From a virus: a stretch of 64,000 bases of DNA. The notes under the pieces are model-generated. The model was not told the origin of the DNA. It was given only the letters and a program-made list of their open reading frames with translations, and did not search any database. Shown here piece after piece: positions 1 through 64,000 of the stretch; positions within the stretch are counted from its first letter, which is position 1, and each line of letters begins with the position of its first letter. The position numbers and the translations under genes are program-made. The stretch is taken from IMG/VR virus record IMGVR_UViG_3300044632_001398, positions 1 to 64,000 of that record; one strand, 5' to 3'.

Positions 1-600
1 CAGAACCAACTGCAACACCAGTCCCTACTAGTACCCCAACACCAGAACCAACTAGTACACCAACACCAGAACCAACTGCAACACCAGTCCCTACTAGTAC
101 CCCAACACCAGAACCAACTAGTACACCGGTACCTACTAGTACACCAACTCCATTACCTACTAGTACACCTACACCAACTCCATTACCAACCAGTACACCT
201 ACAGTTACACCGGCACCAACGGCAACTCCTACACCAACACCATTACCAACCAGTACACCTACAGTTACACCAGCACCAACAGCAACCCCTACACCAACTC
301 CATTACCTACTAGTACACCTACACCAACTCCATTACCAACCAGTACACCTACAGTTACACCGGCACCAACGGCAACTCCTACACCAACACCATTACCAAC
401 CAGTACACCGACGGTAACACCATTACCAACTAGTACGCCAACAGTAACACCAGCACCAACTGCAACTCCATTACCAACTCCAACTCCTACAGTAACACCA
501 GTACCAACTAGTACACCTACACCGACTCCTACAGTAACTCCAGAACCTACTAGTACACCAACTGTAACCCCAGAACCTACCAGTACACCAACACCAACAC
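1..600 (+). repeat. Coding PT/PTS tandem repeats, including an exact 119-bp duplication (141-259 = 291-409)
   Basis: Direct sequence comparison. Confidence 0.9.
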
Positions 601-875
601 CTGCACCTCAAGGATTTCCAATTACACTTAATGGTAGAGGGGATACAATAACATCAGCATGTAATGGTTCAGGAGAAAAAATTGTTTATGTAGGTACTGA
701 AGAAGCACAAACCGCTTATAATAGTTCTGGATTTAGTACTATTGGAGGATATTATTTATTTGAAAACATATATTTAACTAGCTTTGTGGCGGATGCATAT
801 GTTGCAGATACTTATGGTCCTAATGTATATTCAATTAGTGGTGGAGTAATAGGATCATTAGTTTATGGTTGTTAA
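1..875 (+). CDS. 5'-truncated mucin-like Pro/Thr-rich repeat protein with small C-terminal domain (putative virion surface protein)
   Basis: Open frame from nt 3 ([16 protein letters not shown]...) to TAA 873-875; about 200 codons of P/T/S repeats, then ...TSACNGSG...SLVYGC*; absent from ORF track because the start lies outside the window. Confidence 0.8.
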
Positions 876-895
876 TTTGAAAATAAATTATACAG

Positions 896-924
896 AAGGA
901 GACAATAAAAAAGTCTCCTTTTTT
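896..924 (+). terminator. Rho-independent terminator
   Basis: AAGGAGAC-9 nt-GTCTCCTT stem followed by T-tract, just after the PT-rich gene. Confidence 0.8.
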
Positions 925-936
925 GTTTATAAGAAC

Positions 937-944
937 TATTTATA
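937..944 (+). promoter_or_regulatory. TATTTATA motif, putative phage late promoter (class I)
   Basis: Same octamer in short intergenic gaps before ORFs 1008, 5529, 40881, 53545 and 54853. Confidence 0.55.
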
Positions 945-947
945 AAA

Positions 948-982
948 GACCTATATAGGTCATTAAACGTGGTATATACCAC
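948..982. promoter_or_regulatory. Twin 14-bp perfect palindromes GACCTATATAGGTC and GTGGTATATACCAC
   Basis: 948-961 and 969-982, both with a TATATA core, between putative promoter and fibre start. Confidence 0.5.
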
Positions 983-1007
983 ATAGATTTTTAAGTATTC
1001 CATACAT

Positions 1008-3644
1008 ATGGCACAAATAGTAAAACTACGTAGAAGTAGTGTATCCGGTCAAAAACCGACCAATTCCAACTTACAATTAGGAGAGTTAGCATTAAACACA
1101 AGTGACGGTAAAATATTTATGGCCGTTTCAGGTGCATTATCCCCAACAGTTGAGGAAGCTATTGTGACCAACGCGTCGAATACAGGTTCAATAAATCTAA
1201 GTGGTAGTATCAGATTAAACGGTACAGAAACAGTTACAGGTTCAGTTTTAGTAAATGGACTTTTACAAGTAACAGGTAATACATCATTAACATCTTTAGT
1301 AATTTCAGGTTCAGACTCTGTGGCAAATGTTCAAGCATTTGTTCCATCAAGTTCAGTTTACAATGAAGCGAGTTTTAATACACCTGATAGAGTAGCTTCA
1401 GGTATAAGATTTAATTGGTCTAATGAGAATTGGACAATTGGTGCTGCAAGAGGTTTAACAACCGATATTGATGGTTTAGTTTTCAGTAGAAATGGTAATA
1501 GAAATTTATTACTTCATGAAAGTGGAGATATGTACCTTACAGGTGCATTAAGAGTTACAGGTTCATTATATTTGAATGGTGAAGTTGTCGGTACAGGTAA
1601 ATTAAATGAAACAGATTTTAACAATTATACATCATCTGTATCATCACAATTTGCTGGTAGTTCATCATATGCATTAACAGCATCACACGCGTTAAATGCG
1701 GTTATATTAGACGGACAAACAAAAACACAAAATTTTAGTACACCATCAACAACATGGTCATTCAATCACCAAATGGGTGAAAGATATCCATCAATTACTG
1801 TATTTGATAGTGATGGATATGTTGTTATACCAAGTGAAATACAAGCAATAGATGACAATAATTTAAATGTTTATTTCCCATCAAATCAAATAGGTTTGGT
1901 GAGTGTAACTGTGGGTGGTGCTGGAACTGCGGGTACTTCAGGAACAAGTGGTATTTCGGGAACAAGTGGAACATCAGGTGTTAATGGTACTAGTGGTACA
2001 TCAGGAACAAGTGGTGCTACTGGAACTTCAGGTAGTGACGGTTCTTCAGGTACTTCAGGTACAAGTGGTAGAGATGGTATAGGGGGTAAAAGTGAAACAT
2101 TTGCATCTGCAACAACTTGGTCTGTATTCCATAATTTAGATGAAAGATATCCTGTTGTTAATGTGTGGGATAACAATGGTAGAGTAATAATACCGAGTGA
2201 AATACAATCGGTTGATAATAATAATCTTAATGTTTATTTCTCATCACCTGTATCGGGTAGTGTAAACATCGTTAAGGGTGGACATTTAGTTAGTGGAGCG
2301 GTTGATTTATCATCAGCATTAAATGGAAGTGGAATTGTAAGTTCAAGTGTTCAAGGAACAAACTTAGGATTTGCAACCACAGGTTCAAATACATTTAAAG
2401 GTAACCAAACATTTAGTGGTTCTTTAATACCTGTTGGTAGTGGATCTTATGACTTAGGTAGTGAAACAAATCCATTTAGACACTTATATTTATCAAGTGC
2501 ATCATTATATATTGACGGACAAAAAGTTTTAGGTTCAACAAATCAAGAATTACAAATCACAACTGACAACGGTCAATCAATTAAGATTTTAGAAAGTGGT
2601 ACAGATACAATTACATTTCAAACTGCCGACGGAGACATTCAATTAAAATCATCTGGTGGCGGTAATATATTAATTGACCCAACAACGGGTTCGGTTGATG
2701 TTAGAGGAAATATTCTAATTCAAGATGGATTTAAAATATTAAGTTCAGGTGGTAATAGTGTTGTTTTTGCCGATGATATTATTGTATCGGGTTCGGCTAA
2801 TTTTACAAATGGTATTACAATTGGTGGTTTATCATACGCGTCTGCAACATCAGGAACAAGTGGTACATCAGGTATTAACGGAACAAGTGGTACTTCAGGT
2901 TCTAGTGGTTCATCTGGTAGTTCAGGTTCTAGTGGAGATTCAATATTTGCACAAACAGGGTCTATATGGTCTGCAACTAAAAATGTTGAAATCACCGGCT
3001 CATTAAAAGTGAAAGGTGCAATTACTGTGGATGAATTATATATGACATATGTAACTTCATCTGTTATGTATTCTTCAGGATCAACTAAGTTCGGTGACAC
3101 AAATGATGACTTACATCAATTCACAGGTAGTTTAAGTGTCTCAGGTTCATTATTAATTAATGGTACCTCATACACTGCTGCAACTTCAGGAACTAGTGGT
3201 AGTTCTGGTTCTTCAGGTACGTCAGGTTCTGGTGGAAGTTCTGGTACTTCAGGTTCTAGTGGAAGTTCTGGTACGTCAGGTTCTAGTGGAACATCAGTAT
3301 CGGTATCAGGAACTAATAATACGTTAGTTAAATTCACAAGTGCATCAACAGTAGGTAATTCAAGTATCACAGATAGTGGTACAGTTGTTTCTTTAACTAC
3401 CAATATGAATGTAACAGGTAGTATTATACCAGGTGGTGCAACGGGAACATATAATTTAGGTTCAGCAACTGCACGTTGGGGAACAATTTATACATCGGAT
3501 TTATCCTTAAACAACGGAATTGGTGATTGGACAATAGTGGAAGGTGAAGATGATTTATTCTTATATAATAATAAGAAGGGTAAAGTATACAAGTTTGCTT
3601 TAACCGAAGTTGACTCTAATGTTGCTACCCCTAAAAAATCTTAA
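1008..3644 (+). CDS. Tail fibre-like protein with Gly-Xaa-Ser repeats
   Basis: N-terminal KLRRS..P..LQLGELALNTSDGK fibre anchor motif; two copies of a TTWS..H....YP...IPSEIQ..DNNLNVYF domain; three (SGT/SGS)n tracts; YDLGS fibre motifs; C-terminal GDWTIVEGEDDLFL. Confidence 0.8.
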   Translation: MAQIVKLRRSSVSGQKPTNSNLQLGELALNTSDGKIFMAVSGALSPTVEEAIVTNASNTGSINLSGSIRLNGTETVTGSVLVNGLLQVTGNTSLTSLVISGSDSVANVQAFVPSSSVYNEASFNTPDRVASGIRFNWSNENWTIGAARGLTTDIDGLVFSRNGNRNLLLHESGDMYLTGALRVTGSLYLNGEVVGTGKLNETDFNNYTSSVSSQFAGSSSYALTASHALNAVILDGQTKTQNFSTPSTTWSFNHQMGERYPSITVFDSDGYVVIPSEIQAIDDNNLNVYFPSNQIGLVSVTVGGAGTAGTSGTSGISGTSGTSGVNGTSGTSGTSGATGTSGSDGSSGTSGTSGRDGIGGKSETFASATTWSVFHNLDERYPVVNVWDNNGRVIIPSEIQSVDNNNLNVYFSSPVSGSVNIVKGGHLVSGAVDLSSALNGSGIVSSSVQGTNLGFATTGSNTFKGNQTFSGSLIPVGSGSYDLGSETNPFRHLYLSSASLYIDGQKVLGSTNQELQITTDNGQSIKILESGTDTITFQTADGDIQLKSSGGGNILIDPTTGSVDVRGNILIQDGFKILSSGGNSVVFADDIIVSGSANFTNGITIGGLSYASATSGTSGTSGINGTSGTSGSSGSSGSSGSSGDSIFAQTGSIWSATKNVEITGSLKVKGAITVDELYMTYVTSSVMYSSGSTKFGDTNDDLHQFTGSLSVSGSLLINGTSYTAATSGTSGSSGSSGTSGSGGSSGTSGSSGSSGTSGSSGTSVSVSGTNNTLVKFTSASTVGNSSITDSGTVVSLTTNMNVTGSIIPGGATGTYNLGSATARWGTIYTSDLSLNNGIGDWTIVEGEDDLFLYNNKKGKVYKFALTEVDSNVATPKKS

Positions 3645-3647
3645 GAG

Positions 3648-4448
3648 ATGCCATTAAATAATTTAGGAATAGCAACTATAGGTGGTACAACAACTATTAC
3701 CGGTTCATTATTAGTAAGTGGTAGTAGTTTAACTGCAAGATTTGTAAACACTTTATCAACTTCAAATTCAAATGTTCAATTAGGAAATGATGTTGGTACC
3801 AACTCAGCAGGTGTAGCGTTATTTGGTAGTCAATATACACCATCAAATCAATACAGAGCAAATGGAGCATATTTTTATTCAAATTTAGATGGAGGTTTAA
3901 CATTACATGCAGAAGGTGCCAATTCTATGTATTTAGCGACAAACAACACCGCAGCTATTACAATAGATAGTTCACAAAATGTAAATTTTTCAGGACAAAT
4001 TAGGCAAAACGGTACGGGAATAATTCAAATGGTTCCAATCGGACCAACCGCAACAAATATTGCATATACTGCTACTATTAATGCACAATATACAGTTGGT
4101 AGTGTAAGTATACCGGCCACCGCAAGATGGTTATTGGCGGATATATTCATCACAGCAAACATATCAGACCATCAAAATTTTATGTTAACTAGATTTAATT
4201 TTGGAAGTCAAAAAAATTGGGTAGACACTAGAGGAAATAATCCTGCAAGTGAGTTTGGTAACCTTACACAAGGAGATGTTGCTTTATTAACTTATAATGG
4301 TGAATCCGATGGATATACTCCAAACTATGGTATATGGAAAAGTAGTGTTATGGTACCTAGTGTTGGTAGAACCCTTTGGATAAACAATTACGGAAATTCT
4401 AATAGTAATGGATATCTTTACTTTATAGTAAGAGCATATTCTTTATAA
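3648..4448 (+). CDS. Putative fibre-associated/adhesin protein
   Basis: G/S/T/N-rich beta-type sequence; starts MPLNN like neighbours. Confidence 0.55.
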   Translation: MPLNNLGIATIGGTTTITGSLLVSGSSLTARFVNTLSTSNSNVQLGNDVGTNSAGVALFGSQYTPSNQYRANGAYFYSNLDGGLTLHAEGANSMYLATNNTAAITIDSSQNVNFSGQIRQNGTGIIQMVPIGPTATNIAYTATINAQYTVGSVSIPATARWLLADIFITANISDHQNFMLTRFNFGSQKNWVDTRGNNPASEFGNLTQGDVALLTYNGESDGYTPNYGIWKSSVMVPSVGRTLWINNYGNSNSNGYLYFIVRAYSL

Positions 4449-4493
4449 ATATAAACTTGACTGAATGTGGAAACACTTAAAAAATTATAAGAT

Positions 4494-5228
4494 ATGCCAT
4501 TAATTACAAATAGTAATATTTCAGCAGGATCAACAAATTATTCATATGTTGGGCCAGCGCAATATGGTGGTGTTGTGTTTCCAAGAGGACAGGTTTTGTT
4601 TTCAAATACTAACACGCAAAATCAATTATATCTATCATCAAACGCATATACAAATGCAAGTGGGGTTTTTGCATATAGAAATTCATCACAACCTGCAACA
4701 TACATTGGACAAGATGGTGGTGGAATTTCTATGGGTATGGCTGGTAATGGTACGGCAGATGGTGTTATATCGTGGACAACAGGATTGGAGATTACTAACA
4801 GTGGATATGTTACATTACCAAATCAACCATCATTTGTTGCTCATAAAACTGAAAATCAATCACCTAGTAGTGACACAAAATTAACTTATGAAACCGCAAC
4901 GATTAATAGAGGAAACCATTATAATACAGCTAACTCTAGATTTACCGCACCTATTACGGGAGTTTACGCATTTGGATGGAAGGGTTGGTTTCAAATCAGT
5001 ACTACTGGAACAATGTTCGTTTTTTTAAATAAAAATGGTTCAGTATTTACCGAACAAAGATTGTCTTTACCAACGGCAGCTGCAGAATATATTACATTTT
5101 TTCCTTCATGGGTTTTTGGTTTAACAGCAGGAGATTATATAGAAGTTTCTGGTTATGGTACTAATGGAAACATGCATACATCTTCGTCCCAACGATATAG
5201 TCAATTTTACGGATATCTATTACATTAA
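4494..5228 (+). CDS. C1q/TNF-like domain fibre-associated protein
   Basis: PSFVAH...INRGNHYNTANSRFTAPITGVYAF...LTAGDYIEV...FYGYLL, typical C1q head. Confidence 0.8.
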   Translation: MPLITNSNISAGSTNYSYVGPAQYGGVVFPRGQVLFSNTNTQNQLYLSSNAYTNASGVFAYRNSSQPATYIGQDGGGISMGMAGNGTADGVISWTTGLEITNSGYVTLPNQPSFVAHKTENQSPSSDTKLTYETATINRGNHYNTANSRFTAPITGVYAFGWKGWFQISTTGTMFVFLNKNGSVFTEQRLSLPTAAAEYITFFPSWVFGLTAGDYIEVSGYGTNGNMHTSSSQRYSQFYGYLLH

Positions 5229-5244
5229 TAAAAAATAAAAATAT

Positions 5245-5508
5245 ATGAATTATACAGTAACATTAACAGACACAGAAAAATTAGCAATGGAATATATTGC
5301 TTACGAACCACAAGATTGGGTAGAAAATGCCATGAAAGAAAGAGCAAGAATAGCGATTGATGAAATTGTAAAAATTGCGGTAGATAAATTTTTTGAAATA
5401 AATGAATCAATACCTGGATCTAAAGATGAAATTGTTTCTCAAGCATATAGTAGGGGTTGGATTAACACAGTAAAGTATAATGAAGATAATAGAGTTCCAT
5501 TAACTTAA
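5245..5508 (+). CDS. Small phage hypothetical protein (possible fibre assembly partner)
   Basis: 87-aa ORF in operon after the C1q gene. Confidence 0.6.
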   Translation: MNYTVTLTDTEKLAMEYIAYEPQDWVENAMKERARIAIDEIVKIAVDKFFEINESIPGSKDEIVSQAYSRGWINTVKYNEDNRVPLT

Positions 5509-5528
5509 TAAAACAAATATTTATAGAT

Positions 5529-6227
5529 ATGCCATTAAACATAAGTGGAACGACAGTTACATCGAATATTATTAAATCACTTGAATATAGAAATATAACA
5601 TTAAGTGGTTTGAGATTATATTACGATATGTCAATACCCGCGTGTTATAACGGAATTGGAACGACTATATACGATATAGCCGCAAATGGATTTAATGGTA
5701 CATTAACAAATGGTCCAACATTTAGTTCAACAAATGGTGGCAGTATTGTATTTGATGGTTCAAATGATTATATTGAATTAAATACAGCGTCTATAATATC
5801 AGGAAATCAATCATTTACTATTGAATCTTTTTATACAATAACAGGAGCAAACGGAGGTGCATTATTTGGTAATTATGGACCTGGAAATACAAGTAACACT
5901 ATTTGGTTTTCGGGACAATATGGAATATACATAAATGGGTCGTGTTATGCAGCATCAGCACCAATTACATCTGGAACACATCATATGGTGGCTACTCGTG
6001 ATTCAAACGGTGTAGTAAAACTTTATTTGGATGGTTCATTATCAAATACCGCAACATTAAACGCATCAATTGCAACATCTGTTAATTATAGAATAGGAAC
6101 GGATGTGGCGAGTACATTAGAACCATTTTCTGGAAATTTATATAGTATTAGAGTATATAATAGGGATTTATCACTAAATGAAATATTACATAATTACAAT
6201 ATACAAAAAACAAAATTTGGATTATAA
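5529..6227 (+). CDS. LamG/concanavalin A-like domain protein
   Basis: NGTLTNGPTF...FDGSNDYI...KLYLDG...FSGNLYSIRVYNRDLS. Confidence 0.85.
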   Translation: MPLNISGTTVTSNIIKSLEYRNITLSGLRLYYDMSIPACYNGIGTTIYDIAANGFNGTLTNGPTFSSTNGGSIVFDGSNDYIELNTASIISGNQSFTIESFYTITGANGGALFGNYGPGNTSNTIWFSGQYGIYINGSCYAASAPITSGTHHMVATRDSNGVVKLYLDGSLSNTATLNASIATSVNYRIGTDVASTLEPFSGNLYSIRVYNRDLSLNEILHNYNIQKTKFGL

Positions 6228-6230
6228 GAT

Positions 6231-6983
6231 ATGCCTATAAATGTAAATGGAAATATAATCAATAGCACAATTGCAAATACATTGGGTTCAACCGGAATAC
6301 CACACAATGGTTTGGTTTTGAATTTAGATGCATCAATTAAAAATTCATATCCAGGTAGTGGTGGAACATGGTATGATATGAGTGGATATGGTAATAATGG
6401 AACATTAGTAGGAGGTGCAGTATATCAAAGTGCAAATGCTGGTAGTATATATTTTGATGGTGTAGATGACTGGGTCAATATATCCGATTCACCAAGTTTA
6501 AGAATGCAATATCAAATGTCAATATCATGTTGGTTTAGTGTTCCACAAAACGGTTTACCATATAGACAGGCATTGATTTCTAAACATTATAGTAATTATG
6601 AATTGGGTATATATCAAAGTGGGTATATCCACACCTATACTAGAAATGGTACCGATGGGACATTTCCAACATACAATGAAGGTAATAGTGCATTTCATAA
6701 AGATGGAGATTGGCAAGCAAATAGAATATATCATGTAGTTTGGACTTTGGATGGTGCAACTGAAACAACTTGGTATGGTGGAGAATTAGCCGCAACCGGT
6801 TCACAATATACTAAAGGTAATTTTGGTACAAATGATAATGGAGACCAATTACAATTAGGAACAAGATTTGGTGGATTAATATTTAAAGGAAATATGTATT
6901 CAGTACAAATATGGAATAGAGCGTTAACATTTCCAGAAGTACAACAATTATATAATACACAAAAAACTAAATACGGATTATAA
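6231..6983 (+). CDS. LamG/concanavalin A-like domain protein
   Basis: LVLNLDAS..SYPGSG.TWYDMSG.GNNGTL...FDGVDD...IWNRALT. Confidence 0.85.
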   Translation: MPINVNGNIINSTIANTLGSTGIPHNGLVLNLDASIKNSYPGSGGTWYDMSGYGNNGTLVGGAVYQSANAGSIYFDGVDDWVNISDSPSLRMQYQMSISCWFSVPQNGLPYRQALISKHYSNYELGIYQSGYIHTYTRNGTDGTFPTYNEGNSAFHKDGDWQANRIYHVVWTLDGATETTWYGGELAATGSQYTKGNFGTNDNGDQLQLGTRFGGLIFKGNMYSVQIWNRALTFPEVQQLYNTQKTKYGL

Positions 6984-6984
6984 T

Positions 6985-7965
6985 ATGCCTTTTAATATAA
7001 ATGGAAATAAGTATGATGTTAATATTGTTAAATCACAGCAATTAAATGATATTATAACAAATGGGTTAATATATCATTTAGATGCAGGTAATACCTTATC
7101 ATATAGTACAACTAAGAATATAGTTAAAGTAAAAACATATTCAGTTTTTAACGGATTAAGAAGTGCAAACTATACAGTACAATGGAGTGATGATAATTCA
7201 ACATGGACAACTGCATTTAGTGGGGTAATGTCAAATAATTCCGAATACTCATACCAAACAGGAACAGGATTTTTAACAACACCAATTGGTGCACATAGAT
7301 ATTGGAGATATGTTGAAGGTAGTGCAGTTGCATCACATCATCCAAGAATTTCAAAGATATTATTGGTTGATAGTGATGATAATCATTATGTAATAAAAAA
7401 ATATGTAGATGATAATCATTCGGATAGTGGTGACTATATTATAGGAACAGTTTCTTATGATTTTGCAACCCATTGGCAAGATGTGGGTGGGTATAATGGA
7501 TATTGTAATTTTATAGGTGGCCCAACATATAGTAGTTCTAATGGAGGTTGTATTGAGTTTTCAGGTACAGGTACATATGGGTTAACTTCTAGTATAAGAA
7601 ATTATAAAACATTTAGTTTGTGGGCATATATTAATGATAATACCACAAATTATTTATTAGATGCTAGAGCAGGTTCGCCTAATGGATGGGTTTGGCATGG
7701 TAGTACAGGAACCGACTGGGACCAGTGGTATTTAAACGGAGTATCAACGACCGTTTCAATGCAAAGTCTACCAACAAATCAATGGTTTCATTTGTATATG
7801 AGAAATAGTGGAACACAAATTGGAACTGTAACATTGATGGCTCGTTACACATTTGGTGAAAATAAAGTAGGTAAATATGGTATGTTTAGTGTGTATAATA
7901 GAGAATTATCTATTGCGGAGATTAGACAAAATTATGAATCACAAAAACAAAGGTTTGGTTTATAG
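6985..7965 (+). CDS. LamG domain protein with inserted discoidin/F5-8-like segment
   Basis: GLIYHLDAGN..SY, then YTVQWSDDNSTWT...AHRYWRY insert, then WQDVGG...VYNRELS. Confidence 0.75.
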   Translation: MPFNINGNKYDVNIVKSQQLNDIITNGLIYHLDAGNTLSYSTTKNIVKVKTYSVFNGLRSANYTVQWSDDNSTWTTAFSGVMSNNSEYSYQTGTGFLTTPIGAHRYWRYVEGSAVASHHPRISKILLVDSDDNHYVIKKYVDDNHSDSGDYIIGTVSYDFATHWQDVGGYNGYCNFIGGPTYSSSNGGCIEFSGTGTYGLTSSIRNYKTFSLWAYINDNTTNYLLDARAGSPNGWVWHGSTGTDWDQWYLNGVSTTVSMQSLPTNQWFHLYMRNSGTQIGTVTLMARYTFGENKVGKYGMFSVYNRELSIAEIRQNYESQKQRFGL

Positions 7966-7985
7966 AAATATTTTTCTTATATTAT
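7954..7985 (+). promoter_or_regulatory. Bacteroidota-type promoter (class II), TTTG-N20-TATATTAT
   Basis: Resembles the -33 TTTG / -7 TAnnTTTG consensus; 4 nt before ATG 7990. Confidence 0.6.
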
Positions 7986-7989
7986 CTTA

Positions 7990-8721
7990 ATGATAACCAA
8001 TCAAGACTTCATAACAGGAAATATCACAACAAATGGGGGTGAACCTGTTCCATATAGATGGACACACGGCGCAACCACAGAACATATGGGTGACGGTCTT
8101 GTTGTTTATTCACTGATACAACATATGAGAGCAAAAACCTGTGTCTGTATCGGGTCGGGAGGTGGGTTTATACCCCGTATTATGACACAAGCACGAATTG
8201 ATTTACACAAACAAAATATTTTTGAAGGTAACCCCGATATTAATTGGGGAGATATCGGAGTAACTTATATTGTTGACGCCTGTAACGGTATCGGAGGACC
8301 AAATGATTTAGAGGATGAAAACTCATACTATCACAAACAATTCCAACCACGATTAATTAAATCAACATCAGAAGATGCTTATTATAATTTCTTTGTTCTA
8401 CAAGATATAAAGATAGATGTTTTATTTATTGATGGGGATCACTCATATGATGGAGTTAAATTGGATTTTGATTTGTATTCAAATATTTTATCAGATAAAG
8501 GAATTATCATTATACACGATACCGATCCAAATTACGAGGAAAACCTATTAATATCTGAAGATTCAAAAAAAGACCATCACAGATTTGACGGACCATCTAA
8601 ATTAGTTAAGGAATTAGAAAAAAACCCCTTATATAATTTGATTAATTTATATAATTTTCGTATATTACCTAACAAACCATCATCAAGTGGTATAACGGTA
8701 ATTAATAAGAGAAATGATTAA
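7990..8721 (+). CDS. Class I SAM-dependent methyltransferase (Methyltransf_24-like)
   Basis: CIGSGGG and LFIDGDHSY...IIHD motifs. Confidence 0.75.
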   Translation: MITNQDFITGNITTNGGEPVPYRWTHGATTEHMGDGLVVYSLIQHMRAKTCVCIGSGGGFIPRIMTQARIDLHKQNIFEGNPDINWGDIGVTYIVDACNGIGGPNDLEDENSYYHKQFQPRLIKSTSEDAYYNFFVLQDIKIDVLFIDGDHSYDGVKLDFDLYSNILSDKGIIIIHDTDPNYEENLLISEDSKKDHHRFDGPSKLVKELEKNPLYNLINLYNFRILPNKPSSSGITVINKRND

Positions 8722-9571
8722 ATTATTAACAGTTATTGGGCACGGAGCATCTTTACTCCCACATTTTATTGAACATTACCAAAAACAGGTTGATGAGATT
8801 TTAATTGCGGTTTATGAAACGGATTTACACCCATCAATTAGTGGTGATGTATCTGAAGTAATAAAAAATTACGATAACGTAAAAATACAAATAGTTGTTA
8901 ACGAAAGAATTTTTGATTGGGAAAAGGTAACACAATTATATAATTACGTTAAGAAAATCAATCAATTTGATTGGTTTGTTATAGCTGATATTGATGAATT
9001 TCATTTATATCCAAATAATGATTTACGTGGATTAGTAAAAGATTGTGAAGAAAATAATTGGGACCTTGTAAGAGGTGGATTTATAGATAGAATTGGAATA
9101 GATGGTGAGTTTGTTGAACTAAAAGACAATCAATCAATATGGGAACAGTTTCCAAACGCAGGATTTTTTAGATATCCAATGAGTAAAGCTTGTCCAAATA
9201 AAATATGTGTAATGAAAGGTTATGTTGATGTGACATCAGGACAACATTATGCTAAAATTGAGGATCACACAACTTGGAGATGGCAAGGTTGGTCACATCC
9301 ATTGATTGCACCGGTTGAAACACATTCAGTACAAGTACATCATTTCAAATGGGATTCCACAGCAATTGATAGAGTGTTGAATGTTGCAAACCTTAATGAA
9401 GATTATGCATTTTCAAATGAATATTTTAAAATGTATAAAGAATTAAAAAAAACAAATTTCAAAATAGATTTAGTTAACTCGGAATACATGTTTGAATTAG
9501 GTTTAACTAAACCAGAATTTAGTCATTATAAAAATTGGAATAAATTAATTAAAAAAATAATATCAATATGA
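8714..9571 (+). CDS. GT-A glycosyltransferase (GT2-like)
   Basis: LLPHFIEHY, WFVIADIDEF, HHFKW motifs. Confidence 0.7.
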   Translation: MIKLLTVIGHGASLLPHFIEHYQKQVDEILIAVYETDLHPSISGDVSEVIKNYDNVKIQIVVNERIFDWEKVTQLYNYVKKINQFDWFVIADIDEFHLYPNNDLRGLVKDCEENNWDLVRGGFIDRIGIDGEFVELKDNQSIWEQFPNAGFFRYPMSKACPNKICVMKGYVDVTSGQHYAKIEDHTTWRWQGWSHPLIAPVETHSVQVHHFKWDSTAIDRVLNVANLNEDYAFSNEYFKMYKELKKTNFKIDLVNSEYMFELGLTKPEFSHYKNWNKLIKKIISI

Positions 9572-9783
9572 GTACCGGTAAAGAAGAAAAAAAAGAACAA
9601 GACCTTGAACTTAGAAAAGTTAAGGCACTTGAAAAAATTGCAAACTCTTTGGATGCATTAACAATTTGGTTTGAAGAAATTGACAAAGAAGAATGGAATC
9701 AAAGAGCACAATATTATTTGGCTGAGTTCCATAACAAATTAGTTAAAGGAGAAAACGATATTGATGTCTCAGATATCTCATAA
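9568..9783 (+). CDS. Hypothetical protein
   Basis: 71-aa ORF overlapping both neighbours. Confidence 0.6.
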   Translation: MSTGKEEKKEQDLELRKVKALEKIANSLDALTIWFEEIDKEEWNQRAQYYLAEFHNKLVKGENDIDVSDIS

Positions 9784-11191
9784 GTTAGGTGTTATCGTAC
9801 CTTTTAGATTAAGAGATGAACATTTAAAAATCTTTATTGATAGAATAGATGTTCATCTTAAAAATCAAGGTATTGAATATGAATTAATTGTTGTTAATCA
9901 AGATTACGCAAAACAATTTAATCGTGGTATGTTACTTAACATCGGATACATGTATGCTAAGAAACTAAAATGTGATTATCTTGTGTTTCATGATGTTGAT
10001 ATGGTACCAATTGATGTTGATTATTCATATTCTGACGTTCCATTACATTTAGCAACATCATTTATTGATGATGAAAAAAATGAAACTGGATTATCTTTTG
10101 ATACGTACTTTGGAGGAGTCACTATGTTTCCAATAGAGTTGTTTGAAAAAATTAATGGATACTCTAACAAGTATTGGGGATGGGGGTATGAAGACGACGA
10201 TTTGTTATTTAGATGCGTACAGAAAGACGTACCTCTTGATGTTTTAAAATATAAAAACCAAGGAAGAAAAGGTAAAACACTTAGATTCTATGGAAAAAAT
10301 TCTAAAATAATATCAGATAATACAATTGATTTTAATTCAAGTGCGACATTTTTTATTAATTTTTATCCTGATGATTTAGAATGTAATCATTTAAGAAAAT
10401 CAGATGAATTTACGGTTTTTAGTGTTCCAGGTTATGATTTTGCAATTTGTTATAATTCATTTTCAAGATATAACTTCGCAGCATTTGATTACAAACAAAA
10501 TGTTCTTTATGTTAACTCTAATATTAAAACAAATTATAGAACTAACATTACAGTTACATTAGATAGATTAGATAATATAATTAAAGTTTACCAAGACGGA
10601 GAATTTATTGGAGAAACAGAACCATTTAAGAAACTTCATTTTTATAAGAAGGAACCTAAATTTTATTTGGGAGTCGGTAAACCTGATAGAGAAGGATTAC
10701 AAAATTATTATAGAGGATCAATTGATACATTTGCATATTTTGACACTATTTTAACTGAAGACGAAGTTAAAGAAATATCAACAAATTCAAATGAAGTTTT
10801 GACAAAAGATTTCGGTGATTATCAATCATCAAGTTCGTTAAAAATATATTATGATGCAAATTACGTAAGAAATTATAAATTGATTGACTTATCAGGTAAT
10901 CATAATGATGGTATTATTAAAGATTGTGGTGTTGAAAATGTCATCAACGAAGAATTCAAAGAAATAAAAGTACCATTTAGAAGACAATGTAAATTTGAAT
11001 TATTAAAACATGAGGCAAATGGTTTCGTTAATAATCAATGGAAAGATGATGCAACAAGATGGAATCAATTGAGATTTTATAATGAGGTATATAAAAATAA
11101 AATAATGGACGACGGTTTATCTGATTTGAAATTTAAAGAACACGGTAAACACAGAGTAAAAAATATTTTAGAAGTTAATATTGGTCTATGA
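9764..11191 (+). CDS. GT7 (beta-1,4-galactosyltransferase-like) with inserted LamG-like domain
   Basis: IVPFR, FNRGMLLNIG, FHDVD, YFGGV, NGYSNKYWGWGYEDDD; about 250-aa LamG-like insert; GT7 tail DDGLSDL. Confidence 0.85.
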   Translation: MSQISHKLGVIVPFRLRDEHLKIFIDRIDVHLKNQGIEYELIVVNQDYAKQFNRGMLLNIGYMYAKKLKCDYLVFHDVDMVPIDVDYSYSDVPLHLATSFIDDEKNETGLSFDTYFGGVTMFPIELFEKINGYSNKYWGWGYEDDDLLFRCVQKDVPLDVLKYKNQGRKGKTLRFYGKNSKIISDNTIDFNSSATFFINFYPDDLECNHLRKSDEFTVFSVPGYDFAICYNSFSRYNFAAFDYKQNVLYVNSNIKTNYRTNITVTLDRLDNIIKVYQDGEFIGETEPFKKLHFYKKEPKFYLGVGKPDREGLQNYYRGSIDTFAYFDTILTEDEVKEISTNSNEVLTKDFGDYQSSSSLKIYYDANYVRNYKLIDLSGNHNDGIIKDCGVENVINEEFKEIKVPFRRQCKFELLKHEANGFVNNQWKDDATRWNQLRFYNEVYKNKIMDDGLSDLKFKEHGKHRVKNILEVNIGL

Positions 11192-12612
11192 GTCATAAGT
11201 TAGGTATATGTATTCCATATAGGAATAGAAAAGAACATATTGAGAGATTAATTCCTCATTTATCTGAATATCTGACAAAAAATGGTATTGAACATAAATT
11301 CTATGTAGGTCATCAAGTAGATGATAAGTTATTTAATAGAGGAGGTATGAAGAATATTGCCGCTCATTATGCGTTTGAAGATGGGTGTGATTATGTGGCT
11401 TGGCATGATGTGGATATGTTAGCGGAAGATAAAGATAATCTAATATGTGACTATTCCTATCCTGAAAAAACACCAATACATATTGCAACAAAATTATCAA
11501 AATACAATTACGGTTTAGGATACGACCAATACTTCGGAGGTGTTGTTTTATTTACAAAAGAACAGGCATATCAAACAAATGGATACTCAAATGATTATTG
11601 GGATTGGGGTCAGGAAGACGATGATTTATTTTATAGATGTTTTTTTGAAAATTATACCACAGGTCGTATTTTCAAATCATATAATAATAAAATGGTTGCC
11701 GATTTTAATGGAGACAATTCGGCAATGTTATTACCTACAACAAAAGAGGTTAGTAATTGTTTGACTAAAAATCACACAATATCAGTTTTATTTAAAGCGG
11801 AACAACAACCTGAAAAGGTACCAATTTTTTTAGTGGGTGACCAAGAAAAAAAATATGTTGAGTTTCCCATTTTAAGAAAACATAATTCTTGGACTTGGGG
11901 ATTATCATTTAATAATTCACGAACTGTTAATATGACGGTGTTTGATATGTTTAGTAAGTACCATAATAATTGGGCTAAGAAACATGAAAGTGAATGGACA
12001 TGGGTAACAATTTCATATAATCAAAGGACTAAGGAGATGTACTTTTATATAAACGATGAACTTGTTACTAATCAAAATGGAATTAAAGAAAATAAACCAT
12101 TTTTAATTGAAGACACATTAAAAAAACATACATTTACTGACCCTTTTATTTTAGGATATTGTTCAAATCAATTGAATTTTTTCAAAGGTAAAATTGCTGA
12201 TGTTAAAATATACAATAAATTTTTTGAAGACATAGAAGAAGTTTTCAATGATGATAATGAACCAATACTAAAGTTGGATTTAACACAAGAATATCAATCA
12301 GATAACGTTGAAATTACAACTGAAGATATTGAAGTAATAGAAAATATCATACCAATTAGAAAGGAAGGTAATTTCTATTGTATGCATCATGAAGATGAAG
12401 GTTTTATTAATGGTAATTGGAAAAAAGGAGAAACCACAGCTAAAAATGAAAAAAGATTTGTTACTGAAATGCAACAAAGAAAAATAGATTATAAACAAGA
12501 TGGATTAAAACAAATATTGGAAGTATTGGATGTTGATAGTGTTGATGAATCGTTATATCCAAACACAATGTTTATTAATTGTAAAATGAGAAAAGATGTT
12601 AGTAGAATATAA
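11188..12612 (+). CDS. GT7 paralog with inserted LamG-like domain
   Basis: IPYRNR, FNRG, WHDVD, YFGGV, NGYSNDYWDWGQEDDD; insert with FKGKIADVKIYN; tail QDGL. Confidence 0.85.
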   Translation: MSHKLGICIPYRNRKEHIERLIPHLSEYLTKNGIEHKFYVGHQVDDKLFNRGGMKNIAAHYAFEDGCDYVAWHDVDMLAEDKDNLICDYSYPEKTPIHIATKLSKYNYGLGYDQYFGGVVLFTKEQAYQTNGYSNDYWDWGQEDDDLFYRCFFENYTTGRIFKSYNNKMVADFNGDNSAMLLPTTKEVSNCLTKNHTISVLFKAEQQPEKVPIFLVGDQEKKYVEFPILRKHNSWTWGLSFNNSRTVNMTVFDMFSKYHNNWAKKHESEWTWVTISYNQRTKEMYFYINDELVTNQNGIKENKPFLIEDTLKKHTFTDPFILGYCSNQLNFFKGKIADVKIYNKFFEDIEEVFNDDNEPILKLDLTQEYQSDNVEITTEDIEVIENIIPIRKEGNFYCMHHEDEGFINGNWKKGETTAKNEKRFVTEMQQRKIDYKQDGLKQILEVLDVDSVDESLYPNTMFINCKMRKDVSRI

Positions 12613-15391
12613 AAAACCGTGGTTGTTGGAATTACTTAGAGACGATAAACCTGAGTATAAAAATCCAATGGTTTCGGAAAGTACAACAATTACTATTGAG
12701 TTTAAAGTTGAGAAACTACATGAAGATAGTGATAAGATTGGTTTTATAGGTATGCCAGGTAAAAACTTTGGTATTAGTTATGATTATGAGGTTGATACCT
12801 TCGTATTTGAATATTGGACCAAAGGTAAAGATGGTAAAGATAAGTTTCATTGTTATAAAGACTTTCATATCAATCAAAATGATATTGAAAACGGAATGAT
12901 AATAACTATTCAATATGACAAAGAGAAAATGAATTTTACTTTGTTCCACAATTTTATCCCATTCTTTGAAGTAGATTTAGAATACCCATTAATAGACGAT
13001 TACACAAATCAAGCATTATTCTTTGGTGCACATAATCCAGATACTGAACAAGTAAGACATAGATGTTTTACTGAGATGGAAATGATGCATTTTAGTATTT
13101 TTAATGGTGTTGAGGATATAGATGTTGTTGAAAAATTTTATAGTAATAAGAAAAATAGAACAGATAGTTTAATTTGTTATTTTGATTTCAAGGAAAAGTA
13201 TTTGGTGTATAATAAGAACTATTCTTACAACTTAATACAACATCAAAAAATTAAGTTGGTTAAAATTATTATGGACGATTTAAACATTAGTTTATCCGAT
13301 AGGATTAGATTACAGAAAAATAAATTACCAGGTTTAAAAATAGATTATAAGCAACCATATTTTTTGAGTACAGAAAATGATACTAATATTTTAATGAATA
13401 GGAGTTTTACTCTGAATAGTACATTTAAGGTTGAGAGAGAATTTCAACAAGATCAAAAAATTGGGTTTATAGGTATACCAGGTAAAAACTTTGGTATTAG
13501 TTACGATTATGAAGTAGATAAATTTGTTTTTGAATTTTGGACACAAAAGTCCGAAGAAGAATTTGAATTCCACTGTCATAAGGATTACAAATTAAATGTG
13601 AATGATTTACATAATGGAATAACAATTTCAATTGTCTATGAAAAGAACTCACATTTTGAACTTTACCACAACTACAATTTAATTGATAGGATAGAGGTAA
13701 AAGATGACTTACTAATTGATTACGCATTTCAACCATTATATTTCGGATGTCACCATCCAAGTTCACTATTAGAAACTCACAGATGTTTTACCGAAATTGA
13801 ATTTAATCACTTTGCAGTTTATGACGGTGTTATGGATATTGTTGAGTTAGAGAAACAACCAAAAAGTGATAACTGTTTAACTTATTTTAATTTTAAGAAA
13901 AATGATAAAAATGATAATATAAAAGATAGTTTAAATAAATTAACATCATTGAAAATTGTTGATTTAAATGACTATAAGAAAATGACTGACTATAGTATCA
14001 CTAAAGATAAATTAGATTCCGTTGGTTGTGGTTTTTGTTTAGCTAAATGGACACAAGTGACGATGCATTTACATAACGGAACAACACACTCATGTCATCA
14101 CCCTGAACCACATAAAGTTGGTTTAGATGAGATTAAAAGAAATCCAACGGCATTACATAATAGTAAACATAAGAAACAAGCAAGACGTGAAATGTTGGAA
14201 AATAAAAGACCAACAGAATGTAACTATTGTTGGAAAGTTGAAGATAATTCTGATTCTTTTTCTGATAGAGTTTTTAAATCTTCAGAACCATGGTCAGAAC
14301 CTCACTTTGATGAAATTAAAGAATCAAATTGGAGAGACGATTTTAATCCAAAATATGTTGAGGTGAATTTCTCTAATACATGTAATTTTAAATGTGCATA
14401 TTGTGGCCCTGAGTACTCCACAAAATGGATGGAAGAAGTCAAAGAGTTTGGTGCTTATCAATTATCATATGAATTTAATGGAATGAAAAGAATGGAAGAT
14501 AGAGATACCGTTCCATATAAACAAACTGAAGAAAATCCATATGTTGAGGCGTTTTGGGAATGGTTTCCTGAACTATACGATAGTTTAGATACGTTCAGAA
14601 TAACGGGAGGAGAACCATTATTGTCAAAAGATACTTGGAAAGTTTTAGACCACATTATTGATAACGAAACACCAAATAGAAACCTTAAATTATCAATTAA
14701 TACCAACTTAGGTGTTCCTGATGAATTAATTGATAAACTAATTGTTAAGTTAGATAAAATTATAAGTGAAGAGAGAGTTAAAGAGGTGGTTTTATTTACA
14801 TCTTGTGATGCGTACGGTAAACAAGCTGAGTATGTTAGATATGGTTTAGAATTTGATAGATTATTTAATAACATTGATAAGATACTTTTAACCTTACCTA
14901 AAGTAAGTATCGTTATTATGTCAACCTTCAATATCTTTAGTATATTTTCATATGAACAACTTGTTAAGAAAGTATATGAATTTAAGAAGAAACATTTCAA
15001 TCCTGATAGATATTGGAACTCAGCATTAATTTTAGACACGTCATACTTACGATATCCAGATTTCTTAGGATATAGATTATTGAAAGGTTATATCGGAGAA
15101 GAATATTTCACAAGAATTGAAAAGTTTATGAAATTCAATTCAACCTATAGAAGTTTGAATTCATATCAGGCTGAGTTACCTGAAGATGTTGGTTTTTCAA
15201 TGAAAGAAATTGAAAAAATTATAAGAATTAAGGACATATTTGTGACGGATGATATTAATTATGACAGACAAAAAGTTGATTTTGTTAACTTCATAAAACA
15301 ATATGAATTTAGACGAGGTATGAGATGTGAAGATTATCACCCCGAGTTAATTTCATTCATTAAAAAAATTAAACATGATAATAAATTATAA
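12596..15391 (+). CDS. Twitch-type radical SAM enzyme with two N-terminal LamG-like repeats
   Basis: FCLAKW..SCHH..ECNYCW (N-terminal twitch-like), CNFKCAYC, TGGEP; duplicated IGFIG.PGKNFGISYDYEVD.FVFE.WT domain. Confidence 0.85.
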   Translation: MLVEYKKPWLLELLRDDKPEYKNPMVSESTTITIEFKVEKLHEDSDKIGFIGMPGKNFGISYDYEVDTFVFEYWTKGKDGKDKFHCYKDFHINQNDIENGMIITIQYDKEKMNFTLFHNFIPFFEVDLEYPLIDDYTNQALFFGAHNPDTEQVRHRCFTEMEMMHFSIFNGVEDIDVVEKFYSNKKNRTDSLICYFDFKEKYLVYNKNYSYNLIQHQKIKLVKIIMDDLNISLSDRIRLQKNKLPGLKIDYKQPYFLSTENDTNILMNRSFTLNSTFKVEREFQQDQKIGFIGIPGKNFGISYDYEVDKFVFEFWTQKSEEEFEFHCHKDYKLNVNDLHNGITISIVYEKNSHFELYHNYNLIDRIEVKDDLLIDYAFQPLYFGCHHPSSLLETHRCFTEIEFNHFAVYDGVMDIVELEKQPKSDNCLTYFNFKKNDKNDNIKDSLNKLTSLKIVDLNDYKKMTDYSITKDKLDSVGCGFCLAKWTQVTMHLHNGTTHSCHHPEPHKVGLDEIKRNPTALHNSKHKKQARREMLENKRPTECNYCWKVEDNSDSFSDRVFKSSEPWSEPHFDEIKESNWRDDFNPKYVEVNFSNTCNFKCAYCGPEYSTKWMEEVKEFGAYQLSYEFNGMKRMEDRDTVPYKQTEENPYVEAFWEWFPELYDSLDTFRITGGEPLLSKDTWKVLDHIIDNETPNRNLKLSINTNLGVPDELIDKLIVKLDKIISEERVKEVVLFTSCDAYGKQAEYVRYGLEFDRLFNNIDKILLTLPKVSIVIMSTFNIFSIFSYEQLVKKVYEFKKKHFNPDRYWNSALILDTSYLRYPDFLGYRLLKGYIGEEYFTRIEKFMKFNSTYRSLNSYQAELPEDVGFSMKEIEKIIRIKDIFVTDDINYDRQKVDFVNFIKQYEFRRGMRCEDYHPELISFIKKIKHDNKL

Positions 15392-16115
15392 AGAACCTTA
15401 TTGGATGAAGTTTAGATGGGATATGTCATCTCATCACGAACATCAATATGTTACTGAGTTTAATAAATTCAATAATGATACATTGAATGAATTCTTATTT
15501 GAGAAGAATTTTATCATAACCTGTGAATTTAAAATTGAAAAGAATTTTAAAAGAGATGAAATATGTATGTTATACGGTAAACCAGGTAAAAACATGGGAC
15601 TATCATATAATTCAACTACTATGACAACTGCGTTTGAATTTTGGACCTCCACAGGTGAACCTGAAGATACATTTAATATGTGTACCTTTCAAACTGTAAC
15701 AGAACAAGATATTGAAGAAGGTGTTATTTTATCGGTTGTTAGAAAGGATAATGAAATAATTCTTTATCAAAATTTTAAAAAAGTAAATAACCTTGTATTT
15801 GACGGTGAATTTATTGAAGATTATAAAGTACCTGGTCTTTTTATAGGATGTTCAAGTCCTGAATGTGAATTTGAAAAACAAAGATATTATTGTGAAGTGG
15901 ATATGAAACATTTATCAATAATCATTAACACATCAAACATAAACGACATAAGGGAACTTTATAATGTTGATATGAATAAAATATTAACTAAAACAAGTTA
16001 TAATGATATTTTATGTTTATATGACTTTGAAAGCGTTAATAATCTTGGGATTATTTATGATGAATCAAAAAACACTAATTTTTTAGAGAAAGTACCTAAA
16101 GAATTCGTAAAGTGA
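15375..16115 (+). CDS. Stand-alone copy of the LamG-like domain fused to the upstream radical SAM
   Basis: YKEPY, G.PGKNMGLSY, FEFWT, LFIGC, RYYCE match the repeats in ORF 12596. Confidence 0.7.
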   Translation: MIINYKEPYWMKFRWDMSSHHEHQYVTEFNKFNNDTLNEFLFEKNFIITCEFKIEKNFKRDEICMLYGKPGKNMGLSYNSTTMTTAFEFWTSTGEPEDTFNMCTFQTVTEQDIEEGVILSVVRKDNEIILYQNFKKVNNLVFDGEFIEDYKVPGLFIGCSSPECEFEKQRYYCEVDMKHLSIIINTSNINDIRELYNVDMNKILTKTSYNDILCLYDFESVNNLGIIYDESKNTNFLEKVPKEFVK

Positions 16116-16149
16116 TAAAAATTAATTATATTATATTAAATAACAAAAT

Positions 16150-17601
16150 ATGTCAGAAGAACTAAGTAATTGGAGAGATAAAAATTTAAATTCGGTAAGT
16201 TGTAGTTTTTGTGCGGCTAAGTGGTTGAACGTAAGTTTACATTTAGGTCATGGTTTCACAAACTCATGTCACTTACCATTACCACATCCTATTGATGTTG
16301 AAGAGATTAAAACAAATCCCGCCGCATTACACAATACACAATTTAAGAAAGAAATAAGAAAAATGATGTTGGAAGGTGTTAAACCTGCCGAATGTAACTA
16401 TTGTTGGAAAATGGAGGACATCGGTAGAAATAATATATCTGACCGTGTATTCAAAAGTATTATTTATTCAGAAGAAGAAATTGCAAAATTAAAAGACTTA
16501 CCATGGGATGCTGATATCACACCAAGAACAATTGAGGTAAGTTTTGATAGAACATGTAATTTTGCTTGTTCATACTGTAATTCAGGTTATTCAACAACGT
16601 GGGGTAAGGATATTAAAAACAACGGAGCGTATCAAAACTTTAAAACACAAAGTGCCGGAGCATATTACGCTGACGGGTCTTGGTCTGAAGTTTATGGTAA
16701 GTACAATGAGAATAATCCATATGTTGATGCATTCTTAAAATGGTGGCCTGAATTGTCAAAAACTTTGATGGAAATACGTGTTACTGGTGGAGAACCATCA
16801 CAAAGTATGAACTTTTGGCAATTTATGGATGTTGTAAAACAAAATCCATCACCTAATTTACGTCTTGCGGTCAATTCTAACCTAGGTCTTAATGAAACGA
16901 CTGTGAATAGGTTAATTAATATATCTCACGAATTAGATATCAAAGAATTTGATTTGTACACATCTAACGAATCTTATGGTGAACATGCTGAATATATTAG
17001 AGATGGTTTAAAATATGATTTATGGAGAGCTAATTTAGTTAGAGTTATTGAAGAGGCTAAAATTAGACAAGTTGTTATTATGATGACAATTAATAGTTTA
17101 TGTTTATTCAGTATTACGGAGTTTTTAGATGATATGTTAAAGTTAAAGAAACAATATGGTGCAAATAAACCTGTTGTTGATTTTAACATATTAAGATGGC
17201 CAGCATTTATGTCTCCATTAACATTACCTGATGATATCAAAAGAGAATTACACGGTAAGTTATCAATATGGTACAGAAGACATAAAAATAATCCATTATT
17301 AAATCAAAACGAGAAGGCACAAATTCAAAGGTTAATTGATTATATTGAAGTGGTTAATAGAGGTCACGTTACAACTGAAACCGATATTGATTTACAATTC
17401 CACGACTTTAAGAGTTTTTATGTTCAGTACGATATTCGTAGAAATAAGTCGTTTGTTGACACTTTCCCTGAATTAGCGGATTGGTTTAACTCAATAGAAA
17501 TTGACCCGAATATACCCCACGTAAATGTCACTGATGGTAGAATTACACACTTTGAACCGGGTGTTTATGTTTCAGATAATTATAATAAAATAGAAGAATA
17601 A
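16150..17601 (+). CDS. Twitch-type radical SAM enzyme (paralog)
   Basis: FCAAKW..SCH..ECNYCW, CNFACSYC, TGGEP, YIRDGL. Confidence 0.9.
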   Translation: MSEELSNWRDKNLNSVSCSFCAAKWLNVSLHLGHGFTNSCHLPLPHPIDVEEIKTNPAALHNTQFKKEIRKMMLEGVKPAECNYCWKMEDIGRNNISDRVFKSIIYSEEEIAKLKDLPWDADITPRTIEVSFDRTCNFACSYCNSGYSTTWGKDIKNNGAYQNFKTQSAGAYYADGSWSEVYGKYNENNPYVDAFLKWWPELSKTLMEIRVTGGEPSQSMNFWQFMDVVKQNPSPNLRLAVNSNLGLNETTVNRLINISHELDIKEFDLYTSNESYGEHAEYIRDGLKYDLWRANLVRVIEEAKIRQVVIMMTINSLCLFSITEFLDDMLKLKKQYGANKPVVDFNILRWPAFMSPLTLPDDIKRELHGKLSIWYRRHKNNPLLNQNEKAQIQRLIDYIEVVNRGHVTTETDIDLQFHDFKSFYVQYDIRRNKSFVDTFPELADWFNSIEIDPNIPHVNVTDGRITHFEPGVYVSDNYNKIEE

Positions 17602-18887
17602 TGAATTTTCTTTTTGAGGATACAAATAGACTTTCTAATTTCACATCAAACAAAGATATAAACAAATCAGGTATACCAAGATTTGCAATATCACCTCTTT
17701 TTACATCAACACAAATATATGTTAATGCTAATGGTAAAAGTAAAGAATTTGGTATTTTTCCAGCAAGCGATGAATTAGATTCTTATGTAATAGCATCTTG
17801 TGTAAATCATAGTCCAGATGATTGGACTGGTTATGACCCAAAAGTTAAAAGTTTATTTAGTTATTTGAATGAAAAATATTTAAAAGATTTAAGAGAGAAT
17901 AGAGCATTTTTAATGTTAGATCAAAGTCTCGAAGGATATCAAACACCTTGGTTATGGGATTGGTTTCATAGTGAATGTAAACAATGGGAAATTTCACCTA
18001 AAAGAATTATTTATGTTACCGGTAACATGATTGCCGATGATGTATATAAAAATTGGTGTAATGAAAATAGAATAGAAGAAAGAATGAAGGTTATACCATA
18101 CCCACATTTTGAATTAGATATGGGTATGACAACTTGGGGTAGGAATAAAGAAAATAGTGAGAATAAATTACCAAGTTTTTCTCAGAGTATTAATTACAAA
18201 ATTCAAAATCCACATCAGTTAAAAACATACGCATGTTTAAATAAACGAATCAGACCACATAGAGTTTGGTTTTATTATTATTTATATAATTCAGGTTTAT
18301 TGAATGAAGGATTGGTTAGTATGAATGAGTTTGATAAACATTGGTATCATTGGGAAGGTAAATTTTTAGAAGATGGATTATTAGATGAATGCTCAAGTAT
18401 ATTACCATTGTTAGTTTATGAAACTCCTAATAATGTTTTAGACGATAATATATACATCAATAGATTTCCTGAACAGGTTGTAAAGGACACATTTTTCACT
18501 GTTGTTAGTGAAGCTCATTGTGGTGATTCTGATAATACAATGTTTTTAAGTGAAAAAACTTTTAAGGTAATTGGTTGCCGTCACCCATTTTTAATTATGG
18601 GAAACAAAGATAGTATGTCAATGATGAGAAAAATTGGATACAAAACTTTTGATGGATTCATAGATGAAGGATTTGATATATTACCAACACATGAAAGATT
18701 AAATTCAATTATTGAATCAATTAGGAAAACAACAATGATTAAAGATAAGATTGAATGGTATAAATCTATGGAGGATGTTATTGAATATAACTATAGTACA
18801 TTGATTGATAAGTTATTTAGATATCCGGATGCGTTTATTGAAATGAGAGATTATTGTCAAATGACCACCAAACAGAAATTACTATAA
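17601..18887 (+). CDS. GT-B/GT10-like putative glycosyltransferase (paralog family member 1)
   Basis: ACLNKRIRPHR ... VVSE...FLSEKTFK...HPFL...GYKTFD. Confidence 0.55.
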   Translation: MNFLFEDTNRLSNFTSNKDINKSGIPRFAISPLFTSTQIYVNANGKSKEFGIFPASDELDSYVIASCVNHSPDDWTGYDPKVKSLFSYLNEKYLKDLRENRAFLMLDQSLEGYQTPWLWDWFHSECKQWEISPKRIIYVTGNMIADDVYKNWCNENRIEERMKVIPYPHFELDMGMTTWGRNKENSENKLPSFSQSINYKIQNPHQLKTYACLNKRIRPHRVWFYYYLYNSGLLNEGLVSMNEFDKHWYHWEGKFLEDGLLDECSSILPLLVYETPNNVLDDNIYINRFPEQVVKDTFFTVVSEAHCGDSDNTMFLSEKTFKVIGCRHPFLIMGNKDSMSMMRKIGYKTFDGFIDEGFDILPTHERLNSIIESIRKTTMIKDKIEWYKSMEDVIEYNYSTLIDKLFRYPDAFIEMRDYCQMTTKQKLL

Positions 18888-19810
18888 TGTTCAAACATCA
18901 GAAAAGTAAAATTAATATTACTGAGGATAGTAAAATAGTGATTAGTTTAGGGGATAGTTTTACACAAGGTGAAGGTGCATGTTCAATTGATTTATGGGAA
19001 AAATATAATTGGGATTTAAAAAAAATGTCAGATAGAGAATCTAGATATGATATTGATATCTCTAATTTAGAAAATTCATGGGTTCATAAATTATGTAGTA
19101 ATCATTTGACAGATTTTATTCCGATTAATATGGGAATGACCGGTAGAGGAAATAGGGCTGCAATAAAAGAACTTTATTTACATCCTGATTTAGGTATTGA
19201 AAAGGCGAAAGAAAAGATAGTAATTTTAATGTTAACAGGTTACGAAAGAGTTGATTTTGTGTATAAAAAGTTTTTAGAACATATGCACTTTTATACATTA
19301 TGGGGTATTAGTAATTCACAACACGAACATGCGGAGTTATGGAGTTTATATAATGAACACGTTTATTCCGATAGGTCTGCAATAATTGAGTTATTAACAT
19401 CAATCGCCGAATTAAAAAACTGGTGTAAAGTTAATGATGCTAAATTAATTATAACAAGTGCATTTAGACCTGAATATGGTAGAGATTATTTCTTTAATAA
19501 AATTAGAGGTAATCATTTAGATTATATGGATGAAAGTGAAGAATATATAAATGGATTAGTAGATATTATAGATTGGGATAATTTTTTTAAACCGAAAGGT
19601 TTTAAATGTATAACCGATTATCTATTACATTTAGAAGGAAGAGAAGATTTATTTTTAGAAGAATCTGCAGCAAAGTATTATGAATTTGGATATTCACTTG
19701 AAAAATTAAGTCCTAAAGGTTATATTACAAAATGTTCACATCCAAGTTACTTGGGTCATGAGGCAATAGCAAATGTTTTATACGAACACATTAATAAAAT
19801 TAAAAATTAA
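18887..19810 (+). CDS. SGNH/GDSL-like esterase or acyltransferase
   Basis: LGDSFTQG, NMGMTGRGN, SHPS..GH; start revised to the TAATG overlap. Confidence 0.7.
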   Translation: MFKHQKSKINITEDSKIVISLGDSFTQGEGACSIDLWEKYNWDLKKMSDRESRYDIDISNLENSWVHKLCSNHLTDFIPINMGMTGRGNRAAIKELYLHPDLGIEKAKEKIVILMLTGYERVDFVYKKFLEHMHFYTLWGISNSQHEHAELWSLYNEHVYSDRSAIIELLTSIAELKNWCKVNDAKLIITSAFRPEYGRDYFFNKIRGNHLDYMDESEEYINGLVDIIDWDNFFKPKGFKCITDYLLHLEGREDLFLEESAAKYYEFGYSLEKLSPKGYITKCSHPSYLGHEAIANVLYEHINKIKN

Positions 19811-19814
19811 TATA

Positions 19815-20243
19815 ATGAGAGAAAGAAAATTTTTACCAACACTATCTGAATTACTTGATAGATTATCAATTGTACAATTAAAAGAAGTTTTTATAACTGA
19901 ACATAAAGAAGAATATGCAAAAGAAATTGCGGATATTACATATGATATACAATCAATATTAGAGGAAGAAAATGTTACAATAACTGGTGAAATGTTAAGA
20001 GCGGTTATCGTATGTGCACAGATGAATTTACATATTTGGCATAACGAGTCTAATGTAAGAAGTGGAAAAGAAGGTCCAAGTATGTTAGCATTAACACATG
20101 GATTAAATGGTATTAGAAATACAGCTAAGAATAAAATACAAGAAGTTGTAGGTGGTAGAAAAGACTATAAAATTGATTGCATTGCTGCAGATTTTAAAGA
20201 TTGGGAAGTTAGTTGGCCAAAGAAAGACCAACAAGAAGGATAA
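19815..20243 (+). CDS. Conserved hypothetical helical protein
   Basis: LPTLSELLDRLSI..LK...LHIWHNE...NGIRN..KNKI; start revised to MRERK. Confidence 0.65.
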   Translation: MRERKFLPTLSELLDRLSIVQLKEVFITEHKEEYAKEIADITYDIQSILEEENVTITGEMLRAVIVCAQMNLHIWHNESNVRSGKEGPSMLALTHGLNGIRNTAKNKIQEVVGGRKDYKIDCIAADFKDWEVSWPKKDQQEG

Positions 20244-20244
20244 T

Positions 20245-20273
20245 AAAAAAGGGACAATTATGTCCCTTTTTTT
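20245..20273. terminator. Bidirectional intrinsic terminator
   Basis: AAAAAAGGGACA-atta-TGTCCCTTTTTT between convergent genes. Confidence 0.85.
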
Positions 20274-20820
20274 ATGATTCGTAATATAACTCAGGATATT
20301 CAACTATAACATGAATACCACCTAAAGAATATGCTGACTTATATATTGTTTCAATTTCATTGTAATTTTTTAAATCCCAAAATTTAGTATTAGGACACAT
20401 GGATTTGAATTCATCAAAATAGTTTCCTCTATGTTGATGACCAGGGTCTAACGGTTTATCTGAACCTTTACCTAAACGAATAATCATATTAGGTGTCCAT
20501 TCACCCTTACTCATTAAACCAATTTTGTCCACGTGGTTAACTAACTGATTTGTTGCACATATTACAAAATCCCAACGAGGGTAGAATGTAATAACAAATT
20601 TACCGGCCATTGCCATACCTAATGACATACCCATTTGAGATTCTTCCATAACGGGAAGTTCAATTAATTTATCTTTAGGAACGTCTCCAATGGTTGTACT
20701 CATAGGATTACCGTGCCAAAGGACTTGTTGACCTATAAAAACGGTGTTTTCTTGTTGCCCAAGGTAAGTCATTGAATTAGTCAATGCGTCCTTATATGGG
20801 GTGTATTGTGGTGAACTCAT
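20272..20820 (-). CDS. ThDP enzyme beta subunit (PDH-E1beta/transketolase pyrimidine-binding domain only)
   Basis: ELPVMEESQMGMSLGMAMAG, NQLVNH, GHQH; 182 aa, lacks the C-terminal domain. Confidence 0.8.
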   Translation of the reverse strand: MSSPQYTPYKDALTNSMTYLGQQENTVFIGQQVLWHGNPMSTTIGDVPKDKLIELPVMEESQMGMSLGMAMAGKFVITFYPRWDFVICATNQLVNHVDKIGLMSKGEWTPNMIIRLGKGSDKPLDPGHQHRGNYFDEFKSMCPNTKFWDLKNYNEIETIYKSAYSLGGIHVIVEYPELYYES

Positions 20821-21617
20821 AATATATCTTTTTCTATGTTTTTTATAATACTATCGGCAATAATCCTATGACAATTTTTTGATGGATGATGATCTTGAGG
20901 AGGATTAGTTAAATCCGAATCGTTTGATATTAACATACCATTATTTAATTTAATTAAATCGTCAATACAATTATACGTTTTATTATTATAATCTAATATA
21001 ATCAATTTTTTTGAAATTTCCTCATTATTGAAGATTAATTTTAATAAATCATCTTGCCAACATAGTATTTTAGTTTTTATACCTTTTTCTTCATAAAATT
21101 TTAAAAATTCATTTAATTCACGTAAAATTTGATTTTTAAAAATATCATACCATTCATCAAATGATGAATTATTTTCATACAACCACTCAATAAAAATTCT
21201 ATCTTCTTTATTATCAGAAAATTGATTTTTAAATGGAATATTAAGGTTATAATCTGTCCCTTTATAATTAAATTTAAATTTATTTCTTGTTATTTGACTT
21301 GTTTGAAATATGATATATTCAATATCATCATAATTTAAACAACAAATCGGTGATTTTCCGTTAAACGAGTCTTCAATAAATTCAAATGAATCGTATTCAC
21401 TACCCCCATTATTAGATTTAACAACTTCAAATGTATTAAAATGATTTGCAACTAATCTTGGGTAATAAAGTGTATTTTTAAATTTTATTTGTGCGTCGGT
21501 TATGAATTTTTGATTAAACTCACTATCACTTAATTTTATTACATTAGGTAAATTAGAGTAATAATATAATCCTTGACCCCAAGTAAATGAACAACCGGCA
21601 AATATAATTCCTTTCAT
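20817..21617 (-). CDS. SGNH-like protein
   Basis: FAGCSFTWGQG, NGGS, DHHPS..CH; start revised to MKGII. Confidence 0.7.
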   Translation of the reverse strand: MKGIIFAGCSFTWGQGLYYYSNLPNVIKLSDSEFNQKFITDAQIKFKNTLYYPRLVANHFNTFEVVKSNNGGSEYDSFEFIEDSFNGKSPICCLNYDDIEYIIFQTSQITRNKFKFNYKGTDYNLNIPFKNQFSDNKEDRIFIEWLYENNSSFDEWYDIFKNQILRELNEFLKFYEEKGIKTKILCWQDDLLKLIFNNEEISKKLIILDYNNKTYNCIDDLIKLNNGMLISNDSDLTNPPQDHHPSKNCHRIIADSIIKNIEKDIL

Positions 21618-21618
21618 A

Positions 21619-22434
21619 TTATAATTCGTTTTCAATTACGCTAATAATACTATCGGCAATTACTCTGTGACATTTTTTTGACGGATGATGATCATTATAA
21701 ACGTATCCATTAAAGTAAGGGTCATGTTCAATATACATTTCTTTATGTTTTTGTTGTAACTGTTGTATAGTGTCAAAAACCTCACCATTGTAATGTAATT
21801 GTATAAATCTTGAATTTAAAAACTCATCATTTTTAATATGATGTAATAAATCATCTTCCCAAGTAAGTATCTTAGTTTTTAAACCTTTTTCTTCGTAAAA
21901 TCTTATCTGTTTAATTAGTCTATGATATTGTTGTTCAGATAATTGATTTTTCCAATCATCAATAGAATAGTTATTTACTTCCATCCATTTTAATAAATTA
22001 GATGTGTCACCCCAATCCGCTTTAGGAGGTAGGTTACATGAAAAAGATTCACCATTAACTTCAAAGTAAAAGTTATTTCTAAACAATTGAGAAAGTTGGA
22101 TTATCACATAATCAAAATCGTCATAGGTATATCTTTCGTTTGAATAATGACTATATATTTTCTTTTTTTCTGAATCTGTTAGTATATTATCAAAAAAATC
22201 AAATGTCTCGTCCTCAGACCCACCGTTTACGTTTTTGAAAACTTCAAACGTATTAAAATGATTTGCAACTAATCTTGGAAACCTAATTGTATCTTTAAAT
22301 TTAATTTGAGCGTCCGTAATTTTATCTGCATGATATTGATATGGAGGTGGATTGTAAAGATTCGGTAATTCGGAATAAAAGTACAATCCTTGTCCCCATG
22401 TGAATGAGCAACCCCCAAATAATAATCCTTTCAT
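21619..22434 (-). CDS. SGNH-like protein (close paralog of adjacent gene)
   Basis: FGGCSFTWGQG, NGGS, DHHPS..CH. Confidence 0.7.
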   Translation of the reverse strand: MKGLLFGGCSFTWGQGLYFYSELPNLYNPPPYQYHADKITDAQIKFKDTIRFPRLVANHFNTFEVFKNVNGGSEDETFDFFDNILTDSEKKKIYSHYSNERYTYDDFDYVIIQLSQLFRNNFYFEVNGESFSCNLPPKADWGDTSNLLKWMEVNNYSIDDWKNQLSEQQYHRLIKQIRFYEEKGLKTKILTWEDDLLHHIKNDEFLNSRFIQLHYNGEVFDTIQQLQQKHKEMYIEHDPYFNGYVYNDHHPSKKCHRVIADSIISVIENEL

Positions 22435-23408
22435 TAATTAAATTCGTTTTTGTGTTGTAAATACCAATCGTAAGCTAATCTTAATCCGTTTTGAATAGTT
22501 GTCTTAGCTTCCCAACCTAAATTCTCTTTTATTTTATTTGAATCAATTTTACGAGTTGGAATCATAGACGGTTTTCCTTGAATGTATTCGGTTGGTACCT
22601 CATGTTCTGCAATTGCTCTCATTATTTCTAAAACTTTATTTACTGAGTATACAGTGTTTGAACCAACATTATATGTTTGGAACATTTCAGTCTCATTTTC
22701 CATCACCACTTGTAATGCCTCAACAAAGTCTTCAATGTATAGTAAATCTCTTAATTCGGAACCGTCACCCCACACTGGTATTGGGTCCATTTTATCAGCA
22801 ACCTTACGAATTGTTGCAGGAGTAACGTGACATTTGTTGAAATCATATTTATCGTGAGGGCCAAACAAATTCGCTGGTCTAATCACAGTACATTTCATTG
22901 TTCGTGGTAAGTATTTTGCATACAACTCACATTGAACCTCAGCATATCTCTTCATCCAACCAACAGGAAAATAAACAGGATATGGTTCATCAAATAAGAA
23001 ATCAGTCTCAACTACCGGTTCATCACCTTTAGGTGGATAAACAGTATTAGATGATATAAATACATAATGTTTAACTTCGTTTCTCCAAGCGGAATCAATT
23101 AAAAAATTATTCATTGCCACATTTGGAGTTACGTGAGCTAATGGATCAACTACTGTATCAACAGCATTTGATGTGGAGGCTGCTGCGTGAAATACAACAT
23201 CTACATCTTTAGTTGCATTCATACAACCTTCATAGGTTTGTAAATCGTACTTACTATACTCAACACCATCGTAAGTGGTTCTTACACCTCTTTTATGAAG
23301 GTTTACTCTTAAATTGGTATAACCTTCTTTAATTAATCTTGCGGTTAAGTTTTGACCTACCAATCCCGAACCGCCGGTAATTAATATCTTTGAATTTTTG
23401 TCTATCAT
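22434..23408 (-). CDS. NAD(P)-dependent epimerase/reductase, GDP-fucose synthase-like
   Basis: TGGSGLVG, RPANLFGPHD, VWGDGSELRD. Confidence 0.85.
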   Translation of the reverse strand: MIDKNSKILITGGSGLVGQNLTARLIKEGYTNLRVNLHKRGVRTTYDGVEYSKYDLQTYEGCMNATKDVDVVFHAAASTSNAVDTVVDPLAHVTPNVAMNNFLIDSAWRNEVKHYVFISSNTVYPPKGDEPVVETDFLFDEPYPVYFPVGWMKRYAEVQCELYAKYLPRTMKCTVIRPANLFGPHDKYDFNKCHVTPATIRKVADKMDPIPVWGDGSELRDLLYIEDFVEALQVVMENETEMFQTYNVGSNTVYSVNKVLEIMRAIAEHEVPTEYIQGKPSMIPTRKIDSNKIKENLGWEAKTTIQNGLRLAYDWYLQHKNEFN

Positions 23409-25105
23409 ATTATATTTTGTTTTTTTAAGTCTTCTAATCTATATTCCTCCTCAACTAATTTTTTATCGTGAACGAAATCAATATAAGTTAATCGTCTAAA
23501 ATCATTTTTTACCTTTTCCACCGAATGATCAGGATTATTTAAAGTGAAATCTAATAATGCAAAATTACCTAAAGTTGGTTTTACATAATTAACTTCATTA
23601 TTTTCATTAATTCTCAACTCCCCACCACCATTATTATAATCATTTTCGTCGGATAAGTAAATTAAAATAACACAATATCTTTTTCTATTTTCCCCATCAT
23701 TGTGAGGTGTTATATGATCACCATTTTCATAAATTGTATATGCGTCTTGGTGATTGTAGTTACCTCTTAATATTGGATATATTTTACCTATGTAATCCTC
23801 AATTACAAAACGAAGATAATCCCTACCTTTTTGTAAATCATCATTAAAATGTTTACTTTCCCACCATCTTTGTACCTCTAATCCTTCTTTTTCTTTTATA
23901 TAATTTTCTAATCCCGAAATTTCATCTGATGTGTAATGTAACTTTTTTTCCCAACTATCAATTTGATTTTTTTCGGCAATTAATTTATAATCAAATCTAT
24001 AACTAAAATTACTATTATCTTTAGTAGATTCTTTTATACCATTAAGAATCTCTTTAAACTTTTCCATATCGGGTATAAGTTCCTCAATTTTACCAAAGTA
24101 ATAACCACCGTTAGTTAAAAATTCTCTTACATTAAAATTAACACCTTCAATAGGAAATTGAGTTTTATAATAATAATATGTTTTAGCTAAACCTTCTTCA
24201 AAAGGTGTTGTAGGTAGTAAACCATATTTTTCTTGTTTTGTGGTATCCATTTGTCTTCTTAAATCACCATTAGGTTTTGATGTGTCCCATTTAATGGTAA
24301 TATCCTTACCACTTATTTTTACTAACGATTCAATCATAGATTTAATTGTAATCTCAACACCCGAACCAAAATTAATTACATCATGTATACCATCTTCGTA
24401 CATTTTTTTAATTGCAAATGCAACATCTTTTCCATAGACAAAGTCTCTAATTGAACTACCATCACCCCAAGACTCAATTGAATCAGTTGCTTCATGTATT
24501 TTCTTTATTGTTGAAGAAATTACAGTACCACTTCCACTATAATCATCGTAGTCACCATATATATTTGCAGGTCTAATAATGGACCATTTTTCATACCCAT
24601 ATTGTACTTTATATGCCTCTAATAACATCTCGCCAACTCTTTTAGACCAAGACGGAAACCAATCATGTTCAGATGGTAAAGTATTCCAAACGGTATCTTC
24701 AACAAACTTTTCGGCGGGTGAATAAACACCAACAGAACTCACAAAAACTAACCATATATCTTTTAATGCACATTGATTTATTATCTCAGTGTTAATTTTT
24801 ATTGATGGATATAAAAAATCCACTGGTTTAGTTTTTGCTTTAATTGGTGAACCTTTAATACCAAATGTATTAAATACGACATCAAAACTGTATTTTTCAA
24901 ATAATTTTTTAATTGAACCATCTACAGTTAAATCCATTTTTATAAACTCAAATCTATTTTTATATAGATTATTATAGTTAATTTCAGGTTCTTTTAAGTC
25001 AATACCCACAACGAAATAATTAAAATTATCTCTTAATAATTCAGTTAATAGAAATGTACCAACTAAACCTGAACAACCCGTTAACAACACTGTTTTTCTC
25101 TCCAT
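23405..25105 (-). CDS. Fusion: GDP-fucose-synthase-like SDR + 2OG-Fe(II) oxygenase
   Basis: TGCSGLVG, RPANIYG, WGDGSSIRDF; C-terminal ITPHNDG..LIYL..GGEL..HSVEKV..R. Confidence 0.8.
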   Translation of the reverse strand: MERKTVLLTGCSGLVGTFLLTELLRDNFNYFVVGIDLKEPEINYNNLYKNRFEFIKMDLTVDGSIKKLFEKYSFDVVFNTFGIKGSPIKAKTKPVDFLYPSIKINTEIINQCALKDIWLVFVSSVGVYSPAEKFVEDTVWNTLPSEHDWFPSWSKRVGEMLLEAYKVQYGYEKWSIIRPANIYGDYDDYSGSGTVISSTIKKIHEATDSIESWGDGSSIRDFVYGKDVAFAIKKMYEDGIHDVINFGSGVEITIKSMIESLVKISGKDITIKWDTSKPNGDLRRQMDTTKQEKYGLLPTTPFEEGLAKTYYYYKTQFPIEGVNFNVREFLTNGGYYFGKIEELIPDMEKFKEILNGIKESTKDNSNFSYRFDYKLIAEKNQIDSWEKKLHYTSDEISGLENYIKEKEGLEVQRWWESKHFNDDLQKGRDYLRFVIEDYIGKIYPILRGNYNHQDAYTIYENGDHITPHNDGENRKRYCVILIYLSDENDYNNGGGELRINENNEVNYVKPTLGNFALLDFTLNNPDHSVEKVKNDFRRLTYIDFVHDKKLVEEEYRLEDLKKQNII

Positions 25106-25106
25106 T

Positions 25107-26849
25107 TTATATTATTTTTTTTTCTAAATTTAAATAGTCATCAATTTTAACATCAGTTAACGATTTGAAAAAGTTAACGTCATTTTTTGAATTATATATA
25201 TCAAAAACTTTCTGACGATTTTTATCAAATCTTTCTTTATTGTTTTTATAGAATTCCATAAAGAATTCTTTATTTTCATACATTCGTTTAATCTCCGTAA
25301 TAACTTTATGCATTCTAATACGATTATCTGGTTCATCGTCATAATCATGACTTATTATGTCATCAAACATATCAAATTTAAATCTATCTTTTAGATATTT
25401 TACATGATTATATGAAGCCAAAAATATTGGGAATTGATAAAAGTAAAATGGTTTCATTGATTTTTCGGTGATATGTATTTCTTTGGGTGAATAACATGAT
25501 TCGGTTGTTATATTAACATATGTATCCTCATATGTTTTACGAGCATACACTCTATTCCAAAAAATTTGAGCACCATCACTAGTATCGTCAAACCAAGTTC
25601 TATTTTCTTCGTGTTTACTTTTTTTAATATCAATTTCAGTTAAGAATTTAATCTCATCTTTATATTCATTTTTTTCATCACCTATAAAAAATTCTGAATA
25701 GTAATTTTCATCTTCATGTCTTTTCTCCTGTTTATGATACCATCCCATAATTAAAGACCAATCTATGTGTTCTAAAATTCCATCTTTTTTTAACATACAT
25801 AAAAAAGAATATCTATGAGGCTTTGGACTTCTATTGTGACATAAGAAAAATTCACCGTTTTTTTCGGGTACAAAATTAGGATCACCAAGTTCAACCATAT
25901 GAGTTGATATGAACATAACCAAAAAATCCAAAGAATACATGTTATATAATATATTATGTTTTTGCTTATAATAATCTAATTTTGAATTATTATTTAACAT
26001 ATGGATTCTCCTATAATCTAATCCTTCTTTTATTATTAATTTATTTAAGTATACTACATAATCTTCATATTCAAATTCGTGTTCATTTAACATTATAATA
26101 TGAAAATTTAAACATTTATTGAAACATTCTCTAACCTTAGGAGGTAAAGGTAACGTCTCAACTTCCATAACATGATGATGAAAATTATCGCTGTTAATAA
26201 AATAAAAATAGTTCTCATTAGGATTTTCATAAACCTCATCCAAAACACAATTTCTTATATCATGAAAAAGATTATAGAATCTAAACAAACCAATCACAAT
26301 TTTATATCTATAGTAATCTCTATGTGCTGGATATAAATTTGCGTGATAAGTGGTATAATCATCGGACCATCTATCATAGACAATGTTAAATGTTTTTTTA
26401 TCAAAAACCCTTAGTTGATTCAAATAATCTAATTTTAAATCATTTGGTTTTAAAATAATAACATTCTTAAACGAAATAAATAATTTATCATATACTTTTT
26501 TAAGAGATTCAACAACGTCATATTCATCAAGTAAAATAATTTTAAAATTACTGTCACTTCTAATTCTACCTCTTAAATGTTCGGTAAATGGATAATCTTT
26601 ATCCAATAAATTTTTATTCTCAAAACGACTCAAATCGTTAATATGTGTTAGAAAATAATAATAATTTTCATTTACATTTTCGGCATTGTCATCAACGTTA
26701 GATTTTCTAATGTTTTCAACACCTGATAATTTAAGTAAATTTTGAACATATAAAAATCTCTCATCATCTGAAGGTTTTTTATTGTTCACGTAATGTGAAT
26801 CATCTAAATTATCTAAATTATCACAAATTATATTTAAAAAATAACCCAT
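25107..26849 (-). CDS. GT10-like putative glycosyltransferase with duplicated N-terminal module (member 2)
   Basis: FLCHNRSPKPHR, YVNITTES, ITEKSMKPFYFYQFPIFL; start revised to MGYFL. Confidence 0.55.
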   Translation of the reverse strand: MGYFLNIICDNLDNLDDSHYVNNKKPSDDERFLYVQNLLKLSGVENIRKSNVDDNAENVNENYYYFLTHINDLSRFENKNLLDKDYPFTEHLRGRIRSDSNFKIILLDEYDVVESLKKVYDKLFISFKNVIILKPNDLKLDYLNQLRVFDKKTFNIVYDRWSDDYTTYHANLYPAHRDYYRYKIVIGLFRFYNLFHDIRNCVLDEVYENPNENYFYFINSDNFHHHVMEVETLPLPPKVRECFNKCLNFHIIMLNEHEFEYEDYVVYLNKLIIKEGLDYRRIHMLNNNSKLDYYKQKHNILYNMYSLDFLVMFISTHMVELGDPNFVPEKNGEFFLCHNRSPKPHRYSFLCMLKKDGILEHIDWSLIMGWYHKQEKRHEDENYYSEFFIGDEKNEYKDEIKFLTEIDIKKSKHEENRTWFDDTSDGAQIFWNRVYARKTYEDTYVNITTESCYSPKEIHITEKSMKPFYFYQFPIFLASYNHVKYLKDRFKFDMFDDIISHDYDDEPDNRIRMHKVITEIKRMYENKEFFMEFYKNNKERFDKNRQKVFDIYNSKNDVNFFKSLTDVKIDDYLNLEKKII

Positions 26850-27469
26850 TTTCCTGTTCCGTAGTGCGGCCACTCTTTTTTATAATTATACCAAATAACA
26901 TCATTAGGAACATCTCTTTTTACACCATTCCAAGTTTCCTCTGTGGGAGTGTTTGTTGACACACCATTATCCTCAACAATGAATCTTATTGGTAAATCGT
27001 AACGTTTTGCATATTTGTGCATTTCATAGAAACCACCGGTTTCAAATGCCATATCACCAATGAAACACCATACTTTATCATTGTTACCATCTCTTTTATT
27101 TGCCATTGCCACACCTGTGGCGATAGGTATGATGGCCCCTACAATTGCTGAAGCGTAAAATCTATTTTCTTTATTAACTAAAGTAATTGACCTACCCTCT
27201 AATATTTCTTGTTCCACCCATTCAGACGGCACACCGTGTAGTAGTGCATGATAATGAGATCTCCAAGTTGAAAATACCCAATCTGTTGGTTTAATATATT
27301 TGAATATATCAATTAATTCGTCCTCATTTCCACCACTCAAGTGAATTGGACCTCTTACTTTACCGACTTCCCAATGGTCAGCCATTTTTCTTTCAAATTG
27401 AATTAATCCGGCTTTATCCCATAATGGATTATTCACAATTGGTAATTCATCTACTAAATTTTTTATCAT
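26834..27469 (-). CDS. ThDP enzyme alpha subunit (PDH-E1alpha-like, shortened)
   Basis: HLSGGNE, STWRSHYHAL, GDMA...EDN ThDP-binding motif. Confidence 0.85.
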   Translation of the reverse strand: MIKNLVDELPIVNNPLWDKAGLIQFERKMADHWEVGKVRGPIHLSGGNEDELIDIFKYIKPTDWVFSTWRSHYHALLHGVPSEWVEQEILEGRSITLVNKENRFYASAIVGAIIPIATGVAMANKRDGNNDKVWCFIGDMAFETGGFYEMHKYAKRYDLPIRFIVEDNGVSTNTPTEETWNGVKRDVPNDVIWYNYKKEWPHYGTGKWVIF

Positions 27470-28011
27470 CTATCTCGTTTTTGTAATATTGGTTTATCTG
27501 TTGGCCATTCCATTTGATATTCAGGGTCGTTCCATTTAACTACACCTTGTTCATCCGCATCTACATATCCATCTTTATAGAATAGGTTATAGTGAAACAT
27601 ACAATCAGACAATGCGTAGTGACCATTTGCAAAACCTGGGGGTACTAATACTTGGTTTCTCAATCTTTCACTTATAATATACGATTCCCATTCACCAAAT
27701 GTATCAGATGTTGGTCTCATATCTAAAACGACTAAATAGATATCACCTACTGCCGCTTGAACTAATTTCCATGTTTTATTATCCCAATGTAGACCTCTTA
27801 ATACACCTTTATATGAACGAGAGAATCTACCATGAATTGATATCTCACTCTTTTCATAATGAATATGTCTCATTACTGGGTGTTCTTCTGAATGAAAAGT
27901 TGTAAATATTTCACCTCTATACTCTCTGAATACTGATGGTTGAAATGATGGAACTTGATAACCGAATTTTTTTGATGGAGTTTCTACGAACTCATCCCAC
28001 TTGTTACTCAT
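27466..28011 (-). CDS. rmlC: dTDP-4-dehydrorhamnose 3,5-epimerase-like
   Basis: GVLRGLH, KLV, DMRPTS.TFG.W, VPPGFANGH, WNDP...WP. Confidence 0.9.
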   Translation of the reverse strand: MSNKWDEFVETPSKKFGYQVPSFQPSVFREYRGEIFTTFHSEEHPVMRHIHYEKSEISIHGRFSRSYKGVLRGLHWDNKTWKLVQAAVGDIYLVVLDMRPTSDTFGEWESYIISERLRNQVLVPPGFANGHYALSDCMFHYNLFYKDGYVDADEQGVVKWNDPEYQMEWPTDKPILQKRDR

Positions 28012-28012
28012 A

Positions 28013-28984
28013 TTATGTTTTATTTGCGTATCCTAAAGGAAATCCGTTTCTAAATTCTGCACCCATTTTCGGTACAATCATTTGATATGCCATTATTAAT
28101 TCTTCTATTCCTTTATCTAAATCCCATTCAGCTTTCCAACCAGTTAATTCAACTTTATTATTTGAAACTATATAATTTCTTTTATCGGGATCTTCATAAA
28201 AATCGTTATATGATACCGCAAAATTCTTAACATGTTCTTGTATTTTTTCAAGTAATTCTTGTTTACTTAAATTAGCACTACTCAAACCAACATTGAAAAT
28301 TTCTCCTTTATATCTATCATAATTTTTTAACATAAATAAGAAAACATTTGCAACGTCTTGAATATGTATGAAATTACGTTTGAACGATTTTTCAAATACA
28401 ACAATATATTTGTCAGTGATTGCTTTATATGTGAAATCATTTACTAATAGGTCAGTTCTCATACGAGGAGAAACACCAAATACGGTTGCCAATCTAAAAA
28501 TAATAGCGTCTGTTGATGTTTTTAGGAAATTTTCAGCCTCACATTTTGTTTGACCATATACGGATATTGGTGTTAGTGGTGATTCTTCATCACATTCCAC
28601 CTGACCCGTACCTAAACCATAACCACTATTAGTGTTAGGGTATAATATTTTTTTATTTTTATTGTTACAATATTTTACAATATTCACAATTTGTTTGAAA
28701 TTAATTTCTTTGGCCAATTCAGGTTCTGACTTACACGCGGGAAATCCAACGATTGCCGCTAATGGGATTATAACATCAGACTCATTACATAGTCTTTCTA
28801 ATAAACTTTCATCACGAACATCACCATGTATAAATCTAAAATTTGGATTAGATGTGTAAGATAAAAGAGATACTTGATTAAAGATTAGTTTATCAAGTAC
28901 GGTCACTTCATAACCTTCATTTAACATTTTTCCCGTTATAACGGAACCAAGATATCCAGCGCCTCCTGTAATTAAAATTTTCAT
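28013..28984 (-). CDS. NAD-dependent sugar epimerase/dehydratase
   Basis: TGGAGYLGS, YGQTK, RLATVFGVSPRMRTDLLVN. Confidence 0.9.
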   Translation of the reverse strand: MKILITGGAGYLGSVITGKMLNEGYEVTVLDKLIFNQVSLLSYTSNPNFRFIHGDVRDESLLERLCNESDVIIPLAAIVGFPACKSEPELAKEINFKQIVNIVKYCNNKNKKILYPNTNSGYGLGTGQVECDEESPLTPISVYGQTKCEAENFLKTSTDAIIFRLATVFGVSPRMRTDLLVNDFTYKAITDKYIVVFEKSFKRNFIHIQDVANVFLFMLKNYDRYKGEIFNVGLSSANLSKQELLEKIQEHVKNFAVSYNDFYEDPDKRNYIVSNNKVELTGWKAEWDLDKGIEELIMAYQMIVPKMGAEFRNGFPLGYANKT

Positions 28985-28988
28985 TTAA

Positions 28989-29036
28989 AAAATATACGAA
29001 AAAAATATCATTTTTCAAATAAAATTCGTATATTTT
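28989..29036. promoter_or_regulatory. Divergent promoter region with a 12-bp inverted repeat
   Basis: AAAATATACGAA (28989-29000) / TTCGTATATTTT (29025-29036); minus strand TTTG-N19-TATATTTT 4 nt before ATG 28984. Confidence 0.6.
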
Positions 29037-29045
29037 ACTATTAAT

Positions 29046-30323
29046 ATGGAAAAAATTATTTGTAGTTTGGAGGAGTGGGATAGTATCTTAAACTATTATA
29101 GACCAAATGGAGCATCTAAAACTTGGTATTTAAAAGAACTTAAAAGATTAAGTAGACCTTTAATGTGGGGTGATTGGAATGTGTTCACCGAAGATGGGGA
29201 TTTGTTTGAAGATAATAGATTATGGGATAATGTCACACCAAAGCATATAAAACAACTTGATTATGTTCCTTACGAAAATATTGATAATCAACCACATATA
29301 TATGTAATTAATGTATATTCATTTAGTTTTTTTAGAGATAATGAAAATATTGGCTTTAAGTGTGTGTCCGAAAAATATTTGAATGATATACGTGAAGGTA
29401 GGTCTAAAATAATGTTAATATTCCTTTATGAAGGATATTCTGGCTCAAAGGGTAACTACGATTTAGAAATCATTGAAAAGTGGAGAGTAGATTCTAATCT
29501 ACCGAAAGACTCAATATATTACGTATCAGGTAATTACTTAATACAAGAATTAATAGATAAAAAGGGTTTGAATTTTCAAGGTAGACCAATTCATTATTTT
29601 GAACCGTGGAATAGATATGACGAAACTGAAGTAGTTAAATTTAAACCTATAGATGATAGGTATTTGTTTCTTTCTTATAATAGAAACCCAAGACCACAAA
29701 GAATACAATTCTTGTTGATAATGTTGAGAGAACAATTATTTAATAGAGGATGGATTAGTTTGAATAATTTGATTTACGAACCAATGCCTGGCGATAATTT
29801 GGACGATTTTATTTATCTAAGAGATAATGCACCATTTGTAATAGACACAAGGTACGACTTGTTTTATAATTTAGCGATAAATATTACTAAGGAGGATTAT
29901 GAAAAAACGTTCATTTCAATCGTAACCGAATCTTTAGCGGATGATGACACATTATTCTTTTCAGAAAAAATATGGAAACCTATAATGGTCGGACATCCAT
30001 TTATATTATACGGTAATCAATATTCTTTGAAGTTATTAAAAGAATGGGGGTTTAAGACATTTGATAAGTGGATTGACGAATCGTATGATGAAATCGCCGA
30101 CAGGGTTCATAGAGCAGAAATGGTTGTTAACGAATTGAAGAAATTTGATAATAAAAGTATTGATGAATTAACAAAAATTAGGGAAGAGATGGAAGAAATA
30201 TGTAAGTTCAATCAAAACCATTATAAAATTTATTATAATAAAAAATATAACGATGACGGTACATGTAATGATTTAATTAACATTTATCAAGAAGTATGGT
30301 CAACAATAAAAAATAAAATATGA
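29046..30323 (+). CDS. GT10-like putative glycosyltransferase (member 3)
   Basis: FLSYNRNPRPQR, ISIVTES, FSEKIWKPIMVGHPFI, GFKTFD. Confidence 0.55.
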   Translation: MEKIICSLEEWDSILNYYRPNGASKTWYLKELKRLSRPLMWGDWNVFTEDGDLFEDNRLWDNVTPKHIKQLDYVPYENIDNQPHIYVINVYSFSFFRDNENIGFKCVSEKYLNDIREGRSKIMLIFLYEGYSGSKGNYDLEIIEKWRVDSNLPKDSIYYVSGNYLIQELIDKKGLNFQGRPIHYFEPWNRYDETEVVKFKPIDDRYLFLSYNRNPRPQRIQFLLIMLREQLFNRGWISLNNLIYEPMPGDNLDDFIYLRDNAPFVIDTRYDLFYNLAINITKEDYEKTFISIVTESLADDDTLFFSEKIWKPIMVGHPFILYGNQYSLKLLKEWGFKTFDKWIDESYDEIADRVHRAEMVVNELKKFDNKSIDELTKIREEMEEICKFNQNHYKIYYNKKYNDDGTCNDLINIYQEVWSTIKNKI

Positions 30324-31462
30324 AAGTAGGATTTATAGGTATTGGGAAATTAGGTAAGGATGCCGCGGAAGTGATGCATGAAGCGGGTCACGATGTTTTA
30401 GGTTATGACACTAGAACAATTCATGATTGTAAGTTTGAAATGACTTGGTCAATAGAAGACGTGTGTAAACACGGAGAGATTATTTTTATTGCGGTACCAA
30501 CACCACATCATCCTGAGTATGACGGTAGTCAACCAACATCACATTTAGAACCAAAAGATTTTGATTATTCAATTGTTAAAAACGTATTGGAAGAAATTAA
30601 TCAATACACTACTAAAGAACAATTGGTTGTTTTAATATCAACAGTTTTACCTGGTACAACAAGAAGAGAATTTATTCCTTTAGTTAAAAATTATCGTTTC
30701 ATATATAATCCTTATCTTATTGCAATGGGAACAGTTAAGGAAGATATGATTAGACCCGAAATGATTATAATTGGTACTGAAGATGGAACCACAACGGGTG
30801 ATGCGGATAAACTGACTGAATTTTATGGAACATTTGTTTATCCAAAAACAAGATGTGAAATTGGAACTTGGGATGATGCTGAAGCAATCAAAATATTCTA
30901 CAATACATTTATCTCAACGAAAATATCATTAGTCAATATGATTATGGACGTGGCTGAGAAAAATGGTAATATGAATACTGACGTTGTCACAGGTGCATTA
31001 GAAAGAAGTACATATAGAATATTAGGTCCCGCATATATGAAAGCAGGTATGGGAGATGGAGGAGGGTGTCACCCAAGAGATAATATTGCCTTGAGATATA
31101 TGGCCAAAGAATATGATTTAGGTTACGATTTGTTTGATGCAATAATGAAATCTAGAGAACTACAGGCAAAAAATATAGCAAAGAAGTTGATTGAATTACA
31201 TAATGAAAGTAAGTTACCAATTGTTATTTTAGGTGAAAGTTATAAACCAGGTGTACCATATGTAGATGGTTCATATTCTAAATTAATAGCTCACTATTTG
31301 GATTATCCTTGGTTATATTATGATAAAATTGTTGAACCTGCAGTATACCTATTAGGACATCGTGGTGTTTATAACGAAACTGTATTTCCTGAAGGTAGTG
31401 TGGTTTTAGATCCTTGGAGAGAACGAAATAAACCAGATACAATTTATTATGGTGGAAAATAA
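30320..31462 (+). CDS. ugd: UDP-glucose/GDP-mannose 6-dehydrogenase family
   Basis: GIGKLG, IAVPTP, STVLPGTT, AEAIKIFYN, GGGCHPRD. Confidence 0.85.
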   Translation: MKVGFIGIGKLGKDAAEVMHEAGHDVLGYDTRTIHDCKFEMTWSIEDVCKHGEIIFIAVPTPHHPEYDGSQPTSHLEPKDFDYSIVKNVLEEINQYTTKEQLVVLISTVLPGTTRREFIPLVKNYRFIYNPYLIAMGTVKEDMIRPEMIIIGTEDGTTTGDADKLTEFYGTFVYPKTRCEIGTWDDAEAIKIFYNTFISTKISLVNMIMDVAEKNGNMNTDVVTGALERSTYRILGPAYMKAGMGDGGGCHPRDNIALRYMAKEYDLGYDLFDAIMKSRELQAKNIAKKLIELHNESKLPIVILGESYKPGVPYVDGSYSKLIAHYLDYPWLYYDKIVEPAVYLLGHRGVYNETVFPEGSVVLDPWRERNKPDTIYYGGK

Positions 31463-32606
31463 GTTTACATATATATCTGATGAAATTCATGACGAATTTG
31501 AAAAAATTTTAGATAGGATTAAATATAAATGGGATATTGAATATAACAAGATTGATTTTGAATTTAAGTATAATAAAAAAGTATATTATGTAATAGAACA
31601 ATCTTTTATTATTTCTAATGAAATTAATAAAATTGAAAAAATTAAAAACAGATTGTTAAATGATGACAATTTTAATTTATTGATATATTCGGCGCACGAA
31701 TCATTAGATAGTACAAAATTAATTTTTTTAAAAAATCTATTTAATGAATATAAGTTCAATGAGAAAAAAATACACTTAGTGAATAATGGTTCTAATTTAA
31801 ATGAACTGCAAATTAAATATAATACCAATTTTAATATATATAGATTGAACATATTATCAAATAATAAGATAGGTGATATGATACATTCTACCGATAGCTT
31901 TTTTAAAAAAAATAAATTAGGTAAATTTTTTATGACATTTAATAAAGAAGATAAAACACATCGTTATGGTTTGTTAATACTTCTGAAAAAATATAATTTA
32001 TTAGAACAAACAAATTGGTCATTCTTACCAACTAATAAAGGGTTAATAAATACGGATAGGTTAAAAAAAATAATGAATGAAGATTTAGTCACCACACTTT
32101 CAAATGAAATTGAATATTTTAAAAATTTAGAATATAAATTTAGTGATTACGAACCTGAGATAGAATTTAATAGAGGAGTAGTTATAGAATTGACTATGAA
32201 TGAGAATATAAAAAATTATGAAAATAGTTATGTAAATTTGACAACCGAATCTGTTTTTGATGAAGGGGGTGAATTAATACACATAACAGAAAAGTCTTAT
32301 AAACCATTTTACTATTATCAGTTTCCATTAATTATGGCAAGTAAAAACCATATAAAAAAAATGAAGGAATTATATGACTTGGACTTTTTTGAGGACATGA
32401 TTGATTATTCATATGATAATGTCATTAACAATGAAGAAAGATTTAAATTATATTTTAAGGAAATCTTAAGAATTAATGATAATAAACAAATGTTCATTGA
32501 ATTCTATAATAATAATCAATATAGGTTTGAACAAAATAAACAAAAAGTAATAAATATTATGGATTTATTATTCAACGACTATCAATACTTCACAAATTTA
32601 ATATAA
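31449..32606 (+). CDS. GT10-like putative glycosyltransferase (member 4)
   Basis: FMTFNK..KTHR, YVNLTTES, ITEKSYKPFYYYQFP. Confidence 0.55.
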   Translation: MVENKFTYISDEIHDEFEKILDRIKYKWDIEYNKIDFEFKYNKKVYYVIEQSFIISNEINKIEKIKNRLLNDDNFNLLIYSAHESLDSTKLIFLKNLFNEYKFNEKKIHLVNNGSNLNELQIKYNTNFNIYRLNILSNNKIGDMIHSTDSFFKKNKLGKFFMTFNKEDKTHRYGLLILLKKYNLLEQTNWSFLPTNKGLINTDRLKKIMNEDLVTTLSNEIEYFKNLEYKFSDYEPEIEFNRGVVIELTMNENIKNYENSYVNLTTESVFDEGGELIHITEKSYKPFYYYQFPLIMASKNHIKKMKELYDLDFFEDMIDYSYDNVINNEERFKLYFKEILRINDNKQMFIEFYNNNQYRFEQNKQKVINIMDLLFNDYQYFTNLI

Positions 32607-33904
32607 TGCAAAAAGTTTTTAATTTAGTATACGACAGGTGGGATGACGAAAGCGGAATACCATACCCAAACTTAAAATTGAATTTCCCAACTTTACATAT
32701 GAACGACCCCGATAATTTAATCTTACATTATATGGATGACACTTCATTTACTGATAAGTTTAAAAAAAAGAAATGTAAACTTGGTGAAGTTATAGATAAC
32801 ATTAATCAAAATTACTATTTCATAATCAGTCACGGAGGTGTAAATGCACATGAAATGTTTATTGACGAAAGAGATATTCATAATGTTAAAATATTAGACC
32901 CTTTAGACTTCCACATAAAAGATTTTCTTAAAAAATATGACAATTTTTATGTTATATTTTTAACAGAACATGAACCTGACAATGAAAAAAGTTTTAGACT
33001 TATTAACAAATATATGATTGATAATGGAATTGATACAAAAAAAATATATATAGTCAACAATAATTCTAAGTTAGAAGAATATAAAGAAAAATATAATAGT
33101 GAAATTAATGTATACAAATTAAATTTTATTCCTCATTCATCAACTAAAGTTTTAGATAAAATGGGAGGATGTGATTTTGTTGATAATAAAAAAGGTAAAT
33201 TTTTTATGTGTTTTAATAAATCACCAAAAGTACACAGATACGCATTTTTATGTATGATAAAAAAGGAGGGACTATTAGAAGAAATTAATTGGTCATTGGT
33301 ACCTGGCTGGGACTGTAGTCCAAAAGATGATTTTTATACTAAGATATTCACATATGATGATAAAAAATATTACAACGATGAAATTGAGTATTTTTTTAAA
33401 TTAAAATTTAAAAGAAGTGAATATGAAGAAGATAAAGGTTGGTTTAATCAATTTAACGAAATTAATACTGAGGGGTTCCCAATTTGGCTTCACAACCCCG
33501 AATTAATGGAAAACTATGAAAGTTCATATGTAAACATAATAACAGAATCTATGTTTTTAGATGAGAATAATAATGTACATATTTCCGAAAAATCATTTAA
33601 ACCTCTATTTTATTATCAATTTCCATTAATATTATCATCTTTTGGACACATAAAAAAAATGAAGGAATTACATGGATTTGATTTCTTTGATGACATAGTG
33701 GACCATAGTTATGACAATGAACCTAATCAAAGAAAAAGACTTGATATGTTTGTAAATGAAATTAAACGACTAAACAATATGAAGGATGAACTCATTTATT
33801 TTTATAAAAATAATAAAATAAGATTTCAAGAAAATAAAAATAAAGTAATTGATATATTAAAAATAGTTGATGAAGATTATAAATTTTTTGATAGTTTAAT
33901 ATGA
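32606..33904 (+). CDS. GT10-like putative glycosyltransferase (member 5)
   Basis: FMCFNKSPKVHR, YVNIITES, ISEKSFKPLFYYQFP. Confidence 0.55.
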   Translation: MQKVFNLVYDRWDDESGIPYPNLKLNFPTLHMNDPDNLILHYMDDTSFTDKFKKKKCKLGEVIDNINQNYYFIISHGGVNAHEMFIDERDIHNVKILDPLDFHIKDFLKKYDNFYVIFLTEHEPDNEKSFRLINKYMIDNGIDTKKIYIVNNNSKLEEYKEKYNSEINVYKLNFIPHSSTKVLDKMGGCDFVDNKKGKFFMCFNKSPKVHRYAFLCMIKKEGLLEEINWSLVPGWDCSPKDDFYTKIFTYDDKKYYNDEIEYFFKLKFKRSEYEEDKGWFNQFNEINTEGFPIWLHNPELMENYESSYVNIITESMFLDENNNVHISEKSFKPLFYYQFPLILSSFGHIKKMKELHGFDFFDDIVDHSYDNEPNQRKRLDMFVNEIKRLNNMKDELIYFYKNNKIRFQENKNKVIDILKIVDEDYKFFDSLI

Positions 33905-34467
33905 ATAAACTACTAATAACAGGAGATAGTTTTGCCGCAGATTGGACCAAAAAATACGAAGGTATTGGATGGGTTAATATGTTGTGTGATGAATTTGATG
34001 TGACTAACATAGCTCAAGCGGGGGTTAGTGAATATAAAATTCGTAAACAATTGTTATCTCAAGATATTACACAATATGATTATGTTTTAATATCACACAC
34101 CAGTCCGTATAGAATACCAATTATTGAACACCCAATACATTCAAACGATATATTACATAGAGATTGTGATTTAATATATAGTGACATAAAAGAACACGTT
34201 AAAAATCCAATAGCAAAAACGGCAGTTGATTTTTATGAAAATATATTTTATCCAGAATATTTTATATATACGTATGAATTAATAATGAATGAAATCCAAG
34301 TTAATTACCCAAATGCAATAAACATTACATTTTTTGATAGTTTTAAAAATGATAAAGTTTATGGTTTTGAAGACGTGTATTTAAATAATAAGGGGTTGAT
34401 GAACCATATGAATAACAAAGGAAATAAGATAATATATAATAAAGTTAAAAAATTAATTAATGAATAA
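33901..34467 (+). CDS. SGNH-like protein
   Basis: TGDSFA, NIAQAGVS, NHMN. Confidence 0.7.
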   Translation: MNKLLITGDSFAADWTKKYEGIGWVNMLCDEFDVTNIAQAGVSEYKIRKQLLSQDITQYDYVLISHTSPYRIPIIEHPIHSNDILHRDCDLIYSDIKEHVKNPIAKTAVDFYENIFYPEYFIYTYELIMNEIQVNYPNAINITFFDSFKNDKVYGFEDVYLNNKGLMNHMNNKGNKIIYNKVKKLINE

Positions 34468-35194
34468 ACTTTGGACATTTGGGTGTAGTTTCACACATGG
34501 GTTTCATTTGGATGATTTTTCAAATGGAAGTAATATAATGATTCAATATTATAATTGGAGAAATAAAACGTTACCTAAAATATGGCCCGAAATTTTATCA
34601 GAAAAATTGGAATTGGAACTAGAAAATCATGCGTGGCCTGGTTCATCCATTTATAAAATATTTGATAGATTTTGTAAACAATGTCATAAATTTAAAAAGG
34701 GAGATGTGATAATTTATGAATGGACAAGAATTCATCGTTTTAGAATGTATGAATCTGGTATTAACGGATGTCTCCCAACAATATTACCAATTTTTAATCC
34801 AAATATAGATAATGGTAGTCAACCAATAACAAAAAAAGCCATTATTGAAATACAGGTTAATAGAACCGAGAGACCATGGGTTGAAGAAATATATTCATTT
34901 CAAAAATTAATAATTGAAATTTGTAAATCAATAGGTTGTGAAATTTATATATGGTCCGCAGATGATTTTATAATCAATAGAGAATCTCAAGAGTTTAAAG
35001 ATAGTATTAATTGTTTAATACCACACGCAACTCATGACGTAACTCAATATTTGAGATTGGTTTATGGTGCAAATACAATATGGGAAGATACTGATAAAAA
35101 AGTTGATGACCAACAACATTACGGTGAAACGGGACATAAGGTAATGGCGGAAATGTTTTATGATGATATAATAAATTATAGAAATAAAAAATAA
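34460..35194 (+). CDS. SGNH-like protein
   Basis: FGCSFT, NHAWPGSS, DQQHYGETGH. Confidence 0.7.
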   Translation: MNKLWTFGCSFTHGFHLDDFSNGSNIMIQYYNWRNKTLPKIWPEILSEKLELELENHAWPGSSIYKIFDRFCKQCHKFKKGDVIIYEWTRIHRFRMYESGINGCLPTILPIFNPNIDNGSQPITKKAIIEIQVNRTERPWVEEIYSFQKLIIEICKSIGCEIYIWSADDFIINRESQEFKDSINCLIPHATHDVTQYLRLVYGANTIWEDTDKKVDDQQHYGETGHKVMAEMFYDDIINYRNKK

Positions 35195-35901
35195 TGAAAA
35201 CACTTTGGATATTTGGAGACAGCTTTAGTTCTGATTATGATTATAATCACCTACACGAGAACCATATAAAGTATATGGAAATTAAAAACATTAATACAAT
35301 TCCAACTTGGTCAACTATATTGGGAGATAAATTAATGTGTAATGTTAAAAATTTAGCAAAGGGAGAAAATTCCAATTATGATATTTTTCAAAACTTTTGT
35401 GACAACTGTAGTTTAATTGATAATGAGGATATTGTTATTATCGGATGGTCATTAATATCTAAGTTTAGAATTTCACTCAATAATCAATTTGTTAGTATTG
35501 GTCCTGATTCCAATAGAGATTATGGTTCCGTTTCAAAAGATACAATAAAAGAAATTATAGACAATAGAACTATGTTATATGAAAATAAACGAGATAGATG
35601 GGCCGAAGAAATTTATTTTTGGGAAAATGCAATAAGAACCCTATCAAAACACAAAAATTTTAAAGTTTATTTTTGGACGTCAGAAGAACCAAGATTAATT
35701 TATTCTGAAAATAAAGAATTTAAAGAAAATAAAAATTATTTGTGTTCCGAAAGTGAAGAAATGTTATTATCTTATTTAAATAAATTAGGTTGTACATCTA
35801 TGAGTGATGAAACTAATGGTATTGTTGGTGATTCACACTATGGTATTGATGGACACGAAAAACAAGCAGATATTTTTTTTAATGATATTATAAATGGATA
35901 A
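35194..35901 (+). CDS. SGNH-like protein
   Basis: FGDSFS, NLAKG..SN, DSHYGIDGH. Confidence 0.7.
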   Translation: MKTLWIFGDSFSSDYDYNHLHENHIKYMEIKNINTIPTWSTILGDKLMCNVKNLAKGENSNYDIFQNFCDNCSLIDNEDIVIIGWSLISKFRISLNNQFVSIGPDSNRDYGSVSKDTIKEIIDNRTMLYENKRDRWAEEIYFWENAIRTLSKHKNFKVYFWTSEEPRLIYSENKEFKENKNYLCSESEEMLLSYLNKLGCTSMSDETNGIVGDSHYGIDGHEKQADIFFNDIING

Positions 35902-36694
35902 AAATAAAAATACTTTATGGACCTTTGGTTGTAGTTTTACCGCAGAATACGAACCAATTGATAATGTACATTCACCTTACGAAAACAATTACGATAGATA
36001 TAGAAATTGGAGAGGAGGAAATTTACCTCCGACATGGCCAAATATTATGGCTAAGTTTATGGATTATAATGTAATGAATTGTGCATTAGGAGGCTCATCT
36101 AACTATAATATTTTAATGCAGTTTTCAAATATATCACATTTAATAAAAAAAGATGATATCCTTATTTTTGGTTGGAGTAAATTAACAAGATTTATTGCGG
36201 CAAATTTCGTAGAGAATATTTTTAATAATGTTTTACCTGTAGGTTCAAATTATAATGATTTAGGGATGTCTCAAAACACAATTGACGAAATATTAGTAAA
36301 TAGGACACATAAAATATGGAAATATGAAGTTCATAGTTGGATTAGAATTATTAGTTCACTTTGTAAAAATGTGGGTGCGGAAGATTTTCATTGGTCTAGT
36401 GATGAAAAAGTTTTTAGTGCGGAGGACAATAATATAATAAATGACTCAAAATATATTGTAGTAAGAGATCCGGCGGCAATTGAAAGTACTATATTCGTAG
36501 ACAAACATAACATGATGTGGTATTTAACACATCAAGATCATTATGGTGGTATACAAAAAGGAAAAATAATGGACGAAACCAATTATGAAATAATGGACGG
36601 TCATATGGGTGAATTAGGACATCAGTTACAGGCGGAAATATTTTTTGAACATTTATTAGACCACAGTGAAATTTTAAAAAGAAAAAGATTATGA
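35894..36694 (+). CDS. SGNH-like protein
   Basis: FGCSFT, NCALGGSSN, DGHMGELGH. Confidence 0.7.
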   Translation: MDKNKNTLWTFGCSFTAEYEPIDNVHSPYENNYDRYRNWRGGNLPPTWPNIMAKFMDYNVMNCALGGSSNYNILMQFSNISHLIKKDDILIFGWSKLTRFIAANFVENIFNNVLPVGSNYNDLGMSQNTIDEILVNRTHKIWKYEVHSWIRIISSLCKNVGAEDFHWSSDEKVFSAEDNNIINDSKYIVVRDPAAIESTIFVDKHNMMWYLTHQDHYGGIQKGKIMDETNYEIMDGHMGELGHQLQAEIFFEHLLDHSEILKRKRL

Positions 36695-37314
36695 GATTAA
36701 TATGTTTTGGGGATAGTTGGACTGCAGGACATGGAATTGAAACTGATGTAAAATATAAAGAAGAACCATTTCCTCATATGTTTATTCAAAAATTAAGAGA
36801 TATGAACTCATGGCCAAGATGGGTCTCGGATAAATTAAAATGTGAATATGTTAATTTAGGGGTATGTGGTTATGGAAACGAATATATTTTAAAAGATTTA
36901 AAAGAAACAATAGAAAATGGGTTTATCAATAAAGATGATATTGTTATTATAATGTTATCTTATCCATATCGTTATAAATCAAAAGATATCCATAATGTGA
37001 CTGAAATATATCTATTAATGGAAGAATTGTTAGAAGGATATAATCATTTTTACTTTAATTCTTTTTACCCATCGTTTAGGGAGGAGGATGTTGATACAAA
37101 AAAACTACCAGAGTATTTTATAAATCCCGATAGGTGTGTGTCTGATGTATTAAGAAAGTATGAAATAAAAAATGATATTAGTGTTTGGGAGTATGGGAGT
37201 AGAAGTGTGTGGAACGACGAAAAGAACTTTTACGAAGGAGATTATCATCCAAATTTAAAAGGTTATAAAATAATTGCCAAACACATATATGACGAAATTA
37301 AACGAAGAATCTAA
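36691..37314 (+). CDS. SGNH-like protein
   Basis: FGDSWTAG, NLGVCGYGN, DYHPNLKGY. Confidence 0.8.
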   Translation: MRLICFGDSWTAGHGIETDVKYKEEPFPHMFIQKLRDMNSWPRWVSDKLKCEYVNLGVCGYGNEYILKDLKETIENGFINKDDIVIIMLSYPYRYKSKDIHNVTEIYLLMEELLEGYNHFYFNSFYPSFREEDVDTKKLPEYFINPDRCVSDVLRKYEIKNDISVWEYGSRSVWNDEKNFYEGDYHPNLKGYKIIAKHIYDEIKRRI

Positions 37315-38023
37315 ATTAATTTGGGAACAATATTTGATTGAGGAATATGTCAAATATGTGGACTATATTCCAAGTATTTCAAAGGAAACAGACCATTATG
37401 CGGTTATAATTGAACCCAGAAATCATCCTGATTTACTTACAGTTATCAAATCAACTATGTTTCACTTAAACGAAACAAATTCACTCATAAAATGGGGACT
37501 ACAGATATTTTATGGTAATCAAAATGAAACTCAAGTACAAAATATATGTTCACTTATAAATAATGTTACTTGTGTTAATATGGATGTTGACAACCTAACA
37601 AACATTCAACATAGTGAATATATGGAAAGTGTAGATTTTTGGAGGAAAGTAAAGGGTAATAAGGCTTTAATTTTTCAAACAGATTCGTTATTATTAAGGA
37701 ACGGGATTGATGAGTTCTTAGAATACGATTATGTTGGTGCACCGTGGAGAAAACCTAAAGAGAATCAATGGGTTGGGAATGGTGGACTATCTCTGAGAAC
37801 TGTGAGTAAGATGGTAGAAATCTGTGAAAATAACCCTGTTACGGAACAGATTTGGGAGGATATTTATTTTATGAAACATATGAAGGGAGTCGGAGTTGCT
37901 GACATAGAAACCGCAATGAGATTTAGTATGGAGGATGTTTTTTCACCAAACCCCTTAGGAGTTCATAATCCGATAAGACACATAACACCAGAACAATTAA
38001 AAAAGGTTTTATATAAAAATTAA
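37289..38023 (+). CDS. DUF5672-like glycosyltransferase-related protein
   Basis: LIFQTDS, YDYVGAPW, VGNGGLSLR, EDIYF, A.RFS.E; start revised to MTKLN. Confidence 0.7.
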   Translation: MTKLNEESKLIWEQYLIEEYVKYVDYIPSISKETDHYAVIIEPRNHPDLLTVIKSTMFHLNETNSLIKWGLQIFYGNQNETQVQNICSLINNVTCVNMDVDNLTNIQHSEYMESVDFWRKVKGNKALIFQTDSLLLRNGIDEFLEYDYVGAPWRKPKENQWVGNGGLSLRTVSKMVEICENNPVTEQIWEDIYFMKHMKGVGVADIETAMRFSMEDVFSPNPLGVHNPIRHITPEQLKKVLYKN

Positions 38024-38026
38024 GTA

Positions 38027-39694
38027 ATGTATATAATAGGAATTTCAGCACTGTACCACGATTCATCTGTATGTTTATTCAGAGATAACCAATTAATATT
38101 TGCATGTGAAGAGGAGAAGTTTACAGGTATTAAACATGATAATTCCTTTCCTGAAGAAGCCCTGAAATATATATACAAACAATACAAATTAACACCAAAA
38201 AATGTACAGGCAGTTTGTTATTATGAAGACCCTAAATTAAAATATAAAAGGGTGATGGATAACATCAAACCTCAATGGTTGAAGAACCCAATTTATTCTT
38301 TGAAATCTTATTTAAAAATTAAAAAGAACGTTAAAGAAATTGATGAAAGATTAAGAAAAATATCACAAAATGTATTTTACTCAACACATCATGAGGCACA
38401 TCTTTATTATTCCTATTATACTTCATCTTTTGATGAAGCGACTTGTTTATCAATTGATGGTGTTGGTGAGATAGATACACTTTCTTTGGGTTACGCTGAC
38501 TATAAAGGTATCAAATACGAACCATTAGCTGAGTACCCACATTCAATGGGTTTATTTTATTCAGCAATGACTTCTTTCTTAGGGTTTAGACCAAACGAGG
38601 GTGAGTATAAGATGATGGGGTTAGCTCCTTATGGTGATTATAAAGTTCATATAAAAAACGCAAGGAAACTAATGAATTTTACTGATGGAAAATTAACTTG
38701 TAATTTGGATGTATTTTGTTGGCATAAAACCGATAAAACTATGTTCAATGAAAAATTACCAGAACTATTATCGGTATCACAAAGATTACCTGAAGAAGAA
38801 ATAACACAAGACCATAAAGATTTAGCAGCTTCAATACAAAGAGTTTATGAAGAGGTATTGTTTGATGTGATGAAACACGTTAAAAAGAAAACTAAAAACA
38901 AAAATTTATGTTTAGGTGGTGGTTGCGCTTATAATGGTACCGCAAATGGTAAGATAGTAGAAAAAACACATTTTGAACATTTGTGGATACCACCTGCACC
39001 TTCTGATGCGGGATCTGCAATAGGTGCTGTTGTTCATTATTTAGTGAAAGAAAGAAAAGTAAGAAGTAAAATCACAAGAAACCCATTCTTGGGACCACAA
39101 TATTATTACGATGATATTAAAAAAGTAATTACACCGTATCACTACAAAAAATTTGAGTCAGAACGAAAATTAAAAGAATTTATTGCTCTTAGATTAAATG
39201 AAGGTAAAGTCGTTGGTTGGTATCAAGGACATATTGAGTTCGGTTCAAGAGCATTGGGTAATAGATCAATATTAGCAAACCCAACATTCCCTGACATGAA
39301 AGATAAAATTAATCGTGTTATTAAGAAAAGAGAAGGATTTAGACCTTTCGCACCTATGGTTATTAAAGACGAACAACACACATATTTTGATATGGTAGAT
39401 GACGTTCCTTATATGAACCAAGTGGTTAAGGTTAAAGAAGAATATAAAGATAAATTACCGGCGGTTACTCACGTTGATGGTAGTGCTAGAGTCCAAACTG
39501 TATATAAACATACCTTAATTTACGATTTACTATTAGAATTTAAAAAACTTAGTGGTTACCCAATTCTTTTGAATACGTCGTTTAACGTAAAAGATAAAAC
39601 AATGGTACTAACACCAAAAGATGCGGTGGAAACATACTTTGATACTGAGATGGATATTTTAGTTATGGGTAATTATGTAATGTATAAAAAATAA
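38027..39694 (+). CDS. O-carbamoyltransferase (NodU/CmcH family)
   Basis: GISALYHDSS, HHEAH, DGVGE, EGEYKMMGLAPYG, EFGSRALGNRSIL, THVDGSARVQTV, LNTSFN. Confidence 0.95.
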   Translation: MYIIGISALYHDSSVCLFRDNQLIFACEEEKFTGIKHDNSFPEEALKYIYKQYKLTPKNVQAVCYYEDPKLKYKRVMDNIKPQWLKNPIYSLKSYLKIKKNVKEIDERLRKISQNVFYSTHHEAHLYYSYYTSSFDEATCLSIDGVGEIDTLSLGYADYKGIKYEPLAEYPHSMGLFYSAMTSFLGFRPNEGEYKMMGLAPYGDYKVHIKNARKLMNFTDGKLTCNLDVFCWHKTDKTMFNEKLPELLSVSQRLPEEEITQDHKDLAASIQRVYEEVLFDVMKHVKKKTKNKNLCLGGGCAYNGTANGKIVEKTHFEHLWIPPAPSDAGSAIGAVVHYLVKERKVRSKITRNPFLGPQYYYDDIKKVITPYHYKKFESERKLKEFIALRLNEGKVVGWYQGHIEFGSRALGNRSILANPTFPDMKDKINRVIKKREGFRPFAPMVIKDEQHTYFDMVDDVPYMNQVVKVKEEYKDKLPAVTHVDGSARVQTVYKHTLIYDLLLEFKKLSGYPILLNTSFNVKDKTMVLTPKDAVETYFDTEMDILVMGNYVMYKK

Positions 39695-39699
39695 AAATT

Positions 39700-39816
39700 A
39701 TGAAAAAATTAATCAATTGGGTAAAGAAATACTTTGCCGATAAGAAAAGAAAGAAGGAATTTAAAAAGAAATTAGAAGAATTACGTAAAAGAGATCCATT
39801 TATTTACAATCATTAA
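39700..39816 (+). CDS. 38-aa basic peptide ending RDPFIYNH (carbamoyltransferase-associated small protein)
   Basis: Unlisted ORF MKKLINWVKKYFADKKRKKEFKKKLEELRKRDPFIYNH filling the gap. Confidence 0.65.
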   Translation: MKKLINWVKKYFADKKRKKEFKKKLEELRKRDPFIYNH

Positions 39817-39847
39817 TTTGTTTTTTGAAATTCTTTTTGTATATTAA
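39817..39847 (+). promoter_or_regulatory. Class II promoter TTTG-N19-TATATTAA
   Basis: 3 nt before ATG 39851. Confidence 0.6.
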
Positions 39848-39850
39848 AGT

Positions 39851-40288
39851 ATGATATATTGGTTAACAGGACAACCTGCGGCAGGTAAAACAACATTGGC
39901 AACTTGGATTCAATCAAGTTTCCCTAATAAGTCTATAATTGTGGATGGTGATGATATTAGAGAGATATTCGTAAATAAAGACTATTCAGAGGAAGGAAGG
40001 AAGAAAAACATTGAAAAGGCTCAGATTTTGGCTAAGTTCCTTCATCATAAGGGTTATATTGTTATAGTATCGTTAGTTTCACCATACAGAGATCAAAGGG
40101 AAGAGTTTAAAAACGAAATGGGGGAAAACCTAAGGGAAATCTATGTACATACCACCCAAGATAGAGGACGTAATCATTTTCACGTTGAGGGGTATGAACC
40201 ACCTTTGGAAAACTATTTTGACTGCGACACTACCGATAGTAGTGAATATCACACATTTTTAGAATTAAGAAGAAAATTAAATATATAA
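39851..40288 (+). CDS. cysC: Adenylyl-sulfate (APS) kinase
   Basis: WLTGQPAAGKTT, DGDDIR, SLVSPYR, YEPP. Confidence 0.9.
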   Translation: MIYWLTGQPAAGKTTLATWIQSSFPNKSIIVDGDDIREIFVNKDYSEEGRKKNIEKAQILAKFLHHKGYIVIVSLVSPYRDQREEFKNEMGENLREIYVHTTQDRGRNHFHVEGYEPPLENYFDCDTTDSSEYHTFLELRRKLNI

Positions 40289-40291
40289 TAT

Positions 40292-40654
40292 ATGAGTAAG
40301 AAATATGCGATGTATGTGGGTCGTTGGCAAAATTGGCATAAGGGTCACGAATGGTTAATTAACCAACAATTAGAAAAGGGTAAAGATGTGTGGGTAGCAA
40401 TTAGAAATGTTCCAACTGATGAAAATAACCCTAAAACTGCTCAAGAAGTGATGATGGAATTAGCGGGAGAACCGTTTTTTATGGAAAATTCACATAGAAT
40501 TAACATATCTATTATACCGGACATTGAAAGTATAAATTATGGTCGTGGAGTGGGTTATGATGTTATTTATCATGAACCACCACCTGAGGTAGAAGTAATA
40601 AGTGGAACTAAAATCCGTAATGGGGAAATGAATTCAGATGGTAGTAGAGCGTAA
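40292..40654 (+). CDS. HxGH nucleotidyltransferase (possible minimal ATP sulfurylase)
   Basis: GRWQNWHKGH and ISGTKIR; adjacent to cysC. Confidence 0.7.
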   Translation: MSKKYAMYVGRWQNWHKGHEWLINQQLEKGKDVWVAIRNVPTDENNPKTAQEVMMELAGEPFFMENSHRINISIIPDIESINYGRGVGYDVIYHEPPPEVEVISGTKIRNGEMNSDGSRA

Positions 40655-40853
40655 ACGACATATAGCTAAAACCATTTCATATCGTATTGTAAGTACCCTA
40701 ATTGGGTTCATTATAATGTGGTGGGTAAGTGGATCGATTAAGGTTGGGGCGGCATTTGGGGTAGCGGAATTGATATATAAACCCATTCAATACTATCTAC
40801 ACGAAAGAATTTGGTATAAATGGATAAAATTTGGACTAAAAGATAAAAAATAA
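40638..40853 (+). CDS. DUF2061-like small membrane protein
   Basis: RHIAKTISYR...YYLHERIW. Confidence 0.8.
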   Translation: MVVERKRHIAKTISYRIVSTLIGFIIMWWVSGSIKVGAAFGVAELIYKPIQYYLHERIWYKWIKFGLKDKK

Positions 40854-40854
40854 G

Positions 40855-40862
40855 TATTTATA
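40855..40862 (+). promoter_or_regulatory. Class I TATTTATA motif
   Basis: In the 27-nt gap before ORF 40881. Confidence 0.55.
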
Positions 40863-40880
40863 TAAAGAAACTAAAAAAAT

Positions 40881-42329
40881 ATGAAATCAGTATTAATTGC
40901 AAGTGATTTAATCAAAGATTTAAATGGTAATATAAAAGTAATTGAAACGAACACAAACGCGTCAGTATCTATAAATTGGAATTTATATGATTTTGCAAAT
41001 TTGCAAGATTTTATCCAATCTAATAATTTTACAGAAGTTAATGGTATCGTTCCTCAAGTGGATAAACCATTTTCGGCTAAAATAAAAGAAATATGTGATT
41101 CAATTGGGATAACCTACGTTGAACATATAACAGTTAATGGTTCGATAACCGTTCCATTTATTGAAGATAATGAATCTACATTAATTATTAGACTTTCATA
41201 TGACACCACTGCAGTAGTGGACGACCAATATTGTAGAGACAAATTTGCATTACAAAAAGTAATTCACAATGAATCATTTGGTGTAAAAACATATATTCCG
41301 GTAGAAGTGGATGGAGTTACAATAGATGATTTTACCGAAATGGAAGACTTTGTTTATACTAACGACATACCAAATTTTATTGTAAAAAGTAGATATCCAA
41401 ATTATGATAAAGAAGTATATCCAAAGTTATACAAAGTAGAAAATTTAACACAATTAAATGAATTAAAATCTACAATTGAATCGGATTATTATTTACAAGA
41501 ATTTATTCAATCGGAATTAATAGATGGTAGAAGAAACATTATTAGAAGTTTAGATTTATTATATGGTTCTAATTTGGATACATTAAATATAGGTGGTTAT
41601 ACTGTTTTAAACCAAATTGAAGAAACAATATGGAATAATACATGGGATGAGAATAATATGTTGGCCAAAAAAGATAGGCCAAAATATATAACACATACGG
41701 CAGGACATGACGATTCTTCACATGAATATGTTTATGATGTTGATCAGGATGTTGCAATGATGGATGGTAGTAGAAAAACATTTTATTCATTAATATTAGG
41801 TGATTCAATTAAATCATTACACATTCAAGGATTGGACTTAGATGAAAGTACATATCAATTACAATCATGGACTGGTACTTATTCGGATTTTATTGAAAAT
41901 TTCAGTATTATATCCTCAGCTGTTGTTGCTACCAGAGAATCTCAACCCGTATCTCAATTATTTATTAAAATAACAATGGATGATGGAACTGAGTGGGATG
42001 ATGTAAAACTTTCACCATTATTGGTTAAGGATGGTGATGTTATTAAATTTAAAAGAGTAAATGATATGGCTATTGGTGATGTTATTATCACATATAATTT
42101 TGAATCATCGGAAGTAGAATTAAAAACCATTCAAAATATGGAAATTATATTTAAAGAAAACCAAATATTGGGTTCTTTAGATGTTGAACCGGTGGATTTG
42201 TATCTACCTTTTGTATCTGCAAATTCAACAGTAATTCAACACAATCGATGCACCAAGGGATGTGCAAGTAATGCCTGTTTCGATTCTTTTGCATGTGGTA
42301 ATTGTAGTTTTTACGTTTGTAATAAATAA
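40881..42329 (+). CDS. Circularly permuted ATP-grasp + Hint domain + C-terminal six-Cys peptide (putative self-processing precursor)
   Basis: N-terminal SDL..D.NGNIKVIETNTN (D..ExN), RDKF, FIVKSRYP, YLQEFI; Hint VAMMDGSRK...LILGDSI, V.DMAIGD, LDVEP...IQHN; then RCTKGCASNACFDSFACGNCSFYVCNK. Confidence 0.75.
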   Translation: MKSVLIASDLIKDLNGNIKVIETNTNASVSINWNLYDFANLQDFIQSNNFTEVNGIVPQVDKPFSAKIKEICDSIGITYVEHITVNGSITVPFIEDNESTLIIRLSYDTTAVVDDQYCRDKFALQKVIHNESFGVKTYIPVEVDGVTIDDFTEMEDFVYTNDIPNFIVKSRYPNYDKEVYPKLYKVENLTQLNELKSTIESDYYLQEFIQSELIDGRRNIIRSLDLLYGSNLDTLNIGGYTVLNQIEETIWNNTWDENNMLAKKDRPKYITHTAGHDDSSHEYVYDVDQDVAMMDGSRKTFYSLILGDSIKSLHIQGLDLDESTYQLQSWTGTYSDFIENFSIISSAVVATRESQPVSQLFIKITMDDGTEWDDVKLSPLLVKDGDVIKFKRVNDMAIGDVIITYNFESSEVELKTIQNMEIIFKENQILGSLDVEPVDLYLPFVSANSTVIQHNRCTKGCASNACFDSFACGNCSFYVCNK

Positions 42330-42351
42330 AAAATAATTAAAAATAAAAAAT

Positions 42352-42465
42352 ATGGCACTTTTAGATAAAGAACAAATAGAATTAACAGTTGCAACAAAAT
42401 TGCAAATTTCATCAGTTATTACAAGTATGGTAACTCTTATTAAGAGTGATATATTAAGTTCATAA
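42352..42465 (+). CDS. 37-aa amphipathic peptide
   Basis: Unlisted ORF MALLDKEQIELTVATKLQISSVITSMVTLIKSDILSS with A-rich upstream region. Confidence 0.55.
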   Translation: MALLDKEQIELTVATKLQISSVITSMVTLIKSDILSS

Positions 42466-42469
42466 AATA

Positions 42470-42501
42470 TTTGGTAAAACCAATTATTTTTAATATATTC
42501 G
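42470..42501 (+). promoter_or_regulatory. Class II promoter TTTG-N20-TATATTCG
   Basis: Close to the Bacteroidota TAnnTTTG consensus; 4 nt before ATG 42506. Confidence 0.65.
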
Positions 42502-42505
42502 TTAT

Positions 42506-42805
42506 ATGCCAATAGACGTAAAAGAAATTACCAAAGCTTGGATAGATTCTTACTTTGGAACAATCGAACAAAAAAACAGAGCAAACGATAGAAATGAAAT
42601 CTGTCAACAATGCCCATCTTTAAAAGAATTTTTTAAACAACGCAAAAACATTTCCGTTCAACAATGTGGTGAATGTGGGTGTCCTATTTCTAAAAAAATA
42701 TGGTCATATAAATTTAATCCTTGCCCATTAGGTAAATGGGAAGATGTTGATAAAAAACACAAAAATCTATTTGATACTGAATTGAAAACTAAAAATACGA
42801 TTTAA
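42506..42805 (+). CDS. Cys-rich Zn-binding protein (DUF6171-like)
   Basis: R.EICQQCP...CGECGCP...CPLGKW. Confidence 0.75.
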   Translation: MPIDVKEITKAWIDSYFGTIEQKNRANDRNEICQQCPSLKEFFKQRKNISVQQCGECGCPISKKIWSYKFNPCPLGKWEDVDKKHKNLFDTELKTKNTI

Positions 42806-43171
42806 ATGAATGTTATAAATACAAACCCAAAACTATATATTAAATACATCGATAATATAAAGGGATTTGGTGTTTTTACTAATCAAAAAATTAAAAAGGG
42901 TGAATTAATTGAACAATGTTATTCCCTTTGTATTGATACTACGGTTAAAGGGTTTGATGCATATTGGTTTAGGTATAGAGGAGATAGTACATTGTTACCA
43001 CTTGGATTTGGTACGATTTATAATCATAGTAATACTCCAAATACTATATGGAAAATTATTGATGAAAACAAAAGAATTATAAACTTTTATGCAATTGATG
43101 ATATTGATATAGATTGTGAACTTTGTCATAATTACGGACCAGGGTATTTAAAACATATCCAATTAATATGA
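42806..43171 (+). CDS. SET-domain methyltransferase
   Basis: KGFGVF...IKKGELI, YNHS.TPN, A..DI....EL.HNYG. Confidence 0.85.
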   Translation: MNVINTNPKLYIKYIDNIKGFGVFTNQKIKKGELIEQCYSLCIDTTVKGFDAYWFRYRGDSTLLPLGFGTIYNHSNTPNTIWKIIDENKRIINFYAIDDIDIDCELCHNYGPGYLKHIQLI

Positions 43172-43701
43172 TTTATCAAAAAAAAATATTTTCTAAAGAG
43201 GAATGTGATATAATATTACAATTATCTGACACATTGGAATTTAGAGATGGAAAAACTAGATATAGTAAAGATAATATGCATGCCGACTTTGATGAATACT
43301 GGGTTTCGGATAATGAAAATGCTATATGGTTTATGGATAGAATAAAAGTGTTTGCCGAAAAAGAATTAAAAGTAAAATTAAAAAAGTTAAAATCCGATGT
43401 TGCAATTCTAAAATATAAAGAAGGACAGGGTATTGATATGCATATAGATTATAATCCCAAAAATGTGGATGTTAGAATGTATACTGTTGGTGTAATGCTG
43501 AATACCGAATGGGAAGGAGGTGAATTTTTTATAAAGGATGTATCTAATGGAGAAGAAACGATGCTAATCAAAGAAATAGGAAATACATATATTTTTGATG
43601 CATTTTCTCCTCATATAGTTAATAAAGTAACAAAGGGAGTAAGATGTGTATTGATTACTCATATATTAAATTCAGAAATTAAAAAAACAGATTTAATATG
43701 A
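43168..43701 (+). CDS. 2OG-Fe(II) oxygenase (prolyl-hydroxylase-like)
   Basis: FSKEEC, HID, EGGEF, HIV.KVTKGVR. Confidence 0.85.
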   Translation: MIYQKKIFSKEECDIILQLSDTLEFRDGKTRYSKDNMHADFDEYWVSDNENAIWFMDRIKVFAEKELKVKLKKLKSDVAILKYKEGQGIDMHIDYNPKNVDVRMYTVGVMLNTEWEGGEFFIKDVSNGEETMLIKEIGNTYIFDAFSPHIVNKVTKGVRCVLITHILNSEIKKTDLI

Positions 43702-44285
43702 TTTATCAAGAAAAAATATTTTCTAAAGAGGAATGTGAAAGAATATTATCATATACCAACATATATACTGATTTAGTGTTTAGAAGTAAAGAACCAAATA
43801 TTGATTTTGAAAAAAGAAGGGTAGAGCATATTACAAAACACACTAATGGTAAAAATATCGGAAAATTTTTTAATGTTTGGGATATTCGTCATGATGAAGA
43901 AACACATTGGATGTTTGAAAAAATAATAAAATGGTTTTCTAATGTTTCAAAAATAGAACACAATTCAGATGGGTGGCCTGGCGGTTGTTCATTACATAAA
44001 TACTCAAAGGGGGACTCATTTCAAAAACATATAGATTTAAATCAATCTTTCCCAGATAGAAGATGGAATTTAGGTATTCAATTAAACGACTCATATACTG
44101 GTGGTGAATATATATGTTATGATAATAACGATAATAAGATAATATTAAGTAAAGAAATTGGAACAGCAATAGCTTATAATTCTACAACTGAACATGAAAT
44201 AACGGAAATATTATCTGGTGAAAGGTGGTCTATTGTAATGCCAATAAGTAATAAAGTAATTTTAGAAAAAAAATCAATAATATGA
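43698..44285 (+). CDS. 2OG-Fe(II) oxygenase (prolyl-hydroxylase-like)
   Basis: FSKEEC, HID, YTGGE, HEITEILSGER. Confidence 0.85.
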   Translation: MIYQEKIFSKEECERILSYTNIYTDLVFRSKEPNIDFEKRRVEHITKHTNGKNIGKFFNVWDIRHDEETHWMFEKIIKWFSNVSKIEHNSDGWPGGCSLHKYSKGDSFQKHIDLNQSFPDRRWNLGIQLNDSYTGGEYICYDNNDNKIILSKEIGTAIAYNSTTEHEITEILSGERWSIVMPISNKVILEKKSII

Positions 44286-44905
44286 TTTTAGAAAAAATAG
44301 AAATAGATAAAAATATTATTGTATATAAAGGAATAGTTGGTTTATTTGAATCCTTTAATAGAGAAGAATTTATTAAAAAAATAAAATATATTCAACATTT
44401 ATATCCGGATTTTACTAATTCTATGAATGAAAAATCACCTGGTAAACAATATCCAATTTTAGTAAATTTAGAAGAGACTAATTTTATTATTAATAAAGTA
44501 AAAACATCATTAAAAAATGAAATAAATACTCCAAGTGAATGTGTTATAAACAGTTGGGTTTATGTTAGTAGTAATAAAAATAAATATTCAGGATATCATT
44601 CACATGAAAGTACAGGAGTACATCAAAATAATAAAACCGTTATGTTTGATACATCACACACATTCACATATTATGTTCAAATGCCAAATAATTTAAAAAA
44701 TGATGATGGATATTTATACTTTAAAACAAAAGATGGTACGGAATTTGGATTTTTACCAAAAGAAGATGAGGTTTGGATATTCCCAGGAGATTTAGAACAT
44801 GATGTTAAAACCAATACATCATCTACAAATGAAAGAATTGTAATTGCAAGTAATATGCATTTTTTTGATTATAATGATATTAAATTAGAAAAAAGTATAT
44901 TATAA
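44282..44905 (+). CDS. Putative 2OG-Fe(II) oxygenase (HxH type)
   Basis: SWVY, HSH, TYYVQMP, IFPGDLEH.V, RIVIA. Confidence 0.75.
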   Translation: MILEKIEIDKNIIVYKGIVGLFESFNREEFIKKIKYIQHLYPDFTNSMNEKSPGKQYPILVNLEETNFIINKVKTSLKNEINTPSECVINSWVYVSSNKNKYSGYHSHESTGVHQNNKTVMFDTSHTFTYYVQMPNNLKNDDGYLYFKTKDGTEFGFLPKEDEVWIFPGDLEHDVKTNTSSTNERIVIASNMHFFDYNDIKLEKSIL

Positions 44906-45624
44906 TGTCTATTTTAATAAATAATAACTTAATATGGGTATCTATACCAAGAAATGCAAGTCATTCTATTGAAAAGGCTATTGTAAATTCGGATGTAGAG
45001 ATAAAACATTGGAATAGATTGTATACAACAGAAAGTATTTTTAATAGAAATTGGTTGCATCAACATGTAAATAAAAACCAATTACAAATTGCATTTGGTA
45101 ATAAAGAAACGTTTTGTATAAAAAGAGATTTCAGTAATAGATGGATATCTTCACTGGAACACTTTTGGGATGTGTGTATTAAACACCACAAATTAACTCC
45201 TATTATTAACTATGAAGACATAGATAATGATTTTATATACAATACTTTTAATACTACATTCAGTAATATTTTATATAATGATAATACGGGATTAATAAAA
45301 TGTACATCAATGTTAGTAAAACAATCTATGGAAGATGTATTAAATAATAATACTAGGTATGAGACTCAAAGACTTTCACACATTTTTGCATCACAAAATA
45401 AATATTTAGATGGGGAAAAATGTACATATGAATTTGACATAAAAGAATTGGATAAATTTAAAACATTTTATGAAAATAGATATGATGTAAAAATAGATAT
45501 ACCTCATGAAAATGTATCACCAAAAAAAATAAATAAAATAATATTAGATGATGATTTAAAAAATCATTTATGGGAAGTGTTTGAAAAACCATTTGCAAAA
45601 GATAAAAAATATAATTTATTATAA
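44905..45624 (+). CDS. Sulfotransferase (Sulfotransfer_2-like)
   Basis: WVSIPRNASHSI (5'-PSB) and RD..NRWISS (3'-PB) motifs. Confidence 0.7.
   Translation: MSILINNNLIWVSIPRNASHSIEKAIVNSDVEIKHWNRLYTTESIFNRNWLHQHVNKNQLQIAFGNKETFCIKRDFSNRWISSLEHFWDVCIKHHKLTPIINYEDIDNDFIYNTFNTTFSNILYNDNTGLIKCTSMLVKQSMEDVLNNNTRYETQRLSHIFASQNKYLDGEKCTYEFDIKELDKFKTFYENRYDVKIDIPHENVSPKKINKIILDDDLKNHLWEVFEKPFAKDKKYNLL
45551..45612 (+). repeat. Copy 1 of a ~62-bp direct repeat (copy 2 at 46869-46931)
   Basis: atgatt(t)taaaaaatcatttatgggaagt[g/a]tttgaaaaaccatttgcaaaagataaaaaatat. Confidence 0.9.
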
Positions 45625-45653
45625 TACCCCCACCAACAACACAACTAAAATAA

Positions 45654-46226
45654 ATGTTATTTAATAATTTTTACAAAACAACCTACGATTTTAATTGGGA
45701 AGTATTAGAACCCATTTTAGAAAAAATGGTCAGTATAAAAAATCAAGACTATTTAGAAAAGGGTGATGTATTAACTTCTTTTAAAAATAAAATAAGTCCA
45801 TTAAATTTACCTGAACTTAAAGACTTTTATAGTTTTATATCACCAATTTATAGTGATGTATTAATTAATAAATGGAACTATCCAAAAGAAAATGAATATT
45901 TTATTAGTAATTCTTGGGTATCAAAATATGGAAATGGTGGTTTTATTGAAGAACACAATCATACCAACGTAATTGCAGTAATATGTGCATATTTACAAAT
46001 TCCTGAAAATTCATCAAATATTTTATTTAGAGATCCAAATTATGATACAAAAATAAAATTATCAACAAAGGATGATAATTGGTTATGGAAAGAAATAGAA
46101 TCCAAAACAAACGAAATACTTATATTTGAAGGTGGGTGTTATCATAAAACTAATCCAAATAATAGTTTAATTCCTCGTTGGGTATTAACTACAAATATAA
46201 CAAAAAAAAATAAAAGTATAATATGA
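45654..46226 (+). CDS. Putative 2OG-Fe(II) oxygenase (HxH type)
   Basis: SWVSKY, HNH, F.DP, LIFEG..YH.T.PN, RWVL. Confidence 0.75.
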   Translation: MLFNNFYKTTYDFNWEVLEPILEKMVSIKNQDYLEKGDVLTSFKNKISPLNLPELKDFYSFISPIYSDVLINKWNYPKENEYFISNSWVSKYGNGGFIEEHNHTNVIAVICAYLQIPENSSNILFRDPNYDTKIKLSTKDDNWLWKEIESKTNEILIFEGGCYHKTNPNNSLIPRWVLTTNITKKNKSII

Positions 46227-46248
46227 AATTAAACAAAATAAACACACT

Positions 46249-46872
46249 ATGAAAGGGAATGAACAAATAGAGGTTTTTGAAGAAAAAATTGAAATTCAAA
46301 ATACAAAAAACGATGGTAACAATGTCATTATGCACATTGGTGAAAAATATTTAATGACTAAACTTGCAGAAATTGTTACAAAAAACGGAGGTGACATATT
46401 AGAAATTGGATTTGGAATGCATTTATCTGCCGATGCTATACAATCAAATCCAAATGTGACATCACATACCATAATAGAAATTCATCCGGTTCAATATGAA
46501 AGAGCATTAGAATGGGCAAAGTTACAAAAAATAAAAACAACAGTTATATTAGGTGATTGGATTGAATTATTACCATTGACTAATATGAAGTTTGATGGAG
46601 TATTACATGATACACATTTAGACCCGAATATACCTAAATTTTTAGATTATATAGTAGATAATTGTAAAAAAGGTACAATTGTGGGTTTTTTTGAATATCA
46701 AAAATTTGATTTAAGATTTAATGGATATAGAGTTACTATACCAAAAGAAGACTGGGAAACTATTCCATATAAAAATAACATATATTACAAAGATAATCAG
46801 CCTGAATTAAAATATACTACATTTAATGGTGATGATTTTTATAGTGAAAAAAAAATAAATAAACTATTATGA
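46249..46872 (+). CDS. Class I SAM methyltransferase (GAMT/Rmt2-like)
   Basis: GGDILEIGFGM, HTIIEIHP, GDW, FDGVLHDT. Confidence 0.8.
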   Translation: MKGNEQIEVFEEKIEIQNTKNDGNNVIMHIGEKYLMTKLAEIVTKNGGDILEIGFGMHLSADAIQSNPNVTSHTIIEIHPVQYERALEWAKLQKIKTTVILGDWIELLPLTNMKFDGVLHDTHLDPNIPKFLDYIVDNCKKGTIVGFFEYQKFDLRFNGYRVTIPKEDWETIPYKNNIYYKDNQPELKYTTFNGDDFYSEKKINKLL

Positions 46873-46940
46873 TTTTAAAAAATCATTTATGGGAAGTATT
46901 TGAAAAACCATTTGCAAAAGATAAAAAATATTTAATTTAA
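46869..46940 (+). pseudogene. 23-codon relic duplicating the 3' end of the sulfotransferase gene
   Basis: MILKNHLWEVFEKPFAKDKKYLI*, ATGA-coupled to the upstream stop. Confidence 0.7.
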
Positions 46941-46941
46941 A

Positions 46942-47508
46942 ATGGTAATCACTATTATCGCAGAACCAAGAACTGGGTCAACTAATTTAGGTAAATGGTT
47001 TCTGAACAATAAAGAATTCACAGTATTATTTGAACCATTAAATAAAACTAGTACAAATTATAAAAAAGGTGAATCAGTTTATCAATGGAAATATAATACT
47101 AATCATTTTTTAATTAAGGAAATATATACACCAGATATATGTTTAACAGAATTGATACAATTTTCAGATAAAATCATAATACTTTATAGAGAAAATAAAA
47201 AAGAACAATTGGAATCTTGGTTAGTTGCCAGAGAAACCAATAATTGGCATGTAAAATGGAGTCATAATATGACAAGTGTGACAAATGGTAAAGAAAAAAT
47301 AAAATATTTTAATTCACTAACAAATACATTCAAATTAAATTATATAAATAATCCTAATTATTTTAAAATTTCATATGAAGAATTATATTATAGTAATGGA
47401 TTTCAAAAAATAATAGATTATATAAATTTAGATTGTGTAAAAAATGAAAATTTTCCACAAGGTCAAAAATATAGAATATATGATAGTAAAACAACAAGTA
47501 TTATTTAG
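46942..47508 (+). CDS. Sulfotransferase (Stf0-like)
   Basis: AEPRTGSTNL, LFEP, LYREN..EQLESW, ISYEEL. Confidence 0.75.
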   Translation: MVITIIAEPRTGSTNLGKWFLNNKEFTVLFEPLNKTSTNYKKGESVYQWKYNTNHFLIKEIYTPDICLTELIQFSDKIIILYRENKKEQLESWLVARETNNWHVKWSHNMTSVTNGKEKIKYFNSLTNTFKLNYINNPNYFKISYEELYYSNGFQKIIDYINLDCVKNENFPQGQKYRIYDSKTTSII

Positions 47509-47977
47509 TAAAGAAGAATGTGAATTGATTATAACTCTACCAAAAACAAATCAACAATATTGGGAATCAAAGGATAGAAGTTATAATTCACTTGTACTGC
47601 AGTATAACGAAAATACAGAGTGGATATTTAATAGATTGAAAAATTTTTTTGAATTAGAAACGGAAATAAAGATTTTTAAATTAAAACCATACATACATTT
47701 TCATAAATATGTAAGTGGGGATTGGTTTGGTAGACATAACGATATTAGAGGTGACAGAATTTCTGCAGTGGGTGTGTTACTGAATGATGATTTTAATGGT
47801 GGAGATTTCAAATTATACAATCCAACAGAAGTGATTTTAAATAAAGTGGTTGGAAACACATACATATTTGATGTTACAATTGACCACGAAATAACACCAA
47901 TTTTAAATGGTGAGAGATATTCATTACTTTGGTTTTTAGAAAGAGACAATATTAAATTTAATAATAAATTGATATAA
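47480..47977 (+). CDS. 2OG-Fe(II) oxygenase (prolyl-hydroxylase-like)
   Basis: FSKEEC, HND, FNGGDF, HEITPILNGER; start revised to MIVKQ. Confidence 0.85.
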   Translation: MIVKQQVLFSKEECELIITLPKTNQQYWESKDRSYNSLVLQYNENTEWIFNRLKNFFELETEIKIFKLKPYIHFHKYVSGDWFGRHNDIRGDRISAVGVLLNDDFNGGDFKLYNPTEVILNKVVGNTYIFDVTIDHEITPILNGERYSLLWFLERDNIKFNNKLI

Positions 47978-47978
47978 A

Positions 47979-48494
47979 ATGGATGATATTATACAATATA
48001 AAATAACTAAAGAAAAATTCATTAAAATTGAACATAAATCTCATTATAAATTAAAATATGTAGATTTAAATAATTATTTAGATTATACCGAAGATTTTAA
48101 TATAATAATAGATTTATTGCATAAACAATTAAAATGGGACGGTATACCAACATTGGAAGAATGTTATCAAAGATTTAATTCTAATTCATTTTGTTTATTG
48201 TTTTATTATAATGAAAAATGTATAGGTTGGAATTGGGGTAATCCAAATGTAACTATTAATTGGATTGACATTGATAAAAAATTAAATAATAATGAATTGT
48301 ATTTAGGTGGATGTTTTGTTTCTAAATTAGTTGAAAGACCGGCAGACGCTGGTATTCAAAATTATAATATGTTTTTTGATTATTGTTTAAATATTTTAAA
48401 TCCAAATGTAATGTATGGATATTGTGACAATTGGAATAAGGCTGCAATAAGAATCAATATAAGTAATGGATGGGAACAGTTTAATTTTTTATAA
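47979..48494 (+). CDS. GNAT-fold acetyltransferase-like protein
   Basis: CIGWNW, YLGGCFVS, CDNWNKAAIR...NGW. Confidence 0.6.
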   Translation: MDDIIQYKITKEKFIKIEHKSHYKLKYVDLNNYLDYTEDFNIIIDLLHKQLKWDGIPTLEECYQRFNSNSFCLLFYYNEKCIGWNWGNPNVTINWIDIDKKLNNNELYLGGCFVSKLVERPADAGIQNYNMFFDYCLNILNPNVMYGYCDNWNKAAIRINISNGWEQFNFL

Positions 48495-48503
48495 CATAAT
48501 TTA

Positions 48504-48554
48504 ATGAGAATATTAATTATTGCAATCGGTAGAACAAAAAGAAAACTATTATAA
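48504..48554 (+). pseudogene. 16-codon internally deleted sulfotransferase-like relic
   Basis: MRILIIAIGRT-KRKLL*; N-terminus resembles MVITIIAEPRT of ORF 46942 joined to a KLL tail. Confidence 0.55.
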
Positions 48555-48560
48555 ATTTTA

Positions 48561-48592
48561 TTTGATTTTTTATTAGATTTTCACTATATTAA
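48561..48592 (+). promoter_or_regulatory. Class II promoter TTTG-N20-TATATTAA
   Basis: 5 nt before ATG 48598. Confidence 0.6.
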
Positions 48593-48597
48593 TAGTA

Positions 48598-51327
48598 ATG
48601 AAAATCTTAGCACACACTTGTTTTATTGGAACCACCGGATACGCAAATCATGCACGTTCCTTTTTTACTGCACTTAATAAACATCACACTGTAAAGGTTA
48701 GGAATTTAACTATTGGTAATGGTTGGAAAGGTATGAATGATACTCCACACGATGATGAACCATATATTACTGGTGAGATGAAGGACATGTTAATTCAACA
48801 AACCCTTAATAATCAAGATGGTACGAGAACTGATTTCAATATGTATGGATATAAAGGTGATTTTACACCCGATGTTCATATTGTTTTAATGGAGACCAAT
48901 AATTATTATTTCTATGACAATTATGAAGGGTACAAGATAGCGTATAACGTTTGGGAATCAACACGTTATCCAGAAGATTTCTTTAGAAGATTATTTTATT
49001 TTGATGAAGTATGGGTACCAACTCAATGGCAATTTGATTGTTTAGTTGAACAAGGATACCCATCAGAAAAGATTTTTATTGTACCTGAAGGTGTTGATGT
49101 TGAAACATTTAAACCAATTAAAAAATCACTTAAAAAATCTACCACTAAATTTAGATTTTTATATTTTGGTAGATGGGATTATAGAAAGGGAACTACCGAG
49201 GTGTTAAAGACTTTTGGTGAAACTTTTAAGGATAGAACCGATGTTGAATTAATTGCGTCGGTTGAAAACCCATATCCATATGATGGACTCAAGAGTACGG
49301 AAGAAAGAGTTAAAACATATGGAATTGATGATACTAATATCAAGTTCATTAAATTCACATCAAGAGAAGATTATGTGAAATATTTACAAATGGGTGATGT
49401 ATTCATATCATGTGCTCGTAGTGAAGGATGGAATCTACCATTAATTGAGGCGATGTCATGTGGAACACCATCAATATATTCTAATTGGGGAGGACAACTA
49501 CAATTTGCAAAAGATAAAGGTATACCCGTTAAAATATCTCATTTAAGACCTGCCAACATAGAACATAAAGAATGGCCAGGTGAATATTGTGAACCAGATT
49601 GGAAAGATTTAGGTGAACAAATGTTAGATGCTGTTAAAAACTACTCAGAATATAAATCAAAATCAATAAAAGACTCAAAAGAAATTCACAAGAATTTTAA
49701 TTGGGACACAGTTGCAAAAGGGGCGTCAGATATATTAACAAGACATTCCAAACCGTTTGCATTTGTTACTACAGGTAATATGGGATATATGCCTGTGATT
49801 GAGAAATTAGTACAATCGCTATTAGAATTTTCAGAACAAAAGATAATTGTTTATGGAGTTGATTGTGAAGTTCCATTTGATTATCCAAATGTTATCAAAA
49901 GAACCATAAATCCATCAAAAATATCTGAACACGATAAATGGTATTGGAAACAATATGCTTGTTTAGAATCATTAAAAGAAGGATTTGAATACCTTATATG
50001 GATTGACGGAGATGTTGTGGTAAATCATAATATAGATACTGTAAGAAAATATTTTAAACAAGTTGGAAGATATCCATTATCCGATATTCACGTTCAAGAA
50101 GAGTTCTTTGGGATGTATGATAATGGAACTAAATCACAATTGTTTAATGAAGAACTTGCAAAGAAATGGGGTATTGAAAAAAGACAACCATATATGCACG
50201 TTTGTTTCTTCATTTACAATAATGGGTCAGAAGCATTCTTTGATAGTATTTTACACACTTACAAAACATTAATGGTAGAAGAGCCAGAAAACTATAAGAA
50301 ATATTTCTTATGGAATGATGAAGGTATTGATAATGCAATTAGGTGGAAAAATGGATATACAAATCACTTACCACTATCAAACTTTGATACATCATCGTAT
50401 GATGGTGATGAAGGGTTTATTGATAAGACATTACATCAATTTTATAAGTTTTGGAATGAAGAAGGACCACAAAATTTTGATAGAATATTTGGTTATCAAT
50501 ATATTCCTAAAGATAAATCTGATATAATCTATTTTCATGGAAATAAAAATGCTGAGATATCTGATAAGATGATTCAGTTTATTAAGATGCAAAGAGATAA
50601 TTCATTTTATAAATCAATGTGTTTTTATACGGATGTTTATAAATTAGAAAATTTTGAATCTCTATTTGAATATGAAGGTGGAACAATCGATGTAGCAAAC
50701 AAGTTTGGTTGGGCAACTGCAATATTCCACGAGATTTTTAACTTAAGAGATTACTACCACAATAGAATTAAAAGAATACATGAAGGAGATATTGTAGTTG
50801 ATTTAGGTGGAAATATGGGGATATTCAATAGATGGGCATATAGTCAAGGTGCTAAGCGAGTAATTTCTTTTGAACCTGACAAAAGATACTTTAAATTGTT
50901 ATCATTAAATACGGACCCACGTTCTTTATTGTTTAATGGTGCAGTTAGTAATCAAGTAGGTGAATTAGAATTACATGAAAGTTCTCATTTAGGTGGATCT
51001 AATGTTTTTGGAACACAGGAAAATGCGAAGAAATATAAGGTAAGAACATACACTTTAGATTATCTATTTGAGTGTGGTTTAATTGAACATATTGATTTTC
51101 TAAAAGTTGATATTGAGGGTGCTGAACATTTAGCATTTGGTGGAATTTCTGATGAGAATTTAATGAAAGTTAAAAACATCGCAATGGAGTATCACCATGG
51201 ACATTTTAATTACGATGAGGAACTTAGAAATAATTTCATCACTAAGATGAATAGTTTAGGATTTAATTCTTACTTGGTGTTTATGGGAAATAATAATGAA
51301 TTACAGATGATTTACTTCTGGAGATAA
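48598..51327 (+). CDS. Trifunctional GT4 + GT-A + FkbM methyltransferase
   Basis: GRWDYRKG, EGWNLPLIEAMSCG; WIDGD, WNDE, FHGNK; VDLGGNMG, FEP, KVDIEGAE, EYH. Confidence 0.85.
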   Translation: MKILAHTCFIGTTGYANHARSFFTALNKHHTVKVRNLTIGNGWKGMNDTPHDDEPYITGEMKDMLIQQTLNNQDGTRTDFNMYGYKGDFTPDVHIVLMETNNYYFYDNYEGYKIAYNVWESTRYPEDFFRRLFYFDEVWVPTQWQFDCLVEQGYPSEKIFIVPEGVDVETFKPIKKSLKKSTTKFRFLYFGRWDYRKGTTEVLKTFGETFKDRTDVELIASVENPYPYDGLKSTEERVKTYGIDDTNIKFIKFTSREDYVKYLQMGDVFISCARSEGWNLPLIEAMSCGTPSIYSNWGGQLQFAKDKGIPVKISHLRPANIEHKEWPGEYCEPDWKDLGEQMLDAVKNYSEYKSKSIKDSKEIHKNFNWDTVAKGASDILTRHSKPFAFVTTGNMGYMPVIEKLVQSLLEFSEQKIIVYGVDCEVPFDYPNVIKRTINPSKISEHDKWYWKQYACLESLKEGFEYLIWIDGDVVVNHNIDTVRKYFKQVGRYPLSDIHVQEEFFGMYDNGTKSQLFNEELAKKWGIEKRQPYMHVCFFIYNNGSEAFFDSILHTYKTLMVEEPENYKKYFLWNDEGIDNAIRWKNGYTNHLPLSNFDTSSYDGDEGFIDKTLHQFYKFWNEEGPQNFDRIFGYQYIPKDKSDIIYFHGNKNAEISDKMIQFIKMQRDNSFYKSMCFYTDVYKLENFESLFEYEGGTIDVANKFGWATAIFHEIFNLRDYYHNRIKRIHEGDIVVDLGGNMGIFNRWAYSQGAKRVISFEPDKRYFKLLSLNTDPRSLLFNGAVSNQVGELELHESSHLGGSNVFGTQENAKKYKVRTYTLDYLFECGLIEHIDFLKVDIEGAEHLAFGGISDENLMKVKNIAMEYHHGHFNYDEELRNNFITKMNSLGFNSYLVFMGNNNELQMIYFWR

Positions 51328-51337
51328 AAAATATAAA

Positions 51338-53485
51338 ATGGGATATACACAATTTACTGAAGATGTTTTTATAGTTGACTGTTGGACAGACACAATAGAA
51401 AAAGAAAATACATTAATAGAGTTACTTAATAGACTAAAGGTTTATAATTCACCAATTATATTGTGCGGACATTATCCAATTAAACCTGAAATACAAAAGT
51501 TAGTTGATTATTATTTGTACGACGCTAACAATGATATATTATTAGAAAAAGATTTTGAAGAGTATGGTGTTAATAGTGATAGATGGACATCTATGGGTGA
51601 ATTGACTATTACTAACAAAACGGAATTCCATCACGACTATGCAATTTGGATTACTATGAAGAATGCATTTGCATTAGCTGAAAGATTAGGAAAAAAATAT
51701 ATTCACTTTTTGGAGTTTGATAACTTACCAGATGAAGTACAATACCGACAATCTTTTATGGAATACGTTAGACATAACGATGCGGTTGTATACGAATATT
51801 CTCAAGGTTCAACTAAAGAAAGTAATCCATACAGTTCAACGTATATCTTCTCAATTAAAACGGATATTGCAAATAGATTAATTAATACAATTAATTCTAA
51901 AGAAGAATATTTTAAAGGTAAACCTGATAGATGGCAATTAGAGAAGGTATTCTATCAAACACTTAAGAGTATAACTAATAGTATTTTTATTAGTAAGTAC
52001 ATTCCTAACGATAATGAATTGAATATATTTGCAGCGTGGAATAGAAACGGAATAATTAGAAATGGTGCGAGATTCCAAACATATTTAGCTGTTGATGAAT
52101 ATAAACAATTGTTTATACATTTCATTTCGGGATTCTCAGAAAAACCTACAGATAAAGATTACATAGTTGAAGTCGTATGTGGTCAATATAAGAGATTTCA
52201 TTTAGTTAAGAAAGGAGAGTTCCATTTGGATAAAATCGGCGAATACATTAAAGGAGAAACTGTAAAAGTTTATTACCAAGGTATTGAAGTCTTCAAACAA
52301 GAATTAAAAGATGAATTTGAAGAGTTTAGAAGAAAGAATAAACTAACCAGAAACACCTTAATTAAAAAACCATCTAACCCAAATAAACAAACTATAGTAC
52401 ATTTTGTTGACGGTCCTTATGTTGAAATTAAAGAAGAGGGAGATTTTTTATATAATGTTCAATTCATTAATAAAAAAAATAACACTATTGAGTTTGAAAT
52501 TAATTTAAAGAGTAATCATTGGGCAAGATGTAATAAGAAATACTATGTTGATTGGTTAGTTAAGATAAAAGGTATTGATAATGACTATTACCACGAACAC
52601 AGTTTAAATTTAGAGAATAGAAGGGTAATGATATGTTTTGAATCTAAATCTTTGGGAGATAATTTAGCGTGGGTACCATATGTTGAAAAATTTAGACAAG
52701 AACATAAGTGTCATGTGATATGTTCAACATTTAATAATAATTTATTTAAAAGTGAGTACCCAAATATTGAATTTGTTTTACCTGGTAGTACTGTAGATAA
52801 CGTTTATTCACTTTATCGTTTAGGGGTATTTTATGATGATAAAAGAAAGATTGAGGAATCAAGACATCCAAATGACCCCAAAAAAGAACCATTGATGAAA
52901 GTCGGTTCGGATATATTAGGATTAAATTATGAGGAATTAACACCAAAATTACCAACCTATGGAAAAGATAAGAAAAAGTTAATATCAATCGCCACTCATT
53001 CAACGGCTCAAGCAAAATATTGGAATAACCCAACAGGTTGGCAAGATGTGGTTGATTATTTGATAGGTGAGGGATATGAAGTTAGATTATTATCAAGAGA
53101 AGAAGATGGGTATATGGGTAATAAGAACCCTAAAGGTGTGATTCAACAACCAAATGGACCATTAGAGGATATTATTAAGGTTTTACAGGAATCTGAACTG
53201 TTTATTGGTATTAGTAGTGGTTTAAGTTGGTTATCATGGGCATCTGGAACACCAACAGTTATTATTTCGGGTTTTACCGATGAAGATTTGGAACCAAAAA
53301 TAGGAGTTACACGTATTATTAATAAAGAAGTTTGTAATAGTTGTTGGTCTAATTATGAGTTTGACCCAGGTGATTGGAACTGGTGCCCTGTTCATAAAGG
53401 TACAAAAAGACAATTTGTGTGTTCAAAAACAATCACTTCAAAGGATGTTATAGAAAAAATTCGTAAATTATTAGGAAAAAAATAA
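51338..53485 (+). CDS. AAH/TibC-like (autotransporter-type) protein O-heptosyltransferase with extra N-terminal domain
   Basis: SLGDNLAW.PY, STAQAKYWNNPTGW, FIGISSGLSWLSW, ISGF, CNSCW..WNWCP..C Cys motif. Confidence 0.8.
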   Translation: MGYTQFTEDVFIVDCWTDTIEKENTLIELLNRLKVYNSPIILCGHYPIKPEIQKLVDYYLYDANNDILLEKDFEEYGVNSDRWTSMGELTITNKTEFHHDYAIWITMKNAFALAERLGKKYIHFLEFDNLPDEVQYRQSFMEYVRHNDAVVYEYSQGSTKESNPYSSTYIFSIKTDIANRLINTINSKEEYFKGKPDRWQLEKVFYQTLKSITNSIFISKYIPNDNELNIFAAWNRNGIIRNGARFQTYLAVDEYKQLFIHFISGFSEKPTDKDYIVEVVCGQYKRFHLVKKGEFHLDKIGEYIKGETVKVYYQGIEVFKQELKDEFEEFRRKNKLTRNTLIKKPSNPNKQTIVHFVDGPYVEIKEEGDFLYNVQFINKKNNTIEFEINLKSNHWARCNKKYYVDWLVKIKGIDNDYYHEHSLNLENRRVMICFESKSLGDNLAWVPYVEKFRQEHKCHVICSTFNNNLFKSEYPNIEFVLPGSTVDNVYSLYRLGVFYDDKRKIEESRHPNDPKKEPLMKVGSDILGLNYEELTPKLPTYGKDKKKLISIATHSTAQAKYWNNPTGWQDVVDYLIGEGYEVRLLSREEDGYMGNKNPKGVIQQPNGPLEDIIKVLQESELFIGISSGLSWLSWASGTPTVIISGFTDEDLEPKIGVTRIINKEVCNSCWSNYEFDPGDWNWCPVHKGTKRQFVCSKTITSKDVIEKIRKLLGKK

Positions 53486-53515
53486 AAACTATAAAATTAA
53501 TTGTAAAAATGGCAG

Positions 53516-53523
53516 TATTTATA
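53516..53523 (+). promoter_or_regulatory. Class I TATTTATA motif
   Basis: 21 nt before fibre ATG 53545. Confidence 0.55.
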
Positions 53524-53544
53524 TGAGTATAACAACATACTCAT

Positions 53545-54768
53545 ATGAATATATTTGATCCATTTGTCTCAGGTAATCTCTCCGTATCAGGTTCGGTAAA
53601 TATATCGGGCTCAATGACAGTAGGAGGAACGATTAACGCCACTATTAGTGGTACGACATCAGAAGCACTAAACTCACAAAAATTAAATAACCAAGAGTCG
53701 TCCTATTACGCTATTACGGGAAGTAACTTATTTAAGGCGAACCAAACAATTAGTGGTTCGATAATCCCCGCCGTTACTAATGCTTACGATTTGGGTGACG
53801 CAACACATTGGTGGAAGGACATCTACGTATCAACAGGGTCCATCTTCATTGGTGGAATTAAAGCTATCAGTACAAACTCCGATGGTACAATACAAGTAGG
53901 TACTCAAGTTGTACAAACTTCAGCGAGTTTGGCTTTAGTAGGTCTTCCAGTTCCTCCAACAGGTTCTGCAGGATCAAGTCAAAGTACATTAGTAGGTAGT
54001 CAAAATATTACAGGTAGTCAAGCCATCACAGGTAGCATGTCTGTTAGTGGTAGTATGGTTGTAACTGGTTCATTGTTCATTAATGGAACATCATATACCG
54101 CAGCAACATCAGGAACATCTGGTTCTTCAGGTACTTCAGGTTCTAGTGGTTCATCAGGTACTTCAGGTTCTAGTGGTTCATCAGGTACTTCAGGTTCTAG
54201 TGGTTCATCAGGTACTTCAGGTTCTAGTGGTTCAAGTGGAACATCTGGTTCTTCAGGATCATCTGGTTCTTCAGGATCATCTGGTACAACAACGGTAACA
54301 AATGCGTCCGCTGATCGTGTAATGACAAGTGAAGGTGGAGTAACTATAAATGGTGAGGCAAACTTAACATTTAACGGAACAACTTTATATGTAAACGGAG
54401 CGTTAGGTGTAGGAACATCAACACCAACAACAACAGGTTTGATTAGAGCAACAAACGACGTTATTGCTTATTTTTCATCTGATGAAAGATTAAAAGAAAA
54501 TTTTGAACCAATTGTAAATTCTTTAGAAAAACTACAACAAATTAATGGTTATAGTTTTGATTGGGTTCCTATGGAAGGTATTCACGAAAATGAAGGTCAC
54601 GATATCGGTGTTAAAGCACAAGAAATTGAGGCTGTTTTACCTGAATTAGTTACAACAAGAGATAATGGTTATAAAGCCGTGAAGTATGAAAAATTAGTAG
54701 CTTTATTGATTGAAACAAATAAAGAATTATTAAAGAGAGTTGAAGCTTTAGAATCTAAAATAAAATAG
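53545..54768 (+). CDS. Tail fibre with Gly-Xaa-Ser tract and peptidase S74 intramolecular chaperone
   Basis: YDLGD.T..W..IY, about 20 GxS triplets, SSDERLKEN...GVKAQEIE.VLPELV..V.YEKLVALLIE..KEL. Confidence 0.9.
   Translation: MNIFDPFVSGNLSVSGSVNISGSMTVGGTINATISGTTSEALNSQKLNNQESSYYAITGSNLFKANQTISGSIIPAVTNAYDLGDATHWWKDIYVSTGSIFIGGIKAISTNSDGTIQVGTQVVQTSASLALVGLPVPPTGSAGSSQSTLVGSQNITGSQAITGSMSVSGSMVVTGSLFINGTSYTAATSGTSGSSGTSGSSGSSGTSGSSGSSGTSGSSGSSGTSGSSGSSGTSGSSGSSGSSGSSGTTTVTNASADRVMTSEGGVTINGEANLTFNGTTLYVNGALGVGTSTPTTTGLIRATNDVIAYFSSDERLKENFEPIVNSLEKLQQINGYSFDWVPMEGIHENEGHDIGVKAQEIEAVLPELVTTRDNGYKAVKYEKLVALLIETNKELLKRVEALESKIK
54127..54234 (+). repeat. 4 x 27-bp perfect tandem repeat (SGTSGSSGS)
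   Basis: tcaggtacttcaggttctagtggttca at 54127, 54154, 54181, 54208. Confidence 0.9.
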
Positions 54769-54779
54769 TTAAATTACTG

Positions 54780-54819
54780 ATACTCACCACGTCCTAAAAA
54801 AATGTGGTGAGTATTTATA
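54780..54819 (+). promoter_or_regulatory. 11-bp hairpin overlapping a class I TATTTATA motif (terminator/promoter junction)
   Basis: ATACTCACCAC (54780-54790) / GTGGTGAGTAT (54804-54814); TATTTATA 54812-54819. Confidence 0.6.
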
Positions 54820-54852
54820 AAGACATTTGTGTTTAAATTATAAGAATTAGTT

Positions 54853-55071
54853 ATGGGTACAGTACCAGCAACAGGATCAGAAGTAAGTATGGGTAGAATT
54901 AGTGTAGTTTTAGGTTTAGCAGCTACACCAGGACAAGTTCAAGTAGGACTTAACTCAACATTGGGTGTTGGTCGTAACCGTTCATATTCAGGTGTTGCAA
55001 GTATTCCTTCAGGTTCCGAATCAGAAGAAAGTGCGGATTTCGGTGGTTTATCGGGTTCAGGTACATACTAA
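54853..55071 (+). CDS. 72-aa Gly/Ser-rich putative virion protein
   Basis: VPATGSEVSMG.I ... IPSG....ADFGG resembles short fibre-associated phage motifs. Confidence 0.6.
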   Translation: MGTVPATGSEVSMGRISVVLGLAATPGQVQVGLNSTLGVGRNRSYSGVASIPSGSESEESADFGGLSGSGTY

Positions 55072-55109
55072 TATTTCCTTTTTTCATTTATTTTTATTAT
55101 ATTATACGT

Positions 55110-55553
55110 ATGAATCTTACGTATAAGAAATACCCCTCAAAATACGAATTAGAATACGTTAAATGGAACGGTATTAACTTTGATAGAGAAAGACTCATCA
55201 AGTTTGTTAAACGTCTCAAATTGACGTATTTTTTGTCTTTTATACCCTATTATAGAAGAGAACATCAAATGTTAACCGAAATACTTGATTCATACGATAA
55301 AGACCGTATTGAGGGTTTATTGAATGGGAATCAAGAAGTATTAAAAAGATGTCTTATTGAAAAATGGGCTAGAATTGCATCAACTGACATTCTATTAACA
55401 AATACGTATTCAAGATTAACATTTACTACGATATCTAATTTACCAATCAAAGATTATCAACTCCTAATGAAAAGAGTTGAAGAGATGGTTGAGGCGGGAA
55501 GAAATTTAACATATCAAAGTAATAAAATAACAGATAACACACCCGGTACATGA
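55110..55553 (+). CDS. Hypothetical protein
   Basis: 147-aa ORF preceded by TTTC-N20-TATATTAT. Confidence 0.65.
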   Translation: MNLTYKKYPSKYELEYVKWNGINFDRERLIKFVKRLKLTYFLSFIPYYRREHQMLTEILDSYDKDRIEGLLNGNQEVLKRCLIEKWARIASTDILLTNTYSRLTFTTISNLPIKDYQLLMKRVEEMVEAGRNLTYQSNKITDNTPGT

Positions 55554-56185
55554 GTAAATCAATCAACAATAGTTCAATGTGGGAAGTAAAACCACTTAAA
55601 TTATCAATATTAGTTCCAACAAGAGATACAGTTCACAGTCAATTTGCTTATTGTTTAACACAGTTGTATAATTTAACAAGAGAGGCTGGTATAGATGCTT
55701 ATTTGTTCTTTGATTCCAGTACTATTTTATTAAATCAAAGGAACAATCTTGTTAAAAAGGCTAAGGAAGTAAATTCAGATTATATTCTTTGGTTAGATAG
55801 TGATATGACATATCCAGCAACCACAGCTCTACGTCTTTTAGAACACAATAAGGACATTGTTGCATGTAACTATAGTAAACGTACCAAACCACTTAAAACA
55901 GTTGCATATACCAATTTAAATGATTGGGACAGTTGGGTACATATGGAACCCCAAGATGAACTTGTTAAAGTTGAAGGTGTTGGTATGGGATGTATGTTAA
56001 TGAAATTAGATATTTTTGAAAAACTTCAAAAACCTTACTTTGAATTTAGATACAAAGAAGATACCCAAGATTATTTCGGAGAAGATTTTATACTGTTAGG
56101 TAAATTGAGAGAACAAGGATACGATGTTTTTATTGATACTGTTTTAAGTATGGATATAAAACATCTTGGTATCTACGCTTTTTAA
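55550..56185 (+). CDS. GT2-like glycosyltransferase
   Basis: ILVPTRD, LWLDSDM, GMGCML, GEDF, H.G. Confidence 0.8.
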   Translation: MSKSINNSSMWEVKPLKLSILVPTRDTVHSQFAYCLTQLYNLTREAGIDAYLFFDSSTILLNQRNNLVKKAKEVNSDYILWLDSDMTYPATTALRLLEHNKDIVACNYSKRTKPLKTVAYTNLNDWDSWVHMEPQDELVKVEGVGMGCMLMKLDIFEKLQKPYFEFRYKEDTQDYFGEDFILLGKLREQGYDVFIDTVLSMDIKHLGIYAF

Positions 56186-57282
56186 AGTTTGTTCTTAATT
56201 TCTATTTTAAAGTTACCGATTTTATATTCTCCAACATCGTACTTAGGTAATGTTGCTCTTAATACGAACAATAAATTAAAATCATTATCAGTTAATTCAT
56301 CAGCGTAAACCATTACATCAACATTATCAGTATCAATAAATTTTGATTTTAAATCGTATCGTGTATTTTTTTGTTCAAGTTCAATATATTCATCAGGACT
56401 TTCACCTAAATTAATTTTATTAAAGAAAGGTTCAATATCAAATAAACGACTTTTATTGTTAATTGTTAAACCCATTGTGTAAGTTTTAAATTCAAAATTT
56501 TCTTGATTTTGATAATTCAATTGATTAAATGTATGAATTGGTATTCCCCATTTTCTAACAAAGTTTCTATTTGATGCAAATTCAATATTACCACGATTAT
56601 CTTTCATTTCTTCACTAAATCTTGATGTCTGCGAAACAAAATGATAAACAATTGCAGAATCACAAGTTTTTAATTTATAACCTTTTAGTTTCGCACGAAT
56701 TAAAAAGTCATCATCTTCACAAAAACATGGTACAAAACTAAAACCATCAAAACCATTTAAATCTTGAAATACTTTCTTGTATGCTGACATGAAGAACACC
56801 GCACCATCATATAAATTATTACTTCCATTCCATTGTTGAACGTAGTTGTTAAAATGAAAATTATCAAAGTCCTCAAATGAACTTCCTAAATCTAATAATA
56901 CTTTACCTGGTCTTTGATGTCCTTTGAATATTGGAGGTTCAATTGTTGTGTAAGATAAAATCATATCATCAGTAAGAAGTCTTTCAATTGATTCTAAAAA
57001 TCCTTCACCAATAACCATATCATTATGAATAAGAACAATTTTTTCAGTATCAACTAAGTCTATACCCGCATTATATGTTTCTGAAAATGTTAATCTAGTA
57101 TCATCATGGAAAAACGATAGTTCATTATCTTCTAATGATTCCAACCATTCTTTCGTTCCGTCAGATGAACCACCACTACTGATAACTAATGGTGACGTAG
57201 GATATATCTCACGTAATCTTTTATAACATTCTTTTGTTAATTCTAATTTATTGTAAACCGCCAGTACGAAACTTATATTCAT
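56182..57282 (-). CDS. GT2 glycosyltransferase
   Basis: VYN, SDGT, IHNDM, EDDDF..R, VYHF. Confidence 0.8.
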   Translation of the reverse strand: MNISFVLAVYNKLELTKECYKRLREIYPTSPLVISSGGSSDGTKEWLESLEDNELSFFHDDTRLTFSETYNAGIDLVDTEKIVLIHNDMVIGEGFLESIERLLTDDMILSYTTIEPPIFKGHQRPGKVLLDLGSSFEDFDNFHFNNYVQQWNGSNNLYDGAVFFMSAYKKVFQDLNGFDGFSFVPCFCEDDDFLIRAKLKGYKLKTCDSAIVYHFVSQTSRFSEEMKDNRGNIEFASNRNFVRKWGIPIHTFNQLNYQNQENFEFKTYTMGLTINNKSRLFDIEPFFNKINLGESPDEYIELEQKNTRYDLKSKFIDTDNVDVMVYADELTDNDFNLLFVLRATLPKYDVGEYKIGNFKIEIKNKL

Positions 57283-57737
57283 TTTATTATTTTTTTTATT
57301 ATTGGTCTATTTGTCACCCATATATAGTACTTATCTTCAAACTTTTTAATAAATTCATCTAAAAAATCTTTATTTGTAAAATAAATCCCATCAAATATAT
57401 AAAATGATTCATTTCTTTTGTATATAAAATTATAACAATAGTTAATAAAATCTATTTTATTGTTATTAACCTCGTCAACAAAATGATTTATGGATTTCAA
57501 AGACATTTTAAATCCTTTTTTATTTACCATATCATTGATACTTTTTATAGGTAAATTTTTATCAACTGTAATTTGGTCTAAACTAACATAATAAGATTTA
57601 GGTATAGTTTTTAACACAAAACTTAAATTAGTTTTTCCGTCCATCGGTTCACCCGATACTATCATAAGTGTCGGCATTTTAGGTTTATAAAACCCTCTGG
57701 GTCTTATAAAGTGGTCTTCAATACTAATTATGGACAT
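57279..57737 (-). CDS. P-loop kinase-like protein
   Basis: SGEPMDGKT Walker A-like motif, IFDG. Confidence 0.5.
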   Translation of the reverse strand: MSIISIEDHFIRPRGFYKPKMPTLMIVSGEPMDGKTNLSFVLKTIPKSYYVSLDQITVDKNLPIKSINDMVNKKGFKMSLKSINHFVDEVNNNKIDFINYCYNFIYKRNESFYIFDGIYFTNKDFLDEFIKKFEDKYYIWVTNRPIIKKIIK

Positions 57738-58302
57738 ATAGTGGTTTATTTATTTTTTTAATAGTTCCGTGAGGATATTTTCTCAGGTATTCCTCAACAA
57801 ATAAACCATCAGATTGTTCATATGTAGTATCTAATTTTATATTTTTTGCCAAATCTGTTTTAGACATAAAATTACCAATATCAATAGCACCAAGTTTTGG
57901 CATCGAGTTAATATGAAGATATTGTTGTTGCGTCCAATTATGTATCATATTACAATATACAAAATGAGTTTTATCGTCCACTGAATTTAAAAAATCATCT
58001 ACGAATACCGGCATATAATAATTATCGTCGCCAGTCATTACGACCCATTCTTCAGTTGCATTTTGTAATCCATAATTTCTTGGGGTATGCCCCCAATCTT
58101 TATGTGGACCATTTAATTCTGTAAATCTTATTCTATCATCACCGTTAAAATAATCTTTTACTTTTTGATAACCATCATAAACAGCATCCGCAACAACGTG
58201 TATTTTCCAATTAGGTGATGACTGAGAAAATATTGAACTAATGACACCCATCAATTGATTAGGTCTATTATAAGTTGGGATTATAAATTCTATTTTACTC
58301 AT
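57724..58302 (-). CDS. GT2 glycosyltransferase
   Basis: IIPTYNR, RNYGL, GDDNY. Confidence 0.8.
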   Translation of the reverse strand: MSKIEFIIPTYNRPNQLMGVISSIFSQSSPNWKIHVVADAVYDGYQKVKDYFNGDDRIRFTELNGPHKDWGHTPRNYGLQNATEEWVVMTGDDNYYMPVFVDDFLNSVDDKTHFVYCNMIHNWTQQQYLHINSMPKLGAIDIGNFMSKTDLAKNIKLDTTYEQSDGLFVEEYLRKYPHGTIKKINKPLYVHN

Positions 58303-59300
58303 TACTTTTTAGTTTTCCAAAATGAATATATTCCTTTATCTAGTTCATAAGAAGGCCAAACAAAACGTTCTCTAATTGGTTGAGTTTTAACCCATTCCCA
58401 CATTTTTGTTAATCCCTCTTTTAAATCTGTCTTATGTTCAAAATCCAATAAATCAACTGATTTTTGCCATGTTGGTATTGAATGTTTAACTTCGTGTCTA
58501 CCCTCAAAATATTTTACTTCTCCTCCACCAACAACTTCACGTAATGTTTCATTTGCCTCATTGATGGAGTATTCTTTAATCCCACCTAAATTTATTATTT
58601 GTTTAGATGCTCTCATATCCTGTGACGCCTTCCACAATGGTTCAATACTATCATCAATATAACTAAATGCTCTTGTTTGGGTACCATCACCAAATATTGT
58701 CATTGGTTCATTTATAGTATGTTGATACATCCATATACCTAACACATTTCTATATTTGTCCCATATATTCTGTTTAACACCATATACATTGTGAGGTCTA
58801 ATAATACACCAATCAAGTCCGTGATGTTCACCAGCAATCTGTATATCCATTTCACAACCATATTTAGCCACACCATACGGGTCAATAGGTTTCTGTTGTT
58901 GATCCTCATCAAATATGCCACCATAACCATGACCGTACACAGCTAAAGTTGATGTAAATACTAAACGTTTAATGTCGTATCTAATACATTCGTTAATAAT
59001 ACGAGATGTTGCAACCAAATTATTTTGATAGTTGTAACTCCTAATAAATGGTGATAAACCCTCCGCCGCATATGCCGCTAAATGATAAACATAATCAAAT
59101 TGATGTCTTTCAAAACATTCTTGAATATTTCCATTCACCAAATTCATTTCCCATAATTCTACTTTAGGATTCACATTTTCTCTATAACCACCACTCATAT
59201 CGTCTATTCCAACAACATGAACTTCAGGATGATTTTCAATAATGTAATCAGATAGTCTTGAACCCAATAAACCAGCAACTCCTGTAATTAAAATTTTCAT
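58302..59300 (-). CDS. NAD-dependent sugar epimerase/dehydratase
   Basis: TGVAGLLGS, YGVAK, RPHNVYG, FGDGTQTRAF. Confidence 0.9.
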   Translation of the reverse strand: MKILITGVAGLLGSRLSDYIIENHPEVHVVGIDDMSGGYRENVNPKVELWEMNLVNGNIQECFERHQFDYVYHLAAYAAEGLSPFIRSYNYQNNLVATSRIINECIRYDIKRLVFTSTLAVYGHGYGGIFDEDQQQKPIDPYGVAKYGCEMDIQIAGEHHGLDWCIIRPHNVYGVKQNIWDKYRNVLGIWMYQHTINEPMTIFGDGTQTRAFSYIDDSIEPLWKASQDMRASKQIINLGGIKEYSINEANETLREVVGGGEVKYFEGRHEVKHSIPTWQKSVDLLDFEHKTDLKEGLTKMWEWVKTQPIRERFVWPSYELDKGIYSFWKTKK

Positions 59301-59908
59301 ACTTTATAATAATTCTCTTTTAAATCGTTTTCGTTTATAAATTCTTTTTTTCTCATAATGACTTGATAACCATTATGTATTATTTCTAAATATTTGTGAT
59401 ATCCGTGATAGAACGCATCGGCACCAACTTTAACTTGGAGATATTGTGCCTGTTCTAATCCACCACCGTAATCATCAAATATAATATAACCATTATTTTT
59501 CAAACAGTAAAATGCATTTACCGCATCTTCTAAAACATATTTTGACATATGATTACCATCAATGTAAACAAAGTCTAAAAATTCTTTAGTCTCACCACTA
59601 TGATTAAATGTTTTAAAACTATCGGCGGACTCACCTAAAATATATGTGACCTTATTTTTATATGGTTTTATATTATTCTCAATATATTCGTTGGTGTTAA
59701 TATCCATAATATAATGATGAGAACCATCTATTTTACAAAAATTTTCTAAGATATAAACTGAAGATCCACCATATAATGCACCTATCTCTAAACACACTCT
59801 TGGTTCATTACCATAGTTAGGTAAGAAGTGTTCCCATGCTGGTAAATGGTCTACAAAAAATATTCTCTCATCTGGATATTTGAAGTGATTTGGATATTGA
59901 TAACTCAT
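59297..59908 (-). CDS. Class I SAM methyltransferase (Methyltransf_24-like)
   Basis: LEIGALYGGS, YIDGNH, IFDDY. Confidence 0.8.
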   Translation of the reverse strand: MSYQYPNHFKYPDERIFFVDHLPAWEHFLPNYGNEPRVCLEIGALYGGSSVYILENFCKIDGSHHYIMDINTNEYIENNIKPYKNKVTYILGESADSFKTFNHSGETKEFLDFVYIDGNHMSKYVLEDAVNAFYCLKNNGYIIFDDYGGGLEQAQYLQVKVGADAFYHGYHKYLEIIHNGYQVIMRKKEFINENDLKENYYKV

Positions 59909-59923
59909 AATATATTATAGTAA

Positions 59924-60349
59924 TTATTTTATTTTTGTTTTTAAAATAGTCGTTGAAATTCCCTCAGTATATGGAATATAAATTAATAAAATGTTATTTT
60001 CGTCTAACCATTCTTGAGTGAAATTCATTTGTTTGTAATAATCTTTTTTCGCCCAATCTGAACCAATAACAACAAAATCAGGATTCACGGATAAAATCGT
60101 TGGCTTTGAGTCCTCACCTTCAGAGTTAGGTATAATTTTATCAACATACTTACATGATTCTAACATTTTTTTTCTACCCTCATATGATATTATTGGTTTT
60201 GATTTTTTATATCGTTCAATAAACTCATCGGTGTTTAATGAAACAATAACATAATCACCTATTTTTTTACAATTTTTTAAAAAATTCACATGACCAGGGT
60301 GAAATAAATCAAATGTCCCTCCTGTATAAACTATTTTCTGTTTCTCCAT
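59924..60349 (-). CDS. Cytidylyl/adenylyltransferase (TagD/RfaE-II-like)
   Basis: GGTFDLFHPGH, GSDW, GISTT. Confidence 0.85.
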   Translation of the reverse strand: MEKQKIVYTGGTFDLFHPGHVNFLKNCKKIGDYVIVSLNTDEFIERYKKSKPIISYEGRKKMLESCKYVDKIIPNSEGEDSKPTILSVNPDFVVIGSDWAKKDYYKQMNFTQEWLDENNILLIYIPYTEGISTTILKTKIK

Positions 60350-61005
60350 TTTTTAACTATTTCGGTTTTTATTGACTCTATATCAGTATTTGGACTTACA
60401 CAATTGGAATTTGTATAAAATGGTACAACATTATTTAATATATTTTCATGTGTAAAAACAATACCTAAAAGTCGTTCCATGGATTCCGATTCACTTTTAT
60501 TTGTTGGTAAAATATTACTAACACCATTTAGATGTAAAATATCTAACACATTCCTTGATATTAAAAAAGAATTAAATTGTATCATTTTAAATCCACTATT
60601 TAAGTATCTATATTTTGTTGTACTTAATTTTTCTTTAACCCACTCTTTATGTAGATATGTTGTGTGAGCCCAATCGTCACAAAAGTTAATTGGTTTAAAA
60701 TCTAAATTTTTATACTTTTCTAATGAATCTGTCAAATACATTGAATCTTGTAAAAAAACATACTTCTCGTCATAAAAATTTTTATATACATGCCACATCC
60801 CACCAGATTCGTAATTTACATTTGAAATATCACAAACAATTACATTTTTCATTTCTAAATCTGAAAAGTGTGACTTGTCACTTGAACATGAATCTACAAC
60901 CACTATTTTATCATTCGGATGAAATTTTTGAATACTATCTATACAACAAAATAAATCTGTTTTATGTATATCAGATTCACATTTACTTACAATACTAAAA
61001 ATCAT
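60331..61005 (-). CDS. GT-A-like hypothetical glycosyltransferase
   Basis: VVVDSCS, YESG, FLQDS, MERLLG. Confidence 0.55.
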   Translation of the reverse strand: MIFSIVSKCESDIHKTDLFCCIDSIQKFHPNDKIVVVDSCSSDKSHFSDLEMKNVIVCDISNVNYESGGMWHVYKNFYDEKYVFLQDSMYLTDSLEKYKNLDFKPINFCDDWAHTTYLHKEWVKEKLSTTKYRYLNSGFKMIQFNSFLISRNVLDILHLNGVSNILPTNKSESESMERLLGIVFTHENILNNVVPFYTNSNCVSPNTDIESIKTEIVKKWRNRK

Positions 61006-61007
61006 TT

Positions 61008-61628
61008 TTAAATTTTTGAATAATAATTATTTTGTTTTTCCTGACGTTCAATTGTCTTATGGTGTTGAATACAATATTCTTCATCTAACGGTAACGATGA
61101 AAATTTCTGACCACCAACTATTCGTTCATGAACTTTACCGTACCAACTCATTCCTTTACGATATATACGTCCTTGAGCATCTGGAAAGTTTACCCACCCT
61201 TTATCATTAATACTCCATCCCCATTTGTTTATGTGTTCTTGTGTTATACCGTTTACCGTATTAATACGAGGAACAAATATTAAATCAACCTTAGGATTTA
61301 ATTCCAGTATTGTATTAAGATTTTTAACAACATGTTCACTAATCATTTCGTCAGCATCTAATTGATATATGTAATCACCCGTACAATATTCATTCAATTT
61401 GTTTTTCCAATCGGCAAAGTTTCCTTCAAATCCAAATCCCCTCCACGTTTGTACGTTAGGTTTAATATTATAAGGTAATAGAAAATCTAATATTTCAGGA
61501 TTGCCGTTCTTCTCATCATATAAGATTACAATTTCATCTTGTATTCTTTTATGTTCCAAAATAAATGGAACTAATCTTTTAATTTCTTCCAGTTCATTAC
61601 AAACTGTTATTGCAAAACTTATTTTCAT
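61008..61628 (-). CDS. GT2 glycosyltransferase
   Basis: ITVCNE, LDADE, PRIN, PD.Q.R, VHE; start revised to MKISF. Confidence 0.8.
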   Translation of the reverse strand: MKISFAITVCNELEEIKRLVPFILEHKRIQDEIVILYDEKNGNPEILDFLLPYNIKPNVQTWRGFGFEGNFADWKNKLNEYCTGDYIYQLDADEMISEHVVKNLNTILELNPKVDLIFVPRINTVNGITQEHINKWGWSINDKGWVNFPDAQGRIYRKGMSWYGKVHERIVGGQKFSSLPLDEEYCIQHHKTIERQEKQNNYYSKI

Positions 61629-61629
61629 A

Positions 61630-61869
61630 TTATGCTCTTTGTCCTCCATTCCAATCTGTTGTTATTTGTCTGACTATATTTTCATCTATTTCTCTTGCAA
61701 TTTCTTCTGACAACATTCTTGTTAATTCAATTTCAGTATTTAATCCTATATTCGTAATTAATTCATCTGCCAAATCAGGTCTCCATTGTGCTCGTAGTGT
61801 CCTAACGATATTTTGAATACCTTCTGATTGAATTGTTATCCCATGAAAAAATCTAAACTCTCTAATCAT
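61630..61869 (-). CDS. 79-aa protein resembling an internal fragment of T4-like major capsid protein gp23
   Basis: RTLRAQWRPDLADEL...GLNTEIELTRMLSEEIAREIDENIVRQI vs recalled gp23 pattern RkLkA.w..ElaqDl.a.hGlDaeaEL..iLs.EI..EI.reii; start revised to MIREF. Confidence 0.65.
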   Translation of the reverse strand: MIREFRFFHGITIQSEGIQNIVRTLRAQWRPDLADELITNIGLNTEIELTRMLSEEIAREIDENIVRQITTDWNGGQRA

Positions 61870-62098
61870 TTTCTCTTTCTCTTGCGAATAATTTAAATAC
61901 TTTACCGTTATCATTGAACGTCATTTCCGCATTGTTAGTCGGATTTAAACGGATACTACATTCATTAGGACCATTGGCAAAAACGACAGGTTCCTCATCA
62001 CCAAATTGAAAACAAAATTCAACATCTGAAGGTTCAAATGCGACCGGAGTAAAATATAATCTTGGTGTTTCATCACCTTTAAAAAATTTAAAATCCAT
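61862..62098 (-). CDS. Hypothetical protein
   Basis: 78-aa ORF; N-terminus FKFFKG resembles FRFFHG of the next gene. Confidence 0.6.
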   Translation of the reverse strand: MDFKFFKGDETPRLYFTPVAFEPSDVEFCFQFGDEEPVVFANGPNECSIRLNPTNNAEMTFNDNGKVFKLFAREREND

Positions 62099-62637
62099 TA
62101 CGGTTTTTTAATGATTAAAAGTTTATTATTACATTCTAATTTAAATTCCAAATCACCATTTTTGAATTGTTCTATTGTTAAATGACTATCATGTGCATGT
62201 ACATCCTCTATAATATAATAACCACCTGATTTTACATGTTTATATAGTGTGTTAAATGTTATCATTTGATGGTTATGTAAATGACTACCGTCATCAATAA
62301 TAATATCGTATTCGCTACCAAATTTTTCAATTGCATTATTTAAATCGTCCATACTTCCTTGGTCACCTTTAAATGTATGTATCTTTTCATCGTCAAATCT
62401 TGAACAATCTTTGATATCAAAACCAACGAAAAATAAATCGTTGAAATACTCGCTCCATAAATGAACTGATGAGTTCAAATATCTTGGGTCGTTAATACCA
62501 ATTTCAAAAAGTCTAATGTGTTTTTCTCTATACTCATTAAACAATTCATCATAAAGTAATGTGTATGAATGTTTTTCAAAATGTTCGGTACCTTTATCAA
62601 TACCTAGTCTGTTCGCTATCTCTGTTAAATTTGTCAT
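62098..62637 (-). CDS. Sugar O-methyltransferase-like (class I SAM)
   Basis: DKG..H.Y...Y, LFEIGI, GDQ, IIDDGSH, YIIED. Confidence 0.8.
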   Translation of the reverse strand: MTNLTEIANRLGIDKGTEHFEKHSYTLLYDELFNEYREKHIRLFEIGINDPRYLNSSVHLWSEYFNDLFFVGFDIKDCSRFDDEKIHTFKGDQGSMDDLNNAIEKFGSEYDIIIDDGSHLHNHQMITFNTLYKHVKSGGYYIIEDVHAHDSHLTIEQFKNGDLEFKLECNNKLLIIKKP

Positions 62638-62640
62638 ATA

Positions 62641-63891
62641 TTATATTTTAAATAAACTTGGTAATACTAAATTAGTATATTCAGGTATTTTTACCTTAGG
62701 TTCTAAAATAGATTTAAATTTTTTAGTCATTTCATCTAAAGAAAAATTTGTTTCGTTTTCTTCTTTTAATGATTTAGATTTTTCCAACATAGAGTCATAT
62801 TCATTAACCACTAATCTCAAAACAGAAACAACTTCATCATAATTTGCGGTAAACCATTTAGAACCTTTAATAATGAAAGAATCTATTGAACTTTCATGAA
62901 CATCAGTCAACGTACCACCAATCATTACAGATTTATCCATGGGTAAAAAATCTTTATGACCAGACCAATTGGAAGCAATCACAGGTTTACCTGTCATTGT
63001 GAATTCAAGTAATGGTCTACCAAATCCCTCACCCTTAGTTATACTAACCATAGATTTAATTTTGGGGTGATTATATAAATCATTCATTTCTTTGTTTGTT
63101 AATTCACCGAACAAAAGATATATAGATGGTGGGTTTTCAATATCACCAACAATCTCTTTGATTCTTTTTCTAAAATTTTCTCTTTCTTTTACTGAGAAAT
63201 TCGCTGAAGAAGTTTTCAAAACTAATGCCGGTTTATCAGATTCATTTTTAAAAGCCTCAACAAAACATCTTATTAACATACCCACATCTTTTCTGTCTTG
63301 TCCTAAATTACCTTTTAACCAATGACCAACAAAAAGATATGCAAAATTTTCCTTAATATCTAATTTAAAGTCATCATTTATTTTATCGTTATAAATTGAT
63401 GTATCAACTCCTTCAAACAAAACCTCAATTGGTTTTTCAATTTTATGTTGTTTTACAATCACATTTGTTTTACTATCCTTTTCAGTGTATACTGTATTAG
63501 TTAATATTTCTTTAGAAAAATTAGATGTTGTAATAATCAAATCCATTTTATTACAACCATCAATCCATTCTTTAGGCGCAACTGTAGTTTCAATACCTGC
63601 GGTTATACCAATATTTAACTTACCAAATCTTTGAAATTCATTCGGTACAGTAACTTGAATATAAACTTCTGGTAATCCCTGAAATTCATTTACAATATTA
63701 CTTTCAATCCATTTATGGAAAAGATTATCACCTTCAAGTGCGGTTAATGGTGTACTCCCCCAACCACAACTATCAATACTAATGTCAAACATATCCATTT
63801 TATATAGTGACTCTAATAAGTCTCTTGAATGTGAACCATATCCACTTCTTGTTTTAACGGGACCTCTAAATAATAATTTCGGTTTATTCAT
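62641..63891 (-). CDS. GT4 glycosyltransferase
   Basis: TRSGYG.HSRD, DRKDVG, KGEGFGRPLLEF, SGH.DF. Confidence 0.85.
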   Translation of the reverse strand: MNKPKLLFRGPVKTRSGYGSHSRDLLESLYKMDMFDISIDSCGWGSTPLTALEGDNLFHKWIESNIVNEFQGLPEVYIQVTVPNEFQRFGKLNIGITAGIETTVAPKEWIDGCNKMDLIITTSNFSKEILTNTVYTEKDSKTNVIVKQHKIEKPIEVLFEGVDTSIYNDKINDDFKLDIKENFAYLFVGHWLKGNLGQDRKDVGMLIRCFVEAFKNESDKPALVLKTSSANFSVKERENFRKRIKEIVGDIENPPSIYLLFGELTNKEMNDLYNHPKIKSMVSITKGEGFGRPLLEFTMTGKPVIASNWSGHKDFLPMDKSVMIGGTLTDVHESSIDSFIIKGSKWFTANYDEVVSVLRLVVNEYDSMLEKSKSLKEENETNFSLDEMTKKFKSILEPKVKIPEYTNLVLPSLFKI

Positions 63892-63892
63892 G

Positions 63893-64000
63893 TTATACTA
63901 TCTTATATAAATCAAATCTTTTTTTAGGACTAAAATTATCAATTGCTTGATTAATTCCTTCTGTCATTTTTTCACACATAATTGTAGATGATAAATTTTT
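63893..64000 (-). CDS. C-terminal end of an upstream gene (truncated by window)
   Basis: Open frame ...MCEKMTEGINQAIDNFSPKKRFDLYKIV*. Confidence 0.6.
   Translation of the reverse strand, partial: KNLSSTIMCEKMTEGINQAIDNFSPKKRFDLYKIV

Follow-up and report, generated by a model that had tools for sequence, protein, structure and literature searches.

An ATP-grasp/Hint fusion with a cysteine-rich tail in a large freshwater phage: a candidate self-processing carrier protein

A large uncultured phage from lake water carries a gene in which an ATP-grasp domain, a Hint domain and a Cys-rich tail are joined in one protein of 482 aa (P0001), here named AGH. The gene is the ORF at 40881-42329 on the plus strand of the window, that is, of the whole stretch of 64,000 nucleotides that was analysed. 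The fusion is an undescribed and strongly conserved enzyme architecture, even if the cleavage discussed below does not occur, and a literature search found no paper on an ATP-grasp/Hint/Cys-peptide fusion. Structure prediction and the comparison of homologues show, as far as models go, an ATP-grasp rigidly joined to a Hint domain and followed by a polymorphic cargo, which here has 27 aa and six Cys. They likewise show a predicted Hint domain that is devoid of everything used in N-terminal thioester chemistry, yet has the His-Asn pair for C-terminal cleavage. AGH is best explained as a carrier protein of large freshwater phages that processes itself, and the chances seem about even that Asn cyclisation frees the peptide and that the ligase and the neighbouring enzymes act on it.

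If the cleavage is real, AGH would be a large, virus-only family by which a phage makes a small, fast-diversifying, cystine-rich peptide out of a precursor equipped with both protease and ligase. The uses of Hint domains would extend to a C-terminal release coupled to ATP-grasp chemistry, genetically encoded peptide natural products would gain a new logic, and the dioxygenase, halogenase and sulfotransferase arrays of large aquatic phages, which lack an explanation so far, would find a defined substrate. The ligase-Hint pair could also become a self-contained tool for peptide release and ligation.

Architecture of the protein

The initial annotation was made from the letters alone, and the ORF, its coordinates and every motif that it quoted were found in the sequence: D9..E22-x-N24, RDK, FIVKSRYP, YLQEFI, YVYDVDQDVAMMDG, LILGD, MAIGD, LDVEP and IQHN, with the 27-aa tail RCTKGC...VCNK located at 42246-42326. 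The AlphaFold (AF2) model, obtained with 106 homologues, has a pLDDT of 90.1 and a pTM of 0.85, and consists of three parts: the ATP-grasp (aa 1-273), the Hint (aa 280-455) and an unmodelled six-Cys tail (aa 456-482). Both folds are high-confidence predictions. Four observations had been named beforehand as able to overturn the proposal, and three were looked for, namely a lack of these folds in the prediction, homologues devoid of His-Asn, and a tail conserved as an integral Zn finger; the idea survives all three.

The ATP-grasp domain (40881-41699, plus strand) was delimited by structure alignment of the AF2 model. Residues 1 to about 270 had been read as ATP-grasp, and aa 1-273 indeed match YgiC, GspS and the eukaryotic glutathione synthetases with Z 8.7-10.1: YgiC 7uka with Z 10.1 (199 aligned residues, rmsd 4.1; VIA-align), GspS 2io7 with Z 9.8 (VIA-align), and the glutathione synthetases (5oeu, 3kaj, 2wyo group) with Z 8.7-9.4. 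The fungal Cp1B (9cjn) follows with Z 8.4, and RimK-type folds reach Z 5.5 at most. Foldseek matched 7uk8 (E 5e-6), and an Atlas search with aa 1-278 returned generic ATP-grasp leads. Sequence searches of Pfam, PHROGs and PDB with P0001 alone gave no match; the GSP_synth HMM (PF03738), which detected the E. coli control, found none on P0001 at E up to 10 and nothing in the viral record.

The D..ExN element does lie at the N-terminus, where it had been taken for a circular permutation; as a novelty this falls, because the arrangement is the known GspS/YgiC/glutathione-synthetase topology minus the N-terminal pre-domain (the first residue of the model pairs with residue 94 of YgiC). As for the earlier link to graspetides, the ligase is of the peptide-polyamine/glutathione-synthetase type and not of the graspetide type. 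An hhalign comparison of the AGH alignment with YgiC, used solely for the register of the ExN motif, sets AGH 8-26 on the D..ExN (D..ENN) segment at YgiC 101-119, although weakly (E 0.017, probability 2.7%).

The catalytic residues are well kept: E22, N24, R104, D114 and R222 are invariant among 106 AGH sequences, D9, E22, N24, K169 and R222 are invariant or nearly so in the AGH alignments, and the E..N motif is retained in 226/226 homologues. There is also a conserved acidic motif, YDTTAxxDDxYxxDK. Judging from the model, the domain is apparently an amide ligase of the GspS/YgiC type, predicted to be active. AGH shares with GspS, YgiC/YjfC, eukaryotic glutathione synthetase and Cp1B the topology and the D..ExN Mg/ATP motif near the domain N-terminus, and presumably the amide-forming chemistry through an acyl phosphate. 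Identity to them is about 10-15%, AGH is without their N-terminal pre-domain, and they have neither a fused Hint nor a peptide of their own, whereas AGH combines both. YgiC and YjfC act as peptide-spermidine ligases according to Pederick 2023 (cited in PMC12568646).

The Hint domain (41718-42245, plus strand), assigned from the AF2 model and from profiles, is without the position-1 nucleophile and the block-B TxxH, and ends in Gln-His-Asn. The fold had been called from short motifs, and the call proved sound: aa 280-455 align to inteins, BIL2 and the hedgehog Hint with Z 15.5-16.2 and rmsd 2.0-2.2 Å over 139-143 residues. The NpuDnaB intein (4o1r) gives Z 16.2 and rmsd 2.0 Å with 139 of its 142 residues aligned, BIL2 gives Z 16.1 and the hedgehog Hint Z 15.5, and all these matches stop at model residue 455, which is the His454-Asn455 end. 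The AGH family profile matches the KlbA intein (E 2.9e-6) and BIL2 (E 2e-3); none of the Pfam Hint models, including the PT-HINT HMM (PF07591), reaches E = 10 on P0001.

The Val at position 1, the lost TxxH and the non-nucleophilic +1 residue were seen again in two family alignments. Position 1 (residue 284) is V, I, T, Q or H across homologues, V375 and S378 stand where KlbA has the T and H of block B, and the +1 residue after His-Asn varies (R, L, A, P, G, T, Q and others), being Pro in many homologues. With no N-terminal nucleophile, no block-B TxxH and a variable +1, this domain is left with the C-terminal reaction only. His-Asn was counted in 241 homologues, 235 with cargo and 6 without. 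Among those with cargo it is retained in 231/235, and the Asn in 235/235, versus only 3/6 of the cargo-less ones (Fisher p 3e-4, not corrected for phylogeny); the pair is held across about 25% sequence identity. As for block F, position F:13 is usually His, which aids Asn cyclisation in many inteins, and is Asp439 in AGH.

The tail (aa 456-482; 42246-42326, plus strand), which is the putative released peptide, has a pLDDT below 50 in the AF2 model, hence no confident structure. Contigs from RNA libraries of three lake metatranscriptome studies are identical to 41507-42639. They cover only parts of the gene, with no meaning attached to the gaps, and give no depth, strand or transcript ends, and they lend weak support to expression because DNA carry-over is possible.

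The AGH family and its cargo

One search returned 252 AGH homologues, nearly all aligned from residue 1 and about 480 aa long. The family comprises at least 269 representative clusters at 50% identity and at least 186 IMG/VR stretches, and its gene was seen in viral records only. A pattern scan with the AGH alignment across about 185,000 prokaryote genomes, by which distant relatives could be missed, found no relative, and tblastn with AGH and with a neighbouring 2OG oxygenase against cultured-phage records gave no match.

What follows His-Asn is most often a Cys tail. Some homologues add a second self-cutting domain (Hint or S74) behind the Cys tail, others have direct tandem Hints, and others again a large BACON-bearing protein with extensions of 700-1,240 aa; tail length spans 21 to over 1,200 aa. 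P0105 and P0113 have a true Hint starting Cys-Phe behind the Cys module, the extra Hints matching PF07591, and P0178 has a Peptidase S74 domain above the Pfam cut-off in this place; in these three proteins the Cys module is bracketed by two predicted autoprocessing sites. The S74 domain starts directly after a Lys in many S74 forms, and short tails mostly terminate in Lys or in Lys plus one residue. The initial proposal of ligase, protease and core peptide in one chain fits the parts of the window protein and fails for the family as a whole, and its labels of RiPP-like and toxin-like find no support. Because the cargo is not always a peptide, this one-chain arrangement is one member of a broader cargo-carrying family; and because some cargos are huge BACON proteins or tandem Hints, the term "peptide precursor" cannot cover all of it.

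A conserved ligase and Hint with a variable peptide behind His-Asn had been predicted, and this is the pattern that the comparison of 241 homologues displays. The Cys columns of the tail are conserved and the residues between them are hypervariable; only the Cys positions are kept, and the tail is probably no conserved, integral Zn finger. The Cys are kept within clades, their counts are 6, 8 and 10, their spacings vary, His is rare, and the Cys number is even in 183/185 tails. In 19/20 pairs the dN of the non-Cys tail codons exceeds that of the core, by about 1.5-10 times. Such variability points to a mature peptide that probably meets the host or a competitor. A pairing of the tryptophan halogenase with Trp in the tail was also considered. 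The two co-occur in "CWCPW" clades, with exceptions both ways (L003; L044, L058, L059), and the pairing was discounted because of these exceptions and because the signal follows phylogeny.

The genomic island

Immediately downstream of AGH lies a tiny ORF of 37 aa (MALLDKEQ...DILSS; 42352-42465, plus strand). It begins 1-51 nt past the AGH stop in all loci with enough downstream sequence, 79 with the window counted in. Its pooled pN/pS is 0.34 over 22 independent pairs, so that it evolves like the core and unlike the tail, and it is 87-92% identical where the tails are 50-68% identical, without co-diversification between the two.

The neighbour most tightly linked to AGH is sm99 (42506-42805, plus strand), a protein of 99 aa with six invariant Cys (C33, C36, C54, C57, C59, C73) and a C-terminal tag. 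It occurs in 71 of the 81 loci examined and adjoins AGH, upstream or downstream, in 52; the reverse search from sm99 found AGH adjoining in 66 of 75 new loci. Its Atlas clusters are virus-only and unnamed, with a weak DUF6171 lead. The AF2 model of sm99 has pLDDT 85, and its PDB fold search gave no match (best Z 3.4), which leaves the idea of a LysW-like amino-group carrier protein without support. A predicted complex of AGH with sm99 scored 0.19, below the mark, and was given no weight for or against an interaction.

Nine consecutive enzyme genes follow (42806-47977, plus strand; Pfam matches), coding for a SET-domain protein, five 2OG-Fe(II) oxygenases, two proteins of unknown family (239 and 188 aa) and a methyltransferase. 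All nine are tagged, ending in [K/N]-x-[S/T/N/K]-[L/I]-[I/L]. Members of these families accompany AGH in 50-79 of 80 loci, in a gene order that shuffles, and across loci AGH is surrounded by 2OG oxygenases, halogenases, radical-SAM enzymes and methyltransferases, many of which end in K-[S/T]-L-I. The tag is present on 76-94% of the members of these enzyme families and on 0% of AGH, the tiny ORF, DUF2061 and others. Both kinds of Ser codon, AGT and TCN, occur at -3, a sign of selection at the amino-acid level. Could the tag be a by-product of overlapping start codons? This is out, as the Ser codons are mixed and sm99 is tagged even though 46 nt separate it from the start of the following gene. 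A specific docking of enzymes onto AGH through the tag has become less likely, given that sugar-modifying enzymes far from AGH are tagged too; because these distant enzymes of the window share the tag, the island may serve a wider modification programme and not this peptide.

Upstream of AGH (39851-40853, plus strand; Pfam) there is a trio formed by an APS kinase (APS_kinase, E 8e-20), a 120-aa protein with an HxGH motif and a DUF2061 membrane protein (E 1.6e-15). Its members are present in 22-35 of 80 loci. The trio stands in the same order directly upstream of AGH in L044/45, L067, L076 and L077, and in L002 two more ORFs separate this trio from AGH. In the window, the island is bordered by tail-fibre genes.

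Self-release, its alternatives and known systems

In the self-releasing carrier, Asn455 would cyclise to a succinimide and cut the Asn455-Arg456 bond, freeing a peptide with a new alpha-amine. The six Cys would form three disulfides, or bind metal, and yield a compact, fast-evolving mini-protein. The ATP-grasp would form one amide bond on this peptide or with it, using the unmasked N-terminal amine or the C-terminal Lys carboxylate, with the tiny downstream protein and sm99 as accessory subunits of the conserved core, and with the surrounding oxygenases, halogenases, radical-SAM enzymes and methyl- and sulfo-transferases tailoring the product. Engineered inteins can cleave without a +1 nucleophile. 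The same holds for type A BILs, which end in a C-terminal His-Asn, have no +1 nucleophile and cleave by Asn cyclisation (review PMC4031507).

In support of release, at the level of structure prediction and sequence comparison, are the two predicted folds; catalytic motifs that appear to be under selection, as the retention of ExN and the different fates of His-Asn with and without cargo suggest; the polymorphic cargo behind a constant core, with its faster dN and even Cys counts; the putative second self-cleaving domain beyond the Cys module in several clades; the Lys that precedes S74 in many forms and ends most short tails; and the conserved, virus-only island with the tiny ORF, sm99 and probable tailoring enzymes. 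Against it count the Asp at F:13 where His is usual, the Pro at +1 of many homologues, an unusual leaving group, and the predicted tail without confident structure. The ligase type, moreover, is to our knowledge unlike every ATP-grasp that acts on ribosomal peptides.

Another reading, which we consider unlikely, takes the fusion for a new kind of ATP-driven, single-turnover protein ligase, whose purpose would not be to set a peptide free. Here the Hint would bare the alpha-amine of the cargo near the ATP-grasp site, which would join it to an activated carboxylate, with an acyl phosphate in place of the thioester of type A BIL ligation. This carboxylate could come from a small acid, from the C-terminal end of the tiny protein or of a protein tagged with K-[S/T]-L-I, or from an acidic side chain of a virion or host protein; with the cargo's own C-terminal Lys carboxylate as acceptor, the product could be a head-to-tail cyclic cystine peptide. 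Such peptide cyclisation or protein-protein ligation, if true, would be unlike sortases, asparaginyl ligases, ubiquitin-type systems and inteins. The closest structural relatives do activate a peptide C-terminal carboxylate and couple it to an amine, and type A BILs use an amine, liberated by Asn cyclisation, to attack an activated acyl group (PMC4031507). A ligase would also account for the stoichiometric fusion of enzyme and cargo, for cargos from 21 aa up to the 1,240-aa BACON extension and for the untagged, core-like-evolving tiny protein that is always next, and the acidic motif YDTTAxxDDxYxxDK could bind a cationic amine. However, +1 is often Pro, a poor nucleophile, and the C-terminal tag is not confined to AGH neighbours. 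It is equally doubtful that no cleavage occurs at all, the Hint being a structural relic and the Cys tail a metal-binding or disulfide module of an ordinary ATP-grasp that makes small-molecule amides. Degenerate, inactive Hint domains exist, the one of AGH has lost its nucleophile, block-B and F:13 residues, and the six Cys in conserved columns could form a binuclear metal site. Yet His-Asn persists at low identity and is relaxed in cargo-less proteins alone, several clades have extra self-cleaving domains beyond the tail, and neither hypervariable residues between the Cys nor such a range of tail lengths resembles an integral cofactor site; nor can the Cys numbers 6 and 10 be divided by four, and the tails contain few His.

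Two further readings keep the cargo as a functional module and appear quite improbable. One is an effector resembling polymorphic toxins, in which the Hint releases a knottin-like peptide and the tiny ORF is the immunity protein or antidote. The layout of a constant N-terminal part, a Hint and a polymorphic C-terminus is the expected one, a small gene is always immediately downstream, and relatives carry true PT-HINT domains. An antidote, however, should change with its toxin, and between L020 and L025 the core is 91%, the tail 50% and the tiny ORF 92% identical, with L005/L006 and L013/L014 similar. Furthermore, AGH has no secretion or trafficking domain, its Hint is not matched by the PT-HINT HMM, and its N-terminal enzyme has intact catalytic motifs that toxin carriers do not need. 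The other is a virion or adhesion component, whose surface binding module (Cys knot, S74 module or BACON) AGH would mature or attach, and this too is very unlikely. S74 chaperone domains are typical of tail fibres and spikes, BACON domains bind glycans, both are among the AGH cargos, tail-fibre genes are near, and hypervariability is typical of receptor-binding parts; but the AGH gene sits among enzymes rather than structural genes, and a family search matched AGH to no structural-protein family.

How does the self-releasing carrier compare with known systems? Class 1 inteins have the Hint fold and the C-terminal His-Asn in common with AGH, but they rely on Cys/Ser at position 1, on block-B TxxH and on Cys/Ser/Thr at +1, and restore a host protein by splicing; AGH has none of these and no extein pair. 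Closer are type A BILs and PT-HINT (PF07591), which lie, as the AGH Hint does, between a constant and a variable part, end in His-Asn without a +1 nucleophile, and have Asn cyclisation as the expected chemistry. They keep the position-1 Cys and block B and can form a thioester, unlike AGH, and their partner is a secreted repeat or trafficking protein instead of an enzyme. In the Tetrahymena BUBL loci a ubiquitin-like domain sits between two BIL domains (PDB 6tmm, 6y75). BIL2 is among the top structural matches, and P0105 and P0113 repeat the bracket, with an HN Hint upstream and a Cys-1 Hint downstream of the Cys module; the window protein, in contrast, is without the downstream Hint, has a Cys-rich peptide in place of the ubiquitin fold, and adds the ATP-grasp. 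Lastly, the AGH locus recalls those of graspetides/microviridins and ranthipeptides/SCIFF, where a short variable peptide is encoded next to ATP-grasp, radical-SAM, halogenase, oxygenase and methyltransferase genes. In AGH, however, the peptide is fused behind a 455-aa protein instead of a separate precursor with a leader, the ATP-grasp comes from another branch (GspS/GS, not RimK/microviridin type), and release would be autocatalytic rather than the work of a leader peptidase.

The fusion protein and its predicted folds

The gene that fuses an ATP-grasp domain, a Hint domain and a Cys-rich tail (AGH; 40881-42329, + strand) encodes 482 aa, and its confirmed translation contains all of the motifs quoted in the initial annotation. 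Single-sequence searches with this protein (P0001) against Pfam, PHROGs and PDB chains gave no match; consequently, the fold assignments needed structure-based testing. The AlphaFold2 model, built from an alignment of 106 homologues, has a mean pLDDT of 90.1 and a pTM of 0.85, with pLDDT below 50 only at residues 278-280 and in the tail (459-482). In structure alignments, residues 280-455 of the model match the NpuDnaB intein (Z 16.2, rmsd 2.0 Å, 139/142 residues), Tetrahymena BIL2 (Z 16.1), a Clostridium BIL (Z 15.7) and a hedgehog Hint (Z 15.5). The match stops at model residue 455, the counterpart of the last intein residue, and Foldseek is concordant. At the sequence level, the family profile matches the KlbA intein (E 2.9e-6) and BIL2 (E 2e-3), so that the predicted Hint fold is borne out by both routes.

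The N-terminal part (1-273) has its best structural match in E. coli YgiC (Z 10.1 over 199 residues), followed by glutathionylspermidine synthetase (Z 9.8), by glutathione and homoglutathione synthetases of eukaryotes (Z 8.7-9.4) and by Cp1B, a fungal ligase (Z 8.4), in agreement with the ATP-grasp fold proposed for it. Because its partners are enzymes of the YgiC/glutathione-synthetase type, the circular permutation also claimed holds when classical ATP-grasp enzymes serve as the reference, but as the known topology of the YgiC/GspS branch it is no novelty. The D..ExN element (residues 9, 22 and 24) pairs with YgiC segment 101-119 in a weak hhalign match. YgiC and YjfC are described as peptide-spermidine ligases (Pederick et al. 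2023, as cited in PMC12568646).

One search collected 252 homologues and another at least 269 representative clusters (50% identity); with few exceptions they begin at residue 1 and have a length of ∼480 aa. Across the 106 aligned sequences E22, N24, R104, D114 and R222 are invariant, and D9, T25, K169, H454, N455 and four Cys columns show conservation of 90% or more. Motifs were counted after aligning all collected proteins to the family HMM: ExN is present in 226/226, which points to strict selection on the ATP-grasp catalytic motifs. Among homologues with more than 10 residues beyond His-Asn, the pair occurs in 231/235, as had been anticipated, and its Asn in 235/235; the pair is kept in three of the six with almost no residues beyond (Fisher p 3e-4, indicative only, since the sequences are related).

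At position 1 of the Hint domain the family has V, I, T, Q or H; V375 and S378 stand where KlbA has its block-B Thr and His, and the +1 residue after His-Asn is variable, often Pro. The alignments thus confirm that the position-1 nucleophile and the block-B TxxH are absent. The domain has thus lost what the N-terminal acyl shift and splicing need, and retains the residues for Asn cyclisation (residue roles are reviewed in PMC4031507). Asp439 takes the place of the His that usually helps at block F:13.

The tail behind His-Asn

What follows His454-Asn455, a 27-aa tail in the window (42246-42326, + strand), is polymorphic across homologues. Most have a tail of 21-70 aa with conservation limited to Cys. 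Of the 185 tails with a length of 15-80 aa, 183 have an even number of Cys (136 with six, 38 with eight and 7 with ten), a pattern easier to reconcile with disulfide pairing than with zinc sites. In short tails Lys is mostly the last or the next-to-last residue. In some relatives a self-cleaving chaperone domain of the peptidase S74 type comes after the Cys tail (P0178 scores 25.3 bits, with the cut-off at 22, from profile position 1), and in many cases it begins directly behind a Lys; in P0105 and P0113 the Cys tail is followed by a true Hint with a Cys-Phe start and a His-Asn end. Hints stand in direct tandem in P0231, P0237, P0253 and P0258, and extensions of 700-1,240 aa that include BACON domains follow His-Asn in P0244 and P0262, and likewise in P0248 by alignment to both.

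Of 20 independent locus pairs from viruses, 19 show a higher dN on non-Cys tail codons than in the core (the protein up to Asn455), by ∼1.5-10 times; examples are L020/L025 (0.505 vs 0.049) and L013/L014 (0.327 vs 0.068). Tail dN/dS is 0.13-0.66 in the eight closest pairs, above the core in seven and at least twice the core in six. Since only the Cys are kept and tail dN is raised, the comparison indicates that the tail is a fast-evolving scaffold; a conserved Zn-finger is unlikely, as the residues between the Cys vary. The foreseen pattern, a hypervariable peptide behind conserved ATP-grasp and Hint parts, is therefore seen in homologues and in dN alike.

Immediately 3' of AGH lies an unannotated 37-aa ORF (42352-42465, + strand), whose product has no Cys and looks helical. 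A homologous ORF of 28-49 aa occurs 1-51 nt past the AGH stop in 79 loci including the window, that is, at every AGH locus with enough downstream sequence. Its pooled pN/pS of 0.34 indicates purifying selection, and its divergence tracks the core, not the tail (L020/L025 identity: 92% vs 50% for the tail).

A candidate self-processing carrier

What would such a protein do? The best-supported reading, drawn from sequence comparison and modelling, is a self-processing carrier: cyclisation of Asn455 would free the cargo, the ATP-grasp domain would form an amide bond on or with it, and neighbouring genes would assist or tailor. Prediction and comparison show the folds, the conserved motifs, the polymorphic cargo, the gene linkage and the restriction to viruses; from these, cleavage, disulfides, ligation, tailoring and a biological target are inferred. 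A mechanistically attractive variant concerns the ligation step. Type A BILs use a thioester, whereas here the ATP-grasp acyl phosphate would stand in its place, and the amine unmasked by the Hint would be the nucleophile.

There are three rival readings. The tail may stay uncleaved and be structural, a proposal against which the His-Asn counts of cargo-bearing and cargo-less proteins speak. The cargo may be a virion adhesion module; the viral record does carry tail-fibre genes. Or the protein may be a polymorphic-toxin-like effector, in keeping with so variable a cargo; however, the tiny ORF diverges like the core, which argues against a tail-specific immunity protein. As for precedents, full-text searches on an ATP-grasp, Hint and Cys-rich layout in phages, on BIL and C-terminal cleavage in phages, and on the nearest ligases, YgiC/YjfC and Cp1B, turned up no account of such an architecture. 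The parts are of known kinds; their combination, which would belong with Hint-released polymorphic cargo systems, is not.

The island and its shared C-terminus

The window comes from a 74.3-kb viral record from lake water, judged 22% complete. Among the genomes of 185,579 prokaryote species a pattern scan detected no AGH relative, and cultured-phage records yielded no homologue; by this comparison the family is restricted to viruses. At 80 IMG/VR loci AGH sits in a same-strand island of conserved membership and shuffled order, with two 2OG-Fe(II) oxygenase families, two unknown families (239 and 188 aa), radical-SAM enzymes, GDSL proteins, methyltransferases, a SET domain and, at 37 loci, Trp-halogenase homologues. 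Clades with a Trp-rich C-W-C-P-W...C tail also carry the halogenase homologue within 8 kb (L018, L021, L024, L026-L030, L035, L038-L042, L046-L050 and others), a co-occurrence that has exceptions and is confounded by phylogeny.

A virus-only family represented by a 99-aa protein, sm99 (42506-42805, + strand), is present in 71 AGH loci and directly adjoins AGH in 52. Its invariant residues are W12, R29, six Cys, K64, K77 and W78; its AF2 model (pLDDT 85) found no match among solved structures in fold searches. Relatives occur in at least 587 IMG/VR stretches, and a search started from sm99 placed AGH beside it in 66/75 further loci. Four loci from this search, with ample flanks, have no AGH, and the island is absent from the one inspected, L107. 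There sm99 (10001-10261) lies between gene families F16 and F17, without AGH, tailoring enzymes or the C-terminal motif described next, and looks like a remnant after island loss.

Island enzymes of unrelated folds share a C-terminal tag with the consensus K-[S/T]-L-I-COOH. Carriers include 2OG oxygenases (91-94%), sm99 (90%), radical-SAM enzymes (85%), two unknown families (76-84%), SET proteins, a methyltransferase and the halogenase; no AGH, tiny-ORF or DUF2061 protein carries it (0%), nor do several others, and structural genes lack it. Tagged genes in the window lie at 42806-47977, 17601-18887, 20817-21635, 23405-26873 and 29046-33904. Sugar-modifying enzymes at 17.6-33.9 kb bear the tag as well, so that it is not confined to genes next to AGH. 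The Ser at -3 is written with AGT in some cases and with TCN codons in others, and the tag stays where the next gene does not overlap, which argues for selection at the protein level. It could be a degron or docking signal; in its basic-hydrophobic character it would resemble C-terminal recognition signals, the MuA-type ClpX signal among them. Three tandem ORFs at 5529-7965 (232, 250 and 326 aa) have a similar C-terminal motif of their own (...QKTKFGL, ...QKTKYGL, ...QKQRFGL).

All of the sequence at 16-51 kb can be read as a single large modification island with tail-fibre-like genes on either side (1008-3644 and 53545-54768). A radical-SAM protein (16150-17601) and a 909-aa glycosyltransferase-methyltransferase fusion (48598-51327) flank the AGH region. 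In a related strain (run X23, 2025 lake metatranscriptome) 42805 is joined straight to 43168, and that strain therefore lacks the SET-domain gene; island content thus differs among close strains. Metatranscriptome contigs from three lake studies match 41507-42639 without differences, which lends weak support to transcription of the AGH region, DNA carry-over being possible.

Follow-up and report, generated by a model that had tools for sequence, protein, structure and literature searches.

The source is a large uncultured T4-like phage, and eleven consecutive genes in the 64,000-nt stretch analyzed here (the window) look like an undescribed pathway that decorates a peptide. We propose such a pathway because these genes keep near-constant company with a gene for a Hint-domain fusion protein and because most of the encoded enzymes share a C-terminal tail; no published description of a Hint/tailoring-cassette system was found in the literature. 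With a probability of about 0.5, we read the eleven genes as the variable tailoring arm of a module that is conserved among jumbo T4-like phages. The fixed core of this module would consist of a ligase-like/Hint fusion with a hypervariable Cys-rich peptide end, a micro-protein of 24-49 aa, and a six-Cys protein; around it would lie sulfate-activation genes, sulfotransferase A, shuffled P4H-like and TIGR02466-like oxygenases, and sulfotransferase B, with SET, GAMT-like methyltransferase, and GNAT genes as occasional members. The features are as follows, "tagged" denoting a protein that carries the tail.

23405-25105, minus strand: sugar epimerase/dehydratase-Oxy3 oxygenase fusion, tagged (Pfam Epimerase 1.5e-33 and PF13640 7.4e-9)
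39851-40853, plus strand: sulfate-activation module of APS kinase, 120-aa nucleotidyltransferase-like protein, and DUF2061 (Pfam for APS kinase and DUF2061)
40855-40862, plus strand: TATTTATA, promoter-like motif before the Hint gene (upstream conservation)
40881-42329, plus strand: ligase-like/Hint fusion ending in a 27-residue six-Cys peptide (252 homologues)
42246-42326, plus strand: peptide core of the Hint fusion, starting after an invariant His-Asn
42352-42465, plus strand: conserved 37-aa micro-ORF between the Hint and six-Cys genes (conserved gap ORF)
42506-42805, plus strand: six-Cys protein of 99 aa, possible zinc ribbon, tagged (conserved Cys pattern)
42806-43171, plus strand: minimal SET-domain lysine methyltransferase, tagged (Pfam SET 2.7e-10)
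43168-43701, plus strand: 2OG-Fe(II) oxygenase, P4H/PiuC type (Oxy3), tagged (Pfam PF13640 1.5e-7)
43698-44285, plus strand: 2OG-Fe(II) oxygenase, Oxy3 type, tagged (Pfam PF13640 5.3e-10)
44282-44905, plus strand: 2OG-Fe(II) oxygenase, TIGR02466/Oxy5 type, tagged (PHROG 81 at 1.7e-11)
44905-45624, plus strand: probable sulfotransferase A, assigned at fold level, tagged (AlphaFold model, pLDDT 81)
45654-46226, plus strand: 2OG-Fe(II) oxygenase, Oxy5 type, tagged, insert gene (Pfam PF13759 3e-9, passing the cut-off)
46249-46872, plus strand: GAMT-like class I methyltransferase, tagged, insert gene (PDB 1p1b, E 9e-12)
46942-47508, plus strand: probable sulfotransferase B, assigned at motif level, tagged (conserved PAPS-binding motifs)
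47480-47977, plus strand: 2OG-Fe(II) oxygenase, Oxy3 type, tagged (Pfam PF13640 9.6e-7)
47979-48494, plus strand: GNAT-like protein, untagged (ESM Atlas feature score)

The original prediction of a cassette at 42506-48494 held up in its outline: all eleven ORFs have the boundaries first assigned to them and share the plus strand; the junctions, said to be mostly coupled, are tight in 7 of 10 cases; the proposed enzyme classes are upheld by Pfam, PHROG, PDB, structure-model, motif, and, for GNAT, language-model evidence of varying strength; and, as claimed, no glycosyltransferase or NDP-sugar gene lies within 42506-48494. No JmjC-type enzyme or halogenase was seen among the eleven genes. The ten junctions measure, in order, 0, -4, -4, -4, -1, +29, +22, and +69 nt, an overlap, and +1 nt; the overlap is 29 nt if the last oxygenase starts at 47480, which is probably its true start rather than 47444 because the N-terminus from there matches those of its paralogues. 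Judged from sequence, the cassette genes are translationally coupled. The three loose junctions lie around an insert of two genes, the 45654 oxygenase and the 46249 GAMT-like gene, and a 58-nt direct repeat (45555-45612 and 46874-46931) brackets the same pair, a sign of recent cassette shuffling.

The individual assignments vary in depth. In the six-Cys family R29, C36, C54, C57, C59, K64, C73, and W78 are invariant and C33 nearly so, giving five invariant Cys and one nearly invariant, and no solved fold matches the protein (best Z 3.4). The SET protein scores 41.1 bits against a Pfam cut-off of 22.4, and the closest solved protein is PBCV-1 vSET (E 3.9e-11). The three 2OG_Oxy_3 genes (Pfam, 30-41 bits) retain intact catalytic residues, with HxD...H...R invariant, and the Oxy3 profile matches PiuC, prolyl 4-hydroxylases, and lysyl hydroxylase; the 43168 and 43698 genes are 95% identical over their first 56 nt, their proteins 28% identical. 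The 44282 oxygenase, with His and Arg conserved, reaches 24.3 bits for Pfam PF13759, under the cut-off of 27. Sequence searches with the 44905 protein gave no match; in the structural comparison of its model, ranks 1-11 are all sulfotransferases (Z 8.3 to HS 2-O-sulfotransferase), and P15, S19, S21, R74, and S82 are invariant in the family. The structure matched by the 46249 protein (1p1b) is guanidinoacetate N-methyltransferase. In the 46942 family the residues R10, G12, R83, and S92 never vary and S13 and T14 hardly do; 6 of 15 members match Sulfotransfer_3 weakly, and a NodH match, also weak, aligns both PAPS motifs. The GNAT-like protein had no match in a Pfam search, and its ESM Atlas feature score of 0.93-0.94 to clusters bearing Acetyltransf_1 is a language-model lead only.

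The Hint protein itself is diverse, with identities down to about 30% across loci; HN and six Cys are invariant in the family of 252 homologues found. ATP-grasp is a language-model lead only for the N-terminal part of the fusion, unconfirmed by Pfam and by PDB profile search. In relatives, self-processing domains bracket this Cys-rich part: in two sub-lineages it is followed by an S74-like self-cleaving domain or a further Hint/intein domain. In the 53 short cores the Cys count is either 6 or 8, Lys occurs at least once in each, and 52 of the 53 contain Tyr. An ORF of 24-49 aa with a common hydrophobic pattern fills the gap between the Hint and six-Cys genes in 37 of 37 loci examined; its stop lies ~20 nt before the six-Cys start in many lineages, and in most all three genes adjoin so closely that no space is left for a separate promoter. 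Of 66 distinct Hint genes, 53 are preceded by the motif TATTTATA at a distance of 15-35 nt, regardless of the upstream gene; in the window the motif also precedes fibre-like genes at 937, 5518, 53516, and 54812. Directly upstream of the Hint gene, where the original prediction had placed a PAPS module, Pfam identifies an APS kinase (8e-20) and DUF2061 (1.6e-15).

It is highly improbable that the ligase-like domain makes a small non-ribosomal amide from amino acids, with the cassette tailoring the building blocks or product and the Cys-rich tail being regulatory or metal-binding. Such a scheme leaves unexplained the invariant HN cleavage motif, the self-processing brackets, and the hypervariability and even Cys count of the Cys-rich part; we know of no small-molecule role for SET; and the GAMT-like gene, which does resemble that of a small-molecule enzyme, is present in just 8% of loci. 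Its attraction is that carbamoyltransferase, GDSL hydrolase, APS kinase, and sulfotransferase genes are typical of small-molecule tailoring, and that operons joining an ATP-grasp ligase with dioxygenases have been proposed to make peptide-derived metabolites (PMC2938197).

Evidence for a tailoring arm tied to the Hint peptide comes from linkage, a gene being counted when it falls within 10 kb of a Hint-family gene. Of 61 distinct Hint-family genes, 98% have the six-Cys gene nearby (median gap to the Hint gene 159 nt), 95% Oxy3 (mean 2.5 copies), 87% sulfotransferase A, 74% sulfotransferase B, 59% Oxy5, 36-61% the sulfate-activation module, and 25% SET, although these co-occurrence counts are inflated by shared ancestry since all loci come from one phage clade. 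Gene order is shuffled between loci, and the linkage persists through this reordering and about 70% divergence of the Hint protein. Reverse profile searches that began with sulfotransferase A, Oxy3, or the six-Cys gene nearly always recovered a Hint gene at the locus, provided that the flanks were of sufficient length: i) counted as unique proteins, sulfotransferase A led to a Hint gene in 69 of 74 cases, with no exception among those flanked by 4 kb or more on each side; ii) counted likewise, the six-Cys gene did so in 67 of 75, with two clear exceptions, and stands alone in three lineages, two having at least 4 kb on both flanks and the third less; and iii) at one locus sulfotransferase A sits between APS kinase and GT9, and the 7 kb upstream contain no Hint gene. 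Independence of the cassette from the ATP-grasp-Hint gene, which would have refuted the original prediction, is largely contradicted by these searches. The records of 251 and 176 kb have cassette-type Oxy3 and sulfotransferase A genes at the Hint locus and nowhere else. A 93%-complete genome of 310 kb encodes a Hint protein with Ser-Asn in place of His-Asn; sulfotransferase A is absent from that genome, and Oxy3 is represented by one weak match (E 9e-5) distant from the Hint locus.

Inherited synteny could mimic such linkage if the eleven genes were independent accessory enzymes, host-directed or metabolic, amassed in a hyperplastic T4-like region and lacking a common substrate. Cyanomyophage 2OG oxygenase arrays may be a parallel, cyanophage Syn9 having tandem unrelated dioxygenases and no reported Hint-peptide gene (PMC2938197); moreover, a search of 50,697 GenBank phage records, among which PHROG 61 and 81 oxygenases are common, yields no match to the Hint gene, distant Oxy3 relatives are single genes in Hint-less phages, and the direct repeats point to recent shuffling. 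We nevertheless consider independent accumulation improbable, given the translational coupling, the survival of linkage through rearrangement and divergence, the confinement of cassette families to the Hint locus in large records, and a tail that is common to eight unrelated folds, seems to be selected at the protein level, and is missing from Oxy3 relatives in Hint-less loci.

The tail, Lys-x-x-(Ile/Leu)-(Ile/Leu), takes the form of a basic residue followed by aliphatics in 10 of the 11 cassette proteins, nine ending in [IL][IL], and the GNAT-like protein is the exception (2 of 14 members of its family have it). It is carried by 69-100% of members in the eight families, compared with 0-17% of APS kinase, nucleotidyltransferase, DUF2061, carbamoyltransferase, glycosyltransferase, GNAT, and Hint proteins; within the window the counts are 9/10 versus 6/61 (p 6e-7). 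Its frequency is 87% with and without gene overlap alike, its residues are encoded by several different synonymous codons, and it avoids Val; the tail appears to be a product of protein-level selection. Among Oxy3 relatives, 61 of 77 in Hint loci are tagged, whereas none of the 17 from well-flanked Hint-less loci is. The epimerase/Oxy3 fusion, only distantly related to the cassette oxygenases, also carries the tail, as do further enzymes from the window's glycan part; the tail is therefore not specific to peptide chemistry. Short C-terminal address tags are familiar from PTS1 (Ser-Lys-Leu) and the MuA-type ClpX recognition tail, likewise three- to five-residue basic-then-aliphatic termini common to unrelated proteins; the present tail differs in residing in a phage operon, where docking, degradation, or another function are candidate roles.

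From this ensemble we infer what the enzymes act on, that the tail serves in docking, in which order the steps run, and what becomes of the product: i) the enzymes would be made alongside or just ahead of the fusion protein; ii) their tails would draw them to a common partner, for which the fusion protein's conserved body is the simplest candidate; iii) side chains of the Cys-rich peptide would be hydroxylated, sulfated, and methylated, with Lys, Tyr, Ser/Thr, and Asn/Asp as candidates; and iv) the Hint domain would then release the peptide by cutting after its His-Asn.

The original prediction that these enzymes act on the side chains of a Hint-released peptide is sustained only in part, by linkage and by protein-specific classes (SET and the relatives of P4H and lysyl hydroxylase) but not by the sulfotransferases, A being structurally nearest heparan-sulfate sulfotransferases and B nearest NodH, both carbohydrate enzymes; nor does it account for a core without Pro in the window, yet followed by three P4H-like enzymes. 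A serious rival, which we hold to be somewhat unlikely, is that the cassette is one arm of the 60-kb glycan factory in the window and puts hydroxyl, sulfate, and methyl groups on virion-surface glycans or Ser/Thr-rich fibres, the Hint-peptide protein being another coat component or substrate. Besides the sulfotransferases, this would suit the density of sugar-nucleotide enzymes and glycosyltransferases in the window, together with a carbamoyltransferase; the tagged fusion at 23405-25105; the APS kinase/sulfotransferase A/GT9 locus without a Hint gene; the GT4-FkbM and GT9 genes behind the cassette in several lineages; and the sharing of TATTTATA by Hint and fibre genes. However, the cassette tracks the Hint gene rather than glycosyltransferases, and the tail that unites it is missing from glycosyltransferases and the carbamoyltransferase; to our knowledge SET domains are solely protein lysine methyltransferases, and the Oxy3 profile matches protein hydroxylases; the fibre repeats are (G-T/S-S)n without Pro or Lys; and the Pro-rich virion protein considered in the original prediction as an alternative target has no counterpart in the window, which holds no Pro-rich ORF.

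A peptide-tailoring module would resemble clusters for RiPPs such as graspetides, or borosins, in which the precursor is fused to its own enzyme: a gene-encoded hypervariable core adjoins conserved tailoring enzymes, and a conserved non-core part could act in recognition. It would differ in that the core, elsewhere freed by proteolysis, would be released in cis by the Hint domain, no RRE domain is seen, and recognition may use a tail on each enzyme rather than a peptide leader. Among viral enzymes, vSET of PBCV-1 is nearest to the SET protein, and P4H of PBCV-1 and bacteria and the Mimivirus L230 collagen lysyl hydroxylase are matched by the Oxy3 profile; the substrates of these viral enzymes are histones or Pro/Lys-rich collagen-like proteins, unlike the collagen-like repeats of the phage, which lack Pro and Lys. 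Iyer et al. 2010 (PMC2938197) described tandem dioxygenase arrays in cyanomyophages (Syn9), proposed to modify peptides, and bacterial operons joining dioxygenases, sulfotransferases, PAPS synthesis, and acetyltransferases, with tail-collar or collagen-like Gly-rich proteins as proposed substrates. The present cassette likewise places several unrelated 2OG oxygenase families in one same-strand array of a T4-like phage, alongside sulfotransferases, sulfate activation, and methyl- and acetyltransferases; no JmjC-type enzyme or halogenase was seen in it, and it adds a ligase-Hint-peptide gene, micro-ORF, six-Cys protein, and shared tail that their report does not contain.

The number of Oxy3 copies at a locus is unrelated to how many Pro, Lys, Asn, or Asp residues the core contains. 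Loci with SET have cores richer in Lys (2.29 versus 1.09).

The locus discussed here comprises the following features (genes are named by start coordinate):

40881-42329 (+), the Hint gene (ORF 40881), a ligase-like/Hint fusion ending in a Cys-rich peptide (the core) after His-Asn
42352-42465, a micro-ORF of 37 aa
42506-48494, the cassette of eleven same-strand genes: six-Cys, SET, P4H/PiuC-type 2OG oxygenases (Oxy3, PF13640), TIGR02466/PF13759-type oxygenases (Oxy5), sulfotransferases A and B, GAMT-like and GNAT-like
44282 and 45654, Oxy5 genes
44905, sulfotransferase A
46249, GAMT-like methyltransferase
46942, sulfotransferase B

Linkage of the cassette to the Hint gene is well supported. 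IMG/VR profile scans with four separate queries (the Hint family, the six-Cys family, sulfotransferase A, and Oxy3) gave 212 loci, and the scans from the Hint and cassette sides agree with the original prediction that the two belong together, with the proviso that co-occurrence counts are not independent events because all loci come from one phage clade. Specifically, i) ORF 40881 has 252 homologues, in which His-Asn and six cysteines at the C-terminal end are invariant; ii) the six-Cys gene, Oxy3, and sulfotransferase A each lie near at least 87% of Hint genes (see table); iii) in the reverse searches, the Hint gene shares the locus with 69 of 74 distinct proteins for sulfotransferase A and with 67 of 75 for the six-Cys family, most of the remaining cases being at contig ends; iv) cassette order is reshuffled among lineages, the six-Cys gene even changing sides, as Hint identity drops to ~30%; and v) in related records of 251 and 176 kb, cassette-type Oxy3 and sulfotransferase A are confined to the Hint locus. 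That the cassette is a set of unrelated accessory enzymes we consider distinctly improbable.

Gene families of the locus: share of the loci within 10 kb of 61 distinct Hint proteins; C-terminal tail (basic residue, then aliphatics), counted over unique homologues per family
Six-Cys: 98%; tail 52/75
Oxy3: 95%, mean 2.5 copies; tail 155/179
Sulfotransferase A: 87%; tail 63/74
Sulfotransferase B: 74%; tail 51/54
Nucleotidyltransferase-like and DUF2061: 61%; tail 1/42 and 0/37, respectively
Oxy5: 59%; tail 37/48
Carbamoyltransferase: 51%; tail 2/38
SET: 25%; tail 13/14
GNAT: 20%; tail 2/14
GAMT-like: 8%; tail 6/6
35894 family: tail 30/46
Glycosyltransferases: tail 3/22
APS kinase: tail 0/25
Hint proteins: tail 0/69

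The exceptions without a Hint gene are three six-Cys lineages, only two of which are flanked by 4 kb or more on either side, and one locus combining APS kinase, sulfotransferase A, and GT9. A different kind of exception is a 310-kb record, 93% complete (G001, loci L039/L042), where the Hint protein has Ser-Asn for His-Asn and an atypical 162-aa tail, sulfotransferase A is absent, and the single weak Oxy3 match is distant from the Hint locus; this may be a natural co-loss. In GenBank phages the Hint gene, six-Cys gene, and sulfotransferase A had no match, and Oxy3 only ~27%-identical matches. A pattern scan of 185,579 prokaryote genomes found no Hint relatives, a pattern scan from a single Hint protein was negative, and a PDB profile search with the Hint family returned nothing ATP-grasp-like.

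The window covers the opening 64 kb of an IMG/VR virus record of 74.3 kb whose completeness is put at 22%, and its G+C content is ~28%. Since the same locus occurs in larger related records of 310, 251, and 176 kb, two of which encode a T4-type Gp23 capsid protein, the virus is a fragment of a jumbo T4-like phage. A small ORF at 61651-61842 (-) aligns solely with the central part of the Gp23 capsid family, at 33 bits, and a similar Gp23-like fragment is present in another related record (G003, 122409-122513). Glycosyltransferases and sugar-nucleotide enzymes crowd the remainder of the window, together with radical SAM and fibre-like proteins. As originally noted, 42506-48494 itself has neither a glycosyltransferase nor a sugar-nucleotide gene, and the PAPS module noted upstream of the cassette is represented there by an APS kinase.

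The eleven same-strand ORFs fill 42506-48494, and the tight coupling originally described is borne out by junctions of 0, -4, -4, -4, -1, +29, +22, +69, overlap, and +1 nt. All three loose junctions lie around genes 45654 and 46249, and this 1.3-kb pair (Oxy5 and GAMT-like methyltransferase) stands between the two copies of a 58-nt direct repeat (45555-45612 and 46874-46931, 98% identity), which duplicates the 3′ end of 44905 just after 46249. Because it is bracketed by a copy of the 44905 3′ end, the pair is a recent two-gene insertion, and the repeat is a footprint of cassette shuffling via recombination at gene ends. For the last oxygenase, 47480 is the most likely start, since the N-terminus from there matches two paralogues. 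Elsewhere, the junction and first 50 nt of two Oxy3 paralogues (43163-43218 and 43693-43748) are 95% identical in genes whose proteins are only 28% identical overall, a pattern suggestive of gene conversion or of a recombination linker shared at gene starts.

The enzyme classes originally assigned hold at differing strength. SET scores 41.1 bits in Pfam (cut-off 22.4), its translation contains NHS..PN and EL...Y, corresponding to NH(S/C)xxPN and the C-terminal Tyr motif, and the closest solved protein is PBCV-1 vSET (E 3.9e-11). The five oxygenases fall into two Pfam families, with pairwise identity of 28-33% or undetectable. All three Oxy3 genes exceed the Pfam cut-off, the HxD...H iron triad and 2-oxoglutarate Arg are intact (H111, D113, H166, and R176 invariant in 20 sequences), and the profile matches PiuC, prolyl 3- and 4-hydroxylases, and Mimivirus lysyl hydroxylase. 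For Oxy5, H101, H103, H164, and R175 are invariant; 45654 passes PF13759 (37.6, cut-off 27), 44282 falls under it (24.3), and both are under the TIGR02466 cut-off. The GAMT-like class of 46249 was upheld. At the level of fold, 44905 is a predicted sulfotransferase: the model (pLDDT 81) matches HS 2-O-sulfotransferase (Z 8.3, rmsd 3.9 Å over 169 residues), structural matches 1 to 11 are all sulfotransferases, and P-(R/K)-x-A-S-x-S and R74...S82 are conserved, in a protein with no sequence-family match and no match in a PDB profile search. At the level of motif, 46942 is likewise a predicted sulfotransferase, with conserved 5′-phosphosulfate and 3′-phosphate motifs and weak matches to Sulfotransfer_3 and NodH. 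The GNAT assignment is a language-model lead, an ESM Atlas feature score of 0.93-0.94 to clusters carrying Acetyltransf_1 in a protein with no Pfam match. The model of the six-Cys protein had no counterpart among solved folds (best Z 3.4) and, in BFVD, matched only uncharacterised phage proteins. These tailoring classes are also all that the cassette shares with a saxitoxin-like small-molecule pathway; no scaffold enzymes were seen, that candidate was rejected, and a small-molecule pathway seems very improbable.

What follows His-Asn is a hypervariable, Gly- and Pro-rich core of 27-49 residues whose Cys count is always 6 or 8. All 53 short cores have at least one Lys (37 have exactly one), and 52 have Tyr. 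As in RiPP systems, a variable gene-encoded core thus lies beside tailoring genes, the cassette being adjacent in 87-98% of loci. In one sub-lineage the Cys-rich segment is followed by a canonical Hint/intein domain (Pfam Intein_splicing, Hint, PT-HINT), and another has a longer Cys-rich part and, behind it, a weak match to the self-cleaving chaperone domain Peptidase_S74 from profile position 1 (lineages with either domain after the core: L015, L018, L023, L038, L066; L129, L069, L064, and relatives). This bracketing by self-processing domains in relatives argues that the Cys-rich segment is cut out, a release predicted from domain order.

We put the probability that the cassette tailors the Hint-linked peptide at about one in two. 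A peptide or protein target is consistent with a SET closest to vSET, an Oxy3 profile matching protein hydroxylases, and the tie of the cassette to the Hint gene. The comparison of cassette content with core sequence suggested at the outset reveals weak covariation: SET tracks core Lys (2.29 in SET loci vs 1.09, n=7 and 22, few independent events), and Oxy3 does not track Pro. Pro-rich virion proteins, originally named as an alternative target, find no support, there being no Pro-rich ORF in the window; and P4H enzymes acting on collagen-like fibres are out, the repeats being (G-T/S-S)n without Pro or Lys. Collagen-type repeats in the window, found in the fibre-like proteins at 1008-3644 and 53545-54768, consist solely of Gly-Thr/Ser-Ser; the second of these proteins also has a Peptidase_S74 chaperone domain and sits directly after a GT9 heptosyltransferase-like gene.

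Decoration of a glycan or fibre by the cassette is rather unlikely, and would accommodate several observations: both sulfotransferases resemble carbohydrate enzymes; Oxy3 copy number is independent of core Pro, Lys, Asn, and Asp counts; the window core has no Pro, although three Oxy3 genes come after it; sulfotransferase A occurs with APS kinase and GT9 in the one Hint-less locus; and a 566-aa fusion of an NDP-sugar epimerase/dehydratase to a C-terminal PF13640 domain at 23405-25105 (-) has the same Lys-rich aliphatic tail as the cassette proteins, although its oxygenase and theirs are no more than distant relatives. A decorated glycopeptide would, speculatively, reconcile the peptide and glycan readings.

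The tail, a basic residue with aliphatic residues no more than a few positions behind it, closes 10 of the 11 cassette proteins (the last two residues are [IL][IL] in nine and Thr-Ile in the six-Cys protein). In the window it occurs in 9/10 tagged cassette genes vs 6/61 other genes (p 6e-7). The tail is not a by-product of ATGA overlaps: its frequency is 87% both before gaps of at least 15 nt and before overlaps, and this, together with its encoding by several synonymous codons and the avoidance of Val, points to selection acting on the protein sequence, not the gene junction. Among the distinct Oxy3 proteins from the Oxy3-profile search, 61 of 77 in Hint-bearing loci are tagged, as are 6 of 69 in Hint-less loci, all six on contig-edge cassette fragments; of the 17 Hint-less Oxy3 flanked by 4 kb or more on either side, none is tagged. 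The Hint-less Oxy3 (L161-L208, many IMG/VR contigs) are a distant single-gene subfamily ending GKQFK, without a cassette. At L210 and L214 the Hint gene is followed by three Oxy3 genes with a different tail, GD.F[VK]. In the window, the tail of the cassette proteins is also found on the neighbours of the 23405-25105 fusion, 25107-26849 and 17601-18887.

We tentatively propose, as a possible mechanism, that the tailed enzymes dock on the ligase-Hint precursor and modify the Cys-rich peptide before it releases itself. At least eight unrelated enzyme folds would use a C-terminal Lys-x-x-(Ile/Leu)-(Ile/Leu) tail to dock on the conserved body of the precursor, and the hypervariable peptide would be hydroxylated, sulfated, and methylated before cutting itself free, so that recognition would be carried by the enzymes and not by a leader peptide. 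Such a system would give phages a quickly re-programmable route to decorated, possibly disulfide-rich peptides, and the short tail might find practical use in recruiting enzymes to a substrate.

The enzyme mix of the cassette fits a theme described by Iyer et al. 2010 (PMC2938197), who proposed peptide modification both for the arrays of cyanophage Syn9, in which unrelated dioxygenases stand in tandem, and for bacterial operons combining dioxygenases, sulfotransferases, PAPS synthesis, and methyl-/acetyltransferases with tail-collar or collagen-like proteins. The cassette has the composition of a cyanophage-type array, at least three dioxygenases of different families in a T4-like phage, with relatives encoding a Gp23-type capsid protein. 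Neither the ligase-Hint-peptide gene nor the micro-ORF, the six-Cys protein, or the common tail was found described in the literature. Should a self-released peptide indeed be tailored by these enzymes, the locus would encode a phage-borne peptide-maturation pathway with an unusual precursor (enzyme, self-cutting domain, and core in one protein), unusual enzyme recruitment via a shared tail, and a set of hydroxylation, sulfation, and methylation better known from secreted peptides of animals and plants; it would also offer, for the first time, a role open to testing for the enigmatic oxygenase arrays found in aquatic T4-like phages.

Two small elements accompany the Hint gene. An ORF of 24-49 aa occupies the position of the micro-ORF, between the Hint and six-Cys genes, in all 37 loci examined, and abuts the six-Cys start in many lineages. 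A scan for sigma-70 promoters and terminators did no better than shuffles. The word TATTTATA, which reads as the T4 late-promoter word TATAAATA in reverse complement, occurs overall less often in the window than in shuffled sequence (12 vs 24); it precedes 53 of 66 distinct Hint genes at a distance of 15-35 nt (40855-40862 in the window), and also lies upstream of fibre-like genes in the window at 937, 5518, 53516, and 54812.
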